64,000 bases of DNA from Oscillospiraceae bacterium (lineage in GTDB: Bacteria > Bacillota > Clostridia > UMGS1883 > UMGS1540). Position numbers and translations under genes: made by a program. The stretch spans positions 1,416 to 65,415 of the forward strand of contig SVJY01000003.1 in assembly GCA_015068765.1 (NCBI GenBank), written 5' to 3'. This document shows positions 1 through 64,000 of this stretch, piece after piece (positions within the stretch are counted from its first letter, which is position 1; each line of letters begins with the position of its first letter). The notes below the pieces were generated by a model. That model had not been told where the DNA came from. It saw only the letters and a list, made by a program, of their open reading frames with translations, and did no database searches.

Positions 1-1429
1 CGTACTTATTTTTAATGACGTCCAGCTCTTCACGGATAATGTCCTTTACCATGCTTTCATTTGCCAGCACTTCCGTATAATAAGCGATTTTTTCCAGTAG
101 CTCTTTATATTCCGCATCAATTTTTTCCCGTTCCAGTCCTTGCAGACGGGCCAGACGCATATCGAGTATCGCCTGTGCCTGCACCTCGGAAAGACCGAAG
201 GCTTCCATAAGGCGGGGCTTTGCATCGTCATAGCTTTGGCGGATAATGCGGATAATTTCGTCAATATGGTCAAGGGCAATCCGGAGACCTTCCAAGATAT
301 GGGCTCTCGCTTCTGCCTTTTTCTTATCGAAGGCCGTTCTTCTGCGGATAACCTCTTCCTGGAAGTCGATATAATGCATCAGCATTTCCTTCAGGTTGAG
401 AATCTGGGGCTGTCCCCCTACGATTGCCAGCATAATTGCCCCGAAGGTTTCCTGCATCTGGGTGTTTTTATACAGCTGATTGAGAATGATATTGCCGCTT
501 GCATCCTTTTTCAGCTCAATGACAATCCGCATACCCTCTCTATCACTTTCGTCACGAAGGTCGGAGATGCCTTCAATCCGTTTTTCCTTGACAAGGTCTG
601 CAATTTTCTGAATGAGCCGTGCTTTATTAACCTGGTAGGGGATTTCCGTTACGACAATCCGTTCCCTGCCGCCATGCTCCTCTACCTCTGCCCGGGCACG
701 CATGATAATGTGGCCCTTTCCCGTTGTGTACATACTGCGGATGCCGCTTCTGCCTAAAATCAGGCCGGCGGTGGGGAAGTCAGGCCCCTTTACAATCTCC
801 ATCAGCTCTTCTATGGAAACTTCCGGGTCCTCCAGCATAGCGTCAATAGCCTGAATGATTTCGCCAAGGTTATGGGGCGGAATATTCGTCGCCATACCAA
901 CGGCGATACCGGACGAGCCGTTGACTAAAAGGTTCGGGAAACGGGAGGGAAGCACCACGGGCTCTTTCAGCCGTTCGTCGAAGTTCGGCATAAAGTCCAC
1001 GGTTTCCTTCTCAATATCTGCCACCATTTCCTGGGCAAGACGGGCCATTCTGGCTTCCGTATAACGGTAAGCAGCCGGGGGATCCCCGTCCACACTACCA
1101 AAGTTACCCTGGCCGTCAATTAAAGGATAGCGAAGGGAAAAATCCTGGGCAAGACGAACGAGGGCATCGTATACCGAGGCATCACCGTGGGGATGATACC
1201 GACCGAGTACGTCACCGACTGTCGTCGCACACTTGCGATACGCCTTATCTGCCGTGATGCCGTCCTCATTCATCGTATAGAGAATACGGCGGTGTACGGG
1301 CTTTAACCCGTCACGCACGTCCGGCAGGGCACGGCCGATAATAACGCTCATGGCATAATCTATGTATGCCGTTTTCATTTCCCGGCTTATCTCGACGGGA
1401 ATAATTTTTTCATTTTCCAGATTAAACAT
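1..1429 (-). CDS. gyrA: DNA gyrase subunit A, N-terminal ~476 codons; the C-terminal part lies beyond the left window edge
   Basis: Absent from the ORF track because it has no stop inside the window. My reverse-strand translation from ATG 1429-1427 reads [56 protein letters not shown]..., the canonical GyrA N-terminus. It lies 15 nt downstream of gyrB. Confidence 0.95.
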
Positions 1430-1444
1430 TTTTTATTCCCTCCT

Positions 1445-3355
<1,911 letters not shown>

Positions 3356-3619
3356 TTATTCCTTTCTTCCCGTCCTCTGCGACCATAGTTTCCACCTTTT
3401 CTCAAGGGTGGCTGCCGTGACGGGTGTTATATACACATACTCTCCTGTAACCACAAAGGATTTCGGTAATTCGGGGGTTGTGGTAATAACCCTTCCCTCC
3501 TTCTCCTTCTTACGCAGAAATTCTCTTGTTACCCAAGAGGTACTGGTATTTTCCATATCCATGATGCCAACGATTTCGCTCATTCGGACGGCATATGCAC
3601 CGCCTATGTGGATATACAT
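3356..3619 (-). CDS. DUF370/RemB(YaaB)-like small protein
   Basis: 87-aa ORF between recF and gyrB, the position occupied by yaaB/remB in Bacillus-type origin regions. The family assignment is from memory of that synteny and size. Confidence 0.7.
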   Translation of the reverse strand: MYIHIGGAYAVRMSEIVGIMDMENTSTSWVTREFLRKKEKEGRVITTTPELPKSFVVTGEYVYITPVTAATLEKRWKLWSQRTGRKE

Positions 3620-4695
3620 ACTGTTCCGCCCTCCACACGGAAAAACCGTGTTTCTCCTTCCAGTTTAACGGCATCCTGTTCGGTGCACGTTAAAATAACC
3701 TGCTTATTATGCATATGGGACAGGAGATAGGTTCTTCTGTCCTCGTCAAGCTCTCCCAAAATATCGTCTAAGAACACCGCCGGGGGCTCGCCGATTTCCT
3801 CTTCCAAAAGAAGACCCTGTGCAATTTTCAAGGCGACTGCCGCCGTCTTCATCTGCCCCTGGGAGGCAAAAGCACGGGCATCCTTTTTCTGAATGAAAAA
3901 TCGCATTTCGTCCCGGTGCGGCCCTATAAGGGATAAGCCTGTATAAATTTCGGCATCCCGCTTTTTTTCAAGGGCCGTATAAAGGGCCTCCGCCTGTTCT
4001 TTTTTCGTTTCCTTCAGCGGTACGGACGGGACATAGCAAACCTCCATTTCCTCGTCCTTTCCTGCCACCTCCAGGTGGACCTTCGCGGCAAGCGGGGCAA
4101 GCCGGGCAAAAAATTCCTTTCTGTACTGCATAAGGGTGGCACCCACCTCTGCCATTTGCTCATTCCACGGGGATAAAATTTCCTTCGCCGGCGAATGCTT
4201 TAAAAGGGCATTTTTCTGCTTCCAGACACGGATATAGGTGCGAAGAGCACCGTAATATGCCGGACGGAAGGCACTGATGGCACTGTCGGTAAACCGCCGC
4301 CTTACCTCCGGGGCTCCCGTAATGATATGAAGCTCATCGGGACTAAACATCACCGCCGGAAACTGCCCCAGTAGTGCACTGGTTTTCTCTAAGGGTGCAC
4401 CGCCAAGCCGAAGAAGCTTTCGTTTTCCGGTGCTGATGATAATTTCCGCCGTCTGTTTTCTTCCGAAGGCGGTATATTCCGTTTGCACCGTGGCAGAATC
4501 TGCCGAAAAACGAATCATTTCGCCGTCTTGTGCCGCACGGAAGCTTTTTGCCGCCGTAAACAGCCAAAGTGCTTCCAGAAGATTGGTTTTCCCTTGTGCA
4601 TTTTTGCCGTACAGCATATTGATGCCGCCGCAAAATTCCAAATCTGCTTCCTTATAATTTCTGAAATCCGTTACCTTCAGCCGACCTATTTGCAT
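3604..4695 (-). CDS. recF: DNA replication and repair protein RecF
   Basis: 363 aa with a Walker A motif (GKNAQGKTNLLEA) and an SMC-like signature/Walker B region (FLDDILGELD). Synteny with dnaN and gyrB fits. Confidence 0.93.
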   Translation of the reverse strand: MQIGRLKVTDFRNYKEADLEFCGGINMLYGKNAQGKTNLLEALWLFTAAKSFRAAQDGEMIRFSADSATVQTEYTAFGRKQTAEIIISTGKRKLLRLGGAPLEKTSALLGQFPAVMFSPDELHIITGAPEVRRRFTDSAISAFRPAYYGALRTYIRVWKQKNALLKHSPAKEILSPWNEQMAEVGATLMQYRKEFFARLAPLAAKVHLEVAGKDEEMEVCYVPSVPLKETKKEQAEALYTALEKKRDAEIYTGLSLIGPHRDEMRFFIQKKDARAFASQGQMKTAAVALKIAQGLLLEEEIGEPPAVFLDDILGELDEDRRTYLLSHMHNKQVILTCTEQDAVKLEGETRFFRVEGGTVCIST

Positions 4696-4704
4696 ATTTC
4701 TTTC

Positions 4705-4914
4705 CTAACTCTGAATCCGAATGATTACGCCCTCTGCCTCCGCCTTGTCCCCGTCCCGAAGCTTCTTGCCTCGTTGGAGGCATACCGCACCGTTTACAAG
4801 CACCTCTCCGCGCTGCACCATTTCCTTCGCCTGCCCGCCGCCGATGCCGAGTGCAACCTTCAGTGCCTGGTCCAGCTTGATATATTCATCACGAAGGGTA
4901 ATTTTCTCTTCCAT
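4705..4914 (-). CDS. S4-domain RNA-binding protein (YaaA-like)
   Basis: 69-aa ORF between dnaN and recF. The GEVLVNGAVCLQRGKKLRDGD stretch is typical of S4-like small proteins at this locus. Confidence 0.8.
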   Translation of the reverse strand: MEEKITLRDEYIKLDQALKVALGIGGGQAKEMVQRGEVLVNGAVCLQRGKKLRDGDKAEAEGVIIRIQS

Positions 4915-4926
4915 ATTATATCCTTT

Positions 4927-6042
4927 CTATTCGCTGATACGTACCGGCAGTACCATAAAGAGGAATTCCTCCCCTTCTGCCGGCCGGATAATACAGGGGT
5001 TACGGCTTCCGTTAAATTCCAAAATGATTTCCTCACAGTCACACACCGACAGGGCATCGTGGAGATACCGCTGGTTAAAGCCGATGCGAATTTCACTACC
5101 GCAGTCGGGAATCTCAATTACGTCATGTGCCTTTCCCACCGCGGTGATACAGTCAATCGCTAAAGTGTCCCCGGAAAGGGTCATCACTACCGGATTTTTA
5201 TATACATCCGTGGAAACAATGGGGTCTGCCCGCTCTACGCAGGTCAGTAAATCCTTCACATCCAGACGGGTCCGGATTTTGAAGTCATTTGGAATAATTT
5301 GGCGATACTGGAAATATTCTCCTGATAAAAGCCGGGAAACGACCTTCGTTTTGCCCACTGTGAAGAGAACATGCTTCGTGCTTGCGGTAATCAGTACCGG
5401 TGTATCATCATCGGGCAGGATTTTAGAAAGCTCTAAAAGCGTTCTTGCCGGTACGATGAAGCTGTAGGGCTCCTCATCCGGATTTTCCGACAGGGGCTCG
5501 TTATGAATAGCCATACGGAAGCCGTCTAAGGCAACCATATGAAAGGTAGTAGGCTCAATTTCAAAGAATACGCCTGTCAGTGCAGGCCGCTCATTCTTTT
5601 GGGCGGCGGCATACACCGTTTGCCGAATCATTTTTTTCAGTGTTTCCGAGGACAGGGTGATACCGGAATCCTCTAAAACCTCCGGCAGTTCCGGAAATTC
5701 CTCCGGATTCATGCCTACAATATTATAGATGGATTTTCCGTTTTGCACGGTCATGGAAAAGTTATCCTGTACCGTTATATCTACCATGCCGGAGGGAAGC
5801 TTACGGATTACCTCGGAGAAAATACGAACGTCTCCCGTAACGATTGCACCATCCTCCCGAATCTCGGCGGGAATACGGCATTCGATGCCGAGCTCTAAAT
5901 TGTTCGCCTTCAAAATAATACAGTCTTCATCGGTATGAATGAGAATTCCTTCTAAAATCGGCATGGAAGCCTTAGTTCCGGCTGCCTTCATCACCGTGGA
6001 TACGGCATCGGACAGAATTTGTTTTTCACAGGAAAAAATCAT
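4927..6042 (-). CDS. dnaN: DNA polymerase III beta sliding clamp
   Basis: 371 aa; N-terminus MIFSCEKQILSDAVSTVMKA...; located directly downstream of dnaA. Confidence 0.95.
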   Translation of the reverse strand: MIFSCEKQILSDAVSTVMKAAGTKASMPILEGILIHTDEDCIILKANNLELGIECRIPAEIREDGAIVTGDVRIFSEVIRKLPSGMVDITVQDNFSMTVQNGKSIYNIVGMNPEEFPELPEVLEDSGITLSSETLKKMIRQTVYAAAQKNERPALTGVFFEIEPTTFHMVALDGFRMAIHNEPLSENPDEEPYSFIVPARTLLELSKILPDDDTPVLITASTKHVLFTVGKTKVVSRLLSGEYFQYRQIIPNDFKIRTRLDVKDLLTCVERADPIVSTDVYKNPVVMTLSGDTLAIDCITAVGKAHDVIEIPDCGSEIRIGFNQRYLHDALSVCDCEEIILEFNGSRNPCIIRPAEGEEFLFMVLPVRISE

Positions 6043-6176
6043 CTGTGGTTCCTCCTTCGCAGTTTGGATAGCGCGCTATAAATATATAAAATAAATATAG
6101 TATTTTTAGTAGAGTATGTGGAAAAGGTGCAAAAGCGAGAAATGGTGCGAAAAAACGGAAAAGAGACGGTGGAAAA
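6043..6176. other. oriC sub-region in the dnaA-dnaN spacer: AT-rich candidate unwinding element plus DnaA-box-like 9-mers
   Basis: AT-rich run tataaatatataaaataaatatagtatttttagtag (about 6077-6112). It is followed by tgtggaaaa (6117-6125, reverse complement TTTTCCACA) and gtggaaaa (6169-6176). Confidence 0.6.
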
Positions 6177-7481
6177 CTATTCCGTGATATCCTTCTTCAG
6201 TGTTGAAATTTCAAGGCGGAAGGACGGGTCCTCTCCCATACTCGCTTCAATTTCGTTTATGCCGTACATAACGGTGGTATGGTGCTTGTCCAGATATTTG
6301 GCAATTTTAAGGTGGGAATACCCTAAAATTTCACGCATGAGATACATGGCAACCTGCCGGGCACGGGCAATATTTTTCGTCCGCTTATTTCCCATGATTT
6401 CTTCTTTTTTAATATGATAGAATTTTGCAGTGCTGTCCACAATCTCGTCAGGGGTGACGGCAGGGCCGGACGTATGCTGGTAGCTTTTCATGGCATCGAG
6501 GGCAACCTCCGTGGTAATTTCGCTGTTGATAAGACCACGGTAGGCAAGCACCCGGTTAAATACGCCCTCCAATTCTCGGATATTGGATGTAATTTTTTCT
6601 GCAATCAGCTCCACGATTTCGTCTTGAATATCAATATGCTCAAGCTGTGCTTTTTTCCGCAAAATGGCAACACGGGTCTCATAGTCCGGGGCGTACAAAT
6701 CCCCGATTATGCCCCATTCAAACCGGGAGCGAAGCCTGTCCTCTAAGGTCTTCATTTCCTTGGGCGGACGGTCGCTTGTGATAATAATTTGCTTATTGGC
6801 ATCGTATAGGGTATTAAAGGTATGGAAAAATTCCTCTTCCGTTACCTTTTTTCCGGCGATAAACTGAATATCGTCCACCATCAGGACATCGACAGAGCGA
6901 TATTTTTCCCGAAATTCATCGTTTCGGGAGTCCTTAATGGAATTAATCAGCTCATTCGTAAAGGTTTCCGCAGATATGTACATGACCTTCATATCATTAT
7001 TATTTTGAATGATAAAATTACCGATTGCATGGAGAAGGTGGGTTTTACCAAGTCCCACGCCGCCGTATAAAAACAGGGGATTATAGGTTCTTGCCGGCGT
7101 TTCTGCAACGGCAAGCGAGGCGGCATGCGCAAAGCGGTTCGAGCCGCCCACAACAAAGCTCTCGAAGGTATATTTTGGATTGAGCGGCATTCCTAAATTT
7201 CGGGATGCCTTTTCTTCTTTTTTCTCTTCAACGTCACCAATATTTACAACGAGGGTACAGCGGGAGCCGCATACGGCAAAGAGAGCATTTTGAATCAGCT
7301 CCTTGTAGCGGTGGTCAACCATATTTTTATTTACGTCTGACGGAACGGAAACGGTAAAGAATCCGTTTTCAAAAGAAATCGGTACGATGGTTAATATCCA
7401 GGTCTGATATCCTACAGATGTAACCTCCTCTTCGATGAGAGGAAGTGCGTGATTCCAGATGTTTAAAATTTCACCGTTCAT
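6177..7481 (-). CDS. dnaA: Chromosomal replication initiator protein DnaA
   Basis: 434 aa with AAA+ Walker A (GGVGLGKTHLLHAIG) and the C-terminal DNA-binding helix region (ARQVAMYLMREILGYSHLKIAKYL..HHTTVMYG). Confidence 0.97.
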   Translation of the reverse strand: MNGEILNIWNHALPLIEEEVTSVGYQTWILTIVPISFENGFFTVSVPSDVNKNMVDHRYKELIQNALFAVCGSRCTLVVNIGDVEEKKEEKASRNLGMPLNPKYTFESFVVGGSNRFAHAASLAVAETPARTYNPLFLYGGVGLGKTHLLHAIGNFIIQNNNDMKVMYISAETFTNELINSIKDSRNDEFREKYRSVDVLMVDDIQFIAGKKVTEEEFFHTFNTLYDANKQIIITSDRPPKEMKTLEDRLRSRFEWGIIGDLYAPDYETRVAILRKKAQLEHIDIQDEIVELIAEKITSNIRELEGVFNRVLAYRGLINSEITTEVALDAMKSYQHTSGPAVTPDEIVDSTAKFYHIKKEEIMGNKRTKNIARARQVAMYLMREILGYSHLKIAKYLDKHHTTVMYGINEIEASMGEDPSFRLEISTLKKDITE

Positions 7482-7511
7482 CTGTGAAAGATCCTTTCAT
7501 AATTTTTTGCC

Positions 7512-7637
7512 CGTGGATAAATAGGAAAACTAAAAATCAGGTATTGTGGAAAACAAACTTTTTTGGGCAAAATCAGCTTGTTTTATGTGGATAAGTCTGT
7601 GGAAAAGTAAAAAATTGCGTAAAATACATGTGGATAA
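7512..7637. other. oriC DnaA-box cluster upstream of dnaA
   Basis: Five 9-mers match TTATCCACA (read on the minus strand): cgtggataa 7512-7520, tgtggaaaa 7546-7554, tgtggataa 7587-7595 (perfect), tgtggaaaa 7599-7607, tgtggataa 7629-7637 (perfect). A very AT-rich tract follows at 7640-7740. Confidence 0.85.
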
Positions 7638-7796
7638 CTAATTCAAATACTTTTCGCTTAATTATATTTATTATACCAAAAAAATCCCTCCTTTGCAACA
7701 AAAATTTAAAATTTATTAAATATTTTTCTATCATTATAAAATGAAAATCTTTTCTTTACAAGGGCAAAAAAAAGGCACAGAGAAAAGGCAAATAAA

Positions 7797-7812
7797 TGTT
7801 TCACGTGAAACA
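7797..7812. promoter_or_regulatory. parS centromere-like site, copy 1
   Basis: tgtttcacgtgaaaca is a perfect 16-bp palindrome. It matches the Firmicutes parS consensus TGTTNCACGTGAAACA. Confidence 0.85.
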
Positions 7813-7834
7813 TTTTATATTTTTTTTATTTTTT

Positions 7835-7850
7835 TGTTTCACGTGAAACA
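7835..7850. promoter_or_regulatory. parS centromere-like site, copy 2
   Basis: Identical 16-mer tgtttcacgtgaaaca, 22 bp downstream of copy 1 and 50 bp upstream of the soj start. Confidence 0.85.
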
Positions 7851-7899
7851 TTTTTGTGCTATAATAGGAGAGAATACGAAACAGATAAAGGAGATTGCC

Positions 7900-8667
7900 A
7901 TGGCAAAAATAATTGCAATAGCAAACCAGAAGGGTGGCGTTGGCAAAACAACTACGGCTGTAAATCTTGCGGCTTGTCTCGCAAAAGCAGGAAAAAAGGT
8001 TTTGCTTGTTGATATGGACCCGCAGGGAAATGCTACCAGCGGTCTTGGAATCGATAACCGAAAAATTGAAAATTCTGTCTATGATGTGCTGATTCGTTCC
8101 GAAAAAATGGAATCGGTGATTGTAAAGACGGATTATTATAATTTAGCGGTGTGCCCGTCCAGTATTGCACTGTCTGGGGCAGAAATCGAGCTTGTAAGTC
8201 TGATGGCAAGAGAATATCGGCTGAAGGAAGCAATAGAAGAAGTGCAGGAAAAATATGACTTTATTCTTTTAGACTGTCCGCCGTCTCTCGGTCTTGTCAC
8301 GTTAAATGCACTCACTGCCTGTCATTCCGTGCTGATGCCCATTCAATGTGAATACTATGCTCTGGAAGGACTGAGCCAGCTTACTGCAACGATTAAACGG
8401 GTGAAAAAGCTGTTAAATCCCAATATTGAAATTGAAGGCGTTTTGATGACGATGTTTTCCTCCCGTACCAATTTAGCAATTCAAGTGGTGGACGAGGTGA
8501 AGAAATTCTTCCCCCAGAAGGTATATAAAACAATCATTCCCCGAAATGTACGCCTGAGTGAGGCACCGGGCTTCGGGCAGCCGGTAATTGTGTACGACCG
8601 GGCAAGCCGCGGGGCAGAAAGCTATACCGAGCTTGCGGAAGAGGTTTTAGAAGCAAACAATATCTAA
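7900..8667 (+). CDS. soj: ParA/Soj chromosome-partitioning ATPase
   Basis: The start is placed at ATG 7900 ([19 protein letters not shown], deviant Walker A), preceded by RBS aaaggag at 7887-7893. The track ORF that starts at 7741 would read through the parS sites. Confidence 0.93.
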
Positions 8668-8685
8668 TAGGAAGGAAGTGGTCAA

Positions 8686-9528
8686 ATGGCAAAAAGAGGC
8701 CTGGGAAAAGGCTTGGATGCACTCTTTTTATCAGAGGATTTACCCCTGCAGGCGGAGGAGGGCGACAAAATTGTTTCCCTTCGTATTACAGAGGTGGAGC
8801 CGAATTTAAAGCAGCCACGGAAGCGGTTTGCTCCCGAGCAGCTGGAGGAGCTTGCCGCATCTGTACGGGAACACGGTATCATCCAGCCGATTGTGGTAAC
8901 GAAAAATGAAAAAGGATTCTATACAATTATAGCCGGTGAACGGCGTTGGCGTGCGGCGAAAATGGCAGAGCTTAAAGAAATTCCGGCGATTATCCGGGAA
9001 TACGACAAGAAAACTGCCAGCGAGATTGCCTTAATTGAAAACCTGCAACGGGAAAACCTAAATCCTATGGAAGAGGCGGACGGTTTTCGGAATCTCATGG
9101 ATTTATATGGGATGACGCAGGAGGAGGTCAGCGAGAAAATCGGGAAAAGCAGAAGTGCGGTGGCAAACGCTCTGCGGCTTTTAGCCTTAAAGGAGCCGGT
9201 ACGGGAGCTTGTCCGGGAAGGAAAAATATCCGCAGGACACGCCAGAACCCTTCTCTCGGCCCAGGATGCAGACCAACTGCTTTTAGCAGAGCGGGTTATA
9301 CAGGAAGGGTTATCGGTGCGTGAGCTGGAACGGCTTGTCAGCCTAAAGCGTTCCGCAAAGAAAGCCCCGGTAAAATATACGGCGGAAATCCGGGACATCG
9401 AGGATCGCTTCTCCAAAAAGCTGGGGGCAAAGGTTCGGGTCAGCGGCAACGCCAAAAAAGGAAAAATTGAAATCACATACGCCGATGCCGGCGAATTTGA
9501 ACGAATTATGGAAATATTTGGAATTTAA
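8686..9528 (+). CDS. spo0J: ParB/Spo0J chromosome-partitioning protein
   Basis: 280 aa with the ParB box (IQPIVV...YTIIAGERRWRAAK) and an HTH region (MTQEEVSEKIGKSRSAVANALRLL). Confidence 0.93.
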   Translation: MAKRGLGKGLDALFLSEDLPLQAEEGDKIVSLRITEVEPNLKQPRKRFAPEQLEELAASVREHGIIQPIVVTKNEKGFYTIIAGERRWRAAKMAELKEIPAIIREYDKKTASEIALIENLQRENLNPMEEADGFRNLMDLYGMTQEEVSEKIGKSRSAVANALRLLALKEPVRELVREGKISAGHARTLLSAQDADQLLLAERVIQEGLSVRELERLVSLKRSAKKAPVKYTAEIRDIEDRFSKKLGAKVRVSGNAKKGKIEITYADAGEFERIMEIFGI

Positions 9529-9644
9529 ACCCCTTTCAAAATTGCGTTCTAAGATAGGGCAAACGAAAAGTCCATATACAAATATTAAAAACGCCTAACG
9601 CTACGCAGAAGCGAATTTTGAGCGTTTAACATGAGGTGATAAAA

Positions 9645-10079
9645 ATGAACAAAAAAATTAAGTCCTTTTGGATGTATACGATCATCCTGTTTACCGTGGC
9701 ACTGGTGCTGGTCCTTTTAAGTCTTGCCATGACCGACTATAAAAAGGCAAATGAAAATTATGAGAGCCGTGTCCAGAGCCTACAGAATGAAAATCTGCAG
9801 CTGAAAGAAGAAAAGGTGCAAAACGATACGACCATTGCAGGACTGAATACAAAGGTGGAAAGCCTTACCACGGAGCTGGACAAGTATAAAAACGCAGAGG
9901 AAGCGTATGCAAATGCCGTGGAATCCATTTATATTGCGGACGGCTACTGTGATGACGGTCTTTACAAAAAGGCGAAGGAAGAAATCGATAAGGTGGATTC
10001 CACCATGTTAAAGGAAAAAATACTCGGCAGATACAAATCGGTAAAAGCAGAAATCGATGCAAATTATGACGGAGAATAA
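9645..10079 (+). CDS. Hypothetical membrane-anchored coiled-coil protein
   Basis: ATG 9645 follows a gagg RBS. The protein has an N-terminal TM helix (FWMYTIILFTVALVLVLLSLA) and then heptad-like QSLQNENLQLKEEK. No family recognised. Confidence 0.6.
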   Translation: MNKKIKSFWMYTIILFTVALVLVLLSLAMTDYKKANENYESRVQSLQNENLQLKEEKVQNDTTIAGLNTKVESLTTELDKYKNAEEAYANAVESIYIADGYCDDGLYKKAKEEIDKVDSTMLKEKILGRYKSVKAEIDANYDGE

Positions 10080-10091
10080 GGAGAGAAAAAA

Positions 10092-11360
10092 ATGTTAGAC
10101 ATTAAACGCTTACGCACAGAAACAGAAGAAATAAAGGCGGCACTTGCCCGGCGGAAAGAGGACGTGGATATTGATGCGGTGCTTGCCCTGGACGAAAAAA
10201 GAAGAGCACTTCTCTATGAAGCAGAGCAGATGAAGGCACGGCAGAACGAGGTTTCCAAAGCCATTCCCCAGATGAAAAAGGCAGGGGAGGATGTGACGGA
10301 AATCCTGGCAGAAATGCGTGCCTTATCCGATAAGGTAAAGCTTCTGGATGGGGAAACCCGGGAAACGGAAGAAGCCTTAGAAAAAATGCTCCTTCGGATT
10401 CCCAATATTCCCAATCCCACCGTGCCCGACGGGGATACGGACGAGGACAATGTGGAAATCCGCAAATTCGGTACGCCTACAGAATTTCCCTTTGAGCCGA
10501 AGGCACATTGGGATTTAGGGGAAAGCCTTGGCATTTTGGATTTTGCCTCCGCGGCGAAAATTACCGGGGCAAGATTTACCGTGTACCGCGGTCTCGGTGC
10601 ACGTCTGGAACGGGCAATTATCAGCTATTTCCTGGACAAGCACACGCTGGAAAACGGCTATACGGAAATTCTGCCGCCCTATATGGTACACCGAAACAGC
10701 ATGGTTGGTACCGGTCAGCTTCCGAAATTTGAAGAGGACGCCTTTAAGGTGACGGATACGGACTATTTCCTCATCCCCACGGCAGAAGTACCGGTGACGA
10801 ATCTGTACCGTGACCAGATTCTGGATGCTGCCGACCTTCCCATAAAGCATGCCGCCTATTCCGCCTGCTTCCGTGCCGAGGCCGGCAGTGCAGGCAGAGA
10901 TACCCGTGGACTTATCCGTCAGCACCAATTTAATAAGGTAGAGCTTGTGAAATTTACTCGTCCGGAGGATTCCTACGAAGAGCTTGAAAAGCTGACAGCC
11001 GATGCAGAAAGCGTACTGAAGGGGCTGGGCCTTCCGTACAGAGTGGTAAAAATCTGTGTAGGGGACCTTGGCTTTACAGCCGCAATGAAGTATGATATTG
11101 AGGTTTGGATGCCGTCCTACGGCAGATATGTGGAAATTTCCTCCTGCTCCAATTTCGAGGATTTCCAGGCAAGGCGTGCGTCCATTCGCTACCGGGATGC
11201 CGGCGGCAAGGCACAGCTGGTACACACCCTAAACGGGTCCGGCGTGGCGGTAGGCAGAACCGTGGCGGCCGTACTCGAAAACTTCCAGCAGGGTGACGGC
11301 AGTGTGGTTATTCCCGAAGTGCTCCGTCCGTATATGGGCGTAGAAAAGATCGAAAAATGA
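10092..11360 (+). CDS. serS: Seryl-tRNA synthetase
   Basis: 422 aa with an N-terminal coiled-coil arm and the class II core ([41 protein letters not shown]). Confidence 0.95.
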
Positions 11361-12424
11361 GAAAAAGGATTTTTCCGGTTTTTGCAGGGCTTTGTCTCCT
11401 TTTGTCCGGCTGTGGACAGAAGGAAGCGGTGCCGGCTGTGGCAGATGCCACCCCTGTGCCCACGCCTGTGCAATCTGAAATAATCATTACCGCTGCCGGG
11501 GACTGTACCCTCGGCAGCGATCCCCGTTTTGCCTATGGGGGTAGCTTCCATTCCCGCTTTCAGGCAGAAGGAGAAAACCACGGCTACTTTTTCGAGAATG
11601 TGGCACCCATTTTCCGGGCAGATACGCTTACCTTCGTGAATTTTGAGGGAACACTGACAGAATCGGAAAACCGTGCTGACAAGGCGTACACCTTCAAGGG
11701 TCCCGCCCACTACGCAAAAATTCTCACCGAGGGGGACATTGAAGTGGTATCCCTTGCCAATAATCACACCTATGACTTTGGGGAAATCGGCTTTTCAGAC
11801 ACGAGGAAAGCACTGGAAAACGAAAATATCGCCTACGCCTATAACGAAAAAACGGCCCTGTTTTCCGTCCGACCCGGCGAAGCGGCGAGGATAGCCGCGG
11901 GAGAAAAGGGCGAAGGAGAAACGTATATCGGCTTTGCCGCCTTCTCTATTTGGTACGATGACGGGGATGTGCGTGCACGCCTTCGCGATGCGATCACATC
12001 GCTCCGGGAGAAGGGGGCGGATTTGGTGTTTGTGAGCTGTCACTGGGGTCTGGAAGGGGAAAATTACCCCTATGATGTGCAAAAGGCGGTAGGACGGTAT
12101 GCCATTGATGCCGGTGCAGACGGCGTTTTCGGGCATCATCCCCATGTGATACAGGGCATGGAGACCTATAAGGGCAAGGAAATCGTATACAGCATGGGAA
12201 ATTTCTGCTTCGGCGGTAACCATAATCCCATGGATAAGGACTGCTTTATTTATCAGCTGACCTTCCGGACGGTGGACGGCAAGCTGACCGGGGAATGGGA
12301 AAGCGAAATCATTCCCTGCTCTGTTTCTTCCCAGTCCGGCTACAACGATTATAAGCCTACGCCCAGTACCGGGGAAGAAAAGGAACGGATTCTCAGCCGG
12401 ATGGAGAAATATAAGGTAAGCTAA
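11357..12424 (+). CDS. CapA-family (poly-gamma-glutamate capsule synthesis-type metallophosphatase) lipoprotein
   Basis: Lipobox LLLSGCGQ. CapA-like blocks are present: [40 protein letters not shown]. Confidence 0.8.
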
Positions 12425-12687
12425 GGGGAATCAAACCCCATAAGCCTTAAACTTGTTAAATTTGCACACTTCCAATTTGTCGTCCTCGAAAGGCGTTAGC
12501 CTATCTTCGTCCTCCGCATTGAAATTGCACTAAATTTCTCTGCGTTTAAGGTCGAAGAGCTTAAAATCTTTAAATTTGGATGGAAGACAAAGAAAATACA
12601 AAAATAATGGCGTATATTTGCAGGATTTTCTGCAGTATTACGCAAAATTTATGTTTTTAAGCCTTATGGGGTTTGACTCCCCTTAGC
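12420..12687. repeat. MITE-like element with ~31-bp terminal inverted repeats
   Basis: Left arm gctaaggggaatcaaaccccataagccttaa (12420-12450). The reverse complement of the right arm (12657-12687) is gctaaggggagtcaaaccccataaggcttaa, 29/31 identical. Weaker inverted similarity continues about 25 bp inward. No ORF inside. Confidence 0.6.
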
Positions 12688-12708
12688 TTATAAGAAGGAG
12701 AATTGGGA

Positions 12709-14568
12709 ATGTCCCTTTGGAAAAGACTGAAAGAAGTAGTAATAGGAAAACCGGTTGCCCCGGCAAAGCCGGCACCGCTGCCTCCCCTACCTCCCATACC
12801 GCAAAAAAAGGCGGCACAGGGCGAGCAGAGGCCAAAGAAGGTGCCGCCGCAGCCGGCAAAAAAGCCGTCCCCGTTTCAGCCGGTAAAGGCCCAGGTGCTG
12901 GCCTATAATAAAATGCACGCAGACTATAAAAAAATGAAACAGCTTCTGGGCGAAAACAATACGGCGGAGGCTATAAAAAAGGCCCGGCAGGTGGTTTCCC
13001 AGTGTCTAAATCTGGAAGGGATGCGGAAAAATCTTCCGCCGGATAATAAACGGCATTTGCAAAAGCTCCAGGAGCTGAAAAAAAAGGATGTTATCGGGGA
13101 GAGCATCGGACGGCAGTATGAAAAAACCATAGTCATGCTCAGCCCGGAAAAGGAAGCCGCTTTTGACGGCAAAAAAGCCGAGGAGCTTATCCAGAGCCTG
13201 GGCAGGATTGTGAATTACGAAAAAACAGAGATTTTTAAGAAGGGTGCCGCTGAAAAATCGAAAAAGCAGCCGGCAAAGCCGCCGAAAAAGCAGAGCCAGC
13301 CGAAGGTCAATTTGTCCTTCAAGGCAAAGGAAACAAAGGGAAAGACGGCACCGGTAAGCTTTGAAAAGGAAAACAGGGCACTTTTAGGGCGCATGAAAAC
13401 GGCAAAAACCTATCTGGCACAGAAAAAGCTGACGGAAAGCCTGTCCCATTTAAGACAGGCACTGGAAAGCATGGCACGGACGCTGTGCAAAGCATACGGC
13501 GTTCGGGAAACACCCAATATGACCTTGGAAAACCGGATTGATGCACTCCGTGCACCGGTGCTCCTGTCACCGGGACAGGCGAATATTTTCCATCAGGTCC
13601 GGCAGATTGCGAACCGGGGGGCCCATTTCAGCGAAAACCCCCCATCGGTAAGCGATGCGGAAAAGGCATATTCGCTTGCGGAAGAGGTGCTTTATATGTA
13701 CCGCACGATTTTGCAAAACGAGAAGAAGAATGATGCCAACGTACCCTTAGGCGGCCCGGAATATTATTCCCCCAACCGAAAGTATTACGGCCGCTGGTAC
13801 GACCTGAATACCCGGCAGGCCCTTTCCATGAATACAGAGTTTATGCAGCTCCAGGAAAAGGCGGAGGGCGGCGATATCGGAGCCATGCTGGACATTGCGG
13901 TGGGCTTTTTGCCTGCCAATATCCCCTGGACAGGGGTAAGCCTTGTCCGGCATCCGGAAAATGCACGGTTTTGCGATCCCTATGATGCCCGGTATTATTA
14001 CTGGATCACCCGGGCCTGTGATGCGGCGTATACGGACTGGAGGCTGGGGAAACCGCTTCCCCTCCCCTATCTGGCTACCGCCCTTTTAGAGGGGCTGAAA
14101 TTTTACGTGTACCATGAATATCACCGCCGCCATCCCGGCAATACGGATGCGGAGGACCAGTATCATAAGGTGGTAAACTTTATGTTCGGCAAATTCCGGG
14201 GAAAGAAAGAGGATTTTGCCGATATGCTCCTTGCCATGATGGAGGAATACGGAAACCAGAAAATCATCTGCCCCATCCATGCGGAGCAGACGAAAAATCA
14301 CGTCAAATTCCTTTTATATCTGTCAGGGGTACAGTATAAAGCGGAGCGTTGGTACGGCGGCCGGGACGTGGGGTTTACATATTCGCTCAAAAATGGCAGA
14401 AGCGAGCTCACGCCGGAAAAGTATGCCATCTCTCCCGAGGATAAGGGAAAGACCTGCAACAGCACGGTGGAGAAATATCACGATTTTGTGTACGATATGC
14501 ATCATGCCTACTGTAAGCAGATCGGGCATCGGTATCTTGAAACATACCGGCGTAGCTTTGCGAAATAA
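12709..14568 (+). CDS. Hypothetical 619-aa protein: Pro/Lys-rich N-terminus, central DUF4145-like helical segment, Tyr/His/Trp-rich C-terminal region
   Basis: ATG 12709 lies 10 nt after RBS aaggag. RIDALRAPVLLSPGQANIFHQVRQIANRGAHFSENPPSVSDAEKAYSLAEEVLYMY resembles the DUF4145 pattern (..lR..gN.aaH...). That recognition is from memory only. Confidence 0.6.
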   Translation: MSLWKRLKEVVIGKPVAPAKPAPLPPLPPIPQKKAAQGEQRPKKVPPQPAKKPSPFQPVKAQVLAYNKMHADYKKMKQLLGENNTAEAIKKARQVVSQCLNLEGMRKNLPPDNKRHLQKLQELKKKDVIGESIGRQYEKTIVMLSPEKEAAFDGKKAEELIQSLGRIVNYEKTEIFKKGAAEKSKKQPAKPPKKQSQPKVNLSFKAKETKGKTAPVSFEKENRALLGRMKTAKTYLAQKKLTESLSHLRQALESMARTLCKAYGVRETPNMTLENRIDALRAPVLLSPGQANIFHQVRQIANRGAHFSENPPSVSDAEKAYSLAEEVLYMYRTILQNEKKNDANVPLGGPEYYSPNRKYYGRWYDLNTRQALSMNTEFMQLQEKAEGGDIGAMLDIAVGFLPANIPWTGVSLVRHPENARFCDPYDARYYYWITRACDAAYTDWRLGKPLPLPYLATALLEGLKFYVYHEYHRRHPGNTDAEDQYHKVVNFMFGKFRGKKEDFADMLLAMMEEYGNQKIICPIHAEQTKNHVKFLLYLSGVQYKAERWYGGRDVGFTYSLKNGRSELTPEKYAISPEDKGKTCNSTVEKYHDFVYDMHHAYCKQIGHRYLETYRRSFAK

Positions 14569-14616
14569 GCCGTTTTTGTCCTTTCGGATAAAAAAAGATT
14601 TTTTTAGAAAAAAGAC

Positions 14617-14645
14617 TTGCATTTTTGCGTTATCCGTGGTATACT
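14617..14645 (+). promoter_or_regulatory. Sigma-A-type promoter of the tRNA pair
   Basis: TTGCAT (14617-14622), 17-bp spacer, then extended -10 TGgTATACT (14637-14645). Confidence 0.6.
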
Positions 14646-14675
14646 AATCTGAGCGGTTTCACAAAAATGCAATAT

Positions 14676-14750
14676 GGCCCCTTGGTCAAGCGGTTAAGAC
14701 ATCGCCCTTTCACGGCGGTAACACGAGTTCGATTCTCGTAGGGGTCACCA
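14676..14750 (+). tRNA. tRNA-Glu (anticodon UUC)
   Basis: Cloverleaf folded by hand. Acceptor GGCCCCT/AGGGGTC; anticodon stem-loop TCGCC-CTTTCAC-GGCGG; T-arm GAGTTCGATTCTC; encoded CCA. Confidence 0.9.
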
Positions 14751-14753
14751 CAT

Positions 14754-14830
14754 GGGCCCTTAGCTCAGTTGGTTAGAGCATTCGGCTCATAACCGAACGG
14801 TCCCGGGTTCGAGTCCCTGAGGGCCCACCA
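14754..14830 (+). tRNA. tRNA with CAU anticodon (elongator Met or lysidine-modified Ile2; not initiator-like)
   Basis: GGGCCCTTAGCTCAGTTGGTTAGAGC...TTCGG-CTCATAA-CCGAA...GGTTCGAGTCC...GGGCCCACCA. The anticodon stem lacks the three G-C pairs of initiators. The Ile-like D-arm favours Ile2, but identity cannot be settled by eye. Confidence 0.85.
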
Positions 14831-14832
14831 CG

Positions 14833-14866
14833 TCGAAGCAAAGTTCGCTTTGCTTCGATTTTTTTA
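14833..14866 (+). terminator. Intrinsic terminator after the tRNA pair
   Basis: Stem tcgaagcaaag / ctttgcttcga with a ttcg loop, followed by a T8 run. Confidence 0.8.
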
Positions 14867-15082
14867 TACAAAAAATCTTCGCCTGCTTCCTTGCTTCTCC
14901 TCTTTCGTAAAAGGTCACGTTCAAGTCGGCTATTCGCTTGCAAGCGCGCTCATAACGCCTTTGTTTCACTACCAACCTTTTCCGAGTGTGCCTGCGGCAC
15001 ATATTTCCCATCTTTCTTTTCTCAAAGTTCGCTTTGCTTCGATGTTTTATGCAAAAACTCCGTGGGTCTACAAATATTTTTC

Positions 15083-15111
15083 TTGCTATTTTCCCTAATA
15101 TGTGGTAGACT
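15083..15111 (+). promoter_or_regulatory. Predicted promoter (extended -10)
   Basis: TTGCTA (15083-15088), 17 bp, TGgTAGACT (15103-15111). Confidence 0.45.
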
Positions 15112-15116
15112 ATATT

Positions 15117-15215
15117 TGCGACACATCTGAATATTTTAGCCATAGTAGGTGCAATTAATAATGGTAAAAATGCATCCTCTTTTTTGCACCTTTATGGCGT
15201 AAAAGATGTGTCGCA
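15117..15215 (+). ncRNA. Predicted ~100-nt rod-like hairpin (leader RNA or palindromic element)
   Basis: Perfect 12-bp outer stem tgcgacacatct (15117-15128) / agatgtgtcgca (15204-15215). Nested stems gccata/tatggc and aggtgcaa/ttgcacct. It begins at the expected transcription start of the promoter above. Confidence 0.4.
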
Positions 15216-15238
15216 GCATTTGAGGTTATGCATTTTTC

Positions 15239-15265
15239 ATGCGTAGCTTCGGCTGCGCATTTTTT
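15239..15265 (+). terminator. Intrinsic terminator immediately upstream of a small ORF
   Basis: atgcgtagc-TTCG-gctgcgcat hairpin (UUCG tetraloop) followed by T6. The RBS aggaga and ATG 15284 follow within 20 nt. Confidence 0.65.
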
Positions 15266-15283
15266 AATTTTCAGGAGAAAGAA

Positions 15284-15517
15284 ATGAAAATAAAGCTTGA
15301 ACTTTTAAGAAACTACATGACCGACTTTATAACACACCGATTGGAAGATTTTGAAATTAATGCATCGCAAATTGCCGATTCAACCGCCACGCAGATATTG
15401 TCTGAAATACAAAAAGTAATACAAAATGAAGAATATTCTGATTTTGATGTTGTAGAGAAAATCGTTCACATCTTTGAAAACTATCATATGGATTGCGGTT
15501 GCCGGCACGATTTTTAA
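15284..15517 (+). CDS. Hypothetical small acidic protein (77 aa)
   Basis: The aggaga RBS lies 7 nt before the ATG. Sequence MKIKLELLRNYMTDFITHRLEDFEINASQIAD...HMDCGCRHDF. No family recognised. Confidence 0.55.
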   Translation: MKIKLELLRNYMTDFITHRLEDFEINASQIADSTATQILSEIQKVIQNEEYSDFDVVEKIVHIFENYHMDCGCRHDF

Positions 15518-15656
15518 TCGCTTGCACAAGCACAAAATGCATCCGGACGCTCCTCCGGGGAAAAGAACATTGCATTTTCTGTAAGGATATGGTATACTTA
15601 AGCTGAAAGCCGGAAGGGCTTTTAGTGTATCAGCACATTACGATAGGAGGAGCAGG

Positions 15657-16610
15657 ATGAACATTGTAATTTTAGACCGGCTGACCCTGGGCGAGGATTT
15701 GGACATTTCCGCGGCAGATGCCCTTGGCACAGTGGTTTCTTATGACAATACGCCGCCCGGAGCGGTGGCAGAGCGGATCGGCGATGCGGAGGTTGTTTAT
15801 ATCAATAAAATCAAGCTTTCGGAGGAAAATCTGCAAAACGCCCACCGTCTTCGGCTTATCTGCGTGGCGGCAACCGGCTATGATAACGTTGACATCGACT
15901 ATTGCCGAAAGAAGGGGATTGCCGTTTGCAACGTGCCGGGGTATTCGGTATACAGCGTCGCCCAGCTTACCGTCTCCATGGTGCTGTATCTATCCGGACA
16001 CATGCCTGCCTACACCCGATTTACCGCCAGCGGTGCCTACACAAAAAGCGGTACCGCCAACCGCTTAACGCCCGTTTGCCACGAGCTGTACGGGAAGACC
16101 TGGGGCATCGTGGGCTACGGTGCCATCGGGGCAAGGGTGGGAGAAATCGCCAAGGCACTGGGCTGCTCGGTTCTGGCATTTAAACGGACGCCAACGCCGG
16201 ATACAGCCTGCACCGATATCGACACACTGATGGAAAAAAGTGATATTATTTCCGTGCATATTCCCCTTTCCGAGGAGACGCGGGGCCTCATTAGCCGGGA
16301 ACGAATCGGCAAAATGAAAAAGACGGCTATTTTCGTAAACACGGCCCGGGGTGCCGTTACCGACGAGGCGGCCCTTTGTGATGCCCTTCGGGAAGGAAAA
16401 ATTGCGGCACTGGGCACAGACGTCTACTCGGTAGAGCCCTTTGGCGAGGACAGTCCCTTTTACGGGATAAAAGAGTATGAAAACGTGTGTCTGACCCCCC
16501 ACATGGCATGGGGCACCATCGAGGCGAGAGAGCGATGCTTTAATGAAATGCTGCAAAACACAGCCGCTTTCTTTTCCGGGGAAATCCGAAACCGGGTGGA
16601 TATAAAATAA
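15657..16610 (+). CDS. D-isomer-specific 2-hydroxyacid dehydrogenase (glycerate/hydroxypyruvate reductase-like)
   Basis: NAD-binding GIVGYGAIGARVG, and the catalytic region FVNTARGAVTDEAAL...TDVYSVEP...LTPHMAW. Confidence 0.88.
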   Translation: MNIVILDRLTLGEDLDISAADALGTVVSYDNTPPGAVAERIGDAEVVYINKIKLSEENLQNAHRLRLICVAATGYDNVDIDYCRKKGIAVCNVPGYSVYSVAQLTVSMVLYLSGHMPAYTRFTASGAYTKSGTANRLTPVCHELYGKTWGIVGYGAIGARVGEIAKALGCSVLAFKRTPTPDTACTDIDTLMEKSDIISVHIPLSEETRGLISRERIGKMKKTAIFVNTARGAVTDEAALCDALREGKIAALGTDVYSVEPFGEDSPFYGIKEYENVCLTPHMAWGTIEARERCFNEMLQNTAAFFSGEIRNRVDIK

Positions 16611-16638
16611 AAATATTTATAAAAGTGGAGGTTTTGGT

Positions 16639-17451
16639 ATGGCAAAATTTTGCGAAAAATGCGGCAAGCCTTTAGGGGACGCCGCAACCTGTCCGCACTG
16701 TGATAGGAAAAGGACGAAGGGAAAAGGGAAGCGGATTGTCACCATTTTGCTTTTAGTGCTTTCCATTTATACTGCCCTACTGATTACAGGCGGTGTGCTG
16801 GTGTATTTTGACAAGATTTCTATTCCGTTTTTAAACGACATTTTCCTTTATATGGGCATAAAGGACGAGACGGCGGCCCCGCTACCGGCGACGGAGGTAT
16901 CGGAAGAGACGGCGGAGCCGACACAGACGCCGGAAAACACATTGGCGGACCCGTATAAAGTAACACCGCCGGACGTAAACGAGCTTTTTGCACAGACGGC
17001 AACCGTTTTGGAAACGATTCCGGCAAGAGACTCTTCTACGGTACAGGCGGAAACGGCCGCCTACAAAAACCTTACCGATCGAGGCTTTTCCGGGGATGGC
17101 GTTACCACCATGTACGACATGGACGGCGTATATAGCGAGCAGTATCGGATTTCCTCGTCTTCCTCCGAAAGGCATCCCATGTACCAGACCGCATACCAAA
17201 GTGCCGAGGGTATTTATTGGGAAATTTATGAAATCAACGGTGCCGTTTTTGCAAATCCGGTTTCCTACAATCTGGAACGGGGCGAGGAAGTGCCGGTTAT
17301 CCTTTCGGAATCCGAATCCATTGTAAGCTATGACAGCACCACCAATTCGTTTTATGTTATCATTCCGAAGACGCTTTCCGTGAAAACCGTGGAGAAAATT
17401 GACGCACAAAGCCTTGATATGCTGACGAAGGGAGCGATTGATGCCTTATGA
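16639..17451 (+). CDS. Zinc-ribbon membrane protein, hypothetical
   Basis: N-terminal CxxC...CxxC (FCEKCGKPLGDAATCPHCD), one TM helix, then an extracytoplasmic domain. The stop overlaps the next start (ATGA at 17448-17451). Confidence 0.65.
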   Translation: MAKFCEKCGKPLGDAATCPHCDRKRTKGKGKRIVTILLLVLSIYTALLITGGVLVYFDKISIPFLNDIFLYMGIKDETAAPLPATEVSEETAEPTQTPENTLADPYKVTPPDVNELFAQTATVLETIPARDSSTVQAETAAYKNLTDRGFSGDGVTTMYDMDGVYSEQYRISSSSSERHPMYQTAYQSAEGIYWEIYEINGAVFANPVSYNLERGEEVPVILSESESIVSYDSTTNSFYVIIPKTLSVKTVEKIDAQSLDMLTKGAIDAL

Positions 17452-19571
17452 TCAAACAGAATAAAAGAGCACGGATGGCCGCGAGCCTTCTTCTATGCGT
17501 TCTCCTTCTCCTACAGCTTCCCCTTAGTGTCGGGGCAGAAAAGGACAGTAAAATCATTGTTTCTATGGGAGATTCTTTTTCCTCCGGTGAAGGGATACCC
17601 CCTTTTTACGGGCAAAACGTCCCACTTTCCGCGAAGGTGCTTGACGAGGACTGGATTTCTCACCGTTCCCAAAACAGCTGGCCCGGTCAGCTGACCTTGC
17701 CCGGCGTAAGCGGTGAAATGAAGGATCACCGGGACGAAAACTGGTATTTTGTGGCTACCTCCGGAGCAAAAACCGAACATATCACCGGTAGCTTTAATAA
17801 GAAATTTGACCGGGACGGTCTGTCCGGCTCGACGAATGTCACCCCTCAGATTGCGGTATTTGACCGACTGCGGGAGGAGGGCAAACAGGCGGATTACGTC
17901 ACGCTCTCCATCGGCGGTAACGATGCGAGGTTCAGCGATGTGGTTATAGAATCGATTAAGTCTACGTTCCTGGTATCCCCGAGCCTTTTGACCGACAAGC
18001 TGAATGCGGTCTGGAATAATTTTTATAAGGAAGGCGGAATCCGAGACAAGCTTTTCAAGACGTATCAGGACATTGCCGCGGCGGCAGGCGAGCAGGCAAA
18101 AATTATTGTGGTAGGCTATCCCACGCTTATGGAGGCCGACGGCAAGGGTCTGCCGTTTTCCAAGGATGCCGCTACCCAGGTCAATGATTCGGTGCGGCGA
18201 TTTAACGACGAAATTGAAGCGATTGTCAATGCCTGCAAGGCTTCCGGGATGCGAATTTGCTTCGTTTCGGTGGAGGATGCCTTTTCCGGCCATGAGGCCT
18301 ATGCCGCCACGCCCTATATCCGAGGCGTAGAGCTTTTCAGCCAGGACCAGGATTTAGAGGAAGGTAAGCCCAGTGCCTACTCCATGCACCCCAATGAGGA
18401 AGGGGCGAAGCAGTACGCGGCGTGCGTGCAGGCAAAAATTGACGAGATTGAAAAGGACGGTGGTGCTTCCGAATGGCCCACCATGACCGGCTCCGACGAG
18501 CGGGAGGTTGTACTGGTGCTGGATGCCTCCAGCAGCATGAACGGCACGCCCATCCGAGAAACGAAGGAAGCGGCCATAAAGTTTGTTTCCACCGTTTTAA
18601 AAGAGGATGCCAGCATTGCCACGGTGCTTTATGACACCGACCCCATGCTGGTGGCAGATTTTTCCCAAAACGAAACCTATCTACATAACGCCATCCGGAA
18701 TGTAAACGCCGGGGGCAGTACCAATACAGAGGGCGGCCTTGCCATGGCCCATGAAAAGCTCCAAAAAAGTGATGCTAAAAAGAAAATTATCGTTTTGATG
18801 AGCGACGGCGAGCCTAACATAGGCAAAACCGGGGACGAGCTGATTGCCTATGCGGATGCCATCAAGGAGGAAGGGATTCTTATCTACACCCTGGGCTTCT
18901 TTTCCTCCGGCAGCCATAGTGCCCAGGCACTGATGGAAAAAATGGCGAGCGAGGGCTGTCACTTTGAAGTGGACGATGCCCAAAACCTTGTATTCTTCTT
19001 CGGGGACATTGCAGACCAGATTCGGGGCGAAAAGTACATTTACGTCCGCATTGCCTGCCCGGTGGACGTAACCGTTTCCTACGAAGGAGAAACCCTGTCC
19101 TCTAAAGGGGCAGAAAAATATCAGCGTACTGATTTCGGCACGCTCACCTTTGAAGAAAATGAAGAACCGGCAGAGGAGCCGGACGTCGATAACCGCATCA
19201 AAACCCTTCGTCTTAAAGACGGTGTTTCCTATGATATCCACATTGACGGCAACGGCAAGGGCAAAATGTCATATACCATCGGCTTTATGAACGAGGACAG
19301 CGAATACAGTGATTTGCGGAAATTTGAAAATATCCGGATTACCAAGAGCACGGAAATCGACACGGTTGCCGCAAACGCCTCCTCCACGATGCTGCGTGTG
19401 GACCAGGACGGGGACGGCAAGTATGACCAGATTTATAAGGCAAAGGAAAACGGCAAGGGTAAGCAGGTTCGCTACGATACAACCATTTATATTCTGCTTG
19501 CACCGGTCGGGCTTCTGCTTCTCATCGTCCTTGCACTGATCGTTAAAAAGAAGCTGAAAAAGAAGGCATAA
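17448..19571 (+). CDS. Secreted SGNH/GDSL hydrolase fused to a von Willebrand A domain, with a C-terminal TM anchor
   Basis: Signal peptide. SGNH blocks MGDSFSSGEG, LSIGGNDA, HPNEEG. VWA MIDAS LDASSSMNG...GSTNTEGG...LMSDGEPN. C-terminal helix ILLAPVGLLLLIVLALIV followed by KKKLKKKA. Confidence 0.8.
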   Translation: MIKQNKRARMAASLLLCVLLLLQLPLSVGAEKDSKIIVSMGDSFSSGEGIPPFYGQNVPLSAKVLDEDWISHRSQNSWPGQLTLPGVSGEMKDHRDENWYFVATSGAKTEHITGSFNKKFDRDGLSGSTNVTPQIAVFDRLREEGKQADYVTLSIGGNDARFSDVVIESIKSTFLVSPSLLTDKLNAVWNNFYKEGGIRDKLFKTYQDIAAAAGEQAKIIVVGYPTLMEADGKGLPFSKDAATQVNDSVRRFNDEIEAIVNACKASGMRICFVSVEDAFSGHEAYAATPYIRGVELFSQDQDLEEGKPSAYSMHPNEEGAKQYAACVQAKIDEIEKDGGASEWPTMTGSDEREVVLVLDASSSMNGTPIRETKEAAIKFVSTVLKEDASIATVLYDTDPMLVADFSQNETYLHNAIRNVNAGGSTNTEGGLAMAHEKLQKSDAKKKIIVLMSDGEPNIGKTGDELIAYADAIKEEGILIYTLGFFSSGSHSAQALMEKMASEGCHFEVDDAQNLVFFFGDIADQIRGEKYIYVRIACPVDVTVSYEGETLSSKGAEKYQRTDFGTLTFEENEEPAEEPDVDNRIKTLRLKDGVSYDIHIDGNGKGKMSYTIGFMNEDSEYSDLRKFENIRITKSTEIDTVAANASSTMLRVDQDGDGKYDQIYKAKENGKGKQVRYDTTIYILLAPVGLLLLIVLALIVKKKLKKKA

Positions 19572-19831
19572 CGACTCCTTCTCCCCCGGTTCAAAGGCAG
19601 GCTTTTATCAAAAATACAAGTAAGTGAGAAGAAGTGGGTATAGTCAAATCCGATTTAAAAAAATCGTTTTGCTACACCCACTTCTTATTCTTCTTTAAAT
19701 ACTTTCCGAACCGCCTCAAGATATCCGTACCCATACAGGTTATCCGGCAGAAGATAGCTTGATTCGGCGTGTTATTCTTGGTAACAGCATCCCGATATTC
19801 TTTGGTCCCGGGATTATTATCCCAGCCGATA

Positions 19832-21655
19832 TTATGCTGTTTTTATCCAGACCTCATACGCCGACTGTGCATTCCAGGTTTGTCCCGCCGAAGCAAAATC
19901 TACCAGCGTCAGCTCTTCACCGGAATCCAGCTTTACGCGTACTTTGATTTGTGTTTTTTCAGATGCCGGTAGAATTTCCGCCTCTGCAATTATGGCAGCT
20001 TCCGTCGGCATATCCGTCTTGTCTACTGTCTGCGAAAGCACCTCGCCGGCATTGGGGTCAAACCGGATGTCTCTGGCAAGGACAACACTGCCGAAGGAAA
20101 ACGCAACGTATCCCCCAAGCGTGTGTGCTTTTACTTCCATCGGAAAATGCAGTGTTACAACATCACCGCTGTTCCATTGCCGCCGGAGCGTAACATATCC
20201 GCCGCCCTCGGCCGTTTTTTCTTCTCCGCAAACGGTGACCACAGCCTGCTTGCACCAGGCAGGAATACGAAGCGTTACGCCAAAGGTGCCTTCTGCCTTT
20301 ACAAAGTGCAGCTTCACCATACTGTCATGGGGATACTTTGTCTCTATACGGATTTCTGCGTCCGCCCCGTCTGCCCGGTAGTGCACTTCTCCCTGCTGGT
20401 ACGTTTGAAATACGGGACCTTCTTCATTTTCCATTACGGTATACATGGCACCGATTCCAAGCCCTGCCGAGCCTATCGACGCACAGCAGCCATAAAACTT
20501 ACCGTGTTCCATTACCCGCATTCCGCCGATGCCTTTTCCGCGTGTGTCATATAAAAGTGCGGAATAGCTGTCAAAGGGCAACCCACCGTTTTCGGGCGTA
20601 TTTTCAAAATTCACAGCCCCCAGCATTGCATTATAGAGACTTCTTTCAATTTCTTCTGCCAGTTCCGCATCGCCCGAAAGCACCGCAACACGGTAGCAAA
20701 GCTTCATCCATGTCACTGTCACACACGTTTCCTGCATCAAATAGCTTCGTATGTGCTGCTTTTTCGTACAGCCGTTAAAAACCTCTCCCTCACTGCCGCA
20801 GCAGCCGATAATCGAAACTTCCATTTCGCGGGCACGCCGCACAAAATTGACAACGGCTGTTTTCCACTTTTCTTCCCCTGTTACAAAATAATACTCTAAA
20901 AGCCCTTCAAAGCAGGACATGGTTTCGTATGCCTTTTTTACCGGGTATTCGTGCGGATACAGTTCGTCCTTTAAGGCAAGCAGAAATATATTTTCGTCTC
21001 CGACCCCGCCTGCATTTTCCACAATGTATGTAGCAAAATCAAAATATTTCTTTTCTCCGGTCAGCTTGTATAGGAGGACAATCGGTTCCAAAACAGAGCA
21101 GGAATTGATACCGCCCCATATATGACTCGTCTCGCAAATCCCTATTTTGCCGGGACCAATCTTTGCAAGGAGTCCGTCCGCCTCACACTTTAGGGCAGAT
21201 ATAATTTCTTCCCGCAGGGCTTCCTCCTTGCAGATTTCCAGAAAATACAAAAGGCCCAGCATGACATACTTTCTGCCCCAGACATCCCAGCCAAACAGCT
21301 CATTGTCCATGGCATACGTCGAATAAACACCGTCCTGCCTTTTTGTGGGGAGCAGAAGCCGAACGGCGTTTTCAAGCTCTCTGTATACGCTTTCATTGCC
21401 GGTATGCTGATAAAGCATAACACCGCCACGCATCATCTTTCCCCAATATTCGCCTTTCCAGCCACCGTCCACTGTGTCGGTTGCTTTTGCAAACTGCCGC
21501 ACGAACATCTCCCAAAGCTCCGTCTGTAGATGCTGCCGCGTAAGCACCAGGTCAATGCTTTTGCCAAGGCGACTTTGAAAGCTGCTTTTTCCTGTAAGCG
21601 GTGACAGGTGACCTGCTTGCACGCGATATTCCCACTTATTTTCTGTCATGATCAT
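19832..21655 (-). CDS. Glycoside hydrolase family 127-like (DUF1680, beta-L-arabinofuranosidase type)
   Basis: 607 aa. The E-x-C (QETCVT) and CC (FYGCCASIG) motifs correspond to the Zn/Cys catalytic centre described for GH127 HypBA1. Confidence 0.7.
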   Translation of the reverse strand: MIMTENKWEYRVQAGHLSPLTGKSSFQSRLGKSIDLVLTRQHLQTELWEMFVRQFAKATDTVDGGWKGEYWGKMMRGGVMLYQHTGNESVYRELENAVRLLLPTKRQDGVYSTYAMDNELFGWDVWGRKYVMLGLLYFLEICKEEALREEIISALKCEADGLLAKIGPGKIGICETSHIWGGINSCSVLEPIVLLYKLTGEKKYFDFATYIVENAGGVGDENIFLLALKDELYPHEYPVKKAYETMSCFEGLLEYYFVTGEEKWKTAVVNFVRRAREMEVSIIGCCGSEGEVFNGCTKKQHIRSYLMQETCVTVTWMKLCYRVAVLSGDAELAEEIERSLYNAMLGAVNFENTPENGGLPFDSYSALLYDTRGKGIGGMRVMEHGKFYGCCASIGSAGLGIGAMYTVMENEEGPVFQTYQQGEVHYRADGADAEIRIETKYPHDSMVKLHFVKAEGTFGVTLRIPAWCKQAVVTVCGEEKTAEGGGYVTLRRQWNSGDVVTLHFPMEVKAHTLGGYVAFSFGSVVLARDIRFDPNAGEVLSQTVDKTDMPTEAAIIAEAEILPASEKTQIKVRVKLDSGEELTLVDFASAGQTWNAQSAYEVWIKTA

Positions 21656-21783
21656 CTTTACCTTTCTTCTACGATTTTGTTCTATTTTTAAATTGGGGGA
21701 GGTGTAAAATAATTCTCAAAAATTTCGGATTTTTAATAGTTTACACATTGTATTTTCTTTGCCTTTTGCGGTCTGGACTTTTT

Positions 21784-22656
21784 TTACATCCCCTCCTTCC
21801 GTTTCTGCACTGCAAAAATGGAGGCGAGCACGATACAAAGGACGGCAAAAAACACGGTGATATCCGGTACAATGCCGTTGACAAACCAAGAGACAAACGG
21901 GGTAAGAATGGGTTTTATAAAAAAGGCGAGAGACGCCATAATGGGTCCGCCCTTATGTATGGCATGGAAATAGGCGGCATACCCTACGCCCGTAACGAAG
22001 AGACCGAGATACAGCATGATTCCCAGCGTTTGGCCACTGATTGCCGGGAACAGGGTTTCCCCTGTCAGACAAAGTACCGCAAAGAGCACAATACTGCCGA
22101 AGAGAAAGACCAGTGCCGTCTGCACCACGCCGCCCAGCTTCTGATTAAATCGCTGGGACAATGCCGTGTAAAGACTGAAGGACACTGCCGCAAGCAGTGC
22201 CAGTGCCACGGAAGAAAGGTTCGTGCCGGAGGAAAAATCCACGCAGAGCAAAACGCCGACCACCCCGAACAAAAGGGCAAGAAGCTTATTTCTCGTCAGC
22301 TTTTCTCCTAAAAGCATAACGGCAAAAACAATGGTGAAAACCGAGTTTGCCGAAAAAATAATGGCAATGAGCGAGGGGGCATCTGCGGTTTTCACGGCAA
22401 GCTGCAATGCCGACATGCTGATGCAAATAAAAAGGACGCCCAGCGCGGCGGTAACGGCTATATCCCGTCCCGTAATACGGATTTTTTCACACCGAAGCTT
22501 TGATAAAGCAGGGGGAAGCAGAACAAACGACCCGATAAAAAATCGCCAGAAGGTAATGGCGAAGGGACTTACCTCTCCGGCAATCTGCTTGCTCACCGGC
22601 TCTAAGGTTGCAAATAAAACAGCAGTAATCAGTGCAAAAATAACGCCTTTTTTCAA
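21784..22656 (-). CDS. EamA/DMT-family transporter
   Basis: About 10 TM helices in two EamA repeats. I place the start at TTG 22656, 8 nt after RBS aaaggagg. The track ORF start at 22893 gives an implausible N-terminal extension. Confidence 0.8.
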   Translation of the reverse strand: MKKGVIFALITAVLFATLEPVSKQIAGEVSPFAITFWRFFIGSFVLLPPALSKLRCEKIRITGRDIAVTAALGVLFICISMSALQLAVKTADAPSLIAIIFSANSVFTIVFAVMLLGEKLTRNKLLALLFGVVGVLLCVDFSSGTNLSSVALALLAAVSFSLYTALSQRFNQKLGGVVQTALVFLFGSIVLFAVLCLTGETLFPAISGQTLGIMLYLGLFVTGVGYAAYFHAIHKGGPIMASLAFFIKPILTPFVSWFVNGIVPDITVFFAVLCIVLASIFAVQKRKEGM

Positions 22657-22856
22657 AATGAACGCCTCCTTTCTCTCCCTATTATACCAAACTTCCCCTC
22701 TATTAGCAAGCTTTTTTCTCCGGGCACCCCCCTTTTTTATGACAATTCTATTAAAAGTGTGTAAAAAACACAAAAACAGTTGAAAACATCTACAATATAT
22801 GGTATAATGTTCCCATAGGTAAATACCGAAGCTTGACGAAGAAAGGATGAACAGTA

Positions 22857-24680
22857 ATGAGTAAAAAATGGATCGGCGGCATACTTTCCGCAATTATGCT
22901 GATTACGGCGGCTTTGCCGGTGGCCGGTGCAATCTTCCCGGATGTTACGGAGGATCACTTCGGCTGGGCACAGGATGCGGTGGAAGAAATGGTAAAGGAC
23001 GGTATTATTAAGGGGTATACCGACAATACCTTTAAACCTGAACGCACAGTGACCAAGGAGGAGGCACTTGTTTTGAGTGCACGTCTTCTGGGGTATACGA
23101 ACGAAACGGTAGAGCCCTTTACCGAGCTCGCCGCAGAATTTTATGCAGACATTCTTGAAAAATATGAAACGTCCTATAAGGGCGAGGTGGCATACCTTTT
23201 ATATAAGGACGTGCTGACGGAGCGTGAGCTTTCCTATTATATCGGTGGCGACAATGCAAAGACCGGCATGAAACGCTACGAGGTTGCCAAGCTTCTGACA
23301 CGGGTCATGGGCGGCGAAAGCCAGCTGGACCTGGATGCAACCACAAACGAATACACCGATTCCTCGGATATTCCGGCAGATGCAAAGCCCTATGTCCGGT
23401 TTGTGACGGATGCACAGCTGATGAATGGCATGGACGGCGGCAGATTTGAGCCCATGGGCGATGTAAACCGTGCACAGATTGCCACTCTCTTGTACCGTGT
23501 CAAGAACCTGACGAATGAGGAATATATTTTCGCCTCCGTGCTGGAAGTGAATACGGACCCGGAAAAGCTGATTTATCTGGACGAAGACGAAAGTGAAGCG
23601 GAAATCAAGGTTCCTTATGAAGCGGAGGTTTTCATCAAGCAAAACGGCTATTCCGTGGACTTCTCCAAGCTTTCGCTGGGTGCGGATGTTCTGATTACCA
23701 CCCGTGACGGCGTTCTCTACGCACTGGACACCATCACAAGAGAGCCGGATGCTGTATTTGAAGGGGCCATTTCCTCTGTGGTAACCGGCACAAAGAAGAC
23801 AATTTCCGTATTCCCCATAGAGGACCAGACGGCGGTTACCACCTATCCCATTTCCGAAACCGTTTCGATTACCTACGAAGGAAACACCGGCAAGCTGTCT
23901 GACCTGAAGCGTTTGCAGGCAGTCAAGCTGCAAATTAAAAACGGCGAGGTCGTGATCATTGAAGCGAAGGAAAGCGAAAGAAGCATCAAGGGTACCATTG
24001 AGAATATTGCCCTTTCGCCCGTGCTTTCTTACAGCGTTCGTCTTGCCAGCGGCGTCCTGGAGGAATACCCTGTCTCCGGCGACGTGAAGGTGACCCGTAA
24101 CGGCTCCACCGTCACCGCAAGCGACGTTTTGGTGGGTGACAAGGTGACCGTAACCTTACGCTACGAAGAGGTCGCCGTTGTAACGGCAACCAGCTCCCAA
24201 TACATCACGGAAGGCTACATTGAGGAAATCACCATTGCCACACTGCCTTCCGTTAAAATCCGTACCAACAACACGATCAATGCCTTTAGCCTCTCCAGAG
24301 AGTGTGTATACACGGTAGACGGCAAGGAAGGAACGGTTTACGACCTGCGTCTCGGGGCCCTGATTACTGCCAGTGTGGACAGCGAAACGATCGTTTCGCT
24401 GACAACCACCGCACCGACCACAACCTCCTCCACCACCGGCGTGATTGAAACCATCAACACCTCCTACGGCTTCTTCTCCATGATCGTAACGGCCGAGAAC
24501 GGCACAAGCTCTTCCATGCAGGTATTCACAAAGCGTCCGAACCTACAGGTTATTGACAGTACGGACGGCTCGACCAAGAAGGTCTCGAACCTGGAGACAG
24601 GCATGAAGGTTAACGTTACCGGTGTTACCTCCAGCGGTGCTTTTGAAGCGACGGCGATTATTATCATGCCCAAAGACTGA
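22857..24680 (+). CDS. SLH-domain cell-surface protein
   Basis: Signal peptide followed by S-layer-homology repeats (FPDVTEDHFGWAQDAVEEMVKDGIIKGYTDNTFKPERTVTKEEA; YTDSSDIPADAKPYVRFVTDAQLMNG...FEPMGDVNRAQIATLLYR). Confidence 0.85.
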   Translation: MSKKWIGGILSAIMLITAALPVAGAIFPDVTEDHFGWAQDAVEEMVKDGIIKGYTDNTFKPERTVTKEEALVLSARLLGYTNETVEPFTELAAEFYADILEKYETSYKGEVAYLLYKDVLTERELSYYIGGDNAKTGMKRYEVAKLLTRVMGGESQLDLDATTNEYTDSSDIPADAKPYVRFVTDAQLMNGMDGGRFEPMGDVNRAQIATLLYRVKNLTNEEYIFASVLEVNTDPEKLIYLDEDESEAEIKVPYEAEVFIKQNGYSVDFSKLSLGADVLITTRDGVLYALDTITREPDAVFEGAISSVVTGTKKTISVFPIEDQTAVTTYPISETVSITYEGNTGKLSDLKRLQAVKLQIKNGEVVIIEAKESERSIKGTIENIALSPVLSYSVRLASGVLEEYPVSGDVKVTRNGSTVTASDVLVGDKVTVTLRYEEVAVVTATSSQYITEGYIEEITIATLPSVKIRTNNTINAFSLSRECVYTVDGKEGTVYDLRLGALITASVDSETIVSLTTTAPTTTSSTTGVIETINTSYGFFSMIVTAENGTSSSMQVFTKRPNLQVIDSTDGSTKKVSNLETGMKVNVTGVTSSGAFEATAIIIMPKD

Positions 24681-24683
24681 TTT

Positions 24684-24802
24684 AGGGGAATGTTAAAAAA
24701 GTCCAGACCGCAAAAAAAGAATCTTGAATGAAATGGGGCTGCCTCACTAAGAAGTGAGGCAGCCCCTTATTCGTCCATTCTACACTGTTTTTCCATTCCG
24801 GG
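24684..24802 (+). repeat. REP/MITE-like intergenic repeat, copy A (family GGGGATGTAAAAA)
   Basis: aggggaatgttaaaaaagtccagaccgcaaaaaaagaat, then hairpin ggggctgcctcac/gtgaggcagcccc (24735-24766), then ttattcgtccattctacactgtttttccattccggg. It is homologous, in inverted orientation, to 50511-50671. The two ends are inverted copies of each other. Confidence 0.7.
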
Positions 24803-24819
24803 AAGAAAGCACAGATACT

Positions 24820-26154
24820 TTATTCGTATTTCGGCAAATATGTTCCGTGTGCTTCTATCATCTCATCCACCATTTTCACGATGTCGTCTATGGAGAGGAC
24901 GGCGGCGGTGTGTGGGTCGAGCATAGCTGCATGATAAATGTGCTCCCGCTTCTTCGTCCGTGCCGCTTCAATAGTAAGAAGCTGCGGGCCGATGTTGGTC
25001 ATATTCAATGCCGCAAGCTGAAGCGGCAATTCGCCCACATAGCAGGGATGGATGCCGGCACGGTCAACCATACAAGGGACTTCCACGCAGGCTTTACTGT
25101 CCAGATTGGGAATCAGACCGTTGTTGATGACGTTGCCGCCGATGCTGTACGGCTCGTTGGTAATCATCGCACCCATGATGCCGGCCCCGTATTCGTGGCT
25201 TTTCGTATGGGCAAAGTCCGGTGCGAAGATTTTTTCCTTGCTGACTTGCCACTTCGTTTCCGCCACCTCACAGCGGCGGATGTATTCGTCCAGCGGAACG
25301 CCGCATTTTTCGATAAGCTCCGGATAATTGGGCTTTATGAACCAGGGGTTATATTCAGAATTGTGCTCACTGCTTTCCGTGCAGTAATAGCCCAGCCGGC
25401 GGATGTATTCCAGACGGGCATAATCCGAATGGGGCTCGCCGTTCGCTCCGATAATGAAATCTTTTTCGTGGGTGGCGGCTCTTCGGCGAATTTCGGGATA
25501 CAGGTCGTTGCCGTCCTTATCCCGGATTTCCAAAAGCCATGCCATATGGTTAATGCCGGCAATTTTGTGGCTATAGCCCTCCTGCTTCATGTCAAGCCGC
25601 TCCAAAAGACCGGAGGCACATACCTGCACGCTATGGCAAAGCCCGATGGTTTTCATGCCCGTGTACCGCTGGAGATACCCGGTAATCATGGCCATGGGGT
25701 TTACATAATTTAGAAACCATGCATCGGGACAGACCTCCTCCACGTCATGGGCAAAGTCCTCCACTACGGGAATGGTACGAAGGGCACGCATAATGCCGCC
25801 GATGCCTAAGGTGTCAGCAATCGTCTGCCGAAGGCCGTATTTTTTCGGGATTTCAAAGTCAATCACCGTGGACGGCTTATAGCCACCCACCTGAATGGCA
25901 TTGATGATAAAATTCGCACCGCGAAGGGCTTCCTTCCGGTTTTCCTCGCCAAGGTAGGTCTTGAACGTTGCCCGACTCTCGTTTTGTTTTTCGTTTATAC
26001 GGGAAAGTGCGGTAAAGGAATCCTCCAGACGCTCGGCGTTAATATCGTATAAGGCAATTTCTGCATCCCGGAGGGCTTCCGTGAGCATCACGTCCCCTAA
26101 AACATTAACGGCGAAAACAGTGCTTCCTGCACCCATAAATGTAATTTTTGTCAT
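24820..26154 (-). CDS. Glycoside hydrolase family 4 (NAD/Mn-dependent alpha-galactosidase/alpha-glucosidase type)
   Basis: Start at MTKITFMGAGSTVF (Rossmann GxGS) with RBS aaaggagag. GH4 hallmark CHSVQ and GINHMAW are present. Confidence 0.85.
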   Translation of the reverse strand: MTKITFMGAGSTVFAVNVLGDVMLTEALRDAEIALYDINAERLEDSFTALSRINEKQNESRATFKTYLGEENRKEALRGANFIINAIQVGGYKPSTVIDFEIPKKYGLRQTIADTLGIGGIMRALRTIPVVEDFAHDVEEVCPDAWFLNYVNPMAMITGYLQRYTGMKTIGLCHSVQVCASGLLERLDMKQEGYSHKIAGINHMAWLLEIRDKDGNDLYPEIRRRAATHEKDFIIGANGEPHSDYARLEYIRRLGYYCTESSEHNSEYNPWFIKPNYPELIEKCGVPLDEYIRRCEVAETKWQVSKEKIFAPDFAHTKSHEYGAGIMGAMITNEPYSIGGNVINNGLIPNLDSKACVEVPCMVDRAGIHPCYVGELPLQLAALNMTNIGPQLLTIEAARTKKREHIYHAAMLDPHTAAVLSIDDIVKMVDEMIEAHGTYLPKYE

Positions 26155-26351
26155 TTCGCTCTCTCCTTTCACCGCCATTTTAGCACGGAAAAACGGCGTT
26201 GTCTATACAAAATTGATTACAAAATATGGAGTTTTGTGATATAATGAATTCGACGAAGTTGAATGCATTACCTAAGCTTGCCCTGATGGGCAAGTGAAGC
26301 TGCCCCTTTTGGAAGCCTTTGCGAAAAAAAAGAAGTTTTTTTGGAATAGCC

Positions 26352-26380
26352 TTGACAAGCCTAAACCGTTTTAGTATAAT
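26352..26380 (+). promoter_or_regulatory. Consensus sigma-A promoter of the aminotransferase operon, with an embedded pseudo-palindrome
   Basis: TTGACA (26352-26357), 17 bp, TATAAT (26375-26380). The spacer contains taaaccgtttta, a CG-centred pseudo-palindrome of the LacI/GalR operator type. Confidence 0.6.
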
Positions 26381-26452
26381 AAAGATATGCGGAGGAAATC
26401 GCTCCGGAAAAGCTAAAAAACAATCGTTTATTTCAAACAGGAGGTATTAACT

Positions 26453-27667
26453 ATGGCAAGAGCAGGCGGACCGGGTTCTTTTGTATTCGGTGAAGAAGAA
26501 AGAAAAGAAGTTATGGAGGTGCTGGAGGGAAGATATTTATTCCGCTACGGTGCCCCTGATGTGGAAGGATATACCCACAAGGTTGTAGATTTTGAAGATG
26601 CCCTGAAAAAGACCATGGGTGCAAAGTATGCCGTTGCCACCACAAGCGGCACATGCTCTCTCCTTGCGTCCCTTGCCGCTTTAGGCATCGGTGCAGGGGA
26701 TGAGGTTATTGTTCCCGGCTATACTTTTATCGCTTCCATCTCTACCATTATGCTGGCAGGTGCCATTCCGGTTTTAGCGGAAATTGACGAATCCCTCACC
26801 ATTGATCCTACGAAGATTGAAGCACTCATCACCCCTAAAACACGGGCCATTATGCCTGTACATATGCTGGGGAACCCCTGTGACCTTGAGAAGATTATGG
26901 AAATTGCAAACCGCCATAATCTGTACGTGATCGAGGATTGCTGCCAGGCCGTTGGTGCAAGCTACAAGGGCAAACGCTGCGGTACCTACGGCAACATCGG
27001 TGCTTTCTCCCTGAATATTTTTAAGACCATTTCTACCGGTGACGGCGGTGCGGTCATCACAAACGACGAAAATCTCTACGAAAGAGCCTTCGGGTATCAT
27101 GACCAGGGCCATAAGCCGAACCGTACCGGCGTTGAAATCGGCAACCGCAGTATCATCGGTATGAATATGCGTATGAACGAGCTGACCGGTGCTGTTGCCG
27201 TTGCACAGACCCGGAAGCTGGATGAAATTTTGACAACGCTGCGGACGAAGAAGGCTATGCTGAAGGAACTGCTTTCCGATCTGCCCCACATTTCCTTCCG
27301 TAAAATCAACGACGAAGGCGAATGTGCAACCCTTCTCACGCTGCTGTTCGATACAAAAGAGCTGGCAGAAAAGTTCTGTGAAAAGACCGGCGGCAGACCC
27401 ATTGCCTATTCCGGCTGGCACGTATATAACAACATGGAGCAGGTTCTCGGCAAGCTTCTGCCGGCAAAAACCATGAACGTAAACGACAGGGTATACGAAA
27501 AGCATATGCTTCCCCAGACGGACGATATCTTAGAGCGTGCCGTGAACATCAGCGTCGGCGTTGTGGATAAGGGTCTGGGCTCCGGCTACGGTATCAACAT
27601 TCTTTCTACAGAAGAAGAAATCAAGGACGTTGCCAAAAATATCCGTGAAATCATTTTAAGCCTTTAA
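26453..27667 (+). CDS. DegT/DnrJ/EryC1/StrS-family PLP-dependent sugar aminotransferase
   Basis: 404 aa. Fold-type I motifs VIVPGYTFIASI, MPVHMLGNPCD, and the Lys-containing FSLNIFKTISTGDGG. Confidence 0.85.
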   Translation: MARAGGPGSFVFGEEERKEVMEVLEGRYLFRYGAPDVEGYTHKVVDFEDALKKTMGAKYAVATTSGTCSLLASLAALGIGAGDEVIVPGYTFIASISTIMLAGAIPVLAEIDESLTIDPTKIEALITPKTRAIMPVHMLGNPCDLEKIMEIANRHNLYVIEDCCQAVGASYKGKRCGTYGNIGAFSLNIFKTISTGDGGAVITNDENLYERAFGYHDQGHKPNRTGVEIGNRSIIGMNMRMNELTGAVAVAQTRKLDEILTTLRTKKAMLKELLSDLPHISFRKINDEGECATLLTLLFDTKELAEKFCEKTGGRPIAYSGWHVYNNMEQVLGKLLPAKTMNVNDRVYEKHMLPQTDDILERAVNISVGVVDKGLGSGYGINILSTEEEIKDVAKNIREIILSL

Positions 27668-27690
27668 TTCCATAGAAGGGTGTGAACAAA

Positions 27691-28833
27691 ATGAAAAAAA
27701 TTAAAGTAGGTATTATCGGCATGGGCTATATCGGCGAAAGCCATATAGAAGCCGTCCGCCGCATCGGCTGCTGTCAGCTTTACGCTGTGGCGGATACAAA
27801 TGCCGCCCTCGCCCGGGCAAAGGCGGACTATTACGGCATTGAAAAGTGCTACTTAAGCGTGGAGGAGCTTCTGGCCGATCCGGAAATTGACGCTGTGCAT
27901 AACTGCACGCCGAACTTTTTGCATTTATCCATTAACAAGGAAATTATTAAATCGGGCAAGCATCTTCTGTCCGAAAAGCCCCTCTGCATGAACTACGAAG
28001 AGGCGATGGAGCTTGTAGAGCTGAAGAAGGCCTATCCGAAGAGCGTTGCGGCTGTAAACTTCAACTATCGCTTAAATCCCATGGTGCAGGAAATGAAAAA
28101 CCGCATAAAGGCAGGAGAAATCGGGGATGTGCGTATTATGACCGGCTCCTATCAGCAGGACTGGCTCCTCTACGATACGGATTACAGCTGGCGGCTTGAA
28201 CCCGAGGTTTCCGGCATTTCCTGTGCGATTGCCGACATCGGCTCCCACTGGATGGATGCTGTACAGCACGTGACCGGCCATAGAATTACAGAAGTGATGG
28301 CTGACCTGAAAACCATGATTCCCATCCGTAAAAAGCCGGCCAAGCAGACAGAAACCTTTACCAGCAATGTGCCCACCGAATTTGAAGAGGTAGAAGTTAA
28401 GAACGAAGATTACGGTGCCGTTTTATTCCATACGGACAAGGGGGCAACCGGCGTATTCCACGTCTCCGAGCTTGCCGCCGGACACGGTTGCTTCTTCAAC
28501 TTTGAAATTAACGGCTCCAAGGCATCCTTTAGCTGGAATCAGGAGCAAAACGACCGGATGTGGAAGGGTATGCGTGGCGGCGAAAATCATCTGATTATTC
28601 GTGATCCCAACACCATCTCCCCCGAGGCAAAGCCGTATACAGCTCTTGCCATGGGCCATCCCGAGGGCTGGAACGATGCTTTCAAAGGAAACATTTATTC
28701 CTTCTATAAGTACATCGAGGACGGCTGTGCAGGCACCCCCGTCTTCTCCACGTTAGAGCAGGCCGCCTATATTGTCAAGCTGACGGAAGCCGTTGTGGAA
28801 AGCAGCAAAGAAAAGAAATGGGTTACCATTTAA
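27691..28833 (+). CDS. Gfo/Idh/MocA-family NAD(P)-dependent sugar oxidoreductase
   Basis: N-terminal KVGIIGMGYIGESH Rossmann motif and the EKPL motif (LSEKPLCMN). Confidence 0.85.
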   Translation: MKKIKVGIIGMGYIGESHIEAVRRIGCCQLYAVADTNAALARAKADYYGIEKCYLSVEELLADPEIDAVHNCTPNFLHLSINKEIIKSGKHLLSEKPLCMNYEEAMELVELKKAYPKSVAAVNFNYRLNPMVQEMKNRIKAGEIGDVRIMTGSYQQDWLLYDTDYSWRLEPEVSGISCAIADIGSHWMDAVQHVTGHRITEVMADLKTMIPIRKKPAKQTETFTSNVPTEFEEVEVKNEDYGAVLFHTDKGATGVFHVSELAAGHGCFFNFEINGSKASFSWNQEQNDRMWKGMRGGENHLIIRDPNTISPEAKPYTALAMGHPEGWNDAFKGNIYSFYKYIEDGCAGTPVFSTLEQAAYIVKLTEAVVESSKEKKWVTI

Positions 28834-28863
28834 TAATAAAAAATTTTTTTGGAGGTATGAAAA

Positions 28864-29898
28864 ATGAGCAGATTTAAGTATTCCGTAGGACCCTGGAACG
28901 TGCATTCCGGTGCAGACGCATACGGACCCCCGGTGCGTGACGAAATTCCCTTCGAGGAAAAAATCAAAGTTTTTAAGGAAATCGGCTTCGATGCCATTCA
29001 GTTCCATGATGACGATGCCGTTCCGAACATCAACGATTACACAGAAGCAGAAATCATCGAAAAGGCAAAGGAAGTCCGTGCCCTTCTCGATAAGTATGAT
29101 CTGGCCGCAGAATTTGTAGCACCGAGACTGTGGTTTGATCCCCACACAACAGACGGCGGCTTCTGCTCCAACAGTGCAGAGGACAGAGAATATGCGATGT
29201 GGAGAGCCTACCGCTCTATCGACATTGCCAAGGTTCTCGGCTGTGATAAAATCGTTCTCTGGCTGGCAAGAGAAGGCACCCTTTGCTATGAAAGCAAGAG
29301 CCCGGTGGAATCCACAAAGAGACTGATCGAAGCCATTGACAAGATGCTGGATTACGATAAGGACATCAAAATCCTCATCGAAACCAAGCCCAACGAGCCC
29401 ATTGACAGAAGCGTATGTCCCACCATGGGTCACTGTATGGCAATTTCTGCCGCTTCCAAGGACCCGTCCAGAGTAGGCGGTCTCCTGGAATCTGCCCATG
29501 CAATGCTGGCAGGACTGGACCCGGCAAGCGAAATCGGCTTTGCAAGTGCTATGGGCAAGCTGTGGGGCGTGCATCTGAATGACCAGAACGGCATTAAGTA
29601 CGACCAGGATAAGAGCTTCGGTGTAGAAAACATCCGTGCCGCCTTCAACCAGATGAAGGTTCTGATGGAAACCGGCTACGGTCAAAACGGCGAATATATC
29701 GGTCTTGACGTTAAGGTTATGCGTACCGAAAAGCAGGAAGGCAGCTATCAGCACCTCATAAACAGCCTGAAGATTGCCAAGGCACTGGAAGAAAAGGCCG
29801 CTCGCTTTGATTATGACTTCCAGGCAAAGTGCGTCCGGGAACGTGACTATGAAAAGCTTGAAATGTACGTAATGGAGCTTCTGATGGGTCTTAAATAG
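28864..29898 (+). CDS. Xylose isomerase family protein, class-I (actinobacterial XylA)-like
   Basis: Colinear with the class I XylA motifs I recall: FHDDD, IETKPNEP, PTMGH, ESAHAMLAGL, HLNDQNGIKYDQD. These include all metal-ligand positions. Confidence 0.75.
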   Translation: MSRFKYSVGPWNVHSGADAYGPPVRDEIPFEEKIKVFKEIGFDAIQFHDDDAVPNINDYTEAEIIEKAKEVRALLDKYDLAAEFVAPRLWFDPHTTDGGFCSNSAEDREYAMWRAYRSIDIAKVLGCDKIVLWLAREGTLCYESKSPVESTKRLIEAIDKMLDYDKDIKILIETKPNEPIDRSVCPTMGHCMAISAASKDPSRVGGLLESAHAMLAGLDPASEIGFASAMGKLWGVHLNDQNGIKYDQDKSFGVENIRAAFNQMKVLMETGYGQNGEYIGLDVKVMRTEKQEGSYQHLINSLKIAKALEEKAARFDYDFQAKCVRERDYEKLEMYVMELLMGLK

Positions 29899-29909
29899 GA
29901 GGCGTCTCT

Positions 29910-30629
29910 ATGAATATTTTAGCTGTTGGGGCACATCCGGATGACGTTGAAATAAACTGTGCCGGAACCCTTGCAAAATACGCAGCACAGGGCCATAAGA
30001 TTTTTATTTGCACTGCAACAAGCGGCAATGTCGGTTCTGCTACCTTGCCAAAGGATGAAATTGCCAAAATCCGCAAGGCCGAGGCGGCAAAGAGTGCAGC
30101 CATTATCGGTGCTGAGTACATTTGCCTTGACTATGATGACGAGCTTTTTTATGAGGATAGAGAGGTTCGCATCAAATTTATCAATATGGTACGTCATTGC
30201 AAGCCGGATGTTATTTTCGTCAATAACCTTAAGGATTATAATCCTGACCACGAGCTTACAGGGAAGATTATAACCGATATTCAGGTTATGTATCCAATTG
30301 CAAAGATTAAAACAGAAGAGCCCCCGTGCGACATTTTTCCGGTCGTTTACTATTACGAGCCGGCAAAAGGCCTTAATTTTATCCCGACCGATTATGTAGA
30401 CATTACCGACTTTTATGAAACAAAGCGACAGATGCTATTATGCCATGAAAGCCAGAAGCTTTGGATGGCTGATAACTATGCAGGCTTTACCGATGGCGAT
30501 GACGCATTTACAGACAGCATCAGAATTATGTCTGAATATCGCGGAATGCAGTGCGGTGTCAAATACGCAGAAGGTTTCGTAAAAGCAAACGACGGCTACA
30601 AAGTTCGTCCGGGCTCCTTATTACCGTAA
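29910..30629 (+). CDS. PIG-L/LmbE-family N-acetyl-sugar deacetylase
   Basis: AHPDDVE zinc motif (ILAVGAHPDDVEINCAG), plus a later HELTG and CHESQ. Confidence 0.85.
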   Translation: MNILAVGAHPDDVEINCAGTLAKYAAQGHKIFICTATSGNVGSATLPKDEIAKIRKAEAAKSAAIIGAEYICLDYDDELFYEDREVRIKFINMVRHCKPDVIFVNNLKDYNPDHELTGKIITDIQVMYPIAKIKTEEPPCDIFPVVYYYEPAKGLNFIPTDYVDITDFYETKRQMLLCHESQKLWMADNYAGFTDGDDAFTDSIRIMSEYRGMQCGVKYAEGFVKANDGYKVRPGSLLP

Positions 30630-30635
30630 AAATTC

Positions 30636-30674
30636 GGGGGTGTAAAATGATTTTTGATAATTATTTTACACCCC
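30636..30674 (+). terminator. Hairpin terminator after the PIG-L gene, built from inverted GGGGGTGTAAAAT units
   Basis: gggggtgtaaaat (13-nt loop) attttacacccc, followed by tttgttttg. Confidence 0.6.
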
Positions 30675-30716
30675 TTTGTTTTGTTAGTTTCAAACCCCCT
30701 TTTTTCTGTAAAATTC

Positions 30717-30745
30717 TTGCTTTTTCCGGGCGACTGTGTTAAAAT
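30717..30745 (+). promoter_or_regulatory. Predicted promoter of the small-ORF (toxin-like) mRNA
   Basis: TTGCTT (30717-30722), 17 bp, extended -10 TGtTAAAAT (30737-30745). Confidence 0.5.
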
Positions 30746-30844
30746 ACCATTGTTGGAGAAATCCAGCCTGATATCGGGCAAGTTCGAGGGCGGTTAGCCA
30801 CCTTTTTATTCTGCTGTTATCAAGCAGGGATTGGGGGTGGTTTT

Positions 30845-30913
30845 ATGGGAAACGAATACATAATTTATTTTATGATTATTCTGTTACTTCTTGTAATAAC
30901 CATAAAAAAATAA
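30845..30913 (+). CDS. 22-codon hydrophobic peptide, type-I-toxin-like
   Basis: Below the ORF-track size cutoff. ATG 30845 follows a G-rich SD (gggggtgg). The peptide is MGNEYIIYFMIILLLLVITIKK: one TM helix and a C-terminal KK. The stop sits at the foot of a bidirectional terminator. Confidence 0.5.
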   Translation: MGNEYIIYFMIILLLLVITIKK

Positions 30914-30987
30914 CTGCCCCGGTCGAATGGAAGCAGTTATTTTAACTTAACCTTCGGCTAACCGCTTTGCGGTCTTGCCCTTTATCT
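30903..30987 (-). ncRNA. Predicted ~85-nt convergent antisense sRNA (antitoxin-like)
   Basis: A perfect consensus promoter on the minus strand (see next feature). The transcript would run through ggctaaccgc.../gggcaag... into hairpin taactgc/gcagtta (30911-30939) and a T7 run. It overlaps the last codons and the 3' UTR of the small ORF. Confidence 0.5.
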
Positions 30988-30993
30988 GTTTAT

Positions 30994-31022
30994 ATTATAC
31001 TCTAAATATTTCCTTTTGTCAA
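30994..31022 (-). promoter_or_regulatory. Consensus sigma-A promoter firing leftwards
   Basis: The minus strand reads TTGACA (31022-31017), a 17-bp spacer aaaggaaatatttagag, and TATAAT (30999-30994). Confidence 0.65.
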
Positions 31023-31124
31023 TAAAAATTAAGAAAAAAGCTATGCAAACGAAAAAATCGTCTGTATGGCCTTTTTATAGAAAGTCCTTTATAGGCCTGT
31101 TTTTTTGAAAACTGTCACTGTGGT

Positions 31125-31357
31125 GCTTTTTACATCCCCTTTTGGGGATAGGAAAAATGGATGCGGAACGGTCTATCCGAATCCGAAGCTGTACATTGGT
31201 ACTGCGAGAGGTTCGGATGGGCCGTAGCAAAAAATGAATTCCATTAAAAAGAAAAACCCTCTTGGGGTTTTTCCACCCATGTTCCTTACGGCAAACACGG
31301 ATTATCTATTGATCTTTTCCTATTCTTTTTTGCGGTCGGCGCCATTTTTACATCCCC
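31125..31357 (-). repeat. REP/MITE-like repeat, composite copy C (homologous to 50511-50671)
   Basis: gctttttacatcccc-tttt-ggggataggaaaaatgg at the left. At the right, ...ccatgttccttacggcaaacacgg...cttttttgcggtcggcgccatttttacatcccc abuts the LacI-family stop codon. Module-by-module similarity to copy B, but with a different internal hairpin (aaaaaccctcttggggttttt). Confidence 0.65.
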
Positions 31358-32361
31358 TATTCTTTTAGAGTATAGACGGAATCCCGTTCTATCAGTGTCA
31401 TGGGAAGAAGGCGACTCTCCGGATTTTTCCCCCGGATTTTCTGCAAGAGCATATCCGTTGCCATTGCTCCCATTTCCACCTTATCGATACCGATGGTGGT
31501 AAGCTTCGGCTCGATATACCGGGAAAGCAGAATATCGTCAATCCCGATAAAGGAAACATCCCGTGGGAGCGAAAGCGCTAAATCCTTAGCACAAAGCATG
31601 GCACCGATTGCAAAGCTGTCCACGGTGCAGACGATGGCGGTAGGCCTGTCCTCTCTGCTAAGAAGATTTCGGGCCGCTCTGTAGGCCGTCTCCTCGCCCG
31701 TGGCCGTCATGCCGCAAAACGCCGGATTTATGGGAAGGGAATGGGTCTTCATGGTTTCCTTGAAGCCGGCTAAGGTCTGTGTATAAAAATCGGGAACGGT
31801 TTCCGAGGTAATAATGGCAATTTTTTCATGGCCGCGCCGAATAAGATATTCTGTAGCATCCTCGGTTGCCCTCCGGTAATCCGGTGCCACAGAGGGGATT
31901 TTGTCCCCGCCCAAATGGGAGTCCACCACCACGCAGGGGATGCCGCAGGCAATGGCCTTGTCCATAAGCTTTGGCGGGACATCCTGCATGAAGATGATGC
32001 CGTCTGTGTCTCCCGAATACACGATGTCGGGAAGCTCCGTCCGGGAGGCAGGCAAATTGGCTATGGTAATCGTATATCCGTATTTCTGGCTTTGGCTTAA
32101 AATCCCTCTTGTGACCTCAAAATAGAAAAGGTCTTCAAAGGGAGAGGAAAAGGCATTCACCATAAGACAAATATTAAAGCTCTTATTCATCAGTAGCTTT
32201 TTGGAGTTGAGATTTGGCCTAAACCCGGTTTCATCAATGATTTTTTGCACCCGTTTCCGGGTTTCATCACTCACGCCGGGCTTGTTATTCAGAACAAAGG
32301 AAACCGCAGTGACAGACACCTCTGCCATTTTGGCAATTTCCTTTACGGTCAGCTTCTTCAC
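31357..32361 (-). CDS. LacI/GalR-family transcriptional regulator
   Basis: HTH LTVKEIAKMAEVSVTAVSFVLNN plus a periplasmic-binding-protein-like core. I prefer the GTG start at 32361 after gggggtgag. The track start at 32406 is possible. Confidence 0.85.
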   Translation of the reverse strand: MKKLTVKEIAKMAEVSVTAVSFVLNNKPGVSDETRKRVQKIIDETGFRPNLNSKKLLMNKSFNICLMVNAFSSPFEDLFYFEVTRGILSQSQKYGYTITIANLPASRTELPDIVYSGDTDGIIFMQDVPPKLMDKAIACGIPCVVVDSHLGGDKIPSVAPDYRRATEDATEYLIRRGHEKIAIITSETVPDFYTQTLAGFKETMKTHSLPINPAFCGMTATGEETAYRAARNLLSREDRPTAIVCTVDSFAIGAMLCAKDLALSLPRDVSFIGIDDILLSRYIEPKLTTIGIDKVEMGAMATDMLLQKIRGKNPESRLLPMTLIERDSVYTLKE

Positions 32362-32500
32362 GCTCTCACCCCCAGATATAAATTTAGTCACTAAAAAATT
32401 ATACACGAAACGAGAATGAAATGCAAGGCTTTGGGCTTTGTTTTTTGAAAATAATCCTAATTTTCTTATCCTTGCGGATAAGCTATCGGGAGGAAAAATA

Positions 32501-33424
32501 ATGCTGGTAAGAGAAATTCAGTACAAAAATTTCGGCAAATGTCTTGAAATTCGTAACGATACCGTAAAAATTCTGGTCACCCTTGATTTCGGTCCCCGGA
32601 TTCTCCGCTACTCGTTTTTAGAGGGAGAAAATATGTTCTTTGAGGATGGGGACAGGACGTTTCGGGAATTGAATCCGGGAATGGAAGCCCTTTTTGGGAA
32701 GGGAAAGCCCTGGATACTGTACGGCGGGCACCGGCTCTGGAAAAGCCCGGAGGACATGACGAAAACCTATTATCCGGACAATAACCCTGTGGCCTTTGCC
32801 TTGACGGAAAACGGGGCTCTGTTCACACCCCCTGTCCAGGAGGAGACAGGATACGGATATGCCATCGGCATAACGCTCGGGGAAACAGGAAGCGGCGTTA
32901 CGGTGGAGCATCGGTTTACTAACTACGGGGAGAAGCCCGCAGAGCTTTCCCTCTGGCCCATTACGGTGTTGCCGCCGGAGGGCATAGAGATTGTCCCCCA
33001 GCCCACAAGAAAGACCGGGGCGATACCGAAAATGCGGTTAGCGTTCTGGGATTATGCAAAAATGACCGATCCTCGGCTCTCCTGGCTTGACCGCTATATT
33101 CTTTTGCGGCAGGACCCAAAGGCGGAGGGCAGGATGAAGTTCGGCATCAATAACGAGCATGGCTTTGCCCTGTATTTTCACCATGGCGAGCTGTTCGTAA
33201 AGATGTTTGACCCGGTTATAGGCGGTCGGTATCCCGATGGGGGAATGTGCTTTGAAACCTATACAAACCCCCTGTTTTTGGAAATGGAAACCTTAGGGGA
33301 GCTGAAAACCGTGGCAGTAGGGGAAACGATAACCCATACCGAACGGTGGGCCCTTTATCGAGAAGCCGTACCGGCCCCAACCGACGAGGCCATCGACAGT
33401 ATCAGAAAAACCTATGTAGAATAG
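32501..33424 (+). CDS. Hypothetical protein (possibly mutarotase-like beta-sandwich)
   Basis: ATG 32501 follows a gggagg RBS. No motif I can name with confidence. Confidence 0.55.
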   Translation: MLVREIQYKNFGKCLEIRNDTVKILVTLDFGPRILRYSFLEGENMFFEDGDRTFRELNPGMEALFGKGKPWILYGGHRLWKSPEDMTKTYYPDNNPVAFALTENGALFTPPVQEETGYGYAIGITLGETGSGVTVEHRFTNYGEKPAELSLWPITVLPPEGIEIVPQPTRKTGAIPKMRLAFWDYAKMTDPRLSWLDRYILLRQDPKAEGRMKFGINNEHGFALYFHHGELFVKMFDPVIGGRYPDGGMCFETYTNPLFLEMETLGELKTVAVGETITHTERWALYREAVPAPTDEAIDSIRKTYVE

Positions 33425-33526
33425 GTCTGTATTTCTTGCATGTCTGCCTTTTTTGTGCTATACTGTACATATGCTGAAATTTTATCGCCGCGTCTTTTAT
33501 TTGTCGAAAAAGAAAGGAGCATACAC

Positions 33527-34708
33527 ATGCATATACCGACGTATCAAACCTGTGCAGGGCTTTCTCTGCCGCCAAAATCCGTTGTAAAGGGCGAAACGCT
33601 GCATATTATCCATAACACCCTTGCGGATGAGGTGCATGCTTATGCGGCAGAGCTGGAGAGCTGTGGATTTACAAAATATGACGGGAGGGAGCTTCCCGCA
33701 GGGACAGAAAAGTCCCGGAATCTTTTTTATACATATATACGGGAGGATGCACACATTTTCCTCTTTTTTGCCGCCGCCCTTCGGATGGTGCTGATCTCCG
33801 TCGCTACCCCCGGTGCCTTGCCGGCGGCAGTCCCTCCGCCGTATCAAAAGCGAACCCCGGTGTCGGTGACCCAGTGCAGCATAAAAAGCGGGATGTGCCA
33901 TGCTGTGCAGACGGCGGATGGCAGCTTTATTCTCATGGACGGGGGCGTATATTATAAAGAGGATGCGGAAGGGCTGTATACCTTCCTTCGGGAAAAAACC
34001 CCGGCCGGGGAAAAGCCACGCATCGCCCTCTGGCTGTTTTCCCACCAGGATGTGGACCACGTACAGCTGGCAACGGAATTTATGCGTACATACAGAGAAC
34101 AGGTAGAGGTCGCCGCCGTGGCATACCAGTTCCCGGACCTTGACACCGTACCGTTTTCCTTCCAGGACACGGAAGAGGCAAAGGCGGATGCGGCAGCCTT
34201 GGCATGCAGCATCCGGCAAAATTACCCGGATGCCGTGTTCTACCCACTGCACACGGGACAGGTGTACCGGTTTCCGGAGGTAGAAGTGGAAATCCTCTGG
34301 ACGAGCGATTTACTGTTTCCCCATGCCTTTATGACCGCAAACTGTGCAAGTGCGGCATGGCGGATGCGGTTTGCCGGTGGCAAAACTGCCCTTTTCCTGG
34401 GAGACTGTATGCACGATGCCTGCCGCAGAATCGCCTATACCTACGGCGATTATATGAAGAGCGATATTTTCCAGGTGACCCACCACGGTCTCCTTGGCGG
34501 CGACAAGGGACTGTACCAGCTGATTGACCCGGCCATCTGCCTGTGGGCTACGTCCGAGGCACGGTTTTCGGGCACCTTGGCGGGACAGAAATACCAGTGG
34601 TGTCTCGGCGAAGGGGAATGTGACTATAATGCTTGGATTCGGGACGAAGCCGTGCGAAAAAGAGAGCATTACCATAACGGGGAGACGGTCACGCTGTGCT
34701 GTGAGTAA
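33527..34708 (+). CDS. MBL-fold hydrolase, ComEC-C-terminal-like
   Basis: ATG 33527 follows aaaggag. HxDxDH-type motif (FSHQDVDHV), a later GDCMHD, and VTHHG. Confidence 0.6.
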   Translation: MHIPTYQTCAGLSLPPKSVVKGETLHIIHNTLADEVHAYAAELESCGFTKYDGRELPAGTEKSRNLFYTYIREDAHIFLFFAAALRMVLISVATPGALPAAVPPPYQKRTPVSVTQCSIKSGMCHAVQTADGSFILMDGGVYYKEDAEGLYTFLREKTPAGEKPRIALWLFSHQDVDHVQLATEFMRTYREQVEVAAVAYQFPDLDTVPFSFQDTEEAKADAAALACSIRQNYPDAVFYPLHTGQVYRFPEVEVEILWTSDLLFPHAFMTANCASAAWRMRFAGGKTALFLGDCMHDACRRIAYTYGDYMKSDIFQVTHHGLLGGDKGLYQLIDPAICLWATSEARFSGTLAGQKYQWCLGEGECDYNAWIRDEAVRKREHYHNGETVTLCCE

Positions 34709-34732
34709 CATTCTCCCGACAGGAGGGAAGCC

Positions 34733-35545
34733 ATGCATTCTGAAAATACAAATTTGAGTGATTTAGTAAACGGGCTGGGTGTTATTTATGCCGGCGAGCA
34801 GGTCTGTCCGCCGGGGCACAGCTATGGTCCCTGTGCCCGGCACTACTATCTTCTCCATTATATCATAGAAGGCTGTGGCATTTTTGAAACGCAGGGCACC
34901 CGGTATGCCCTTTCTGCCGGGGATGTCTTTTTGATTCGCCCGGAGGAAATCACCTATTACGAGGCTGATCGGGATCGGCCGTGGCACTATGTATGGATTG
35001 GGCTTTCCGGCATGGATGCCGGGAATATCTTTGCGTCCATTTCTGCCCTAAGCCCTGTGCTCCATGTGGAAAACCGAGACGAAATCACGCCCTTGATGCG
35101 CGCCTTTGCCCAAAGCGGCAACTGCCGCACAAGCCGGGAACGGTTTGCCCGGCTGGGGAAGCTTTACGAAATTCTGTCCTATCTGGCGGCAGGAACGCCG
35201 GATTATGTGCACCGTTCCAGCGGCAGAATCTATGCGGAGGAGGCGGCGATGTTCATTCACGCAAACCTAAGCCGCCGCATTTCGGTAGCGGAGCTGGCAC
35301 GGCAGATTGCCATTGACCGAAGCTATCTGTGTGCGGTGTTCAAAAAGTATATGGGCCTGTCGCCCCAGCAGTATGCCATTGACCTAAAAATGAAAAGCGC
35401 AGCCAATATGCTGCGCAGCTCCGATAAATCGGTTTCCGATATTGCCGCTTCTGTGGGCTATGCGGATTCGCTTTTGTTCTCCCGTATGTTCCGGGAAAAA
35501 TTCGGACGGTCTCCCCGGCAGTACCGGGCAGAGCTTACAGAGTGA
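34733..35545 (+). CDS. AraC-family transcriptional regulator (cupin + HTH)
   Basis: N-terminal cupin-like region. C-terminal AraC HTH (SVAELARQIAIDRSYLCAVFKKYMGLSPQQY...FSRMFREKFGRSPRQYR). Confidence 0.88.
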   Translation: MHSENTNLSDLVNGLGVIYAGEQVCPPGHSYGPCARHYYLLHYIIEGCGIFETQGTRYALSAGDVFLIRPEEITYYEADRDRPWHYVWIGLSGMDAGNIFASISALSPVLHVENRDEITPLMRAFAQSGNCRTSRERFARLGKLYEILSYLAAGTPDYVHRSSGRIYAEEAAMFIHANLSRRISVAELARQIAIDRSYLCAVFKKYMGLSPQQYAIDLKMKSAANMLRSSDKSVSDIAASVGYADSLLFSRMFREKFGRSPRQYRAELTE

Positions 35546-36110
35546 GGGCGTCCAAGGTTTTTCCGTAGCCGTCCATAAAGGAAGAAAAGAACAGCTGTAC
35601 CTCTTCTACGCCGCACCCGTCCAGTGCGGCTTTTATCGTTTCTCTCGCGGCAGAAAATTCCCGGTTGCCGCTTTTTTCCTCTTCGATGCACTTGATATAG
35701 GCGGAAAGCTTATCTGCCGCCTTCACAAGGCGAAGTGCCTCATTCTTTTCCGGGGAGAGAAGCGGGGAAAATGCCGGCTGCAGCTCCTTTGGAAGCATGG
35801 ACAATAGCTTTTTCTCCGTCTCCGCCTCCATGGCCTTATAGGCAGAGGAGAGGTGGGGATTTTTATATTTTACGGGGGTGGGCATATCGCCGGTGATAAT
35901 CTCCGTGGCATCATGGTACAGGGCAATTAGAGCACACTGTGCCGGGTCATAGCTTTTTCCGAGATACGTATTGCCCAGTACCGCCAGGGCATGGGCAAGC
36001 ATTGCCACCTCCAGCGTATGCTCGCTTAAGGTCTCCCGGCGGGTGGAACGCATCAGTGCCCACCGGTCAATATATTTCATTCTGGATAAAAGGGCAAAAA
36101 AATTACTCAT
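35535..36110 (-). CDS. HD-domain 5'-deoxynucleotidase (YfbR-like)
   Basis: Start at MSNFFALLSRMKYIDRWALMR. HD motif ..SEHTLEVAMLAHAL...YHDATEIITGD. The 3' end overlaps the convergent AraC gene by 11 nt. Confidence 0.8.
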   Translation of the reverse strand: MSNFFALLSRMKYIDRWALMRSTRRETLSEHTLEVAMLAHALAVLGNTYLGKSYDPAQCALIALYHDATEIITGDMPTPVKYKNPHLSSAYKAMEAETEKKLLSMLPKELQPAFSPLLSPEKNEALRLVKAADKLSAYIKCIEEEKSGNREFSAARETIKAALDGCGVEEVQLFFSSFMDGYGKTLDALTL

Positions 36111-36120
36111 AGGATTCTCC

Positions 36121-37014
36121 TTACAGTAGGTCTTCGGGAAGGGTGAAGCACTTGCCGCAAAGCCCGTCCAGCACGCCGCCGTCCGGCAGAAAGGCAAATT
36201 CCACCTTCCACGCACAAAGAGCCTGTCCGCTGCCGCCGCTGCCGTATTTGGGGTCGCCCAGGAGGGGACAGCCTATGGACGCCATATGCACGCGAATCTG
36301 GTGGGAACGCCCGGACAGGAGCTCCGCCTCCACAAGGCTATGCTTTCCGTCCGAGGATAGCGTGCGGTACGCCGTCACCGCCGCCTTTCCCCCTTCGCCG
36401 ATATGGCTGATATTTTCCTTTTCGTTTTTTATGAGTGCGGCGGAAATCCGGCCTTCCCGGGGCTCCGGCACGCCCTCCACCCGGCAAAGATACAGCTTCC
36501 GCACAAGGCGAAGCCGGATTTTCTCATTCATTGCCCGCAGTGCCGGCAACGTTTTCGCACCGATGACAATGCCGCGGGTGTTAAAGTCCAGCCGGTTACA
36601 AAGTGCCGGCATAAAGGTGTTCTCCCCGCCGGGTACAAAGACACCGGTCCGGTACAGATGCCATAAAAATCGGTCCACAAGCGTATCGGACGTGTGGGTT
36701 TTATCCGGCTGTGTGGCCACGCCGGGCGGCTTATATAAAAGGGCGATTTCCTCGTCCTCATATAAAACGGTTACAGGGGAAGCGGCAGGCGGTGCCGTCG
36801 TTTTGGTTTCCAGCAGGGTATCATCCCCGAAATACTTGATTTCATCGCCCTCTGAAAGCCGCATTTCCGGCTTTGGCTTTTTCCCGTTAATTTTAATTTT
36901 TCCGGTACGGATGTATTTATAGATAAGACTTTTCGGTGCAGAGGGCATCAGCCGGGTAAAAAACGCATCGACCCGGCGACCTGCATCATTTTGTCCGGCA
37001 ACAAATACTCTCAT
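36121..37014 (-). CDS. RluA-family pseudouridine synthase
   Basis: S4-like N-terminus, catalytic NRLDFNTRG, and C-terminal HQIRVHMASIGCPLLGDPKYG. Confidence 0.88.
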   Translation of the reverse strand: MRVFVAGQNDAGRRVDAFFTRLMPSAPKSLIYKYIRTGKIKINGKKPKPEMRLSEGDEIKYFGDDTLLETKTTAPPAASPVTVLYEDEEIALLYKPPGVATQPDKTHTSDTLVDRFLWHLYRTGVFVPGGENTFMPALCNRLDFNTRGIVIGAKTLPALRAMNEKIRLRLVRKLYLCRVEGVPEPREGRISAALIKNEKENISHIGEGGKAAVTAYRTLSSDGKHSLVEAELLSGRSHQIRVHMASIGCPLLGDPKYGSGGSGQALCAWKVEFAFLPDGGVLDGLCGKCFTLPEDLL

Positions 37015-37808
37015 TGCGGCGGAATATGGCCCACGCCCGGCAGAATGTAGGTGGGACGGTAGGAAGCCTCGGCAAGCTCTTTTTCACCGGTTACGCCGCT
37101 GAGCACCAGCACCGTGTCAATTTCCGTCTGGATACCGGAGAGGATATCGGTGTCCATTCTGTCGCCTACAATGGCGGTCTCCTCCCGTCTTGTGCCCAGC
37201 TTCTTCATGGCGTGCCGCATAATAATGGGGTTAGGCTTGCCGATGAAATAGGCACTTCGTCCCGTTGCCAGCTCAATGGGGGCCACGAGCGCCCGGCACG
37301 CAGGGAGAATCCCCCGTTCGGACGGGCCTGTAAGGTCCGTATTCGTGCCGATGAGCTTCGCACCTGCCAGCACCAGATGAATGGCGTGCTCAATTTTTTC
37401 AATATTGTAGGAACGGCTTTCTCCTACTACCACATAGTCGGGATTATAGTCGTTCATGGAAATGCCTGCATCATATAAAGCACCGGTAAGCCCCGGCTCG
37501 CCGATGACATATGCACTGCCGCCGGGACACTGGCTGGCAAGGAAGGAAGCGGTTGCCAGTGCACTGGTGTAGAAGTGGGACGGGTCAATATCAAGACCGA
37601 GCCGTGCAAGCTTCTGGGAAAGCTCGCGAGGCGAACGCTCACTGCTGTTTGTTAAAAAAAGAAAGTTCTTTTTTTCCTTATGAATCCAGTCGAGGAACTT
37701 GTCCACGCCCTCCAAAAGCTTAGAGCCGTGGTAAATCACACCGTCCATGTCACAGATAAACCCGCTTTTTTGGTGCAGGGCTTCCAGATTTTTGGATATT
37801 TCGATCAT
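37011..37808 (-). CDS. HAD-superfamily subfamily IIA hydrolase (NagD-like sugar phosphatase)
   Basis: Start at MIEISKN after aaaggaaa. DMDGVIYHG motif I, LTNSS motif II, GDRMDTDILSG motif IV. Confidence 0.85.
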   Translation of the reverse strand: MIEISKNLEALHQKSGFICDMDGVIYHGSKLLEGVDKFLDWIHKEKKNFLFLTNSSERSPRELSQKLARLGLDIDPSHFYTSALATASFLASQCPGGSAYVIGEPGLTGALYDAGISMNDYNPDYVVVGESRSYNIEKIEHAIHLVLAGAKLIGTNTDLTGPSERGILPACRALVAPIELATGRSAYFIGKPNPIIMRHAMKKLGTRREETAIVGDRMDTDILSGIQTEIDTVLVLSGVTGEKELAEASYRPTYILPGVGHIPPQ

Positions 37809-37836
37809 CGTTTTTTTCCTTTCTCTTCGGCAAATG

Positions 37837-38838
37837 TTATAGCGCCACCCATTTTTCTCCGTCGGAAAGGGCGGGCACTTCTCCACGCCGAAGCTGTAGT
37901 TTTATGCCGTATTTTTCGGTGATATATAAAAAATTTTCCCGCTTATGTCCCAAAACAAGGGAGGTCAGTCGCTCCGGGCAGAAGACCGTGAGTTCCCGGC
38001 CGCCGAGGGTATTCGCCGCCGTCTCCAGCCTGTTTCGCCAAAGCCGGGCACGGACCATCTCGCCCATCGCCGGGTGATAGGCCCCGGCCGCCGCACAGCC
38101 GCCTAGAGTCTCCGTTTCCTGGAGGCCGATGCGAATGACCTGCACGCCGCCTTCCTCTAAAACGGCAAGGCATGCCGCCGCTCTCTCTACGGTCTCCTCC
38201 ATGGAGGGGGGTGTATATTCCCCGGACAAAAATTGGGAATACAGATCTGTATCAAAAAAAACAACGGTGGGATAAATCCGGGCATCGGATGCCCCCAGTG
38301 CCACAAACTGCCGTGCCGTTTCCATCTCGTCCGCCGGGGTGGATGCCGGAAGGCCCGTCATCATCTGCAAGCCCAGCCTTAATCCGCCGGAAAGAATATG
38401 TGCACACGCCGCTACCGTATCCGCCGCCGTGTGTCCCCGGTTTGCCGCCCGGAGCACCCTGTCACACATGGACTGTGCCCCCAGCTCTACGGTTTTCACG
38501 CCGTAAGCCTTTAAGAAGGCAACCGTTTCCTTGTCCACATAATCGGGACGGGTGGAAATACGAAGGCTTTCCGCCTCGCCGCTTTTTAGAAAGGGCTGCA
38601 CGCTTTCGAGATACGCCGCCTGCTTTGCCTTGGGAATCCCCGTAAAGCTACCGCCGAAGAAGGCGATTTCCGCTATACGGTCGCCACGGGTGGCAAGCTG
38701 TTTTTTTATGGAAAAAGCGACGCTTTCGGGAGAAGGCGCCGCCTGTACATTCGTGACTGACTTCTGGCTGCAAAAAGCACAGTTATGCGGACAGCCCAGA
38801 TGGGGAATAAAGATAGGAACGTTCATGTGGGCCTTCAT
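37837..38838 (-). CDS. Radical SAM protein (Elp3/MiaB-like fold)
   Basis: CPHNCAFC (CX3CX2C) lies 15 residues from start [10 protein letters not shown]. The start overlaps the rnc stop (ATGA). Confidence 0.8.
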   Translation of the reverse strand: MKAHMNVPIFIPHLGCPHNCAFCSQKSVTNVQAAPSPESVAFSIKKQLATRGDRIAEIAFFGGSFTGIPKAKQAAYLESVQPFLKSGEAESLRISTRPDYVDKETVAFLKAYGVKTVELGAQSMCDRVLRAANRGHTAADTVAACAHILSGGLRLGLQMMTGLPASTPADEMETARQFVALGASDARIYPTVVFFDTDLYSQFLSGEYTPPSMEETVERAAACLAVLEEGGVQVIRIGLQETETLGGCAAAGAYHPAMGEMVRARLWRNRLETAANTLGGRELTVFCPERLTSLVLGHKRENFLYITEKYGIKLQLRRGEVPALSDGEKWVAL

Positions 38839-39515
38839 GCCGTACCCTCCAGTGCTTTTTTCGCCGCGGCCTGTTCCGCCGCTTTTTTTGTTCGTCCGCT
38901 TCCCGTGCCCAGACACACTTCGTCCCGAAACACCGAAACGGTAAATTCCTTTGCATGATCCGGCCCGCTTTCCCGGATGACCTTGTAGGTGAGGGGGGAA
39001 GCGTTTTTTCCCTGATACTTTTCCTGCAATGCCGTTTTATAATCCCGGGCCGCTCCGCCATCGATCGCCTGTTCAATGGTCTCCGTAAGGAACGAAAGCA
39101 CAAACGCTGTTGCGGCTTTTCGTCCACCGTCCAAATACAGTGCGGCAATAAGGGCTTCCATGGCATCTGCCAGGACAGAGGCACGGTCACTGCCGCCGGA
39201 GGCGGCTTCTCCCTTGCCAAGCCGCAGATAGGGGCCTATGCCCATTTTCCGGGCATGGGCCGCCAGTGCCGTTTCGCAGACGCTCTGGGCACGAATCCGG
39301 GACATATCCCCTTCGGAAATGGCGGGCCTTCGGTTGAACAGATATTCGCTCACGACAATACTGAGGACAGCGTCCCCTAAAAACTCCAGCCGTTCGTTAC
39401 AGGGAAGCTTGTTCTCATTGGCGTAGGAGCTATGGGAAATGGCTTCCAGAAGATAGGCAGGGTTTTGGAAAGTATGGTGCAAAAGCGTTTCAAAAAACGA
39501 AAGCGAATCAGGCAT
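38835..39515 (-). CDS. rnc: Ribonuclease III
   Basis: Signature [12 protein letters not shown] and a C-terminal dsRBD ([12 protein letters not shown]...[18 protein letters not shown]). Confidence 0.95.
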
Positions 39516-39735
39516 GGGATTTAATATAGGCTACTGCATCGCCGACTGTGCGGATGCTTTCTGCATCCTCGTCGGAAATTGAGAGAGAAAATTCATCCTC
39601 AAATGCCATAATCAGCTCCACAATGTCAAGAGAATCGGCACCTAAGGTATCGATGAATGCATCCTCTTCCGAAATGCTTGCTACGTCTATACCGAGCTGG
39701 TCGGCAATAATTTCTGCTACTTTTTCAAATACCAT
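39508..39735 (-). CDS. acpP: Acyl carrier protein
   Basis: 75 aa with the [11 protein letters not shown] phosphopantetheine-attachment motif. Confidence 0.93.
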
Positions 39736-40032
39736 TTTTTTCTTCCTTTCTGCTTTTTACCTAAAGTATATTGGGAATACATAGCTATTATAGATGATTC
39801 CCGCAAAAAATGCAAGACTTTCTTATATTTTTTTTATATATCTTTTCTGCCGCCGCCGCTTTTTGCGGAAAAAAGCGAGGCATTTCGCATGGTAAATGCT
39901 TCGCATATACTATACCTGTTTTCCTGCATTTGTCAAGTCTTACTGCACTACCGAAAAGATTTTATTGTAATTTGGGCAGAAATGGTGTATAATTGTTACA
40001 GAACTACGGTAAAAAACGGAAAGGATACGCCT

Positions 40033-42534
40033 ATGAAGCTACTGATTCTGGACGGAAACAGCATATTAAACCGCGCCTTTTACGCCATCCCCTACCTAAC
40101 GGCACCGGACGGGCTCCATACCGGGGGGATTTATGGCTTTTTAGTGACGTTTTTGCGGACAATCCGTACCGAAGCACCGGAGGCGGTGGCGGTGGCATTC
40201 GACCTGCCTGCCCCCACCTTCCGGCATAAAGCCTACAACGAATATAAAGCCACCCGGCAAAAAATGCCGGCGGAGCTTGCGGAGCAGTTGCCGGTACTGA
40301 AGGAGATTCTGACGGCGATGCGTGTACCCATTTTAGAAAAAGAGGGCTACGAGGCAGACGATATCATCGGCACGGTGGCAAGACTGTGCGAGGAAGCCGG
40401 GGCGGACTGCCGGATTCTCACCGGGGACAGGGACGACCTCCAGCTTGCAAGCGAGAAAACCCACATTCTGCTCACAACCACCCGCATGGGCAAAACGGAA
40501 ACGGTGGAATTCGGTCCCAAAGAGGTGACGGAAAAATACGGCGTTTTGCCTGAAGCACTCATTGAAGTGAAGGGCCTGATGGGGGATAGCTCTGACAATA
40601 TTCCCGGCGTCCGCGGTGTGGGCGAAAAAACGGCACTTTCCTTAATTCAGCGGTATAGCACACTGGAAGGCGTGTATCAAAATCTGGCAGACCAAAAGGG
40701 TGCCTTACTTACAAAGCTTACCGAGGGCAGGGAGCTTGCCTTCCTCAGCCGTGAGCTGGGCAGAATCTGCCGGGAGGTGCCCCTCGCCGAAGATATGGAC
40801 GCTTTTGCGACGAAGCCCTATGATACCGAGGCACTGGGTGCCCTTTTCCGCCGTCTGGACTTTAAAGCACTCCTCGAGGAGCTTTCTCTTCCCAAGGAGG
40901 CGGCGGCGGAAGCGGTTTGTGTGACGGCTTTGCCCTATGCCGGAGAGCTGGAAAACGAAAAAAAGATCTATTTCTGCCGGGACGGAGAAACGGTCTTCGC
41001 TACGGCAGGGGACGCGGTCTATACCTTGCCCAAAGCGGCGGCAGATGCCCTGTTTGCCCGGGAGGATGTGGAAAAATCCGGACATAATCTGAAGGAAACC
41101 ATGGTACAGCTTCTGTGGCAGGGCATCCGGTTTCGGGGTGCGGCATTTGATACGGAAATTGCCGCCTATCTTTTGGACCCGGCGGCAAGCCGGTATGCCC
41201 TGGATGATATTTGCGAAACATATCTTGGAAAGCGACCGGCGGACTGTGCCGCCGCCGCAAGCCTTTTGCCCCATCTGGAGACGGTGCTCCGGGCAGAAAT
41301 GGATTCGAGGGAGCAGACCGAGCTGTATTTTTCACTGGAAAAACCCACCGTATGGGCACTGGCAAAAATGGAGCACGCGGGAATTTTAGCGGACGGCGAA
41401 CAGCTTTCTGCCCTTTCCGATGTGCTTTCCCAAAGCCTTTCCGGCCTGGAAACGGCGATTTATGCCGGTGCAGGGGAGACCTTCAATATACAGTCACCCA
41501 AGCAGCTCGGCGTCGTTTTGTTTGAAACACTGGGTCTGCCGGCGGCAAAAAAGACGAAAACCGGCTATTCCACCGATGCCGGGACGCTGGAAAAGCTACG
41601 GGGCAAGCACCCCATTATTGACGATATACTGGAATACCGTCAGCTGGCAAAGCTGAAATCCACCTATGCGGAAGGGCTTTTGCCCATGATTCATGCGAAA
41701 ACCGGACGGATTCACTCCACCTTCCATCAGACGGTGACCGCTACCGGCCGCCTTTCCTCCTCCGACCCCAATTTGCAGAATATTCCGGTAAAAACGGAGC
41801 TGGGACGGGAAATCCGTAAGGTCTTTACCGCAAAGGAAGGGTTTGTGCTGGTGGATGCGGACTATTCCCAGATTGAGCTTCGCGTGCTGGCACATATGTC
41901 CGGTGACAGCCGGATGCAGGCGGCATTTTTGGAAAATGCGGATATTCATACGAAAACGGCGGCGGAAATTTTCGGCGTGGCGGAATATATGGTCACGCCC
42001 CAGATGCGAAGCCGTGCCAAAACCATCAATTTCGGCATTATCTACGGCATGGGCGACTTTTCGCTTGCCGGGGATCTGAAAACCTCCCGAAAGGAAGCCA
42101 AAGCCTACATTGACAGCTATTTTGGCACCTACAGCGGCGTCCGGGACTTTATGGAATCGGCAAAGGAATTTGCCCGGAAAAACGGTTTTGCCAAGACTAT
42201 GCTGGGCAGACGGCGGTATATTCCCGAAATCGAGGCATCCAACTTCAATATCCGTGCTTTTGGCGAGCGTGTGGCGATGAACGCCCCCATCCAGGGCAGT
42301 GCGGCGGATATTATCAAGCTTGCCATGCTCCGGGTGGATGCGGCACTGGAGAGGGAGGTACCCGAGGCCCGTCTCGTTTTGCAGGTGCATGACGAGCTGC
42401 TGGTGGAAGCACCTATCGATGCGGCAGAAGCCGTGGCGGCACTGATGAAACGGGAAATGGAAGGGGCAGTGGAAATGGCAGTTCCCCTTCTGGTAGAGGC
42501 CGGGATAGGAAGGCGTTGGTACGATGCCAAATAG
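40033..42534 (+). CDS. polA: DNA polymerase I
   Basis: Start at MKLLILDGNSILNRAFYA (5' nuclease domain). Pol motifs DYSQIELRVLAH, RSRAKTINFGIIYG, QVHDEL. The upstream part of the track ORF (39889-40032) is non-coding. Confidence 0.95.
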   Translation: MKLLILDGNSILNRAFYAIPYLTAPDGLHTGGIYGFLVTFLRTIRTEAPEAVAVAFDLPAPTFRHKAYNEYKATRQKMPAELAEQLPVLKEILTAMRVPILEKEGYEADDIIGTVARLCEEAGADCRILTGDRDDLQLASEKTHILLTTTRMGKTETVEFGPKEVTEKYGVLPEALIEVKGLMGDSSDNIPGVRGVGEKTALSLIQRYSTLEGVYQNLADQKGALLTKLTEGRELAFLSRELGRICREVPLAEDMDAFATKPYDTEALGALFRRLDFKALLEELSLPKEAAAEAVCVTALPYAGELENEKKIYFCRDGETVFATAGDAVYTLPKAAADALFAREDVEKSGHNLKETMVQLLWQGIRFRGAAFDTEIAAYLLDPAASRYALDDICETYLGKRPADCAAAASLLPHLETVLRAEMDSREQTELYFSLEKPTVWALAKMEHAGILADGEQLSALSDVLSQSLSGLETAIYAGAGETFNIQSPKQLGVVLFETLGLPAAKKTKTGYSTDAGTLEKLRGKHPIIDDILEYRQLAKLKSTYAEGLLPMIHAKTGRIHSTFHQTVTATGRLSSSDPNLQNIPVKTELGREIRKVFTAKEGFVLVDADYSQIELRVLAHMSGDSRMQAAFLENADIHTKTAAEIFGVAEYMVTPQMRSRAKTINFGIIYGMGDFSLAGDLKTSRKEAKAYIDSYFGTYSGVRDFMESAKEFARKNGFAKTMLGRRRYIPEIEASNFNIRAFGERVAMNAPIQGSAADIIKLAMLRVDAALEREVPEARLVLQVHDELLVEAPIDAAEAVAALMKREMEGAVEMAVPLLVEAGIGRRWYDAK

Positions 42535-42549
42535 GAAAGGGGAACCACT

Positions 42550-43122
42550 ATGAAAATCTGGCTTACCGGCGGTAGTGGTAGTGGAAAGAGCTATATTGCG
42601 TCTTTGTTTCAGGCGGCAGGCTACCGGCTGATTGATGCAGACCGGATTGCCCGGGAAATCGCAGAGCCCGGCGGTGCGGCGTATGCGGCACTGGTGGCGG
42701 CGTTCGGCACGGATTTTCTTTTGCCGGACGGGCGGCTTCATCGGCAGAAGCTGGGGAAGACCGCATTTAGTGACAGGGAAAAGCTACGTCTTCTAAACGA
42801 CATCACCCATAAATATATTATAGAAGAAATGGAAAAACAGGCGGCGGGGGAGAAAAATGTAGTCATGGATGCCCCGCTGCCCAACACCTTCGGCGTCTTT
42901 TGTGACAGGACGCTGGTGGTGACAGCTCCGAAGGAATGCCGGGTGCGGCGAATTATGGAACGGGACGGGATTACGGAGGAAATGGCACTGGAACGGCTTG
43001 GGGCACAGGTGTCGGACGCGGAATACGCCGCAACTGCCGATGCGGTGCTGCATAATGACGGCGACAGGCGGACAGCAGAGGAAAAAGCGGCAAGGTATAT
43101 AAAGGAATGGTTTTCAAATTGA
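42550..43122 (+). CDS. coaE: Dephospho-CoA kinase
   Basis: 190 aa with P-loop LTGGSGSGKS. The polA-coaE linkage is conserved. Confidence 0.9.
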   Translation: MKIWLTGGSGSGKSYIASLFQAAGYRLIDADRIAREIAEPGGAAYAALVAAFGTDFLLPDGRLHRQKLGKTAFSDREKLRLLNDITHKYIIEEMEKQAAGEKNVVMDAPLPNTFGVFCDRTLVVTAPKECRVRRIMERDGITEEMALERLGAQVSDAEYAATADAVLHNDGDRRTAEEKAARYIKEWFSN

Positions 43123-43670
43123 GAAAAAAGAAACGGGGGAGCCTGAAACGGCTTCTGGCAGTATGTATAACGGTCGGCATTTTGCTTTTTGGGGTACATG
43201 TAAGCATGGAACGTCTTTTCCCCATGCCATATTGCGACGCGGTGACGGCGGCGGCAGAGGAAAACGGCATTTCGCCGGCCCTTTTGTATGCCCTTATGAA
43301 GGCGGAAAGTAATTTCGATGCGGAAGCCGTATCGAAAAAGGGGGCAAAGGGTCTCATGCAGCTTATGGAGGAAACGGCCGTCTGGTGCGGTAAAAAGACA
43401 GGTCTGCCTGCCGAGGACCTGCTGAACCCGGAAGAAAACATCCCCCTTGGGGCGTATTATCTCGGATATCTCCTTACACTGTATGACGGCGAGGAGGAAT
43501 GTGCCGTGGCGGCATATAACGCCGGACAAGGCCGCGTTAATACCTGGCTTCGGGATAGCCGCTACTCCCTCGACGGCAAAACCCTCCGGGATATTCCCTT
43601 CCCGGAAACGGAAAGGTACGTGAAAAAAATCCGGTTTTATAAAGGGATTTATGAAAGAAAGCTTTCCTGA
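43107..43670 (+). CDS. Lytic transglycosylase (SLT domain), membrane-anchored
   Basis: N-terminal TM helix. SLT catalytic region LLYALMKAESNFDAEAVSKKGAKGLMQL...AYNAG. Confidence 0.85.
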   Translation: MVFKLRKKKRGSLKRLLAVCITVGILLFGVHVSMERLFPMPYCDAVTAAAEENGISPALLYALMKAESNFDAEAVSKKGAKGLMQLMEETAVWCGKKTGLPAEDLLNPEENIPLGAYYLGYLLTLYDGEEECAVAAYNAGQGRVNTWLRDSRYSLDGKTLRDIPFPETERYVKKIRFYKGIYERKLS

Positions 43671-43940
43671 CTTTTTTATATTCCCTTTATATTGCCGACT
43701 GTCCTTTAGAGTACGCCTGTCCCTACAAATTCGATATGATATAAATCTTACTGCACTAAGGCAACATATCGCGTGCGTCAGCATAAAGGCAAAAACACGA
43801 AGATATCCTGGCGGATTTCAAGTGTTTTTAACGCAATTAGGCGCTGAAATTTCCTGTTTTAAGGCAATTCTTCCTTACCGGCATCCAGCTTATATCGAGT
43901 CAATTATGACATATCGAAAATCAGAAATTTATATCGTTAA

Positions 43941-43973
43941 AAAAACGACTTGTCGAAAACAAGTCGTTTTTTC
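43941..43973 (+). terminator. Hairpin aaaaacgacttgt-cgaaa-acaagtcgttttt; an imperfect copy of the tRNA-Ala terminator at 47541-47580
   Basis: Perfect 13-bp stem plus a T-run. It shares aaacgac / cttgtcgaaaa / gtcgttt with 47541-47580. Confidence 0.6.
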
Positions 43974-44097
43974 TGGGAAAGCAGAACCATAATGATATTT
44001 TTGTTTTATATATAAATTAAAATATCATTTAAACACTTGAGAATATTTCTTTCTTAAAATATTCTCACACTTCTTTTTTACGACTGCTTTTTGAAAA

Positions 44098-45900
44098 TTA
44101 TCTTATATTTTTATACATAGGTCCGTAAGTCTGGCAAGCTCTGTAGTCTTGTCCTTCTTTATCCATTCCGAATGCATTCCATGCTGCTGGTCTGAAAATC
44201 TTTTCTTCGGGAACATTATGCATACAAACAGGAATTCTTAAAATAGAGCAAAGAGTGATAAGGTCTGCACCTATGTGCCCATAGCTTATCGCACCGTGAT
44301 TTGCTCCCCAGTTATTCATTACATCATAAGCACTCTTAAATGCACCCTCGCCTGTTACTCTTGGTGCAAACCATGTGCAGGGCCATGTGTAGTCTGTTCT
44401 CTTCCAGAGAATGTCTGAAACCTCATCAGGAAGATTAACTGTCCAGCCCTCTGCTATCTGTAAAACAGGGCCTAAGCCTTTTACAAGGTTAAGTCTTATC
44501 ATTGTGGCAGGCATTTCGCTTCTTGTTAAAAATCTTGAAGAGAAGCCGCCGCCTCTGAAATAGCCAAGGTCTGCCATATTCCAGGTTGCAGACTTCATAA
44601 CGGTATCAATATCAGCAGCTGTCATATCGTACCATTCCTTCATAACAGGATTTCCATCTTTATCCTTAACCTCACCGCAAGCATCTAGACAACAAGCACC
44701 TGAGTTTATAAGGTGAATAAAACCGTCTGATTCTTTTGCTTTTCCTGTTATATCATAATTTGCTGCTTTTTTAACTGCATCAGCACTCCAGTATGTTCTC
44801 ACATCAGCAAACATCTGTGCTCTGTTTGTAAGAAGCTTTCCAAATAACATTCCAAGACCGTTTAACACGTCGTTTTCTGTTGCAAGAATATATGGTTCTC
44901 TTGCTCCGTTCCAGTCAAAGGATGTGTTAAGCATTGATTCAGGGAAATCGCAGTTAGGATAAAAGTCTGTCCATTGTCTTTGTCCCTGGAAGCCTGCAGC
45001 TATTGCATTATGACCAACTCTTTCTTCTTCTGAACCTTCGGGAAGATTTTCATTGCCGTTCATAAGGTCTTTTATAATGCACATCATTTTAACAACAAAT
45101 TCAAACTGTTCTTCCTTTTCCTTATCGGAAATCTGCATATCTTCAGGGTTTTTATCAAAGCCCATTATACATTTTTCTTTTGCCCAGCTTAGTGCTTTTT
45201 CAAATTCAGCCTTGTCGTAAATGCCCTCTGTCATTCGTCTTATAATTTCAACTTCATCAACAGATTCAACACGCATTCCGAGATATTCTTCAATAAATGC
45301 AGGGTCTATGATAGAGCCGCCGATACCCATACATACAGAGCCTATCTGGAGATAAGACTTTCCTCTCATTGTAGCAGCTGCAACTGCTGCACGGGCAAAT
45401 CTTAAGATTTTTTCTGATACATCAGCAGGAATTGATGTATCGTCTGCATCCTGAACGTCATGTCCGTATATACCAAAAGCAGGAAGTCCTTTTTGCGCAT
45501 GGCTTGCAAGCACCGCTGCAAGATAAACTGCACCCGGACGTTCTGTTCCGTTGAAGCCCCATACACCTTTTATTGTCATAGGGTCCATATCCATAGTTTC
45601 ACTTCCATAGCACCAACACGGAGTAACTGTTAAGGTGATATCCACCCCTTCTTTTTTAAACTTTTCTGCACATGCTGCAGCCTCTGCTACTCTTCCGATT
45701 GTTGTGTCTGCTATAACTGTTTTAACGGGCTCGCCGTTTGAGTATTTAAGATTTTCTGTAATTAACTTTGCTGCCGCTTTTGCCATATTCATTGTCTGGT
45801 CTTCAAGTGATTCACGAACCTTTAAAGGTCCTCTTCTTCCGTCAATCGTAGGTCTAATACCTATTACAGGGTAATCTCCTATAAGTCTGCTTTTTGCCAT
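44098..45900 (-). CDS. fucI: L-fucose isomerase
   Basis: 600 aa. The N-terminus [28 protein letters not shown]...[17 protein letters not shown] is colinear with E. coli FucI as I recall it. Confidence 0.92.
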
Positions 45901-45923
45901 TTTAAAAACACTCCTTTTTTATT

Positions 45924-46358
45924 TTATATAACACCTTTTTGAAGTATTATGTTTGCATAAAGTGCAGTTTCGCTTGTTGCAACTACTGCATAATCTTTTT
46001 TTGCATCTTCATAAAACTTAAACCGCTCTACTTCCTGAAACGCTTCTTTTCCGTGCTCATCTGCTTTTGATACAATTTTCTTATACTCATCCCATATAGG
46101 TGTTTCCACCTTATCTCCGGGCATTACCTACATTAAAGATACAGGCTTTTCAACATAAGTATCAAGGGGAAACAGCTTTAAAATTGCATCAAGCAAGTCT
46201 GTTATACTGTGTCCGTCTGCACGAATTACCTTTGAATTCTTTCCGATAGATTCGGCAGGAAAATTCCCGTCTGCTAAAACTATAGTGTCGCTATGTCCCA
46301 TTTCGCATAAAACTTTTAAAAGTTCAGGCGAAATAATTTTCGGTATTCCTTTTAACAT
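45924..46358 (-). pseudogene. fucU: L-fucose mutarotase (FucU/RbsD family) interrupted by an in-frame TAG
   Basis: [34 protein letters not shown]...YVEKPVSLM, then TAG (46130-46128), then VMPGDKVETP...YANIILQKGVI in the same frame. The two track ORFs (46128..46571 and 45924..46124) are halves of one ~143-codon gene. Confidence 0.75.
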
Positions 46359-46466
46359 ATTCACAGTTCCTTTTCCTAATATAATTATAATACTTGCATT
46401 TATATCCTTTCTTGTGTTATAATAGACAAAAATATAATTATTTTCACATTTATAAGGAATTTTATT

Positions 46467-47315
46467 ATGATATACAACGAGCTTATAGAAAGAGGCACCG
46501 AACACTTTCCCATTGAACTGTATAAAGTTGATAAAAATCATCCCCGCTACGAAATGTCTTCTCACTGGCATAACGAAATTGAGCTTATACGAATTATTTC
46601 GGGAAAGCTTTTAGTTAAACTTAACGAAAGGGAATATACTTTAGAAAAAGGGGATATTATATTTGTAAACCCCGAAACTGTTCACGGGGCATCACCAATA
46701 GGTGAATGTTTTTACGAATGTATTGTTATGCGTCTTGATATGCTTTTAACTGCTGATGAAAGCTGTCGTTTTTTTATTGAGGGCATTTTAAACCACGATA
46801 TTTTGGTTTTGGAATATCACTCTGATTTATCATCACCCTTTTCAATGGCTGTTAATTATCTTTTTGACTCTATGGCATCCTCACATTCGGGCTATAAATT
46901 TTCTGTCCTTAGCGCACTTTATAATATGCTTGGGGCTATAATAGATAAAAACCTCTACACCTCTTCATCTTTAGCTTCACATAATGCTCAAAATAATGAC
47001 CTTGCAAGGCTTAAAGCTGCACTTTCTTATATAAGAAGTAACTATGACAAGCAGCTGACACTTTCAGATATTTCAGTACATTCGGCTATGTCAGAGAAAT
47101 ATTTTTGCTCATTTTTTAAAAAAATGACCGCAAAAACACCTATGCAATATTTAATTCTTTACAGAGTTGAGAGAGCTGCAGGAAAGCTTTTAAAAACAAA
47201 TTCAAGCATTACAGAAATTGCTCTTTCATGTGGCTTTAACGATATCAGTTATTTTATAAAAACCTTTAAAAAAATAAAGGGGACTACTCCCCTTAAATTC
47301 AGAAATCAACAATAA
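46467..47315 (+). CDS. AraC-family regulator, divergent from fucU
   Basis: Cupin-like N-terminus ([14 protein letters not shown]). AraC HTH C-terminus ([30 protein letters not shown]...[20 protein letters not shown]). Confidence 0.85.
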
Positions 47316-47540
47316 CACAAGGGTAACACAAGGGGACGGTTCTCTTGTGCTGATGTATTTAAAAGTGGACTTTCCATTTATTTCCACCTCAAATTTAGCA
47401 TATCATAATTCTATATAGAATTCAATGTTTTGCGGAGCAAAACTACCTTTTTTCTTCTCTTTTATCTTTTATCTCTTATCTGGAAACGACAATTTTAGAG
47501 AAAAGCGAAGATAGAAAAGTGAAAAGATAATAGAACAAAA

Positions 47541-47580
47541 AGAAACGACAACTTTCTTGTCGAAAATTGTCGTTTCTTTT
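47541..47580 (-). terminator. Terminator hairpin downstream of tRNA-Ala
   Basis: The minus strand reads agaaacgacaa...ttgtcgtttct followed by a T-run. It directly abuts the tRNA 3' end. Confidence 0.6.
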
Positions 47581-47656
47581 TGGTGGACCTGAAGGGGCTC
47601 GAACCCTCGACCTCTGCGTTGCGAACGCAGCGCTCTCCCAGCTGAGCTACAAGCCC
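47581..47656 (-). tRNA. tRNA-Ala (anticodon CGC)
   Basis: The reverse complement is GGGCTTGTAGCTCAGCTGGGAGAGCGCTGCGTTCGCAACGCAGAGGTCGAGGGTTCGAGCCCCTTCAGGTCCACCA. It has the G3:U70 alanine identity pair, anticodon loop TTCGCAA, and encoded CCA. Confidence 0.9.
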
Positions 47657-47721
47657 GTGGTTTACACTGACAAACAGTATACCACAGAAAACAGGGGATG
47701 TCAAGGGTTTTATTTAATTTT

Positions 47722-49659
47722 TTACCATACCTCAAATGCCGCAAAACCAAAGGGCATAATGGGTGCGGAAAGCCGCACAATGTCGCCGCCTAAGACACCG
47801 TCACAATTTAAGAAGCGGATGTTTTCATAGGCACGGCCAAGCTGTACAGTAGGCTCGAACACTTCATCCTCAAAGAAATTCCAAAGTCCAACGGCCAGTC
47901 TGCCGTCTTTTTCCTTACTGAGGATATGCAGGAAGGGATTCCCCATGCTGGTGGCGGCGAGTTTTTTGCCGGTCAGCCACTGGAGGGCATCATACAGCCG
48001 CCGTTGCCGTCCGTACCCGGCAAACATCCGGCCGGGGCCGCCGCCGGCAGAGCGACACTGGTATGCATCGAAGGTATACACGGCGAATTTCTGCCCCTTT
48101 TCGTTTTCATACAGATACATGGCGGGGATTTTTTCTTCTCCCACTACATAATAGCTCCGTACGTTCGCACCGGTCTTGAGCACCGTGCGGTAAACTATCT
48201 GGGAGGAAGCTGTTTTCTCGTTTTCGCCGGTTTCGGCATCCACTTCCTTCGCTGTACCACGGAGTAGCGCACTACTGACAAGCCCCACGTCCACGCCACG
48301 CTTCCTAAGAATTTCTGCGGCACGGCCGTCTACAATCAGATAGGGAGTATCTTCGGGCAGACGACAGGCATTTTCGCCAAACACAAGGGTGGGTACCGTT
48401 AAATCGCCATAGGTCATAGGCAGAGAGTTTTCAATGGCAAACACCTGGGAGGCCGTAGGCAAAACCCGGCATTTATTGTTATTTGCAGGAAAATCGCCGT
48501 AATCAAAATCTTCCTTCTTATCGGGGAAGGTTCTGTCACGGAGCAGGAACATATTTTCAAAAACATTCACACCTACCGCCTGTTTGCCGTCGAACATACT
48601 GTCAATGCCCTGATAGAGGTGCTGATTCCGGGCGTGTCTGTCGATATATCCGGTTTCGTAGGTGGGTTCGCCGAAATAATCCAGCATATATTTCAGGCAA
48701 CCATCCAGATTGCCGTCGGCACGAAGGACCATATCAAAGCCTTCCAGAAGATTGGCCGGCACATCAAAACGGGGACGGGGAAATACATCGCCTTCGCTGA
48801 AAATTTCAATATTCTCGCCGATGCACCAATAGGCCTGGAGTCTGGCCGCTTCAATGGGGCCTGCTATGCCCCCTGCCCAGACCTCGCTGCGTTGCCGGGC
48901 CCACCAGGGGCCGCCGGCAAGACGGAGAATGGGCTTTGTGTCTCCTGCAAACGCCTTGGCAAGCTCGATGGCATCGATGCCTTCAACGTCCCAATGGGTC
49001 CGGCCTGCACAGAAGCCAAGACGGACAGAGGGGTCAGCTTCGTTCACTGCCTCACGGAGCTGCTCTGCGAGATGACGCAGGGTTTCGCCTTGTAAATCCA
49101 TCCAGGCATCCCGGTATTTGTTGCCTTCGCCAAAGAAGGCCTTGTTGCGGATTTCTTCAGGGGTCATATATTCGCCCACCCGGTCAGCATACAGCCGAAG
49201 ATGCTTGTCACAGCAGCAGCCGATACCGCCGTCCGAACGGCCGCTGAGACAGTATTCATCATCAAGAAGAATAATTTTTGCACCGGATTTGGCAACGGCG
49301 TTCAAGTAGTTTCCGGCACCCTCCACAAAGGCGGGATCCAGAGGACAGCAAACGCCCACATATTCCGTGCCGTCATGCAGTTTTCGCACGCTTGTATAGG
49401 CGGTATGCCCCTCGCTATCGCCGCCAAAACCAAGAAGGGGACTGACCCAGACGCCGGTTTCCAGGCCGTTTTCTTCAAAAAAGCGGAGCTTTTCAGACAG
49501 ATTTGCCAGCATTTCTTTCCGCTGGGGCGAATCTTCAAAAACACTGGGAACATAAATAAAAATCCGGTCAACTTTACCTCTTTTTAATTCAGAAAGCGTA
49601 GCTTCGTCGCCGTAATGCAGTATAGAATGAAGACCATAGGGAACTGTGATTTTATGCAT
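47722..49659 (-). CDS. Hypothetical 645-aa protein (possibly a glycosidase-like TIM barrel)
   Basis: Long ORF with normal local composition. No motif I can name. Confidence 0.6.
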   Translation of the reverse strand: MHKITVPYGLHSILHYGDEATLSELKRGKVDRIFIYVPSVFEDSPQRKEMLANLSEKLRFFEENGLETGVWVSPLLGFGGDSEGHTAYTSVRKLHDGTEYVGVCCPLDPAFVEGAGNYLNAVAKSGAKIILLDDEYCLSGRSDGGIGCCCDKHLRLYADRVGEYMTPEEIRNKAFFGEGNKYRDAWMDLQGETLRHLAEQLREAVNEADPSVRLGFCAGRTHWDVEGIDAIELAKAFAGDTKPILRLAGGPWWARQRSEVWAGGIAGPIEAARLQAYWCIGENIEIFSEGDVFPRPRFDVPANLLEGFDMVLRADGNLDGCLKYMLDYFGEPTYETGYIDRHARNQHLYQGIDSMFDGKQAVGVNVFENMFLLRDRTFPDKKEDFDYGDFPANNNKCRVLPTASQVFAIENSLPMTYGDLTVPTLVFGENACRLPEDTPYLIVDGRAAEILRKRGVDVGLVSSALLRGTAKEVDAETGENEKTASSQIVYRTVLKTGANVRSYYVVGEEKIPAMYLYENEKGQKFAVYTFDAYQCRSAGGGPGRMFAGYGRQRRLYDALQWLTGKKLAATSMGNPFLHILSKEKDGRLAVGLWNFFEDEVFEPTVQLGRAYENIRFLNCDGVLGGDIVRLSAPIMPFGFAAFEVW

Positions 49660-49816
49660 AATTTTATACCTCCTTTTTTTACATACATGATACAGAGCTT
49701 AAAATTTTTTGTCAAGAACAAAACAAAAAAACGTTAAATTCTGCTACTATTTAAAAAAATATGATATAATATATGCAAACAAGGCGATATTCTAAACAGA
49801 AGAAAGGCAGAGAAAC

Positions 49817-50488
49817 ATGGTTATTACCCCCATTGCCCACATAGAAACAGATTTCAAAGAAAAATTCGGTATTCCCCGGCAAAGCGGCTGTGTACCGTCG
49901 CTTTTGGGGCGGATTGTCTTTTTGCCTGCCTTCCGAAATCCGGAGGCTCTAAGGGGGCTGGAGGGCTTTTCCCATCTGTGGCTGCTGTTTGATTTCTCAA
50001 AAGCCCACCGGGAGGGCTGGTCTCCGACTGTGCGGCCGCCCAGGCTCGGCGGCAACAAACGGGTGGGCGTTTTTGCAAGCCGTTCCCCCTTCCGCCCTAA
50101 TCCCATCGGGCTTTCCTGCGTCCGGCTTCTGGGGGTGGAGGAAACGGAGGCGGGACACGTTTTGCTGGTTTCGGGGGCAGACCTTCTCAGCGGCACGCCT
50201 ATCCTGGACATAAAGCCCTATCTTCCCTTTGCGGACTGCGTGCCCGATGCCGTAGGCGGCTATGCGGACGAGGTGCGTGACTACGCCCTTTCCGTGGATT
50301 TTCCGCCTCACCTTCTGGAGAAAATTGCCCCGGACAAGCGGCAGGCACTCCTGGACTGTCTTGCCCAGGACCCCCGCCCCTCCTATCAGGAGGACCCGGA
50401 AAGGGTGTACCGGATGCAGTTTGCAGATATGGACATACATTTTGTGGTAGAAGGAGATAAACTGAAGGTTGTCGACGTAATAGAATAA
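49817..50488 (+). CDS. trmO: tRNA (m6t6A37) methyltransferase TrmO/TsaA (YaeB family)
   Basis: IAHIETDFKEKFGIPRQSG, FSHLWLLFDFS, RPNPIGLSCVRL, GTPILDIKPY. Confidence 0.85.
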   Translation: MVITPIAHIETDFKEKFGIPRQSGCVPSLLGRIVFLPAFRNPEALRGLEGFSHLWLLFDFSKAHREGWSPTVRPPRLGGNKRVGVFASRSPFRPNPIGLSCVRLLGVEETEAGHVLLVSGADLLSGTPILDIKPYLPFADCVPDAVGGYADEVRDYALSVDFPPHLLEKIAPDKRQALLDCLAQDPRPSYQEDPERVYRMQFADMDIHFVVEGDKLKVVDVIE

Positions 50489-50510
50489 CGCCCACCCCCG
50501 CACTTGCTTA

Positions 50511-50671
50511 CCGGGGATAGGAAAAAAAGATGTAGAATGGACGAAAAGAGCAAAGGGGCTGTCTCACAGTTTTAGTGAGACAGCCCCTACCCGTGTTCCT
50601 TTCGGTAGACACGGCTTTTTTATTCATCTTTTTCTATTCTTTTTTTGCGCTCTGCGCCTTTTTTACATCCC
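50511..50671 (-). repeat. REP/MITE-like repeat, copy B; overlaps the last 13 codons of the LarA-like gene
   Basis: ccggggataggaaaaaaagatgtagaatggacgaa..., then hairpin ggggctgtctcac/gtgagacagcccc (50555-50587), then ccgtgttcctttcggtagacacgg, then ...ctttttttgcgctctgcgccttttttacatccc. Confidence 0.7.
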
Positions 50672-51905
50672 AAAGTCCCAGTGCAGGGTTGCTGATATAG
50701 TAGATTTCTTCGCCGTCCGGCAGGGTATTAAAGCCGTCCTTCAAAACCGCGGGGTCATACTTTGCGGCGGCTTCCTTATAGGGCATGTAGCAAAACGCAA
50801 CGCCCTCCACTTCCTCCTTCGTCACCTGTTCGGTGCAGTAGGTAATGGAGAAGCGACCGTCGGAGGAGCCGTGAATCAGATGGGCGGCAACGGAAAGATT
50901 TTCCTGTAAATCCTTGTTTTCGTCCACCAGCTTCAGCACGTTTTCTCTCCCCACATAGCCATACTTACGGATAAGACGGTCATTTTCCTCGTCCTCACCG
51001 AACATACGGATACCGGGGGCAAGCACAATCAGCTCGCCGCCGTCGGCAATCGCCATACGGGTACGGTACACGGACTTGTTACCAAGCCAGGTGCTCTTAA
51101 ATTCACGGGGATCAAGGTACACAACCACCTTTTTAAGCGGTGCGTCTACATAGGTAAAGTTTGTGTCCTGGCTCTTTGCAACGGCCTTTTCAAAATAGGA
51201 ACGCTCAGAGCCGATATACAGACCGTGAATGAAAATATCATCGCCTACGTTGGTGGTTACTGTCAGCACAAACAGGAGGGGAACGTCGGACATGAAATTC
51301 TCCTGTGCATAGTCAAAGACCTTACGAACCGGAGAGAAATCCTTGCCCATAATCCGTTCCATGCCATAGAAGGCACCCAGCATATGGGAGCTGTTAATCA
51401 TACTGTTACCGCCACAGCCGACGAAAATGTTCTTGGAGTAGTTGGCCATACCCACAACCTCGTGGGGCACAACCTGTCCGATAGAGATAATCAGGTCATA
51501 GGACGGGTCGAGGAGGCGGCGGTTGACTTCCACGTCAATTTTGTTATTGACAAGGCCTTCGGAAACCTCGGAAACGAACTCTGCTGGCACTTCGCCGATT
51601 TTCACAACGTCCGTCTTCCAGTTATGGACGAGCATACGGTCGAAGGGAACGTCCGGCCCGAAGAAGGCGACCCATTCCGCCTCCGTCATGGGCACGTGGG
51701 TGCCGAGGGCGGGAAGGATGTCAATTTCGCAACTTTCCTTTAAAAGCTCGTAGTAGATACGGGTAATATCCCCAGCACCGCTGTACATACGGGTGTAATC
51801 CGGGGGGATAAGCAGGACTTTTTTTAGGCTTTTGCCTTCGACGGACTTTTCAAGGGCACTGCGAAGCTCCGCCTCGGAAAGGCCTTTTGCACTTTCGTAA
51901 ACCAT
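50634..51905 (-). CDS. LarA-like (DUF2088, nickel-pincer lactate-racemase family) protein
   Basis: 423 aa. The N-terminal region LLIPPDYTRMYSGAGDITRIYYELL...ILPALGTHVPMT resembles LarA-family N-domains. Family assignment is from memory. Confidence 0.7.
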   Translation of the reverse strand: MVYESAKGLSEAELRSALEKSVEGKSLKKVLLIPPDYTRMYSGAGDITRIYYELLKESCEIDILPALGTHVPMTEAEWVAFFGPDVPFDRMLVHNWKTDVVKIGEVPAEFVSEVSEGLVNNKIDVEVNRRLLDPSYDLIISIGQVVPHEVVGMANYSKNIFVGCGGNSMINSSHMLGAFYGMERIMGKDFSPVRKVFDYAQENFMSDVPLLFVLTVTTNVGDDIFIHGLYIGSERSYFEKAVAKSQDTNFTYVDAPLKKVVVYLDPREFKSTWLGNKSVYRTRMAIADGGELIVLAPGIRMFGEDEENDRLIRKYGYVGRENVLKLVDENKDLQENLSVAAHLIHGSSDGRFSITYCTEQVTKEEVEGVAFCYMPYKEAAAKYDPAVLKDGFNTLPDGEEIYYISNPALGLWDVKKAQSAKKE

Positions 51906-51922
51906 TAGTGTCTCCTCCTTTT

Positions 51923-52774
51923 TTATACGCCGGAGTATGCGGCAAAACCGCCGTCAACAGGGACCACGACGCCGTTTACAAAGCCGGAAGCACCGTTATC
52001 GCACAGCCAAAGGAGTGTGCCCAAAAGCTCTTCCGCTTCGCCGAAGCGATCCATGGGCGTCTGGGACAGGATTTTGCGGGAGCGATCGGTATAGGAGCCG
52101 TCCTCATTCATCAGAAGGGCACGGTTTTGGTTTGTTACAAAGAAGCCGGGGGCAATGGCGTTTACACGGATGCCGACCTTGGAGAAGTGAACAGCCAGCC
52201 ACTGGGTAAAGTTCGAGATAGCGGCCTTGGCACCGGAATATGCCGGAATCTTTGTTAAGGGGCAGAAGGCGTTCATGGAAGAAACGTTTACGATAATGGC
52301 GTTTCTTTCAATCATATCCTTTGCGAATACCTGCGTGGGGAGAAGCGTGCCGAGGAAGTTGAGGTTAAATACGAACTCAACGCCCTTGGGGTCGAGGTTG
52401 AAGAAGGTTTTGATTTCTTCATTATCAACATCTTCGGGGAAGAGATATTCCTTATCGGTTGTACCTCTCGGATTATTGCCGCCTGCACCGTTTAAGAGAA
52501 TGTCACACTTGCCGAAGGCTTTGAGCACTTCTTCTCTTGCGGCTTCAATGCTTTCTTTTTGCAGAACGTTGGTTTCAATACCGATTGCTTTGCCGCCTTC
52601 TGCACAGATTTTTTCGGCAACCTTTTTTGCCTGCTCACCGTTGAGGTCGAGAAGGGCAACGGATGCACCGCAAGCCGCCAAAGCTTCTGCGAACATACTG
52701 CAAAGAACGCCTGCGGCACCGGTTACAACGGCAACCTTACCGTTAAGGTCAATGGAAAGGGGAGTTTTGATCAT
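51923..52774 (-). CDS. SDR-family oxidoreductase (UxuB/mannonate-oxidoreductase-like)
   Basis: Start at MIKTPLSIDLNGKVAVVTGAAGVLC after ggagg. It has NNAG-like LLNGAGGN and the YSGAK catalytic motif. Confidence 0.85.
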   Translation of the reverse strand: MIKTPLSIDLNGKVAVVTGAAGVLCSMFAEALAACGASVALLDLNGEQAKKVAEKICAEGGKAIGIETNVLQKESIEAAREEVLKAFGKCDILLNGAGGNNPRGTTDKEYLFPEDVDNEEIKTFFNLDPKGVEFVFNLNFLGTLLPTQVFAKDMIERNAIIVNVSSMNAFCPLTKIPAYSGAKAAISNFTQWLAVHFSKVGIRVNAIAPGFFVTNQNRALLMNEDGSYTDRSRKILSQTPMDRFGEAEELLGTLLWLCDNGASGFVNGVVVPVDGGFAAYSGV

Positions 52775-52854
52775 GGTAAAAGCCTCCAATTTATTTTTTT
52801 CTTTATTATAGCAAAAGGGAGGCGGAAAGTCAAGGGATTTTGAAGGCAGAATGT

Positions 52855-52899
52855 AAAATGCAAAATGCAAGAGGCAAAATGCAAAAAGAGAAATGCAAA
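52855..52899. repeat. Four copies of AAAATGCAA in 45 bp
   Basis: The copies start at 52855, 52862, 52876 and 52890 (spacing 7, 14, 14 bp). They lie about 80-125 bp upstream of the SDR gene start on the minus strand. Confidence 0.5.
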
Positions 52900-53008
52900 A
52901 TGGGATAGATAAGTGTGTGATTTCTATTATATATAAAGGAAGAAAGTCCGGTATATCTTAAAAAATAGCCTGTCAGATAGAAAAAAAGAAAACATTTCGA
53001 CAAAAAAC

Positions 53009-53037
53009 TTGACAAACCAAAGTAAATGGCGTATACT
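53009..53037 (+). promoter_or_regulatory. S-layer gene promoter P1
   Basis: TTGACA (53009-53014), 17 bp, TATACT (53032-53037). Confidence 0.6.
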
Positions 53038-53132
53038 GATAAACAGGATTATTTGCCTTGGATACGGGCAACGCCTATTGTGGCAAGCATTTGAACGTAA
53101 TTTTACATTTATGTTACAAGTGAAAAAAATGC

Positions 53133-53161
53133 TTGACGAATAAAAAAATAGGTGCTATAAT
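53133..53161 (+). promoter_or_regulatory. S-layer gene promoter P2 (extended -10)
   Basis: TTGACG (53133-53138), 17 bp, TGcTATAAT (53153-53161). It is followed by a ~115-nt 5' UTR containing hairpin tgaaagagat...atctctttca. Confidence 0.65.
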
Positions 53162-53284
53162 CTGTCCTGTAAGGGAAATACTCTGTATTTTCCGTGCACA
53201 AGTCGCAGTTGAAAGAGATGCGGCGCGTGCAAACAAATCGTATCTCTTTCAGAAATAAAACATTTTTTAAGGAGGATTTGAGAC

Positions 53285-56260
53285 ATGAAAAATCTCAAAA
53301 AAGTTCTGGCATTCGTAACTATGCTTACGATGCTGCTGAGCGTAGCAGTTTCCGCCGGCACCCTGTATCCGGATGTTGACGAAAACGCATCTTACGCAGA
53401 AGCAGTAAAAACCCTGAATGCCCTCGGCATCATGATTGGTGACGATGAGGGTAACTTCAATCCCGATGCGAGCATCACAAGAGCTGAAACTGCAGCTATC
53501 GTAACTCGCATGAAGGCTCTCGGCGGTGCAGCAAGTGCAGCCGGTGGCACAAACTTTACTGACGTTGCAGCTGACCACTGGGCAGCAGGTTACATCAACC
53601 TGGCTGAACAGAGCGGCATCATCAACGGCTACGGCGACGGTACCTTCGGTCCTTCCGACCCGGTTACCTACGAGCAGATCATCAAGATGATCGTTGCAGC
53701 TCTCGGCCGTACACCCGAAGCTAACAACAAGGGTGGTTATCCGTCCGGTTACCTGATCATTGCTTCCCAGGAACGCATCACCAACGGTGTTACAGTTACA
53801 CCCGGTGCTGAAGCTCCCAGAGCAGCAGTAGCACGCCTCGTATTCAACGCTCTCGAAGTTAACGTTATGGAGCAGGTTACCTACAAGGCTGGCGAAGAAG
53901 AATACCAGGTAATTAAAGACAAGACCCTTCTGAAGGACTACCTCAAGGTTGTTAAGTTTGAAGGTATTGTTGAAGGTTCCTACCTCACACAGGCAACAGT
54001 TGATCCCGAAAACGACAAGATCTATCTGAAGGCTGATGGTCTGAAGGTTAACGGCTACACAGACGCTAACAGCGAAATGTGGGCAAAATACGGCGACCTC
54101 TACCCGACAGAAGGTCTGGCAGAAGGCGACACCAATGCCAGCACAATGGTTGGTAAGTCCGTTTCTGCTTACGCTGTAGAAGATGAAGAAACCGGCGACA
54201 TGGTTCTCTTGGGCATTGCTGAAAAGTCCGGCAGAAACAAGGAAATCACTTTCGATGAAACCCAGCTCGAAGTTTACGCACCGAACATGATCGAATACTT
54301 CGAAAAGGCAACAGACAGCTCCGCAACAAAGGTTGAAATTGCTGATGCAGACGATATCATCTGGATCTACAACAACGGCTTTGATGCAGAAGGCGGTCTG
54401 GTTCATGAATTCCTCGAAGATGTAGTTGCAGGCGAAGATGTATTCGGTACAGTAACCCTGATCGACTATGACAACGACGAAGTTTATGACACAATCAAGC
54501 TCATGCAGGCAACTGCTAACTACGTTGTAAAAGAAGTAAACGCAACTGCAAAGAGCCTCGATGACAAAGAAGGCAACAACATTCCGATCGACGTTGATGA
54601 CGAAGAAGTTATCACCAAGATCTACAATGCAGAAGGCGAAGAAATCGCATTTGCAGACATCGCAGAGGACAACGTTATCACTCTGTACAACAACTACAAC
54701 GACGCTCTGGTAACAGCATACGTTTCTGAAACTGTTGCAACAGGTACTGTTACAGAAGAAATCCCCACAACCGGCGCTTATGTAATCGATGGTACTGAAT
54801 ACAAGATCGCTTATGTTGGTGGCGTAGCTGAAGAAACTCTGAACGTTGGCGACGAAGGCACATTCTATGTAAACGTAGAAGGCAAAATCGTTGACAAGGC
54901 TGCAACTGCTGCTTCCGGCACATATGCATACCTGTTCAAGGCTCTCTCCATGAGCGACATCAACGGTGACTCCGTTGAAATGAAGTTCCTGACAAGCGAC
55001 GGCGCTTGGGAAACCAAGACTCTGGCTGCTAAGGTTTCTGTTAAGGTTGGTACAGCTGATGCTGTAACAGTTACAGTTGCTTCCGCAGCAGATACTGCTT
55101 TTGAACCTCTGATGATTAAGGGCGAAGTTAACGGCGTTGCAAGCTTCATCGAAAATGCTGATCCTGAAGCAAGAGTATTCCAGTACACCACAAACAGCGA
55201 TGGCAAGATCAACAAGCTCTTCATCGCAAACGGTGCTGTAGGCAACGAAGAAGTTATTTCTCTTGACAAGACTGCAGAAGGCAAAGAATACAATGCATCT
55301 CAGAACAAGGTTGGTAGCATCTACCTGAACAATGAAACAAAGGTATTCAGCGTTCCCAGCATTGCAAGTGTTGACGAAGATGATTACACTGTATCCAAGG
55401 TAAGCGCTCTGTTCGTTGACGGTACTGCTTATGACAAGATCGATGCATACGATATCGTAAACAACGTTCCTTCTCTGGTAGTTGCTTATGATGCAAGTGC
55501 TGACATTCTCCAGGGCACCAAGCTCCTCGTTATCAGCAAGATTTCCGACATCAACAATGCTGCTAACACACCTGTTAAGAAGATCTACGGTTACCAGGAA
55601 GGCGCTGAAGTAAGCGGCACATCTTCTGATGATCTGGAAGTTACTGACAGAGCCGGCGCTCCCACTACACTGGCAGTTGGCGACGTTGTAATCTTCAGCC
55701 TGAATGCTGACGGCGAAATCGACAAAGTTCAGGTTCTCATGAGCCGCAGCGACGCTGAAGCAATCATTGCTGCAAACGGCGATGGTTTCGCAGAATACAA
55801 CACAACTGACACAGACCTTCTGGCAGTTGACTACTTCGGTTTCGTAGCTAAGAAGGCTAACGGCCTCCTCTACCTCGACGAAAGCTATGCCGGCGAAGAC
55901 CTTCGCGACTACATGGCTGACGTAGACGGTGAAGACGAAGTTGCTCTGATGACCAGCTCCGCTAAGGGCGTTAACGTTTACGAAATCAACCTCAACAACT
56001 CTAACAAGACCATTCAGGTTCTGAAGGGCATCAGCTATATCGATGCTGAAGACAGAGTTGGTAAGGATTCTCACTGGGCATACGTTCGTGTATACGACGG
56101 TGCTATCGTTGACATCGTAGTCTACAGAACAACTAACGAAGCGCCTGTTGTAGACGATGGCGGCGAAGAAGAAGGCGAAACCGGTGGCGAAACTGGCGGT
56201 GAAACCGGCGGCGAAACTGGCGGCGAAACCGGTGGCGAAACTGGTGGCATCGAAGCATAA
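53285..56260 (+). CDS. Major S-layer-type protein with N-terminal SLH domains
   Basis: Signal peptide. SLH repeats (YPDVDENASYAEAVKTLNALGIMIGDDEGNFNPDASITRAETAAIV; FTDVAADHWAAGYINLAEQSGIINGYGDGTFGPSDPVTYEQIIKMIVAAL). Extreme codon bias leaves a stop-free antisense frame. Strong tandem promoters and a strong terminator. Confidence 0.9.
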   Translation: MKNLKKVLAFVTMLTMLLSVAVSAGTLYPDVDENASYAEAVKTLNALGIMIGDDEGNFNPDASITRAETAAIVTRMKALGGAASAAGGTNFTDVAADHWAAGYINLAEQSGIINGYGDGTFGPSDPVTYEQIIKMIVAALGRTPEANNKGGYPSGYLIIASQERITNGVTVTPGAEAPRAAVARLVFNALEVNVMEQVTYKAGEEEYQVIKDKTLLKDYLKVVKFEGIVEGSYLTQATVDPENDKIYLKADGLKVNGYTDANSEMWAKYGDLYPTEGLAEGDTNASTMVGKSVSAYAVEDEETGDMVLLGIAEKSGRNKEITFDETQLEVYAPNMIEYFEKATDSSATKVEIADADDIIWIYNNGFDAEGGLVHEFLEDVVAGEDVFGTVTLIDYDNDEVYDTIKLMQATANYVVKEVNATAKSLDDKEGNNIPIDVDDEEVITKIYNAEGEEIAFADIAEDNVITLYNNYNDALVTAYVSETVATGTVTEEIPTTGAYVIDGTEYKIAYVGGVAEETLNVGDEGTFYVNVEGKIVDKAATAASGTYAYLFKALSMSDINGDSVEMKFLTSDGAWETKTLAAKVSVKVGTADAVTVTVASAADTAFEPLMIKGEVNGVASFIENADPEARVFQYTTNSDGKINKLFIANGAVGNEEVISLDKTAEGKEYNASQNKVGSIYLNNETKVFSVPSIASVDEDDYTVSKVSALFVDGTAYDKIDAYDIVNNVPSLVVAYDASADILQGTKLLVISKISDINNAANTPVKKIYGYQEGAEVSGTSSDDLEVTDRAGAPTTLAVGDVVIFSLNADGEIDKVQVLMSRSDAEAIIAANGDGFAEYNTTDTDLLAVDYFGFVAKKANGLLYLDESYAGEDLRDYMADVDGEDEVALMTSSAKGVNVYEINLNNSNKTIQVLKGISYIDAEDRVGKDSHWAYVRVYDGAIVDIVVYRTTNEAPVVDDGGEEEGETGGETGGETGGETGGETGGETGGIEA
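56174..56245 (+). repeat. Six tandem 12-bp units encoding (GETG)x6 at the S-layer protein C-terminus
   Basis: ggcgaaaccggt / ggcgaaactggc variants repeated six times in frame. Confidence 0.9.
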
Positions 56261-56298
56261 GCCTTACGTTATCTGAACGTAGCAAAACGCTAAAATTA

Positions 56299-56327
56299 AG
56301 CGACCCCGTTTTGGGGTCGCTTTTTTT
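56299..56327 (+). terminator. Intrinsic terminator of the S-layer gene
   Basis: agcgacccc-gttt-ggggtcgct plus a T7 run. Confidence 0.85.
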
Positions 56328-56479
56328 ACTTCAATAGTCGCGTGGTTCTATAGAGATATACCGGCGAACAGAAATAAAGGACTATAAACATCAGAAATGT
56401 CAAGCTTCTTTTTCAATCCTTCGGTCACTCCGCACCCTTTACCTAGGGATCTAAGGTATCGACACATTCAGAGAGCGGA

Positions 56480-56549
56480 AAGTGGGGAAAGGCGAAGCCG
56501 ACAAGCGGACTGCGCCCACGGGGGTGCGGGGTGTAGTGCGACACCCCGC
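56480..56549 (+). repeat. 70-bp direct repeat, copy 1
   Basis: aagtggggaaaggcgaagccgacaagcggactgcgcccacgggggtgcggggtgtagtgcgacaccccgc is identical over 70/70 nt to 57461-57530. Confidence 0.95.
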
Positions 56550-56680
56550 AAAAATATCAATTTGTCTTAATAAACAAATATGTTTGGTGGGGCAAACAGC
56601 CCAGAAAGAACCTCTATCTTATATAATTCTTGTAAGTTTTCTCTTTTCTTGTAAATTTTTCCATTTATTTAAAAAAGGTG

Positions 56681-56709
56681 TTGCTTTTTTTGTTCCAATA
56701 TGGTATGAT
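56681..56709 (+). promoter_or_regulatory. Predicted promoter (extended -10)
   Basis: TTGCTT (56681-56686), 17 bp, TGgTATGAT (56701-56709). Confidence 0.55.
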
Positions 56710-56713
56710 AGTA

Positions 56714-56847
56714 GCACCACACAATTAAAGCTCTCAATAGATTCCTTAAGGCACCCAAATAAGGAATAGGTGTACGCAATGGCAAAAGCGTACACTCTGA
56801 TTTCTCATACCTATTTCCTTATTGGGTGAGGCTTTATTGTGTGGTGC
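56714..56847 (+). ncRNA. Predicted 134-nt rod-like structured RNA (leader/sRNA) or palindromic element
   Basis: Three nested stems: gcaccacacaat (56714-56725)/attgtgtggtgc (56836-56847); cacccaaataaggaataggt (56752-56771)/acctatttccttattgggtg (56809-56828); gtgtacgc (56770-56777)/gcgtacac (56788-56795). It starts at the predicted transcription start. Confidence 0.45.
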
Positions 56848-56876
56848 ATAAAGTATCAGAGATGCTACGTTTTTCG

Positions 56877-56908
56877 GTGTGTCTCTGAACAGGAGGCACA
56901 CTTTTTTT
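56877..56908 (+). terminator. Intrinsic terminator between the structured RNA and the AbrB-type gene
   Basis: gtgtgtctc-tgaacag-gaggcacac plus a T7 run. The RBS aaaggag and ATG 56936 follow 20-28 nt later. Confidence 0.7.
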
Positions 56909-56935
56909 ATTTGCCAAAGCGAAAGGAGAAGACGT

Positions 56936-57175
56936 ATGCAGGAAATAGGCGTAATTCGGAAAATGGATAAGCTGGGACGGGTTGTTCTCCCGGCCCATAT
57001 CCGAAAGGAACTAAAATGGGAACAGGATACACCACTTGAGATTTTTGCGGACGGAAGAGGCGTTTATTTACAAACGTACGAAAAATCCTGCGTATTCTGC
57101 AGCAACAGAGAAAATGTGCGGCTTTTTGAAGGCAAGCACATTTGCCGACATTGTATTGCACAGCTGCAAAAATAA
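56936..57175 (+). CDS. AbrB/MazE/SpoVT-type DNA-binding protein with a C-terminal zinc ribbon (79 aa)
   Basis: MQEIGVIRKMDKLGRVVLPAHIRKELKWEQDTPLEIFADGRGVYLQ is a swapped-hairpin barrel motif (GRVVLP..IR..L). Then CVFCSN...HICRHCIAQL gives CxxC...CxxC. Confidence 0.75.
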   Translation: MQEIGVIRKMDKLGRVVLPAHIRKELKWEQDTPLEIFADGRGVYLQTYEKSCVFCSNRENVRLFEGKHICRHCIAQLQK

Positions 57176-57240
57176 ATATATAAAACAAGAACATTACCTT
57201 GTCAGATTGATTGTCCTGTCGGAGATAAAGACGTGAAACG

Positions 57241-57590
57241 CACAAACAAAAAAGCCGCACAAACCCGATCGGCGCATAGAGGTCGCGACCCACGGCTCGA
57301 AGGTAGACTCTCGAATGCGTACCTCATCAAGAGGTCCCGGCGGACTTTCCGGGGCCCCGAAAGTCGAAAGACTTTAAGGGGAAAAGGAGCAACGGAATGA
57401 CCGTGGCGTGTTTGCGACAGCAAACCGTTCTAAGCGACAGTTGCGACGCTGTCGAGTGGGAAGTGGGGAAAGGCGAAGCCGACAAGCGGACTGCGCCCAC
57501 GGGGGTGCGGGGTGTAGTGCGACACCCCGCGAAACCATAATAACGATTTGTCGGAAACCGCCAGCTCCCTTTACACAAGGGAGCCTTTTT
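57241..57590 (+). ncRNA. GC-rich structured non-coding tract (unclassified), ending in a terminator; its last 70 nt before the tail are direct-repeat copy 2
   Basis: No credible ORF. Many local hairpins: aagtc-GAAA-gactt, gtttgc-gaca-gcaaac, cgacag-ttgcgacg-ctgtcg, gcggggtgt-agtgcg-acaccccgc. GC is visibly above the flanks. Terminator gctccctt-tacac-aagggagc plus T5 at 57564-57590. Confidence 0.35.
57461..57530 (+). repeat. 70-bp direct repeat, copy 2
   Basis: Identical to 56480-56549. Confidence 0.95.
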
Positions 57591-58000
57591 GCAGTCCGGA
57601 CATTTTTACATCCTCCGCCTCGACTATCTCAGGCAAGCCACCTTCCGGATCTTCCTTCGAGCTGTGGGTAGCTTCCTCAATGTGCCGGTGGGGTCTGTGC
57701 GGAAATTTTGTCAAAGAAAAACGCCCTCATATAAAGCAGATTTATGTGAGGGCAGCATATCAGCATAATAATAGTTATCAGAATTATTTGTTAGAGCAGA
57801 AAATAAAATAAATTCAATTTAGAATACACATGCAAGATAAATTGTTTGTGTATTCTTTTTTGTATGACGAAAGAGTATCATACAAATAAAATTACAAAAC
57901 CCCTGTTCAATATAGAATCGAACAAGGGTTTGCATAACTCGTGGTTTTTAGTGCCTGCTTTTACTTGGCACGTTCAGCTAAAAGGGGATTTCTTTGTGGA

Positions 58001-58450
58001 TTATTTCGCAGCCTTATGCAATTTAATGCCGTAGTAAATATACGAAGCAACAAGATAAACCGCCAGGCAGATATAAATGAAGTTAAACCGCATGGCAGTG
58101 GTGGCATAGCTCTTGCCGAACAGCTTCAGAATCCAGCCAATCACTGTGCCCCGGAGAATTTCCTGCATGAAAAGGGAGCCAACGGCACAGTAGGGAATCA
58201 CGAAGAGATATTTTCTGTCCTTTTTCACAAAGAAGAGAATTACAAACAGGGCAACCCCTGCAACGCCTGCCCACTGTAGAATCTGAATGAGCGTACGGGT
58301 CTGGGATGCATAAATGGATACGAACCAGTTATATAAGAATAGCATCAGCATGGCCGAGACCAGTGCGATGGCAGTGGCAAGCACGACCTTATTATCAATC
58401 CGCTCCCGTTCTTCTTTGGAAATTTTTGTTTTCGGTTTTTGCTGTTTCAT
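58001..58450 (-). CDS. Hypothetical 4-TM membrane protein
   Basis: Strong RBS aggagg 7 nt upstream. Lys-rich N-terminus followed by four hydrophobic helices. A terminator-like hairpin lies downstream at about 57900-57935. Confidence 0.7.
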   Translation of the reverse strand: MKQQKPKTKISKEERERIDNKVVLATAIALVSAMLMLFLYNWFVSIYASQTRTLIQILQWAGVAGVALFVILFFVKKDRKYLFVIPYCAVGSLFMQEILRGTVIGWILKLFGKSYATTAMRFNFIYICLAVYLVASYIYYGIKLHKAAK

Positions 58451-58625
58451 AGTAGACCTCCTAAAATATTATACAAACAGTATTATACAATTTTTTCCGC
58501 ACAAAGTCAATTATTTTTAGAAAATTTATTCGTTTTTTGTGCCGGAATACGTTGCACAAAAAATGCAGGGTGACGGTGCACAAAAGATGCAATGGTGGGA
58601 TGGGGCGAAAAGGTGTATCCTGTAT

Positions 58626-60302
58626 ATGTCGATCGACGAGAAAAAGAAGAGAGGTGAGAAGGTGAAGAACAGAAGAAAGCTGCGTGAGAATCTGATGGGG
58701 GAAGAGGAGCGAGCCTTAGCGGAGCGATACCGGCGTTATTATCTGGACGCGTGGCAGGACAAGGCAAGACGAGGCCTGCCGGAGCGGTTTGCATTATATG
58801 ACGCATACTGGGAGGGGGACGTCAACCTTCCGGAGACGGAAAATGACCCGGGAAGCAGTACAAACATCGTGCACGCCAATGTGGAGGGGCAGGTGTCACT
58901 GCTACTGGAGCAGAGCATCGGTATCCTTCCTGTCCCGGTCACACCGGAGGATGCACCCTTCGCCCAGAGCGTGCAGAAGGTTCTGGAATTCGTCAAGGAC
59001 AAAAACCGGCTGACCCGAAAGCTGGACCTGCACGAGCGACGGCGTGAAAAATACGGCACGGGTATTTTCCGTGTCTCCTTCAGTCCCGATGCATTAGGCG
59101 GGGCAGGGCTACCGGTGATTGAGGCCTGTAACCCCAAGGACATTTTCATTGATCCGGGAATCTGTGACGTGTATCGGACAGAGGAAGCGGCGTTTATTAT
59201 TGAAACGGTTTGCAAAACGGTGCACTGGGCACGACAGCAGTACGGCGATACGGTGGCGGATGCCATTGTTCCCGGCTACCGCCCTCAATACGAAGGGGAC
59301 AGCGCAGGAGACGATACATACCTGCATATGCTGGTGTGGACAAAGGAAGAAGGGAAGCTTCGTCTGGTCGAGATGACCGGATGCGGGCTGATTCTCTCCG
59401 ACAGCTTCCGGACGGGACAGGAGAATTTCTATCCCGGCGGAAGATATCCTTACTTTTTTACGCCGCTGTATTACAGAGAAGGCTCAGTCTGGGGTAAGGG
59501 CGATGTGGAGCTGCTGATTCCGGTACAGGATTTGATCAATGACCTGGACGACCAGATTCGCATTAATGCAAGATTGACCGGCAATCCCCAGCGTCTGATT
59601 GAAACAGGCAGTGGCATCGACCTGGATGCTATGACAAACGAGGCGGGTCTGAATATTCCCACCACCAGCGTTTCGGCGGTGCGAAACTTAGAGGCACCGC
59701 CCCTACCGTCCTATATTCTGCAAAGACGGGATACGGCCATGCGGTACGAAAGCCAGAGAATCACCCGTTTTTCCGACCAGATGACCGGGGCGAAGCAGGC
59801 CGGCGTGCAAACGGCGGCAGAAGCGGCTGTGCTCCACCAAAGCGGACAGATGTCCATTCAGCACAAAAAGCTGCTGCTACAGGAAACGCTTTCGGAGGTG
59901 TTCGCCTACTGTCTGGAAATGATACGGGCGTACTGGACCGAGGAGGTGGCAATCCGGCTGACGGATAAGCCAAGCGAGTTTGTCTTTTTCCGGGGGAGCG
60001 ATTTGCAAAACATCCCGGCAAGGGACGGGAAACGGAAGGATGCGGCATTCGACCTTATTGTAACGGTGGGTGCAGGCCTTCCCACAAACAAAACAGCCGC
60101 TTATCAGATGATGAGTGATCTGCACAGCCGCGGTCTGGTGACAGCCGAAGAGGTACGGGCATTTTTGACGGAGTACCTGGGCTTCCCCTTAAAGGACGGC
60201 ACAGCTTCGGCTGCACCGGCGACAGACGAAAGGCAGAAAAACGTGGAGAATGCCGACGTGGAAGGGCTGACGGAACAAGGAAATGTGAAACGCACAGAAT
60301 GA
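58626..60302 (+). CDS. Phage portal protein (start uncertain)
   Basis: About 558 aa. Its size, its position upstream of the scaffold and capsid genes, and its overall acidic/helical pattern suggest a portal. Alternative starts are GTG about 58663 and ATG about 58694. Not verified by search. Confidence 0.6.
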   Translation: MSIDEKKKRGEKVKNRRKLRENLMGEEERALAERYRRYYLDAWQDKARRGLPERFALYDAYWEGDVNLPETENDPGSSTNIVHANVEGQVSLLLEQSIGILPVPVTPEDAPFAQSVQKVLEFVKDKNRLTRKLDLHERRREKYGTGIFRVSFSPDALGGAGLPVIEACNPKDIFIDPGICDVYRTEEAAFIIETVCKTVHWARQQYGDTVADAIVPGYRPQYEGDSAGDDTYLHMLVWTKEEGKLRLVEMTGCGLILSDSFRTGQENFYPGGRYPYFFTPLYYREGSVWGKGDVELLIPVQDLINDLDDQIRINARLTGNPQRLIETGSGIDLDAMTNEAGLNIPTTSVSAVRNLEAPPLPSYILQRRDTAMRYESQRITRFSDQMTGAKQAGVQTAAEAAVLHQSGQMSIQHKKLLLQETLSEVFAYCLEMIRAYWTEEVAIRLTDKPSEFVFFRGSDLQNIPARDGKRKDAAFDLIVTVGAGLPTNKTAAYQMMSDLHSRGLVTAEEVRAFLTEYLGFPLKDGTASAAPATDERQKNVENADVEGLTEQGNVKRTE

Positions 60303-60317
60303 GAAAGGAGAGGCCGT

Positions 60318-60551
60318 ATGCAGATTTATTTACCGCAGGCCGTTGCAAGGCGAATGCGAAAGCACGCATACCTGCAAAGCATTGATATTGAAAAACTGAA
60401 GGATAACCCGGTTTGCCCACGCTGTGAGCGTGCCGCACTCCGGGACAAGGGCTGGGCGGAGGAAAAAATCGGCCATTGCCCCTACTGCGGACACAGAGGC
60501 CCTATGCCGGTAACGGTGGGCGAATATGCGGCAAAGGAATTATATAAGTAA
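60318..60551 (+). CDS. Small zinc-ribbon protein (phage, hypothetical)
   Basis: 77 aa with CPRC...CPYC. Confidence 0.6.
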   Translation: MQIYLPQAVARRMRKHAYLQSIDIEKLKDNPVCPRCERAALRDKGWAEEKIGHCPYCGHRGPMPVTVGEYAAKELYK

Positions 60552-60564
60552 AAGGAGGAAAACC

Positions 60565-61305
60565 ATGGCAAAATCAAAGAAGCGTCCGATGCCCGGGGAC
60601 GTAAAAAAGCATAAGGGTATAACACCGGCATCCATGATCGCCCAAAACGACAGGGTGGAAGCGATGCTACTGGAAGAGGAGCAGCAGGAAGAATTGCAGG
60701 AAATGCCGGCGGAAGAGACGGCAGAGAAGGCAGTCGAAACAGAAGACCGGAAGGAAACGGATGCAGAAAAGGAAGAGATGTACACACTTCTTCGCAGGCT
60801 CATGGATGACATGGGTGCAACAAGCCTTTCGGCACTTTCCCGCATGATTGACGAGGCAGAAATGCAGAAGCTGGTACGCTCCTACGGGTTTGACGAACAG
60901 AGTGCCAAGATGTTTTTGGCACAGCAGGAAAAGGTACGTGCACTTCGGGAAGCGGAGGCAAAGGCGGCGAGAGAGGCCATATATGCCGAAATGAAGGGCG
61001 ATCCCCTTTATGACGATGTGGACGGACACAAAACGGCAATGGAAGCCTTTATTTTCCGTACCGGCGTCTCGCCCAGAGAGGCATACAATGCCCTGTTTGG
61101 GGAAGCACGCTTCCACCGTCTTAGAAAGGACATGGAAGCGGAAAAGACAGCGGCGGAGAAGAAGGCGAAGAGCATTCCGGCACTCTCCGGCGGCGATGCA
61201 CCGGACAAGCAGGGACAGATAAAGCTGTCCGAAGCAGAACGGTGGGCGGCAAAGCGTGCCGGCATCACACCGGAAGAATATATAAAATATAAATACGCAT
61301 ATTAA
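60565..61305 (+). CDS. Phage scaffolding-like protein
   Basis: ATG 60565 follows aaaggagg. Highly charged, Glu/Lys/Ala-rich and predicted helical. It sits between the portal and capsid genes. Confidence 0.6.
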   Translation: MAKSKKRPMPGDVKKHKGITPASMIAQNDRVEAMLLEEEQQEELQEMPAEETAEKAVETEDRKETDAEKEEMYTLLRRLMDDMGATSLSALSRMIDEAEMQKLVRSYGFDEQSAKMFLAQQEKVRALREAEAKAAREAIYAEMKGDPLYDDVDGHKTAMEAFIFRTGVSPREAYNALFGEARFHRLRKDMEAEKTAAEKKAKSIPALSGGDAPDKQGQIKLSEAERWAAKRAGITPEEYIKYKYAY

Positions 61306-61343
61306 TGCGAAATTCATTTTAATTTTGAAAGGATGAGTATACT

Positions 61344-62264
61344 ATGGCAACAAAACTGGAAAGAAGTAATTTTGCAGAGCTGTTAACACCGGTTCACAGA
61401 AAGGTGTTTTTCGACAGCTACAACAAGAAAAAGAAGCAGTACACAGAAATCTTTAAGGTGGACGAAATGCACGCCAAGGAAGAAACCTTCCCCCATCTCG
61501 GTGCATTTGGCAAGTGGGCGGAAAATGCGGAAGGCAATGACTTTAACCAGGCAGATATTTTGCAGGGTGAGGTTGCGACCTTTACGGCACGCCGCTTTGA
61601 CAAGGCATACGAGGTAACCTGGGAGCTGGTGCAGGACGATCTTTATAACGTGATGCGTGGTCTCGGCAGAGGCGGCAGTGCCTCCAAGCTGGGCGGCGGT
61701 CTTCAGGCAACAGAGGAATCCCAGGCGGCGGATGTGGTGCTGAAGGGCTTTTCCGAAAACGGCTACGACGGCGTACCGCTGTTCTCGGCAAATCATCCGC
61801 TGGTAAACAGCACGGAAACCTGCTCCAACCTGGTAACGGGTGCCCTTTCCGACGAAACGCTCAAGGAAGCACTGACCAAGATGCGTCTCCAAAAGGACGA
61901 GGCAGGCGTTTTGGTGGCCGCACATGCAAACCGGCTGGTTGTACATCCCGACTGGGAATTTACCGCCCGTGCACTGATCGGCTCCACCTTACAGGCAGGC
62001 ACAAGCAACAACGACAAGAATACGGTGCCGCATCTGGATATCACCGTATGGGATTATCTTTACGACGGCGATGATGGGGCAAAGCCCTGGTTTGTGCAGG
62101 ACGGCAGCATGGACAACCTGATGTTTTTATGGCGTGAAAAGCCGGTCTTTGACAGCGAAAAGATTGAAAACAAAATGGATTACCGTTTCTACGGGTACTG
62201 CCGCTTTGATACCGGGTATGTGGATTGGCGTGGCCTTGTCGGCTCCAACGGTATCGCAGAATAA
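61344..62264 (+). CDS. Phage major capsid protein
   Basis: 306 aa immediately after the scaffold-like gene. Typical size and position. Fold family not determinable by eye. Confidence 0.65.
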   Translation: MATKLERSNFAELLTPVHRKVFFDSYNKKKKQYTEIFKVDEMHAKEETFPHLGAFGKWAENAEGNDFNQADILQGEVATFTARRFDKAYEVTWELVQDDLYNVMRGLGRGGSASKLGGGLQATEESQAADVVLKGFSENGYDGVPLFSANHPLVNSTETCSNLVTGALSDETLKEALTKMRLQKDEAGVLVAAHANRLVVHPDWEFTARALIGSTLQAGTSNNDKNTVPHLDITVWDYLYDGDDGAKPWFVQDGSMDNLMFLWREKPVFDSEKIENKMDYRFYGYCRFDTGYVDWRGLVGSNGIAE

Positions 62265-62287
62265 GAATAAAGAAAGGAAGTGGATTT

Positions 62288-63994
62288 ATGCGTGTATCGG
62301 AAATACTGACAGAGGGTGTGGAGCAGTTTTTGGAGCTGGCACCCGCCGTCGAAAGTCATCTGGCGGATACGGATAATCCCCATGGGGTGACAAAAGAGGA
62401 CGTAGGGCTTGGAAACGTAACAAACGACCTACAGGCAAAAGATGCCGACTTCCGCTCCCATAAAAATGCTGCAGAGCTGGACCATGCCGATGGCAGTGTC
62501 AAAGCTGCAAAGCTTGCCGACGGTGCGGTGCAGACTAAAAAAATAGCCGACAGTGCCGTAACGGCAGAAAAGCTGGCTGAGGGTGCCGTCACATCGACGG
62601 CACTTGCCGGCGGTGCGGTAACAGCAGAGAAAATCGAAAATGGTGCCGTCGGTACAGTCGCCATCAAAAGCGGGAGCGTTATCGAAAGCACGTTGCACCC
62701 CTCGCTTCGCAGCAGCATTCAAAACAAGGTGGACAAGGTGGAGGGGATGGGACTTTCCCAGAACAACTTCTCCGATGAACAAAAGGAAAAGCTGGATGCC
62801 ATTACCGTGGTGGATGGCAGCGGTGTGGAGGTAGACATGAACCGGCTGGTGGAGAGGAATAAACCTTTCACCTTTTGCAAGACAGGCATGACGTATGTGG
62901 ACAAGGGCGAAACAACCTTATGCACCGACATTGCAGAGCTTTATTCCGTGGAATCGGATCTTCCGCGAGGACAGCTCTGGGTTGCCTACAAAAGCACCTC
63001 CGGCATTTATAAGGTGTTTGTACGTGGCGAAAGCACCTACTCCTCTGCGAACTATGTGGGAAGAGAAAAAACCGAGTGTTACGGGTATGCGTCACCCTAC
63101 GTATACTTCCCGGAGGCGGAGGACACGGCACTGAAAATTTACAGAGTGTCGAAAGGCACCCCTACGCCGGACCTATGGATGTCAGCCACGCTGTCTTTCT
63201 CGAAAACCGGCGGCTGGATTCAGCATATATTTGTGGACACGCAAGGCGTGACCCTCCTCTATTACGGAGACCTAAGCGGTACAAGTGCCAAGATGTATCT
63301 GGAACGGTTTGACACAAACGGCAACAGCAAGTGGTGCCGAATTTTCACCATAATCGGCAAGCAAAGCTCCTACATAAACAATACGACAAATGACACGTTA
63401 TTCAATAGGATATACCGTAAGGCGGTTATAGGGGCGGACGGGAAGCTGTATGTGGCACCCGTAATGGCATCGAGCTCAAAGCTGAGCACAGAATCATCCG
63501 CTACCAGCTTAAATTGCAGCATTGCACGCATCAATTCAAGCGGGCAAATCGACAAAAAATATTACCCGTACACCAGTGCGGGGGATATCTTTGTGAGCCA
63601 GGACATCGCACTTATGGGGGAATATCTTTATGCGTTTAACCGTTCCAGAATCTGGCGCTACGCACTGGAGGGAGACGGCGTAGGTGCTTCGCAGTGGTAT
63701 TTTGACAACACGAACTACCTCTTGCGTGGAATGACACCGAATTATGACGGACAGGTGCATCTGATGACGAAGACAACGGACGGCTCCAATGTGCTCATTA
63801 TGACCAGGGCAAACATAGACAGAACGGTGGACACCTCCTACGGCACAGGCGTTTTAATTAAAGAGATCCAGCCGGAGAAATATGATATTGCCCGGTATAC
63901 AATCCGTGGCTTTGAGGCGCTTAGGATGCCGGAGGGAACCACCACGATAACCAGCCGGCTGTTTATACCGTCCGACATCTACGAAGCTATATAG
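62288..63994 (+). CDS. Phage fibre / receptor-binding protein
   Basis: ATG 62288 follows aaaggaag. The N-terminal NPHGVTKEDVGLGNVTN motif is common in phage fibre proteins. Seven 10-residue repeats (DGAVxxxKLA) follow, then a large C-terminal beta-rich domain. Confidence 0.65.
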   Translation: MRVSEILTEGVEQFLELAPAVESHLADTDNPHGVTKEDVGLGNVTNDLQAKDADFRSHKNAAELDHADGSVKAAKLADGAVQTKKIADSAVTAEKLAEGAVTSTALAGGAVTAEKIENGAVGTVAIKSGSVIESTLHPSLRSSIQNKVDKVEGMGLSQNNFSDEQKEKLDAITVVDGSGVEVDMNRLVERNKPFTFCKTGMTYVDKGETTLCTDIAELYSVESDLPRGQLWVAYKSTSGIYKVFVRGESTYSSANYVGREKTECYGYASPYVYFPEAEDTALKIYRVSKGTPTPDLWMSATLSFSKTGGWIQHIFVDTQGVTLLYYGDLSGTSAKMYLERFDTNGNSKWCRIFTIIGKQSSYINNTTNDTLFNRIYRKAVIGADGKLYVAPVMASSSKLSTESSATSLNCSIARINSSGQIDKKYYPYTSAGDIFVSQDIALMGEYLYAFNRSRIWRYALEGDGVGASQWYFDNTNYLLRGMTPNYDGQVHLMTKTTDGSNVLIMTRANIDRTVDTSYGTGVLIKEIQPEKYDIARYTIRGFEALRMPEGTTTITSRLFIPSDIYEAI

Positions 63995-64000
63995 GAGGCA

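Follow-up and report, generated by a model that had tools for sequence, protein, structure and literature searches.

A probable type I toxin-antitoxin-like module with a 22-codon ORF in a Clostridia spacer, and its relatives in gut bacteria and phages

The shortest type I toxins characterised to date are those of the Ibs/Sib systems of E. coli, at 18-19 aa. The geometry of antisense control differs from one type I family to another. The Sib antisense RNAs span the entire ORF, while in the Fst family the mRNA and the antitoxin interact outside their region of overlap (T1TAdb paper), and the antisense RNA of the E. faecalis EF3263 locus is ~110 nt long (PMC2887945). In the bsrG/SR4 system, structure probing of bsrG mRNA has revealed a helix, P1, formed from the 5' and 3' ends of the molecule, with the Shine-Dalgarno (SD) sequence held within a hairpin. 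SR4 targets stem-loop SL3 and the 3' half of P1, and its binding lengthens the SD helix from 4 to 8 bp; the experimentally demonstrated effects are a block of translation and degradation of the mRNA (PMC3834814). Reviews record that most Clostridia gave no matches when searched by homology for the type I toxins known so far (PMC6563280).

Here, we describe a locus in a 64-kb stretch of DNA (the window, 64,000 nucleotides) whose host is a ruminant-gut Clostridia MAG lineage. One spacer in this window probably carries a type I toxin-antitoxin-like module with an architecture of the TxpA/BsrG kind, its transcription and toxicity being presumed.

The locus and its setting

The module sits between convergent genes for a PIG-L-family deacetylase and LacI, and accounts for most of their 728-nt 'gene-free' spacer. 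An earlier note on this DNA had pointed to six features here: a plus-strand promoter (TTGCTT-17-TGtTAAAAT), pairing of a leader CCACC with the SD GGTGG, a 22-codon ORF, a hairpin flanked by A7 and T4, a perfect minus-strand promoter, and a pair of imperfect inverted arms. Each is present, and non-random, at the positions listed here.

30717-30745, plus strand: sense (toxin mRNA) promoter, TTGCTT (30717-30722), a 17-nt spacer and an extended -10, TGtTAAAAT (30737-30745)
30752-30767, plus strand: predicted 5'-terminal stem-loop of the mRNA, GUUGGA-GAAA-UCCAGC in the minimum-energy fold
30776-30799, plus strand: 5' strand of P1, core GGTTAGCC at 30792-30799; pairs with 30956-30980 in the fold
30793-30802, plus strand: anti-SD segment GUUAGCCACC, of which CCACC (30798-30802) pairs with the SD in the constrained fold
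30833-30840, plus strand: Shine-Dalgarno sequence GGGGGTGG, ending 4 nt before the ATG; predicted to be sequestered
30845-30913, plus strand: 22-codon ORF with ATG start, peptide MGNEYIIYFMIILLLLVITIKK, hydrophobic from Y5 to I20, with a KK tail
30904-30943, minus strand: intrinsic terminator of the antisense RNA, core TAACTGC/GCAGTTA (30911-30939), then U7
30904-30987, minus strand: predicted antisense (antitoxin) RNA of ~84 nt, placed from the promoter and terminator positions
30956-30980, plus strand: 3' strand of P1, core GGCTAACC at 30956-30963
30994-31022, minus strand: antisense promoter, perfect TTGACA-17-TATAAT (12/12)

The note considered the peptide too short for automatic annotation, and gene callers and curated models do overlook the family to which it belongs. 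Rfam at gathering thresholds finds three tRNAs in the whole window and nothing else, and Rfam 15 (including RF01412), run on 30600-31400 with E up to 10, returns only chance-level matches. The peptide matches nothing in Pfam (including PF16935 at E up to 10) or in NCBIfam.

Searches of the 64-kb window with blastn, tblastn and nhmmer found no second copy of the element, and it is absent from the PIG-L neighbourhoods of 80 GTDB loci (PIG-L at 62-83% aa identity). The PIG-L/LacI spacers of related species measure only ~40-260 nt. By sequence comparison, the element is a lineage-specific insertion into this spacer.

Promoters, RNA folding and antisense control

The sense promoter can be read directly in the sequence. 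Its -35 hexamer matches TTGACA at only 3 of 6 positions, and since the consensus scan requires 4/6 in the -35, the promoter is missing from the scan output. The toxin mRNA is predicted to start at ~30752; a 5' hairpin similar to the one listed above was read by eye in the close relative L154. The antisense promoter is one of just two perfect 12/12 sites in the 64 kb, against 0.02 expected.

The stretch 30752-30990 folds far more stably than 200 shuffled versions of itself (z = -7.7). In the minimum-energy fold the two arms, 30776-30799 and 30956-30980, pair as 7 + 16 bp to form the closing helix, P1. The 3' strand of P1 holds a local hairpin of its own (ACCGC-UUU-GCGGU) and is entirely complementary to the predicted antisense RNA. 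The SD is predicted to be sequestered whether or not the antisense RNA is present, its probability of being unpaired being 0.06 for the mRNA alone and 0.03 when the antisense RNA is bound (constrained fold); this agrees with the CCACC/GGTGG pairing proposed in the note. Once P1 is opened, the whole GUUAGCCACC segment pairs with the SD, so that the constrained fold of the window mRNA reproduces an SD-helix extension like that of bsrG.

The hairpin that follows the ORF has 11-nt arms (30907-30917 and 30933-30943) that are 100% complementary, and the TAA stop codon supplies the first three bases of its core stem. The A7 at 30904-30910, which is the U7 of the minus strand, doubles as the KK codons, and T4 lies at 30940-30943. 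The earlier note took this hairpin to be a shared bidirectional terminator. That description is convincing for the minus strand, with its U7, and weak for the plus strand, where the hairpin is followed in the window by UUUU and then AAC. Across the family of related elements introduced below, 50/79 elements have an A-run ahead of the hairpin and only 13/79 a T-run behind it, the threshold in each case being at least 6 of 9. The hairpin thus appears, family-wide, to stop mainly the antisense RNA, which means that transcription of the mRNA must continue past it to reach the 3' arm. Downstream of P1 the sense mRNA has a U-rich tract only, with no clear intrinsic terminator. A candidate sense hairpin with a T7 run was read by eye near 31070-31107.

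In the predicted antisense RNA, a spacer joins a 5' hairpin to the terminator hairpin (fold of -27.8 kcal/mol, z = -3.6). Its overlap with the mRNA begins at the final two codons and the stop, and runs through the hairpin behind the ORF and across the 3' strand of P1. How might these parts work together? In the mechanism that we propose, the moderate promoter at 30717-30745 would drive an mRNA from near 30752, in which segments 30776-30799 and 30956-30980 would close the 23-bp helix P1 around the SD-sequestering hairpin, the 22-codon ORF and the post-ORF hairpin. The consensus-strength promoter at 31022-30994 would yield the ~84-nt antisense RNA, ending at the hairpin and U7 and able to pair fully both with this hairpin in the mRNA and with the 3' strand of P1. 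Binding would generate an RNA duplex of ~85 bp, a likely substrate for cleavage by RNase III, and would also release the 5' strand of P1, the freed GUUAGCCACC being predicted by folding to lengthen the helix that covers the SD. The outcome would be a block of translation and degradation of the mRNA, as with SR4 and bsrG. Any peptide that was made would be expected to insert into the membrane and, presumably, to be toxic there.

A family of related elements

A DNA pattern based on the arms identified more than 120 metagenome loci and, in a looser gapped form, 32 viral contigs. The pattern demanded the arms and a TATTATA box, so the conservation of those bases is inflated in this collection and loci bearing the -10 were pre-selected. 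The exact 3'-arm pattern gave zero matches in viral contigs, and the sole match in a phage blastn search was an irrelevant AT-rich stretch of a rodent virus. Those metagenome sources with readable names include human gut and fermentation. Two to four copies, often in tandem, occur in 25/120 loci, and Monoglobus pectinilyticus, a cultured organism in which the system could be tested, has four tandem copies (NZ_OY725742.1, 153.2-154.5 kb). The closest homologue of the window peptide is encoded in a phage, between the portal and large terminase genes.

The family layout begins with a sense promoter, a covarying P1, a sequestered SD and a 20-38 codon ORF for a hydrophobic, basic-tailed peptide; there follow a hairpin whose stem starts at the stop codon and a near-consensus convergent promoter. 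A family profile built without the window matches it at 30777-30992 (E = 2e-23). Many members encode TxpA/BsrG-like peptides, including MTxYE and MTVFEA types, and a profile of 14 elements with MTxYE-type peptides matches the window at 30780-30984 with E = 1.6e-17, or 9e-8 when the bases forced by the search pattern are masked, so that the window locus shares nucleotide homology with loci for TxpA/BsrG-type peptides. Against Hol_Tox (PF16935), one scaffold relative scores 24.5 bits (cut-off 23.3) and two others 16 bits. Rfam matched none of the 19 member loci searched, with the SPβ positive control at 210 bits. As judged from these comparisons, the element is one member of a large family in gut Clostridia and their phages that has so far been overlooked. 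The earlier note had suggested an nhmmer search for relatives in which the ORF, promoters and hairpin might be retained together, and all of these are indeed conserved across the family.

In 61/86 elements a sense promoter matching at least 10/12 positions precedes the 5' arm, compared with 2/86 in shuffles. For the convergent promoter, 49/86 members show the full 12/12 consensus, with a -35 box that the search pattern did not force, and it outscores the sense promoter across the family. The SD motif GAAAGG(G/A)GGTG is conserved family-wide, as is, in the family alignment, the anti-SD adjoining GAAAGGGGGTG. Eight pairs of the hairpin stem show compensatory changes. Alignment and folding of 63 whole elements (MAFFT and RNAalifold) recovered only the core of P1 and the hairpin, because bulges put the outer P1 helix out of register. 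Covariation of the outer helix was therefore assessed from duplex energies: the arm extensions of 88 unique elements form cognate duplexes of -19.1 kcal/mol, versus -10.9 for non-cognate ones (p = 2e-28). At the two inner positions of P1, G-U pairs predominate, and the helix is therefore specific to the sense strand.

Could the element instead be non-coding, a MITE-like structure, terminator cluster or sRNA in which the 22-codon ORF is incidental? Its arms are inverted repeats, it is inserted in a single lineage into a spacer of ~40-260 nt in related species, and its AT-rich interior might give hydrophobic codons through composition alone. The family data nevertheless make this extremely unlikely. 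An SD-linked ORF is present in 80/91 unique elements, whereas each of the other five frames is open in just 1-40 elements out of 76. The enrichment of T is strong and confined to the second codon position (52%; positions 1 and 3 have 22% and 26%). The spacing between SD and start codon is conserved, as is the position of the stop codon at the hairpin, and the peptides (20-38 aa, with C-termini of net positive charge) diverge in sequence yet stay hydrophobic with a basic tail. In addition, strand-specific G-U pairs in P1 do not fit terminal inverted repeats acting at the DNA level, and there is one copy in the 64-kb window, with none dispersed. A MITE or plain terminator in particular was rejected in view of the single copy in the window, the one-strand G-U pairs and the coding periodicity.

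Within the family, the window peptide belongs, by its sequence, to a shorter MEY…IKK-type subfamily (~20-24 aa among those collected) that goes unrecognised by Pfam, NCBIfam and Rfam. Homologous peptides are MGIEYIICFMIVLLLLVITIKK (L007), MEKEYIISFMILLLLIVISIKK (L154), MNTEYIISFMILLLLILITIKK (phage contig L229) and MEYVYIIIFMIVFITLIESIKK (Monoglobus). Comparison of this subfamily with TxpA-like peptides by hhalign gave a probability of 47%, and nine of ten peptides checked against a collection of 15 billion proteins were absent from it.

The comparison with L007 bears on whether the window copy could be a decayed or silenced relic, structurally intact but with its expression or function lost in this genome. 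The three ORF differences between the two are all non-synonymous, which suggests weak purifying selection on the exact residues; the sense -35 is sub-consensus (3/6); and some family members do seem degenerate, 11/91 being without an SD-linked ORF. Against this, the ORF, SD, both promoters, P1 and terminator are all intact in the window and are preserved in L007 despite ~8% divergence of loops and spacers. The L007 sense promoter is identical to the window's, and its antisense promoter keeps both hexamers with a changed spacer. Considering also that a weak toxin promoter is normal in type I systems (PMC3834814), we regard decay as very unlikely.

A further alternative accepts the RNA circuitry and assigns it a milder role, merely holding down the level of a non-toxic small membrane protein under cis-antisense control, such as a regulatory or phage micro-protein for superinfection exclusion or modulation of a membrane complex. 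The architecture would look identical, and YhzE-2, which has an antisense RNA and is type I-like, is harmless in its native host (Fozo et al., PMC2887945). The hydrophobic stretch from Y5 to I20, at 16 residues, is short for a membrane-spanning helix, and in one scaffold subgroup the encoded peptides, MRITLHIGRFTVTIIVKSRNRHSAK among them, are non-classical. On the other hand, tandem copies, phage carriage, a stronger antisense promoter and SD sequestration are hallmarks of type I systems, and the scaffold relatives encode TxpA/BsrG-type peptides, a group with toxic members (PMC2887945, PMC3834814). A harmless peptide thus seems rather unlikely to us, and the type I toxin-antitoxin reading is supported at every level on which sequence can bear.

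A more tentative idea, possible though on balance doubtful, is that the GGTTAGCC…GGCTAACC scaffold is an RNA chassis, so far unrecognised and very widespread among Firmicutes of gut and rumen and among phages, in which a nearly constant regulatory frame is combined with interchangeable mini-ORFs and a co-transcriptional switch. The constant parts would be the arms of P1, the SD hairpin with GAAAGGGGGUG, the terminator with TAACCGCC and the convergent consensus promoters, and the ORFs would extend from TxpA-like through 20-24-aa MEY…IKK types, plus non-classical ones as above. Four mutually complementary segments, namely the 5' arm, the two halves (5' and 3') of the terminator and the 3' arm, would make up the switch, the 5' arm GGCGGUUA pairing alternatively with the terminator UAAC(C/U)GCC or with the 3' arm. 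If this is true, the switch would hold the nascent mRNA untranslated and stop the antisense terminator from ending the sense transcript.

The window locus and its family contradict the apparent absence of type I toxins from most Clostridia. With predicted toxins down to 20-22 aa, they constitute a well-supported short-toxin variant that is new relative to the known TxpA/BsrG-type systems, and the family supplies a set of naturally occurring variations on the bsrG/SR4 mechanism. Phage-borne members are candidates for stabilisation, defence or moron functions in gut communities.

Comparison with known type I systems

The earlier note likened the layout to fst/RNAII, txpA/RatA and bsrG/SR4. The latter two comparisons are apt; the first is weaker. 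Unlike in Fst/RNAII, complementarity here is the 3' overlap itself, and with this different interaction geometry and a peptide that has no Pfam match at all, membership of the Fst/RNAII (par) family was rejected. Ibs/Sib shares the very short hydrophobic peptide, the tandem multiplication and the routine lack of annotation (PMC2887945). It belongs to another phylum, however, and shows no evident sequence relation to the window locus, in which the antisense RNA covers just the last two codons and the 3' UTR.

TxpA/RatA systems (E. faecalis EF3263 and plasmid 'putative holin-like toxin' genes) resemble the locus in their small membrane-spanning toxin with a basic C-terminus and in an antisense RNA across the 3' end and 3' UTR. 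The window's scaffold relatives encode MTxYE/MTVFEA peptides, one of which passes the PF16935 cut-off, whereas the window peptide lies outside the PF16935 and NCBIfam models. TxpA-type loci on Lactococcus, Listeria and Enterococcus plasmids display a related scaffold by eye: the 5' arm reads ACGGTAGCC or GATGGTGGC, the 3' arm reads GCTACCGT or GTCACCGTC, and the stop codon coincides with a TAACC… hairpin that has an A-run in front of it. They differ in their arm sequences, in an extra upstream mini-ORF and in a separate sense terminator, and their similarity by nhmmer is weak (E = 7e-4 to 0.03).

The closest architectural parallel is with bsrG/SR4, from the B. subtilis prophage SPβ (Rfam RF01412). 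The bsrG locus of SPβ has neither shared arms nor significant nucleotide similarity (nhmmer E = 0.08), and we therefore do not claim direct membership of the bsrG RNA family. The window peptide has 22 aa and lacks the MTVYE N-terminus, compared with 38 aa for that of bsrG; the antisense RNA is predicted at ~84 nt rather than the ~180 nt of SR4; and bsrG has its own terminator, SL4, after P1, where the window has the antisense promoter directly. Both have convergent genes overlapping at their 3' ends, a structured toxin mRNA with an end-to-end P1 and the SD in a short helix, and a stop codon on the 5' side of the post-ORF stem-loop. In both, the antisense RNA, predicted in the case of the window, can pair with this stem-loop as well as with the 3' half of P1, and the antitoxin promoter is the stronger one; extension of the SD helix is predicted here, and prophage carriage recurs among family members. 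On the strength of structure prediction and covariation, the window architecture matches the bsrG/SR4 type of RNA architecture.

Parts and setting of the element

A PIG-L-family deacetylase gene and a convergent LacI-family regulator gene are separated by a 728-nt spacer, which contains the element. An earlier note had proposed that this spacer holds a sense promoter, an SD with a short ORF, a perfect minus-strand promoter, and inverted arms allowing 5'-3' closure of the mRNA, and each of these parts was recovered:

29910-30629, plus strand: PIG-L-family deacetylase gene
30636-30675: terminator of the PIG-L gene
30717-30745, plus strand: sense promoter, TTGCTT-17 nt-TGtTAAAAT (sequence reading of 30300-31500)
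30776-30799 with 30956-30980: arms, base-paired over 7 + 16 bp when 30752-30990 is folded to minimum energy
30833-30840, plus strand: SD GGGGGTGG, 4 nt 5' of the ATG
30845-30913, plus strand: ORF with ATG start, product MGNEYIIYFMIILLLLVITIKK (sequence reading)
30904-30910: A7, preceding the hairpin and forming both Lys codons
30907-30917 / 30933-30943: hairpin, an 11-nt perfect inverted repeat (repeat search), followed by T4 (sequence reading)
31022-30994, minus strand: antisense consensus promoter, 12/12 (promoter scan)
31274-31250, minus strand: LacI terminator
31357-32406, minus strand: LacI-family regulator gene, convergent to the PIG-L gene

The arms are predicted to form P1, a long helix that closes the mRNA ends. 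The minimum-energy fold of 30752-30990 reaches -92.2 kcal/mol (z = -7.7), with 0 of 200 shuffles as stable, and the predicted minus-strand RNA is likewise more stable than its shuffles (z = -3.6). The 64-kb window has two perfect TTGACA-17-TATAAT sites where 0.02 would be expected; the only other one, at 26352-26380 (plus strand), is about 70 nt upstream of a 404-aa ORF (26453-27667). A search of the window for further copies of the element left its copy number at one.

For the host, an uncultured Clostridia bacterium, the nearest GTDB genomes are MAGs from ruminant and other animal guts, with PIG-L amino acid identity of at most 83%. Several of these relatives retain the convergent PIG-L/LacI order with a spacer of just 40-260 nt or so that lacks the element, which makes it a lineage-specific insertion. 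Metagenome contigs encoding an identical PIG-L protein also have the element. One of these, L007, is 92% identical over the spacer: it preserves the arms, the SD, the hexamers of both promoters and the stem of the hairpin, and the differences fall in the hairpin loop (the most variable part of the element in this comparison), the spacer 30940-30955 and three codons (N3I, Y8C, I12V).

A stable minus-strand hairpin at 31155-31240 (arms 31168-31194 / 31199-31225), between the LacI terminator and the antisense promoter, has a core, CTCGCAGTACC…GTACAGC.TCGG, similar to a tandem pair of hairpin units that a related MAG has between PIG-L and LacI (L011 1003-1195, mean column identity 72%). No further copy was found elsewhere in the window, and the hairpin may represent a repeat of the REP-like or 3'-UTR kind. 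A 17-nt sequence, TTTTTACATCCCCT(T/A)TT, is directly repeated at 31127-31143 and 31345-31361 and flanks the region downstream of LacI, with a related inverted copy, GGGGGTGTAAAA, at 30636-30647 within the PIG-L terminator stem.

Related loci in gut Clostridia and phages

A distant blastn match among plasmid records was found in Monoglobus pectinilyticus (NZ_OY725742.1), which carries four units in tandem. In every unit a sense promoter and a GGTTAGCC arm are followed by an SD, a 22-codon ORF encoding MEYVYIIIFMIVFITLIESIKK or MDYMYIIIFMIIFITLIESIKK, a hairpin at the stop codon and a GGCTAACCG arm, and a TTGACA…TATAAT promoter faces them convergently. Copies 2-4 of this array (L089 2290-3600) encode the same peptide and copy 1 is three residues off, while the hairpin loops differ in all four (CCCTTATCCCAAGGAACG, CCCTTACCCCAAGGAACG, CCCTCTTAGCTAGAATAG, CCCTCCCCCAAGGATTG); such loop variation fits either neutral drift or a diversifying site of loop-loop recognition. 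Adjoining the array, at L089 3620-4620, is a separate threefold direct repeat with units of about 420 nt that start CGGCTTCCCCGGAGGGGA(C/G)GACGATCTCGCCCGGGCTCGGCGGGCGAAACTGGG and are unrelated to the toxin-like elements.

A pattern built from the arms and antisense -10 box alone (GGTTAGCC-N140-170-GGCTRACCG-N20-34-TATTATA) matched at least 120 stretches in a metagenome collection and 32 viral contigs. Orienting the matches listed by hairpin position gave 91 unique elements. Of 120 loci listed, 25 carry 2-4 copies, often in tandem. One viral match, L229, is a genuine phage contig, with the element flanked by the genes for portal and large terminase. The window's locus belongs to this large family, which is unannotated and occurs in gut Clostridia and in their phages.

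One scaffold subgroup (L090, L105, L107, L112 and others) has a shorter arm-to-arm span of 188 nt and is the commonest type among the viral contigs (13 of the 32, L214-L245). Its MRITLHIGRFTVTIIVKSRNRHSAK-type peptides, whose ORF extends into the terminator hairpin, look less like one membrane-spanning helix, and the subgroup may carry functionally different cargo. A THF riboswitch (RF01831, 71.5 bits; L140 874-964, minus strand) that shares a short metagenome contig with one family member is probably a mere neighbour.

Coding and structural constraint

An SD-linked ORF of 20-38 codons (mostly 22-28) is present in 80 of the 91 unique elements among the matches listed, and in all but 4 of these ORFs the last six residues are net positive. 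Among the same matches, T occupies codon position 2 in 52% of cases, compared with 22% for position 1 and 26% for position 3, a periodicity expected of hydrophobic coding and not of structure alone; the five alternative frames over the same spans are open in 1 to 40 of 76 distinct sequences, and the hairpin stem usually begins with the stop codon. Nearest to the window's peptide among the matches listed are MGIEYIICFMIVLLLLVITIKK (L007), MEKEYIISFMILLLLIVISIKK (L154, human gut) and MNTEYIISFMILLLLILITIKK (L229), which differ from it by I/L/V-type replacements, alongside synonymous changes.

The outer part of P1 covaries beyond the core fixed by the search pattern (GGCGTTGCC/GGCAACGCC, GCAGATGGTG/CACCATCTGC, and GGGCAAG/CTTGCCC in the window). 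Among the matches listed, cognate arm extensions form duplexes of -19.1 kcal/mol versus -10.9 when the arms come from different elements (Mann-Whitney p = 2e-28), and 73 of 79 elements fold at minimum energy with P1 formed. Could the arms simply be a DNA-level repeat? In a 63-sequence alignment the two innermost variable pairs are mostly G-U (36/63 and 26/63), and because these would become C·A mismatches on the other strand, P1 is a structure of the sense RNA rather than such a repeat. The hairpin stem shows double compensatory changes at 8 pairs in that alignment.

Among the matches listed, the antisense promoter is perfect (12/12) in 49 of 86 elements, its -10 box being partly forced by the search pattern and its -35 box unforced. 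For the sense promoter a score of 10/12 or better is reached in 61 of 86 (2/86 in shuffles); by these counts the antisense promoter is systematically the stronger. The hairpin had been proposed as a bidirectional terminator shared by both transcripts. Its assignment to the antisense RNA stands, since among the matches listed an A-run of at least 6/9 lies upstream in 50 of 79 elements, but a T-run of at least 6/9 lies downstream in only 13 of 79, so that the hairpin is mainly the terminator of the antisense RNA. The Lys codons are predicted to double as template for the antisense terminator U-tract. The putative sense mRNA must then read through the hairpin to include the 3' arm; its end may lie in the U-rich tract that follows P1, or further on at a candidate hairpin with a T7 run near 31070-31107 (read by eye).

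Relation to TxpA/BsrG-type systems

Many scaffold relatives encode TxpA/BsrG-type peptides (e.g. MTVFEAITLMIAFAALIV…, MTLYELIMLIIGIAML…), one of which exceeds the Pfam Hol_Tox cut-off (24.5 vs 23.3 bits), with two others weak; the window's peptide and another of its MEY…IKK subfamily gave no Pfam or NCBIfam match. Homology is supported at the level of the locus, in that a nucleotide profile from the TxpA-like-peptide elements alone matches the window's element at E = 1.6e-17, and at E = 9e-8 with pattern-forced bases masked; for the peptides themselves, hhalign of the MEY…IKK profile with the TxpA-like one gave a probability of 47%. Plasmid loci from Listeria, Enterococcus and Lactococcus (L211-L213), two of them (L211 and L213) annotated as 'putative holin-like toxin', have a recognisably related scaffold with other arm sequences and weak nhmmer scores. 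The annotated CDS of L211 and L213 (53-59 aa) begins well upstream of the toxin's own SD/ATG; the real toxin at such loci is probably about 27 aa, so the annotation is possibly over-extended. Reading by eye shows a short mini-ORF after the first SD in L211 (MVYQGFTPGKE) and L212.

Rfam models match neither the window's element nor 19 member loci (210 bits for the SPβ bsrG control), and 9 of 10 peptides tested are absent from a 15-billion-protein collection. TxpA-like sequences have been detected in some Clostridiales (Fozo et al., PMC2887945), a review of Clostridia states that homology searches with known toxins came back empty in most species (PMC6563280), and T1TAdb holds 24 families, mostly from cultured genomes (T1TAdb paper); our literature search found no description of the scaffold or its 20-24-aa members. 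The family, ORF periodicity, P1 covariation and promoters together favour the type I toxin-antitoxin reading, and the locus is best described as a candidate new short-toxin variant of the TxpA/BsrG-type architecture. We hold this architecture and family assignment with good confidence; transcription, toxicity, and the RNase III and SD-occlusion steps are suggested by analogy and fold prediction. The family offers no new principle but a sizeable annotation blind spot, and its members in a cultured organism are open to experiment.

In probed bsrG mRNA, the 5' and 3' ends form a long P1, the SD sits in a 4-bp helix, and the stop codon is in the 5' part of SL3; SR4 is directed at SL3 and the 3' half of P1, and its binding frees the P1 5' strand and the SD helix extends to 8 bp, which blocks translation on top of RNase III-dependent decay (PMC3834814). 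Folding of the window's element agrees with the SD occlusion that had been proposed. The SD is paired in the predicted free fold (P(unpaired) = 0.06), and when 30904-30987 is made unavailable, as in the antisense duplex, freed GUUAGCCACC pairs with GGGGGUGGUU and 8/8 SD bases are paired. The antisense RNA would pair with 30904-30987 and release the 5' arm, which would lengthen the SD-covering helix, and occlusion plus RNase III decay, by analogy, would silence the toxin mRNA. An alternative partner for the 5' arm GGCGGUUA is the terminator 5' half (UAACUGCC in the window, UAACCGCC in most members), which may point to a metastable co-transcriptional fold. The predicted layout is the same as that of probed bsrG mRNA, and the SR4 promoter is stronger than the bsrG promoter (PMC3834814), the ranking that recurs across the window's family.

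Follow-up and report, generated by a model that had tools for sequence, protein, structure and literature searches.

Mosaic repeats dispersed through intergenic DNA are known from several groups of bacteria, among them the REP/BIME elements of enterobacteria, the BOX elements of pneumococcus, ERIC, and the bcr repeats of Bacillus cereus. Direct repeats that are perfect over tens of base pairs and lie near phage genes also bring to mind another described system, the duplication of attachment sites at tRNA or small-RNA genes. Both likenesses bear on the locus described here, which is part of a 64,000-nucleotide stretch of DNA (the window). An earlier note on this DNA had offered three explanations for a pair of perfect 70-bp repeats: an att-type duplication marking a mini-element or satellite at a prophage end, a recombination substrate able to excise or invert the bracketed module, or two paralogous copies of a structured domain. 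Annotating the repeats as a prophage attachment site is tempting but very probably wrong. Sequence comparison rather indicates that the 70-mer is the 3' domain of an approximately 210-nt, GC-rich, lineage-specific and modular intergenic element, which we named SE.

The 70-bp repeat and the SE element

The two 70-mers occupy positions 56480-56549 (copy A) and 57461-57530 (copy B), both on the + strand, with 0 mismatches and a start-to-start distance of 981 nt. This arrangement, already reported in the earlier note, was confirmed by a mismatch search and by two contigs from two other samples (L001, 3564 nt, and L004, 1313 nt), which span both 70-mers and are 100% identical to the window. A third copy was not present in the 64-kb window even when up to 3 mismatches were allowed, and 0 of 100 dinucleotide shuffles matched the 70-mer. 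Without gaps the repeat extends over 81 nt at 96% identity (56473-56553 and 57454-57534), and with gaps over about 99 nt at 90% (56473-56566 and 57454-57552). The latter HSP takes in the downstream similarity ('..atttgtc') noticed before; the similarity proposed upstream ('tctaag..cgaca') was not significant, as no HSP occurred before 56473 (word size 7, E<1). Exact sub-patterns of the 70-mer returned 0 matches in IMG/VR, GTDB genomes and JGI metagenome contigs. A coding role was rejected, as the 47-aa open reading frame called in some metagenomes (57397-57540) retrieved only this same locus on look-up and homologous SE copies differ by indels. The terminal hairpin of the 70-mer was likewise rejected as an intrinsic terminator, since on the + strand it is followed by an A-run, and a T-run is missing after it on both strands.

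The window contains three SE copies, all at this one locus. SE-A (56473-56553, + strand) is an isolated 3' domain that holds copy A of the 70-mer and lacks the X and M2 modules upstream; in an nhmmer search only positions 125-211 of the short SE aligned here, at 56472-56558. SE-B (57237-57534, + strand) is a complete 'long' SE in which the X module (57246-57307) is followed by a variable insert that contains the Z module (57308-57453) and then by the 3' domain with copy B. It sits in the 3' untranslated region of an AbrB-type gene, with no terminator in between. SE-C (57506-57711, - strand) is a diverged, nearly full-length copy in inverted orientation (nhmmer positions 7-203 of 211, E=2e-16) and shares with SE-B a palindromic terminal hairpin at 57506-57530, the two copies forming a tail-to-tail doublet. 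The X module of SE-C (57650-57711) pairs with that of SE-B as a 62-nt inverted repeat (79%), and the region 57230-57720 folds with z=-10.4. These 62-nt inverted arms exist solely because two SE copies stand tail to tail. A reading of the 466-nt palindrome as a MITE was rejected, as single SE copies (L012, L020, L021, L022) have no terminal inverted repeat, and inspection by eye at 57246 and 57711 revealed no target-site duplication. A terminator-like hairpin with a T-run (57564-57592, + strand) closes the AbrB/SE-B transcription unit and is 96% conserved in a related metagenome-assembled genome (MAG; L021 5623-5650).

The SE family was aligned with MAFFT and nhmmer, including SE-B, SE-C (minus strand), SE-A (3' part), the short forms in L009 and L020, the copy in L012, and two copies from the Clostridia MAG JAZSIR010000006.1. 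The consensus comprises 54 pairs with 88.6% paired cells, and 14 pairs are altered on both sides, counted on about seven copies from three or four lineages and with a fold derived from the same alignment that tested it; 0 of 500 shuffles scored as high, and slid controls gave 1-4. The modules X, M2, Z and 3' domain are combined differently between copies, and both orientations occur. In this fold, the 3' strand of helix 3 comes from the 70-mer, as do helix 6 and the terminal helix 7. The GUGGG at its 5' end covaries with a CCCAC of module X, situated in complete copies some 190 nt upstream (helix 3), and the corresponding strands in the MAG are GGCGG and CCGCC. With respect to the fold that had been suggested for the 70-mer alone, the terminal hairpin of 9-10 bp is borne out by the comparative data, but the internal GUGGG...CCCAC pairing is not, as covariation points elsewhere. 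The suggestion of two paralogous copies of a structured domain also holds, with the 70-mer appearing as the 3' domain of a covarying element and the left copy lacking the remainder. Pair counts of 8 G.U versus 7 A.C favour neither strand.

Only tRNAs reached the Rfam gathering score in the window, a permissive search of Rfam 15 gave nothing credible at E<=10 in 56250-58000 nor at E<=1 in L012, L018, L020, L021 and L022, and ARAGORN identified no tRNA or tmRNA at the locus. The SE core pattern had only 3 matches in metagenome contigs, which were unrelated coding sequence, and the patterns of SE and of the leader described below had 0 matches in IMG/VR. A blastn search of SE against plasmids gave no match, and SE is thus no obvious plasmid origin. 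Literature searches found nothing specific. No promoter of its own was found for SE; the AbrB mRNA probably includes the element as its 3' UTR, where it may, at a guess, provide a stabilising or insulating structure.

The AbrB cassette and its leader

The DNA between the two copies holds what had been listed for it earlier, i.e., a promoter-like site, a 134-nt hairpin, a terminator, an AbrB-type gene and GC-rich DNA (57237-57460), and it encodes nothing beyond the 79-aa AbrB protein. SE-A is separated from the conserved promoter region of the cassette by a spacer, the A-flank (56550-56625, + strand), which is 100% identical in L002, L009 and L020, all with a complete SE ahead of it, and is missing in L012, where SE abuts the cassette. 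The promoter-like site (56681-56709, + strand) consists of TTGCTT at 56681-56686, a 17-nt spacer and a TG-extended -10 element TATGAT (TGGTATGAT, 56701-56709). It is nearly invariant in five diverged homologous loci and was missed by a simple consensus scan.

The 134-nt hairpin leader (56714-56847, + strand), a class-II variant termed 'hp2', is an inverted repeat with two-sided changes in 21 of the 87 predicted pairs among five variants, and its apical motif, GUACGC..UGGYAAAAGCGUAC.CUCUGAU, is conserved. Neither the region nor the hairpin matched GenBank phages by blastn, and the variable hairpin is therefore no obvious phage-derived 'spacer'. Between the leader and the ribosome-binding site lies an intrinsic terminator (56876-56910, + strand; hairpin 56876-56902, then a T-run), the region of which is invariant in all five homologous loci and more conserved than the gene itself. 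Judged from the sequence, CAGAGA at 56857-56862 could pair with UCUCUG at 56882-56887 as an antiterminator. A promoter, a long covarying structure, an intrinsic terminator right before the ribosome-binding site and a possible alternative pairing are all reminiscent of attenuation leaders and riboswitches; the AbrB leader differs from these in that it has no Rfam match and in that its outer stem falls into two sequence classes, with apical motif and terminator both invariant.

The AbrB gene (56936-57175, + strand) encodes a protein of 79 aa with an AbrB/MazE/SpoVT fold and a C-terminal CxxC..CxxC zinc ribbon, the four Cys being invariant. The protein matches PF04014 (1.6e-7) and, over its full length, phrog_4681 (1.6e-24); the matches of the N-terminal domain to TIGR01439 and TIGR02851 are both under the curated cut-offs. 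With regard to a type II toxin-antitoxin system, no toxin open reading frame is present in the cassette, which consists of a single gene bounded by terminators, and PADLOC gave no defence-system matches.

Cassette haplotypes and the origin of the repeat

Sister metagenome contigs show mosaic AbrB cassettes in head-to-tail order, with an SE after each one. The order in L002, L009 and L020 is 'AbrB - SE - 70-mer - A-flank - hairpin-2 cassette', and this junction of a complete SE, the 70-mer, the A-flank and a hairpin-2 cassette indicates cassettes in tandem. In L017 the order is 'hairpin-1 cassette - SE - 70-mer - B-flank', with the right-hand flank (B-flank) coming straight after one cassette; this represents a single 70-mer without the 981-bp unit. 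The tandem haplotypes are short-read metagenome contigs of about 1 kb (the right end of L020 is chimeric). Phasing fails in them for shared segments that exceed k, which leaves the order of cassettes uncertain. As single k=141 words span the 70-nt junction, we infer that the junctions in the k141 contigs are not derivable from the window haplotype alone.

Cassette 1 of L002 is 100% identical to the window cassette over 675 nt, from the terminator through the 70-mer and including coding DNA, although its hairpin is non-homologous and its promoter 82% identical; the genes next to the two cassettes are unrelated. In L017, identity to the window is 92.8% in the AbrB region and 100% over SE, the 70-mer and the B-flank (522 nt). 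On its left the 70-mer occurs in three different contexts and on its right in two, and its 3' edge (…CACCCCGC|) is abrupt and fixed in every context, the A-flank or the B-flank following thereafter. It is invariant in all but one copy from at least 8 metagenome samples, in which the AbrB alleles differ by 6-7%. No genome lacking the module was observed to carry both 70-mers at this spacing. Of the options in the earlier note, the recombination substrate is thus supported at the population level, for gain or loss of the module, by tandem, single-copy and mosaic contigs.

We favor, with a probability of roughly 60%, the explanation that the SE copies are substrates of homologous recombination and gene conversion and that the 981-bp period corresponds to one cassette plus one SE. 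Small self-contained AbrB cassettes, each with an SE behind it, are arranged head to tail in some haplotypes; the window has a single cassette, preceded by an SE remnant (the 3' domain) and followed by a complete SE that is paired tail to tail with a third, inverted one. RecA-type unequal crossing-over and gene conversion between SE copies would then add, remove and reshuffle cassettes and keep their common segments identical, which would account for the 70/70 identity as well as for the abrupt edges at module boundaries. The difference in unit number between L002, L009 and L020 on the one hand and L017 and the window on the other, together with the 675-nt block that persists despite unrelated hairpins, is what tandem duplication predicts, both being read from short-read contigs. 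The fixed 3' edge of the 70-mer also fits a site-specific core.

The invariance of the 70-mer beside diverged AbrB alleles, the covariation of helices across species and the location of SE or its 3' domain directly upstream of a promoter (in L012, L022 and window copy A) might also reflect selection only. Each 70-mer would then be a separately functional RNA or DNA domain that the cassette requires on either side, such as an operator, an insulator or a 3' stabiliser, and recombination would have no part in it. However, the homologous SE 3' domain diverges substantially across species, and constraint alone therefore does not give 70/70 identity. In addition, the stretch of identity within a haplotype reaches 675 nt and takes in coding DNA, which bears the mark of conversion or duplication, and the partner strand for helix 3 is missing from copy A. 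We therefore regard this explanation as unlikely.

Site-specific insertion of a circular AbrB cassette, integron- or IMEX-like and carried out by a dedicated recombinase using the folded SE 3' domain as an att core, would duplicate the 70-mer and leave the same 3' edge whether the A-flank or the B-flank lies beyond. The core would be a conserved hairpin structure joining the various left and right contexts, L017 would resemble an unoccupied and L002 an occupied site, and the cassette is indeed found next to unrelated genes in L002 and the window. We nevertheless consider this route quite unlikely: the sharp edges match structural module boundaries of SE and are thereby explained without a crossover site, and no integrase, Xer-like or Y1/HUH gene occurs in the cassette or among the scanned open reading frames of the window. 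Furthermore, the cassette comes with a promoter, attC-like R/L boxes are absent from it, SE occurs without cassettes, and AbrB cassettes occur without SE in L011, L018 and L019.

The phage genes begin about 1 kb to the right of the repeat, as had been stated, with the portal gene starting at approximately 58539-58563, and the window end at 64000 falls inside this phage-like cluster. A gene for a 149-aa membrane protein (58001-58450, - strand) outside the repeat unit has no family matches and always adjoins the portal gene in relatives. The proximity of portal and capsid genes, along with the direct orientation and perfect identity of the repeats, would fit attL-type copies left at a single att site by a neighboring phage or satellite. 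The family of the AbrB/Zn-ribbon protein, phrog_4681, is phage-associated, and a 37%-identical homologue is present in the early region of a prophage (L014). Yet the relatives' cluster, about 10 kb of structural and lysis genes among which neither a terminase nor an integrase is recognisable, has different surroundings on the chromosome, and neither SE nor the 70-mer accompanies it in approximately 90 kb from four relatives (L027, L028, L035 and L036). The related Clostridia MAG JAZSIR010000006.1 shows the same synteny as the window (fibre, capsid, scaffold, portal, SE, membrane protein, S-layer) and has its SE at the same place, by the S-layer and portal genes, without the AbrB cassette; a second SE is located 7 kb away, just upstream of a tRNA-Ala promoter, on the opposite, non-phage side. 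A Pfam scan of the bracketed DNA and of the open reading frames covered (about 30 of the largest in 1-38.8 kb plus 8 round the locus) identified no integrase or transposase, and there were no matches in IMG/VR or GenBank phage records. Compared with att duplications at tRNA or small-RNA genes, the repeat thus comes without an integrase, does not border the cluster of the relatives and belongs to a multi-copy structured family. The proposed att duplication, mini-element or satellite at a prophage end is therefore largely refuted, and we consider it very improbable. Finally, an origin of the duplication in misassembly can be practically dismissed. The source is probably a metagenome-assembled genome, and repeats do interrupt related contigs, but both copies and the intervening DNA recur at 100% identity in two independent assemblies of other samples.

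SE, the AbrB cassettes and known repeat systems

Arrays formed by unequal crossing-over have in common with this locus a period of gene plus repeat, haplotypes differing in unit number, 100% blocks between units and mosaic alleles. The locus departs from such arrays in that its units differ sharply in the hairpin leader, with two ancient classes, and in that the left copy in the window is a repeat fragment and no full unit. Integrons with their attC sites are similar in having small single-gene units, parted by structured and imperfectly palindromic elements of variable sequence and retained fold, in a variable array. Here, however, no intI was found, no attI is present, a GTTRRRY-type core is absent from the 70-mer (by eye only), R/L core sites are missing, the cassettes have their own promoter, leader and terminator, and SE also occurs away from cassettes.

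Neither of the two conserved structured elements, SE and the AbrB leader, has a counterpart in the RNA family library Rfam 15. There is a slim chance that SE constitutes a structured non-coding RNA of a new class, or else a site of folded DNA, and that, together with the two-class leader and the AbrB/Zn-ribbon gene, it forms an undescribed self-contained cassette arrayed and reshuffled at the SE 3' domain. If so, small regulator units would be diversified in an integron- or shufflon-like manner beside a domesticated phage-like particle cluster. A role of SE as a recombination site or functional RNA would imply a new cassette-shuffling mechanism; otherwise the locus would represent one more repeat-mediated tandem duplication. 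Either the att-site or the satellite annotation would be replaced by that of a lineage-specific structured repeat through which, in uncultured rumen-type Clostridia, a small regulator cassette changes in copy number and becomes mosaic.

The REP, BIME and BOX repeats resemble SE in several respects. Like them, SE is GC-rich, hairpin-forming and modular (X, M2, an optional Z insert and the 3' domain), is intergenic or located in a 3' UTR, is found in either orientation and also as a tail-to-tail doublet, is lineage-specific and appears to be a substrate for rearrangement. We know of no association of SE with a RAYT or transposase. The differences concern its size and number: the SE unit is much longer (about 210 nt) and has a long-range closing helix, and 2-3 copies are present per 16-64 kb, those of the window at one locus and those of the MAG at two sites 7 kb apart. 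We regard SE as a new family of an already known kind.

A duplicated 70-mer and the structured element SE

An exact search of the 64-kb window returned two matches to the 70-mer, at 56480-56549 and 57461-57530, both on the + strand and without mismatches, and none was obtained in 100 dinucleotide shuffles. L001 and L004, two metagenome contigs assembled independently from other samples, cover both copies at 100% identity to the window, and the duplication, as described in the earlier note, is therefore real. Around the two copies, similarity extends over 81 nt at 96% without gaps and over about 99 nt at 90% with gaps (56473-56566 versus 57454-57552). The upstream similarity also proposed earlier (tctaag..cgaca) was not recovered, as no significant similarity between the copies was found 5' of 56473.

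Copy B falls within a 466-nt region (57246-57711) whose outer 62 nt are 79% complementary and which folds far better than shuffled sequences (z = -10.4 for the + strand and -7.8 for the - strand). Related sequences ruled out one giant hairpin and identified the region as two tail-to-tail copies of SE, a GC-rich structured repeat of about 210 nt: SE-B (57237-57534, + strand) and SE-C (57711-57506, - strand), which in the nhmmer analysis have a palindromic terminal hairpin (57506-57530) in common. According to the alignment, SE consists of a module X, a module M2 (GGCTTGCCTGAGATAGTCGAGGAAGAC…GGCTTGCCGAGCGGAAAG), an optional insert Z and a 3' domain, the homologue of the 70-mer; by nhmmer, copy A represents the 3' domain only, starting with GAGCGG at 56473. 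No Rfam family was found for SE or Z.

The SE copies are related as a family and have a conserved fold. The consensus fold comprises 54 pairs, with 88.6% of cells paired among only five diverged copies, and both sides had changed in 14 pairs, a count reached in none of 500 shuffles (slid controls, 1-4), with the structure being derived from the same alignment that was used for testing. G.U and A.C counts, at 8 versus 7, favour neither strand, nor RNA over DNA. Of the fold proposed earlier for the 70-mer, the terminal hairpin was retained, and it covaries between the window (GCGGGGUGU/ACACCCCGC) and a related metagenome-assembled genome (MAG; GUAGGGGUGC/GCACCCCUAC). The 5' GUGGG, however, pairs in the consensus fold with a CCCAC of module X (GGCGG/CCGCC in the MAG) instead of the internal CCCAC, a pairing that is also not present in the single-sequence MFE structure of the 70-mer.

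The AbrB cassette and its surroundings

All features previously listed between the two repeats were found: a promoter-like site with an extended -10 (56681-56709), the 134-nt hairpin (56714-56847), an intrinsic terminator (56876-56910), a gene for an AbrB/MazE-fold protein of 79 aa carrying a CxxC..CxxC zinc ribbon (56936-57175) and the GC-rich structured DNA. From 57175 to 57564 no terminator was found, and a conserved one follows SE-B at 57564-57592; SE-B is therefore predicted to form the 3' UTR of the AbrB mRNA. To the left lies the SLH-domain S-layer gene (53285-56260), at the 3' end of which a 12-nt unit is repeated in tandem (56147-56259) and encodes (GGET)n. Numerous metagenome contigs break exactly at this repeat, and L001, L003 and L006-L008 begin at 56252.

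A near-invariant promoter, a hairpin of about 134 nt and an invariant terminator just 5' of the RBS always occur upstream of the AbrB/Zn-ribbon gene (window 56681-56935; L002 220-476; L018 142-399; L012 526-783; L011 9735-10005), and conservation of the terminator region exceeds that of the AbrB coding sequence. Among five variants, two-sided changes occurred in 21 of the 87 predicted hairpin pairs. The hairpins form two outer-stem classes (GUCACAC… and CACCACAC…) with a common apical motif. The leader had no Rfam match. It is a candidate for a new attenuator or riboswitch-like leader, or for an sRNA of about 195 nt.

Further repeats were observed elsewhere in the window. Y, an intergenic element of about 240 nt (window 31127-31366; L018 742-980), has a copy of the motif CCATTTTTACATCCCC at each border and no Rfam match; the window shares it, at 86% identity, with a contig of another species, in which it lies just 3' of an AbrB cassette. 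Weaker matches occur at L012 138-187 and at L022 4502-4553 and 4722-4748, and a motif related to the bounding motif, ACATTTTTACATCC, is located within SE-C (57603-57617). A second insert bracketed by direct repeats lies downstream of tRNA-Glu and tRNA-Met (14831-15060), where the tRNA terminator region (14839-14877) recurs at 15023-15060 (90% over 39 nt) and encloses about 150 nt. This insert holds a Z-like motif (14829-14919, minus strand; nhmmer E=8e-6), and 104 nt of it (14884-14987) are 93% identical to DNA 3' of tRNA-Ala in the MAG (L022 5351-5454).

Distribution of SE and of the phage-like cluster

The one informative match in the genome collection was the Clostridia MAG contig JAZSIR010000006.1 (L021 and L022), which belongs to a related species whose shared genes are 74-80% identical at the DNA level. 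Its order is fibre, capsid, scaffold, portal, SE, membrane protein, S-layer, SDR, a 423-aa gene, SE, and promoter with tRNA-Ala; the AbrB cassette is absent. SE therefore predates the cassette at this locus or is independent of it. Separated by about 7 kb, the two SE copies are in direct orientation and share 84% identity over 161 nt, the second occupying an unrelated intergenic site.

SE is also independent of the phage-like cluster (window 58001-64000, running past the window end; L021 193-7158). The cluster occurs in four other relatives in different chromosomal contexts (L027 9146-19420; L028; L035 9340-20246; L036), where its neighbours are rpsT and an SDR gene in L027 and L028 and an AraC regulator in L035; SE, Z, Y and AbrB sequences were all absent from about 90 kb of these four loci. 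In relatives it spans about 10 kb with chromosomal genes at both borders and encodes a membrane protein, an SU10/P22-type portal, a Zn-ribbon protein, scaffold, a Mu gpT-like capsid, fibre, holin, amidase, an SU10-type adaptor, an internal virion protein and a further protein; genes for a terminase, an integrase or replication could not be recognised in it. Many Clostridia MAGs contain portal homologues (70-89% identity), which lie in at least three distinct chromosomal settings. The cluster may represent a podovirus-like particle module that is domesticated or defective. Beyond its membrane-protein gene, L036 (1-350) carries two copies of a different tandem repeat of about 185 nt, an indication that intergenic DNA rich in repeats is common beside the cluster.

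The window starts near the replication origin, with gyrB, recF, dnaN and dnaA on the minus strand followed by parA and parB (1-9600), and the SE/AbrB locus, about 50 kb from dnaA, is therefore chromosomal.

Cassette mosaicism and its possible origin

Haplotypes were read from contigs encoding an identical or near-identical AbrB protein. L002 carries a hairpin-1 cassette, a complete SE, the 70-mer, the DNA that follows copy A in the window (A-flank) and a hairpin-2 cassette, the class found in the window. L009 carries a complete SE, the 70-mer, A-flank, a hairpin-2 cassette, a short SE and a 70-mer with one C>T change, and L020 an AbrB end, a short SE, the 70-mer, A-flank and a hairpin-2 cassette. 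L017 consists of a hairpin-1 cassette, a complete SE, a single 70-mer and the DNA following copy B (B-flank), lacking the 981-bp unit. As the assembler word size inferred from the k141 contig names exceeds the length of the repeat (70-81 nt), the junction of complete or short SE, 70-mer and A-flank could not have been built from the window haplotype. The population therefore contains tandem cassettes, whose order across longer identical blocks is not phaseable in these contigs. L020 was used for its left 830 nt only, as its right end is probably an assembly chimera: at 837-1167 a second AbrB gene continues in frame, from codon ~42, into unrelated coding sequence, which, at a guess from its reading frame, resembles biotin carboxylase.

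The cassettes are tandem, variable and mosaic. The first L002 cassette is 100% identical to the window over 675 nt from terminator through 70-mer, with a promoter region of 82% identity and a hairpin without detectable similarity; in L017, an AbrB segment of 92.8% identity is followed by 522 nt (SE, 70-mer, B-flank) at 100%. Distant AbrB homologues keep the leader and vary in SE, which is diverged and directly 5' of the promoter in L012 and L013 (81% aa identity), with none downstream, and was not found at the L018, L019 and L011 AbrB loci.

Identical blocks between paralogous units together with reshuffled alleles are the product expected of unequal crossing-over and gene conversion. SE copies would provide the homology for RecA-type recombination that adds, deletes and homogenises cassette units, the 70/70 identity would result from a recent duplication or conversion event together with constraint on a structured domain, and SE-B would be carried in the AbrB transcript. 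It is unlikely (probability about 0.15) that SE is a new RNA or recombination site through which leader, AbrB and SE cassettes are organised into an array and shuffled. Also unlikely is movement of the cassettes by a site-specific, integron-like mechanism, to which the identical 3' edge of the 70-mer in every context would correspond; however, no enzyme was found among the ORFs scanned, SE occurs without cassettes and cassettes without SE, and the abrupt repeat edges match the boundary of the SE 3' domain, so that no crossover core is needed. The att-type duplication at a prophage end, one of the options offered earlier, is largely ruled out by SE without the cassette, the cluster in other relatives without SE or recognisable terminase and integrase genes, the chromosomal setting and the lack of a recombinase among the window ORFs scanned.

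Memberships in MITE, integron, att, toxin-antitoxin and Rfam classes were each tested, and none was supported. The nearest known counterparts of SE, which may or may not be a member of the REP type, are mosaic dispersed intergenic repeats (REP/BIME, BOX, ERIC), and by likeness to REP/BIME elements one might guess at a stabilising or insulating role; the cassette arrays come closest to repeat-mediated tandem amplification.
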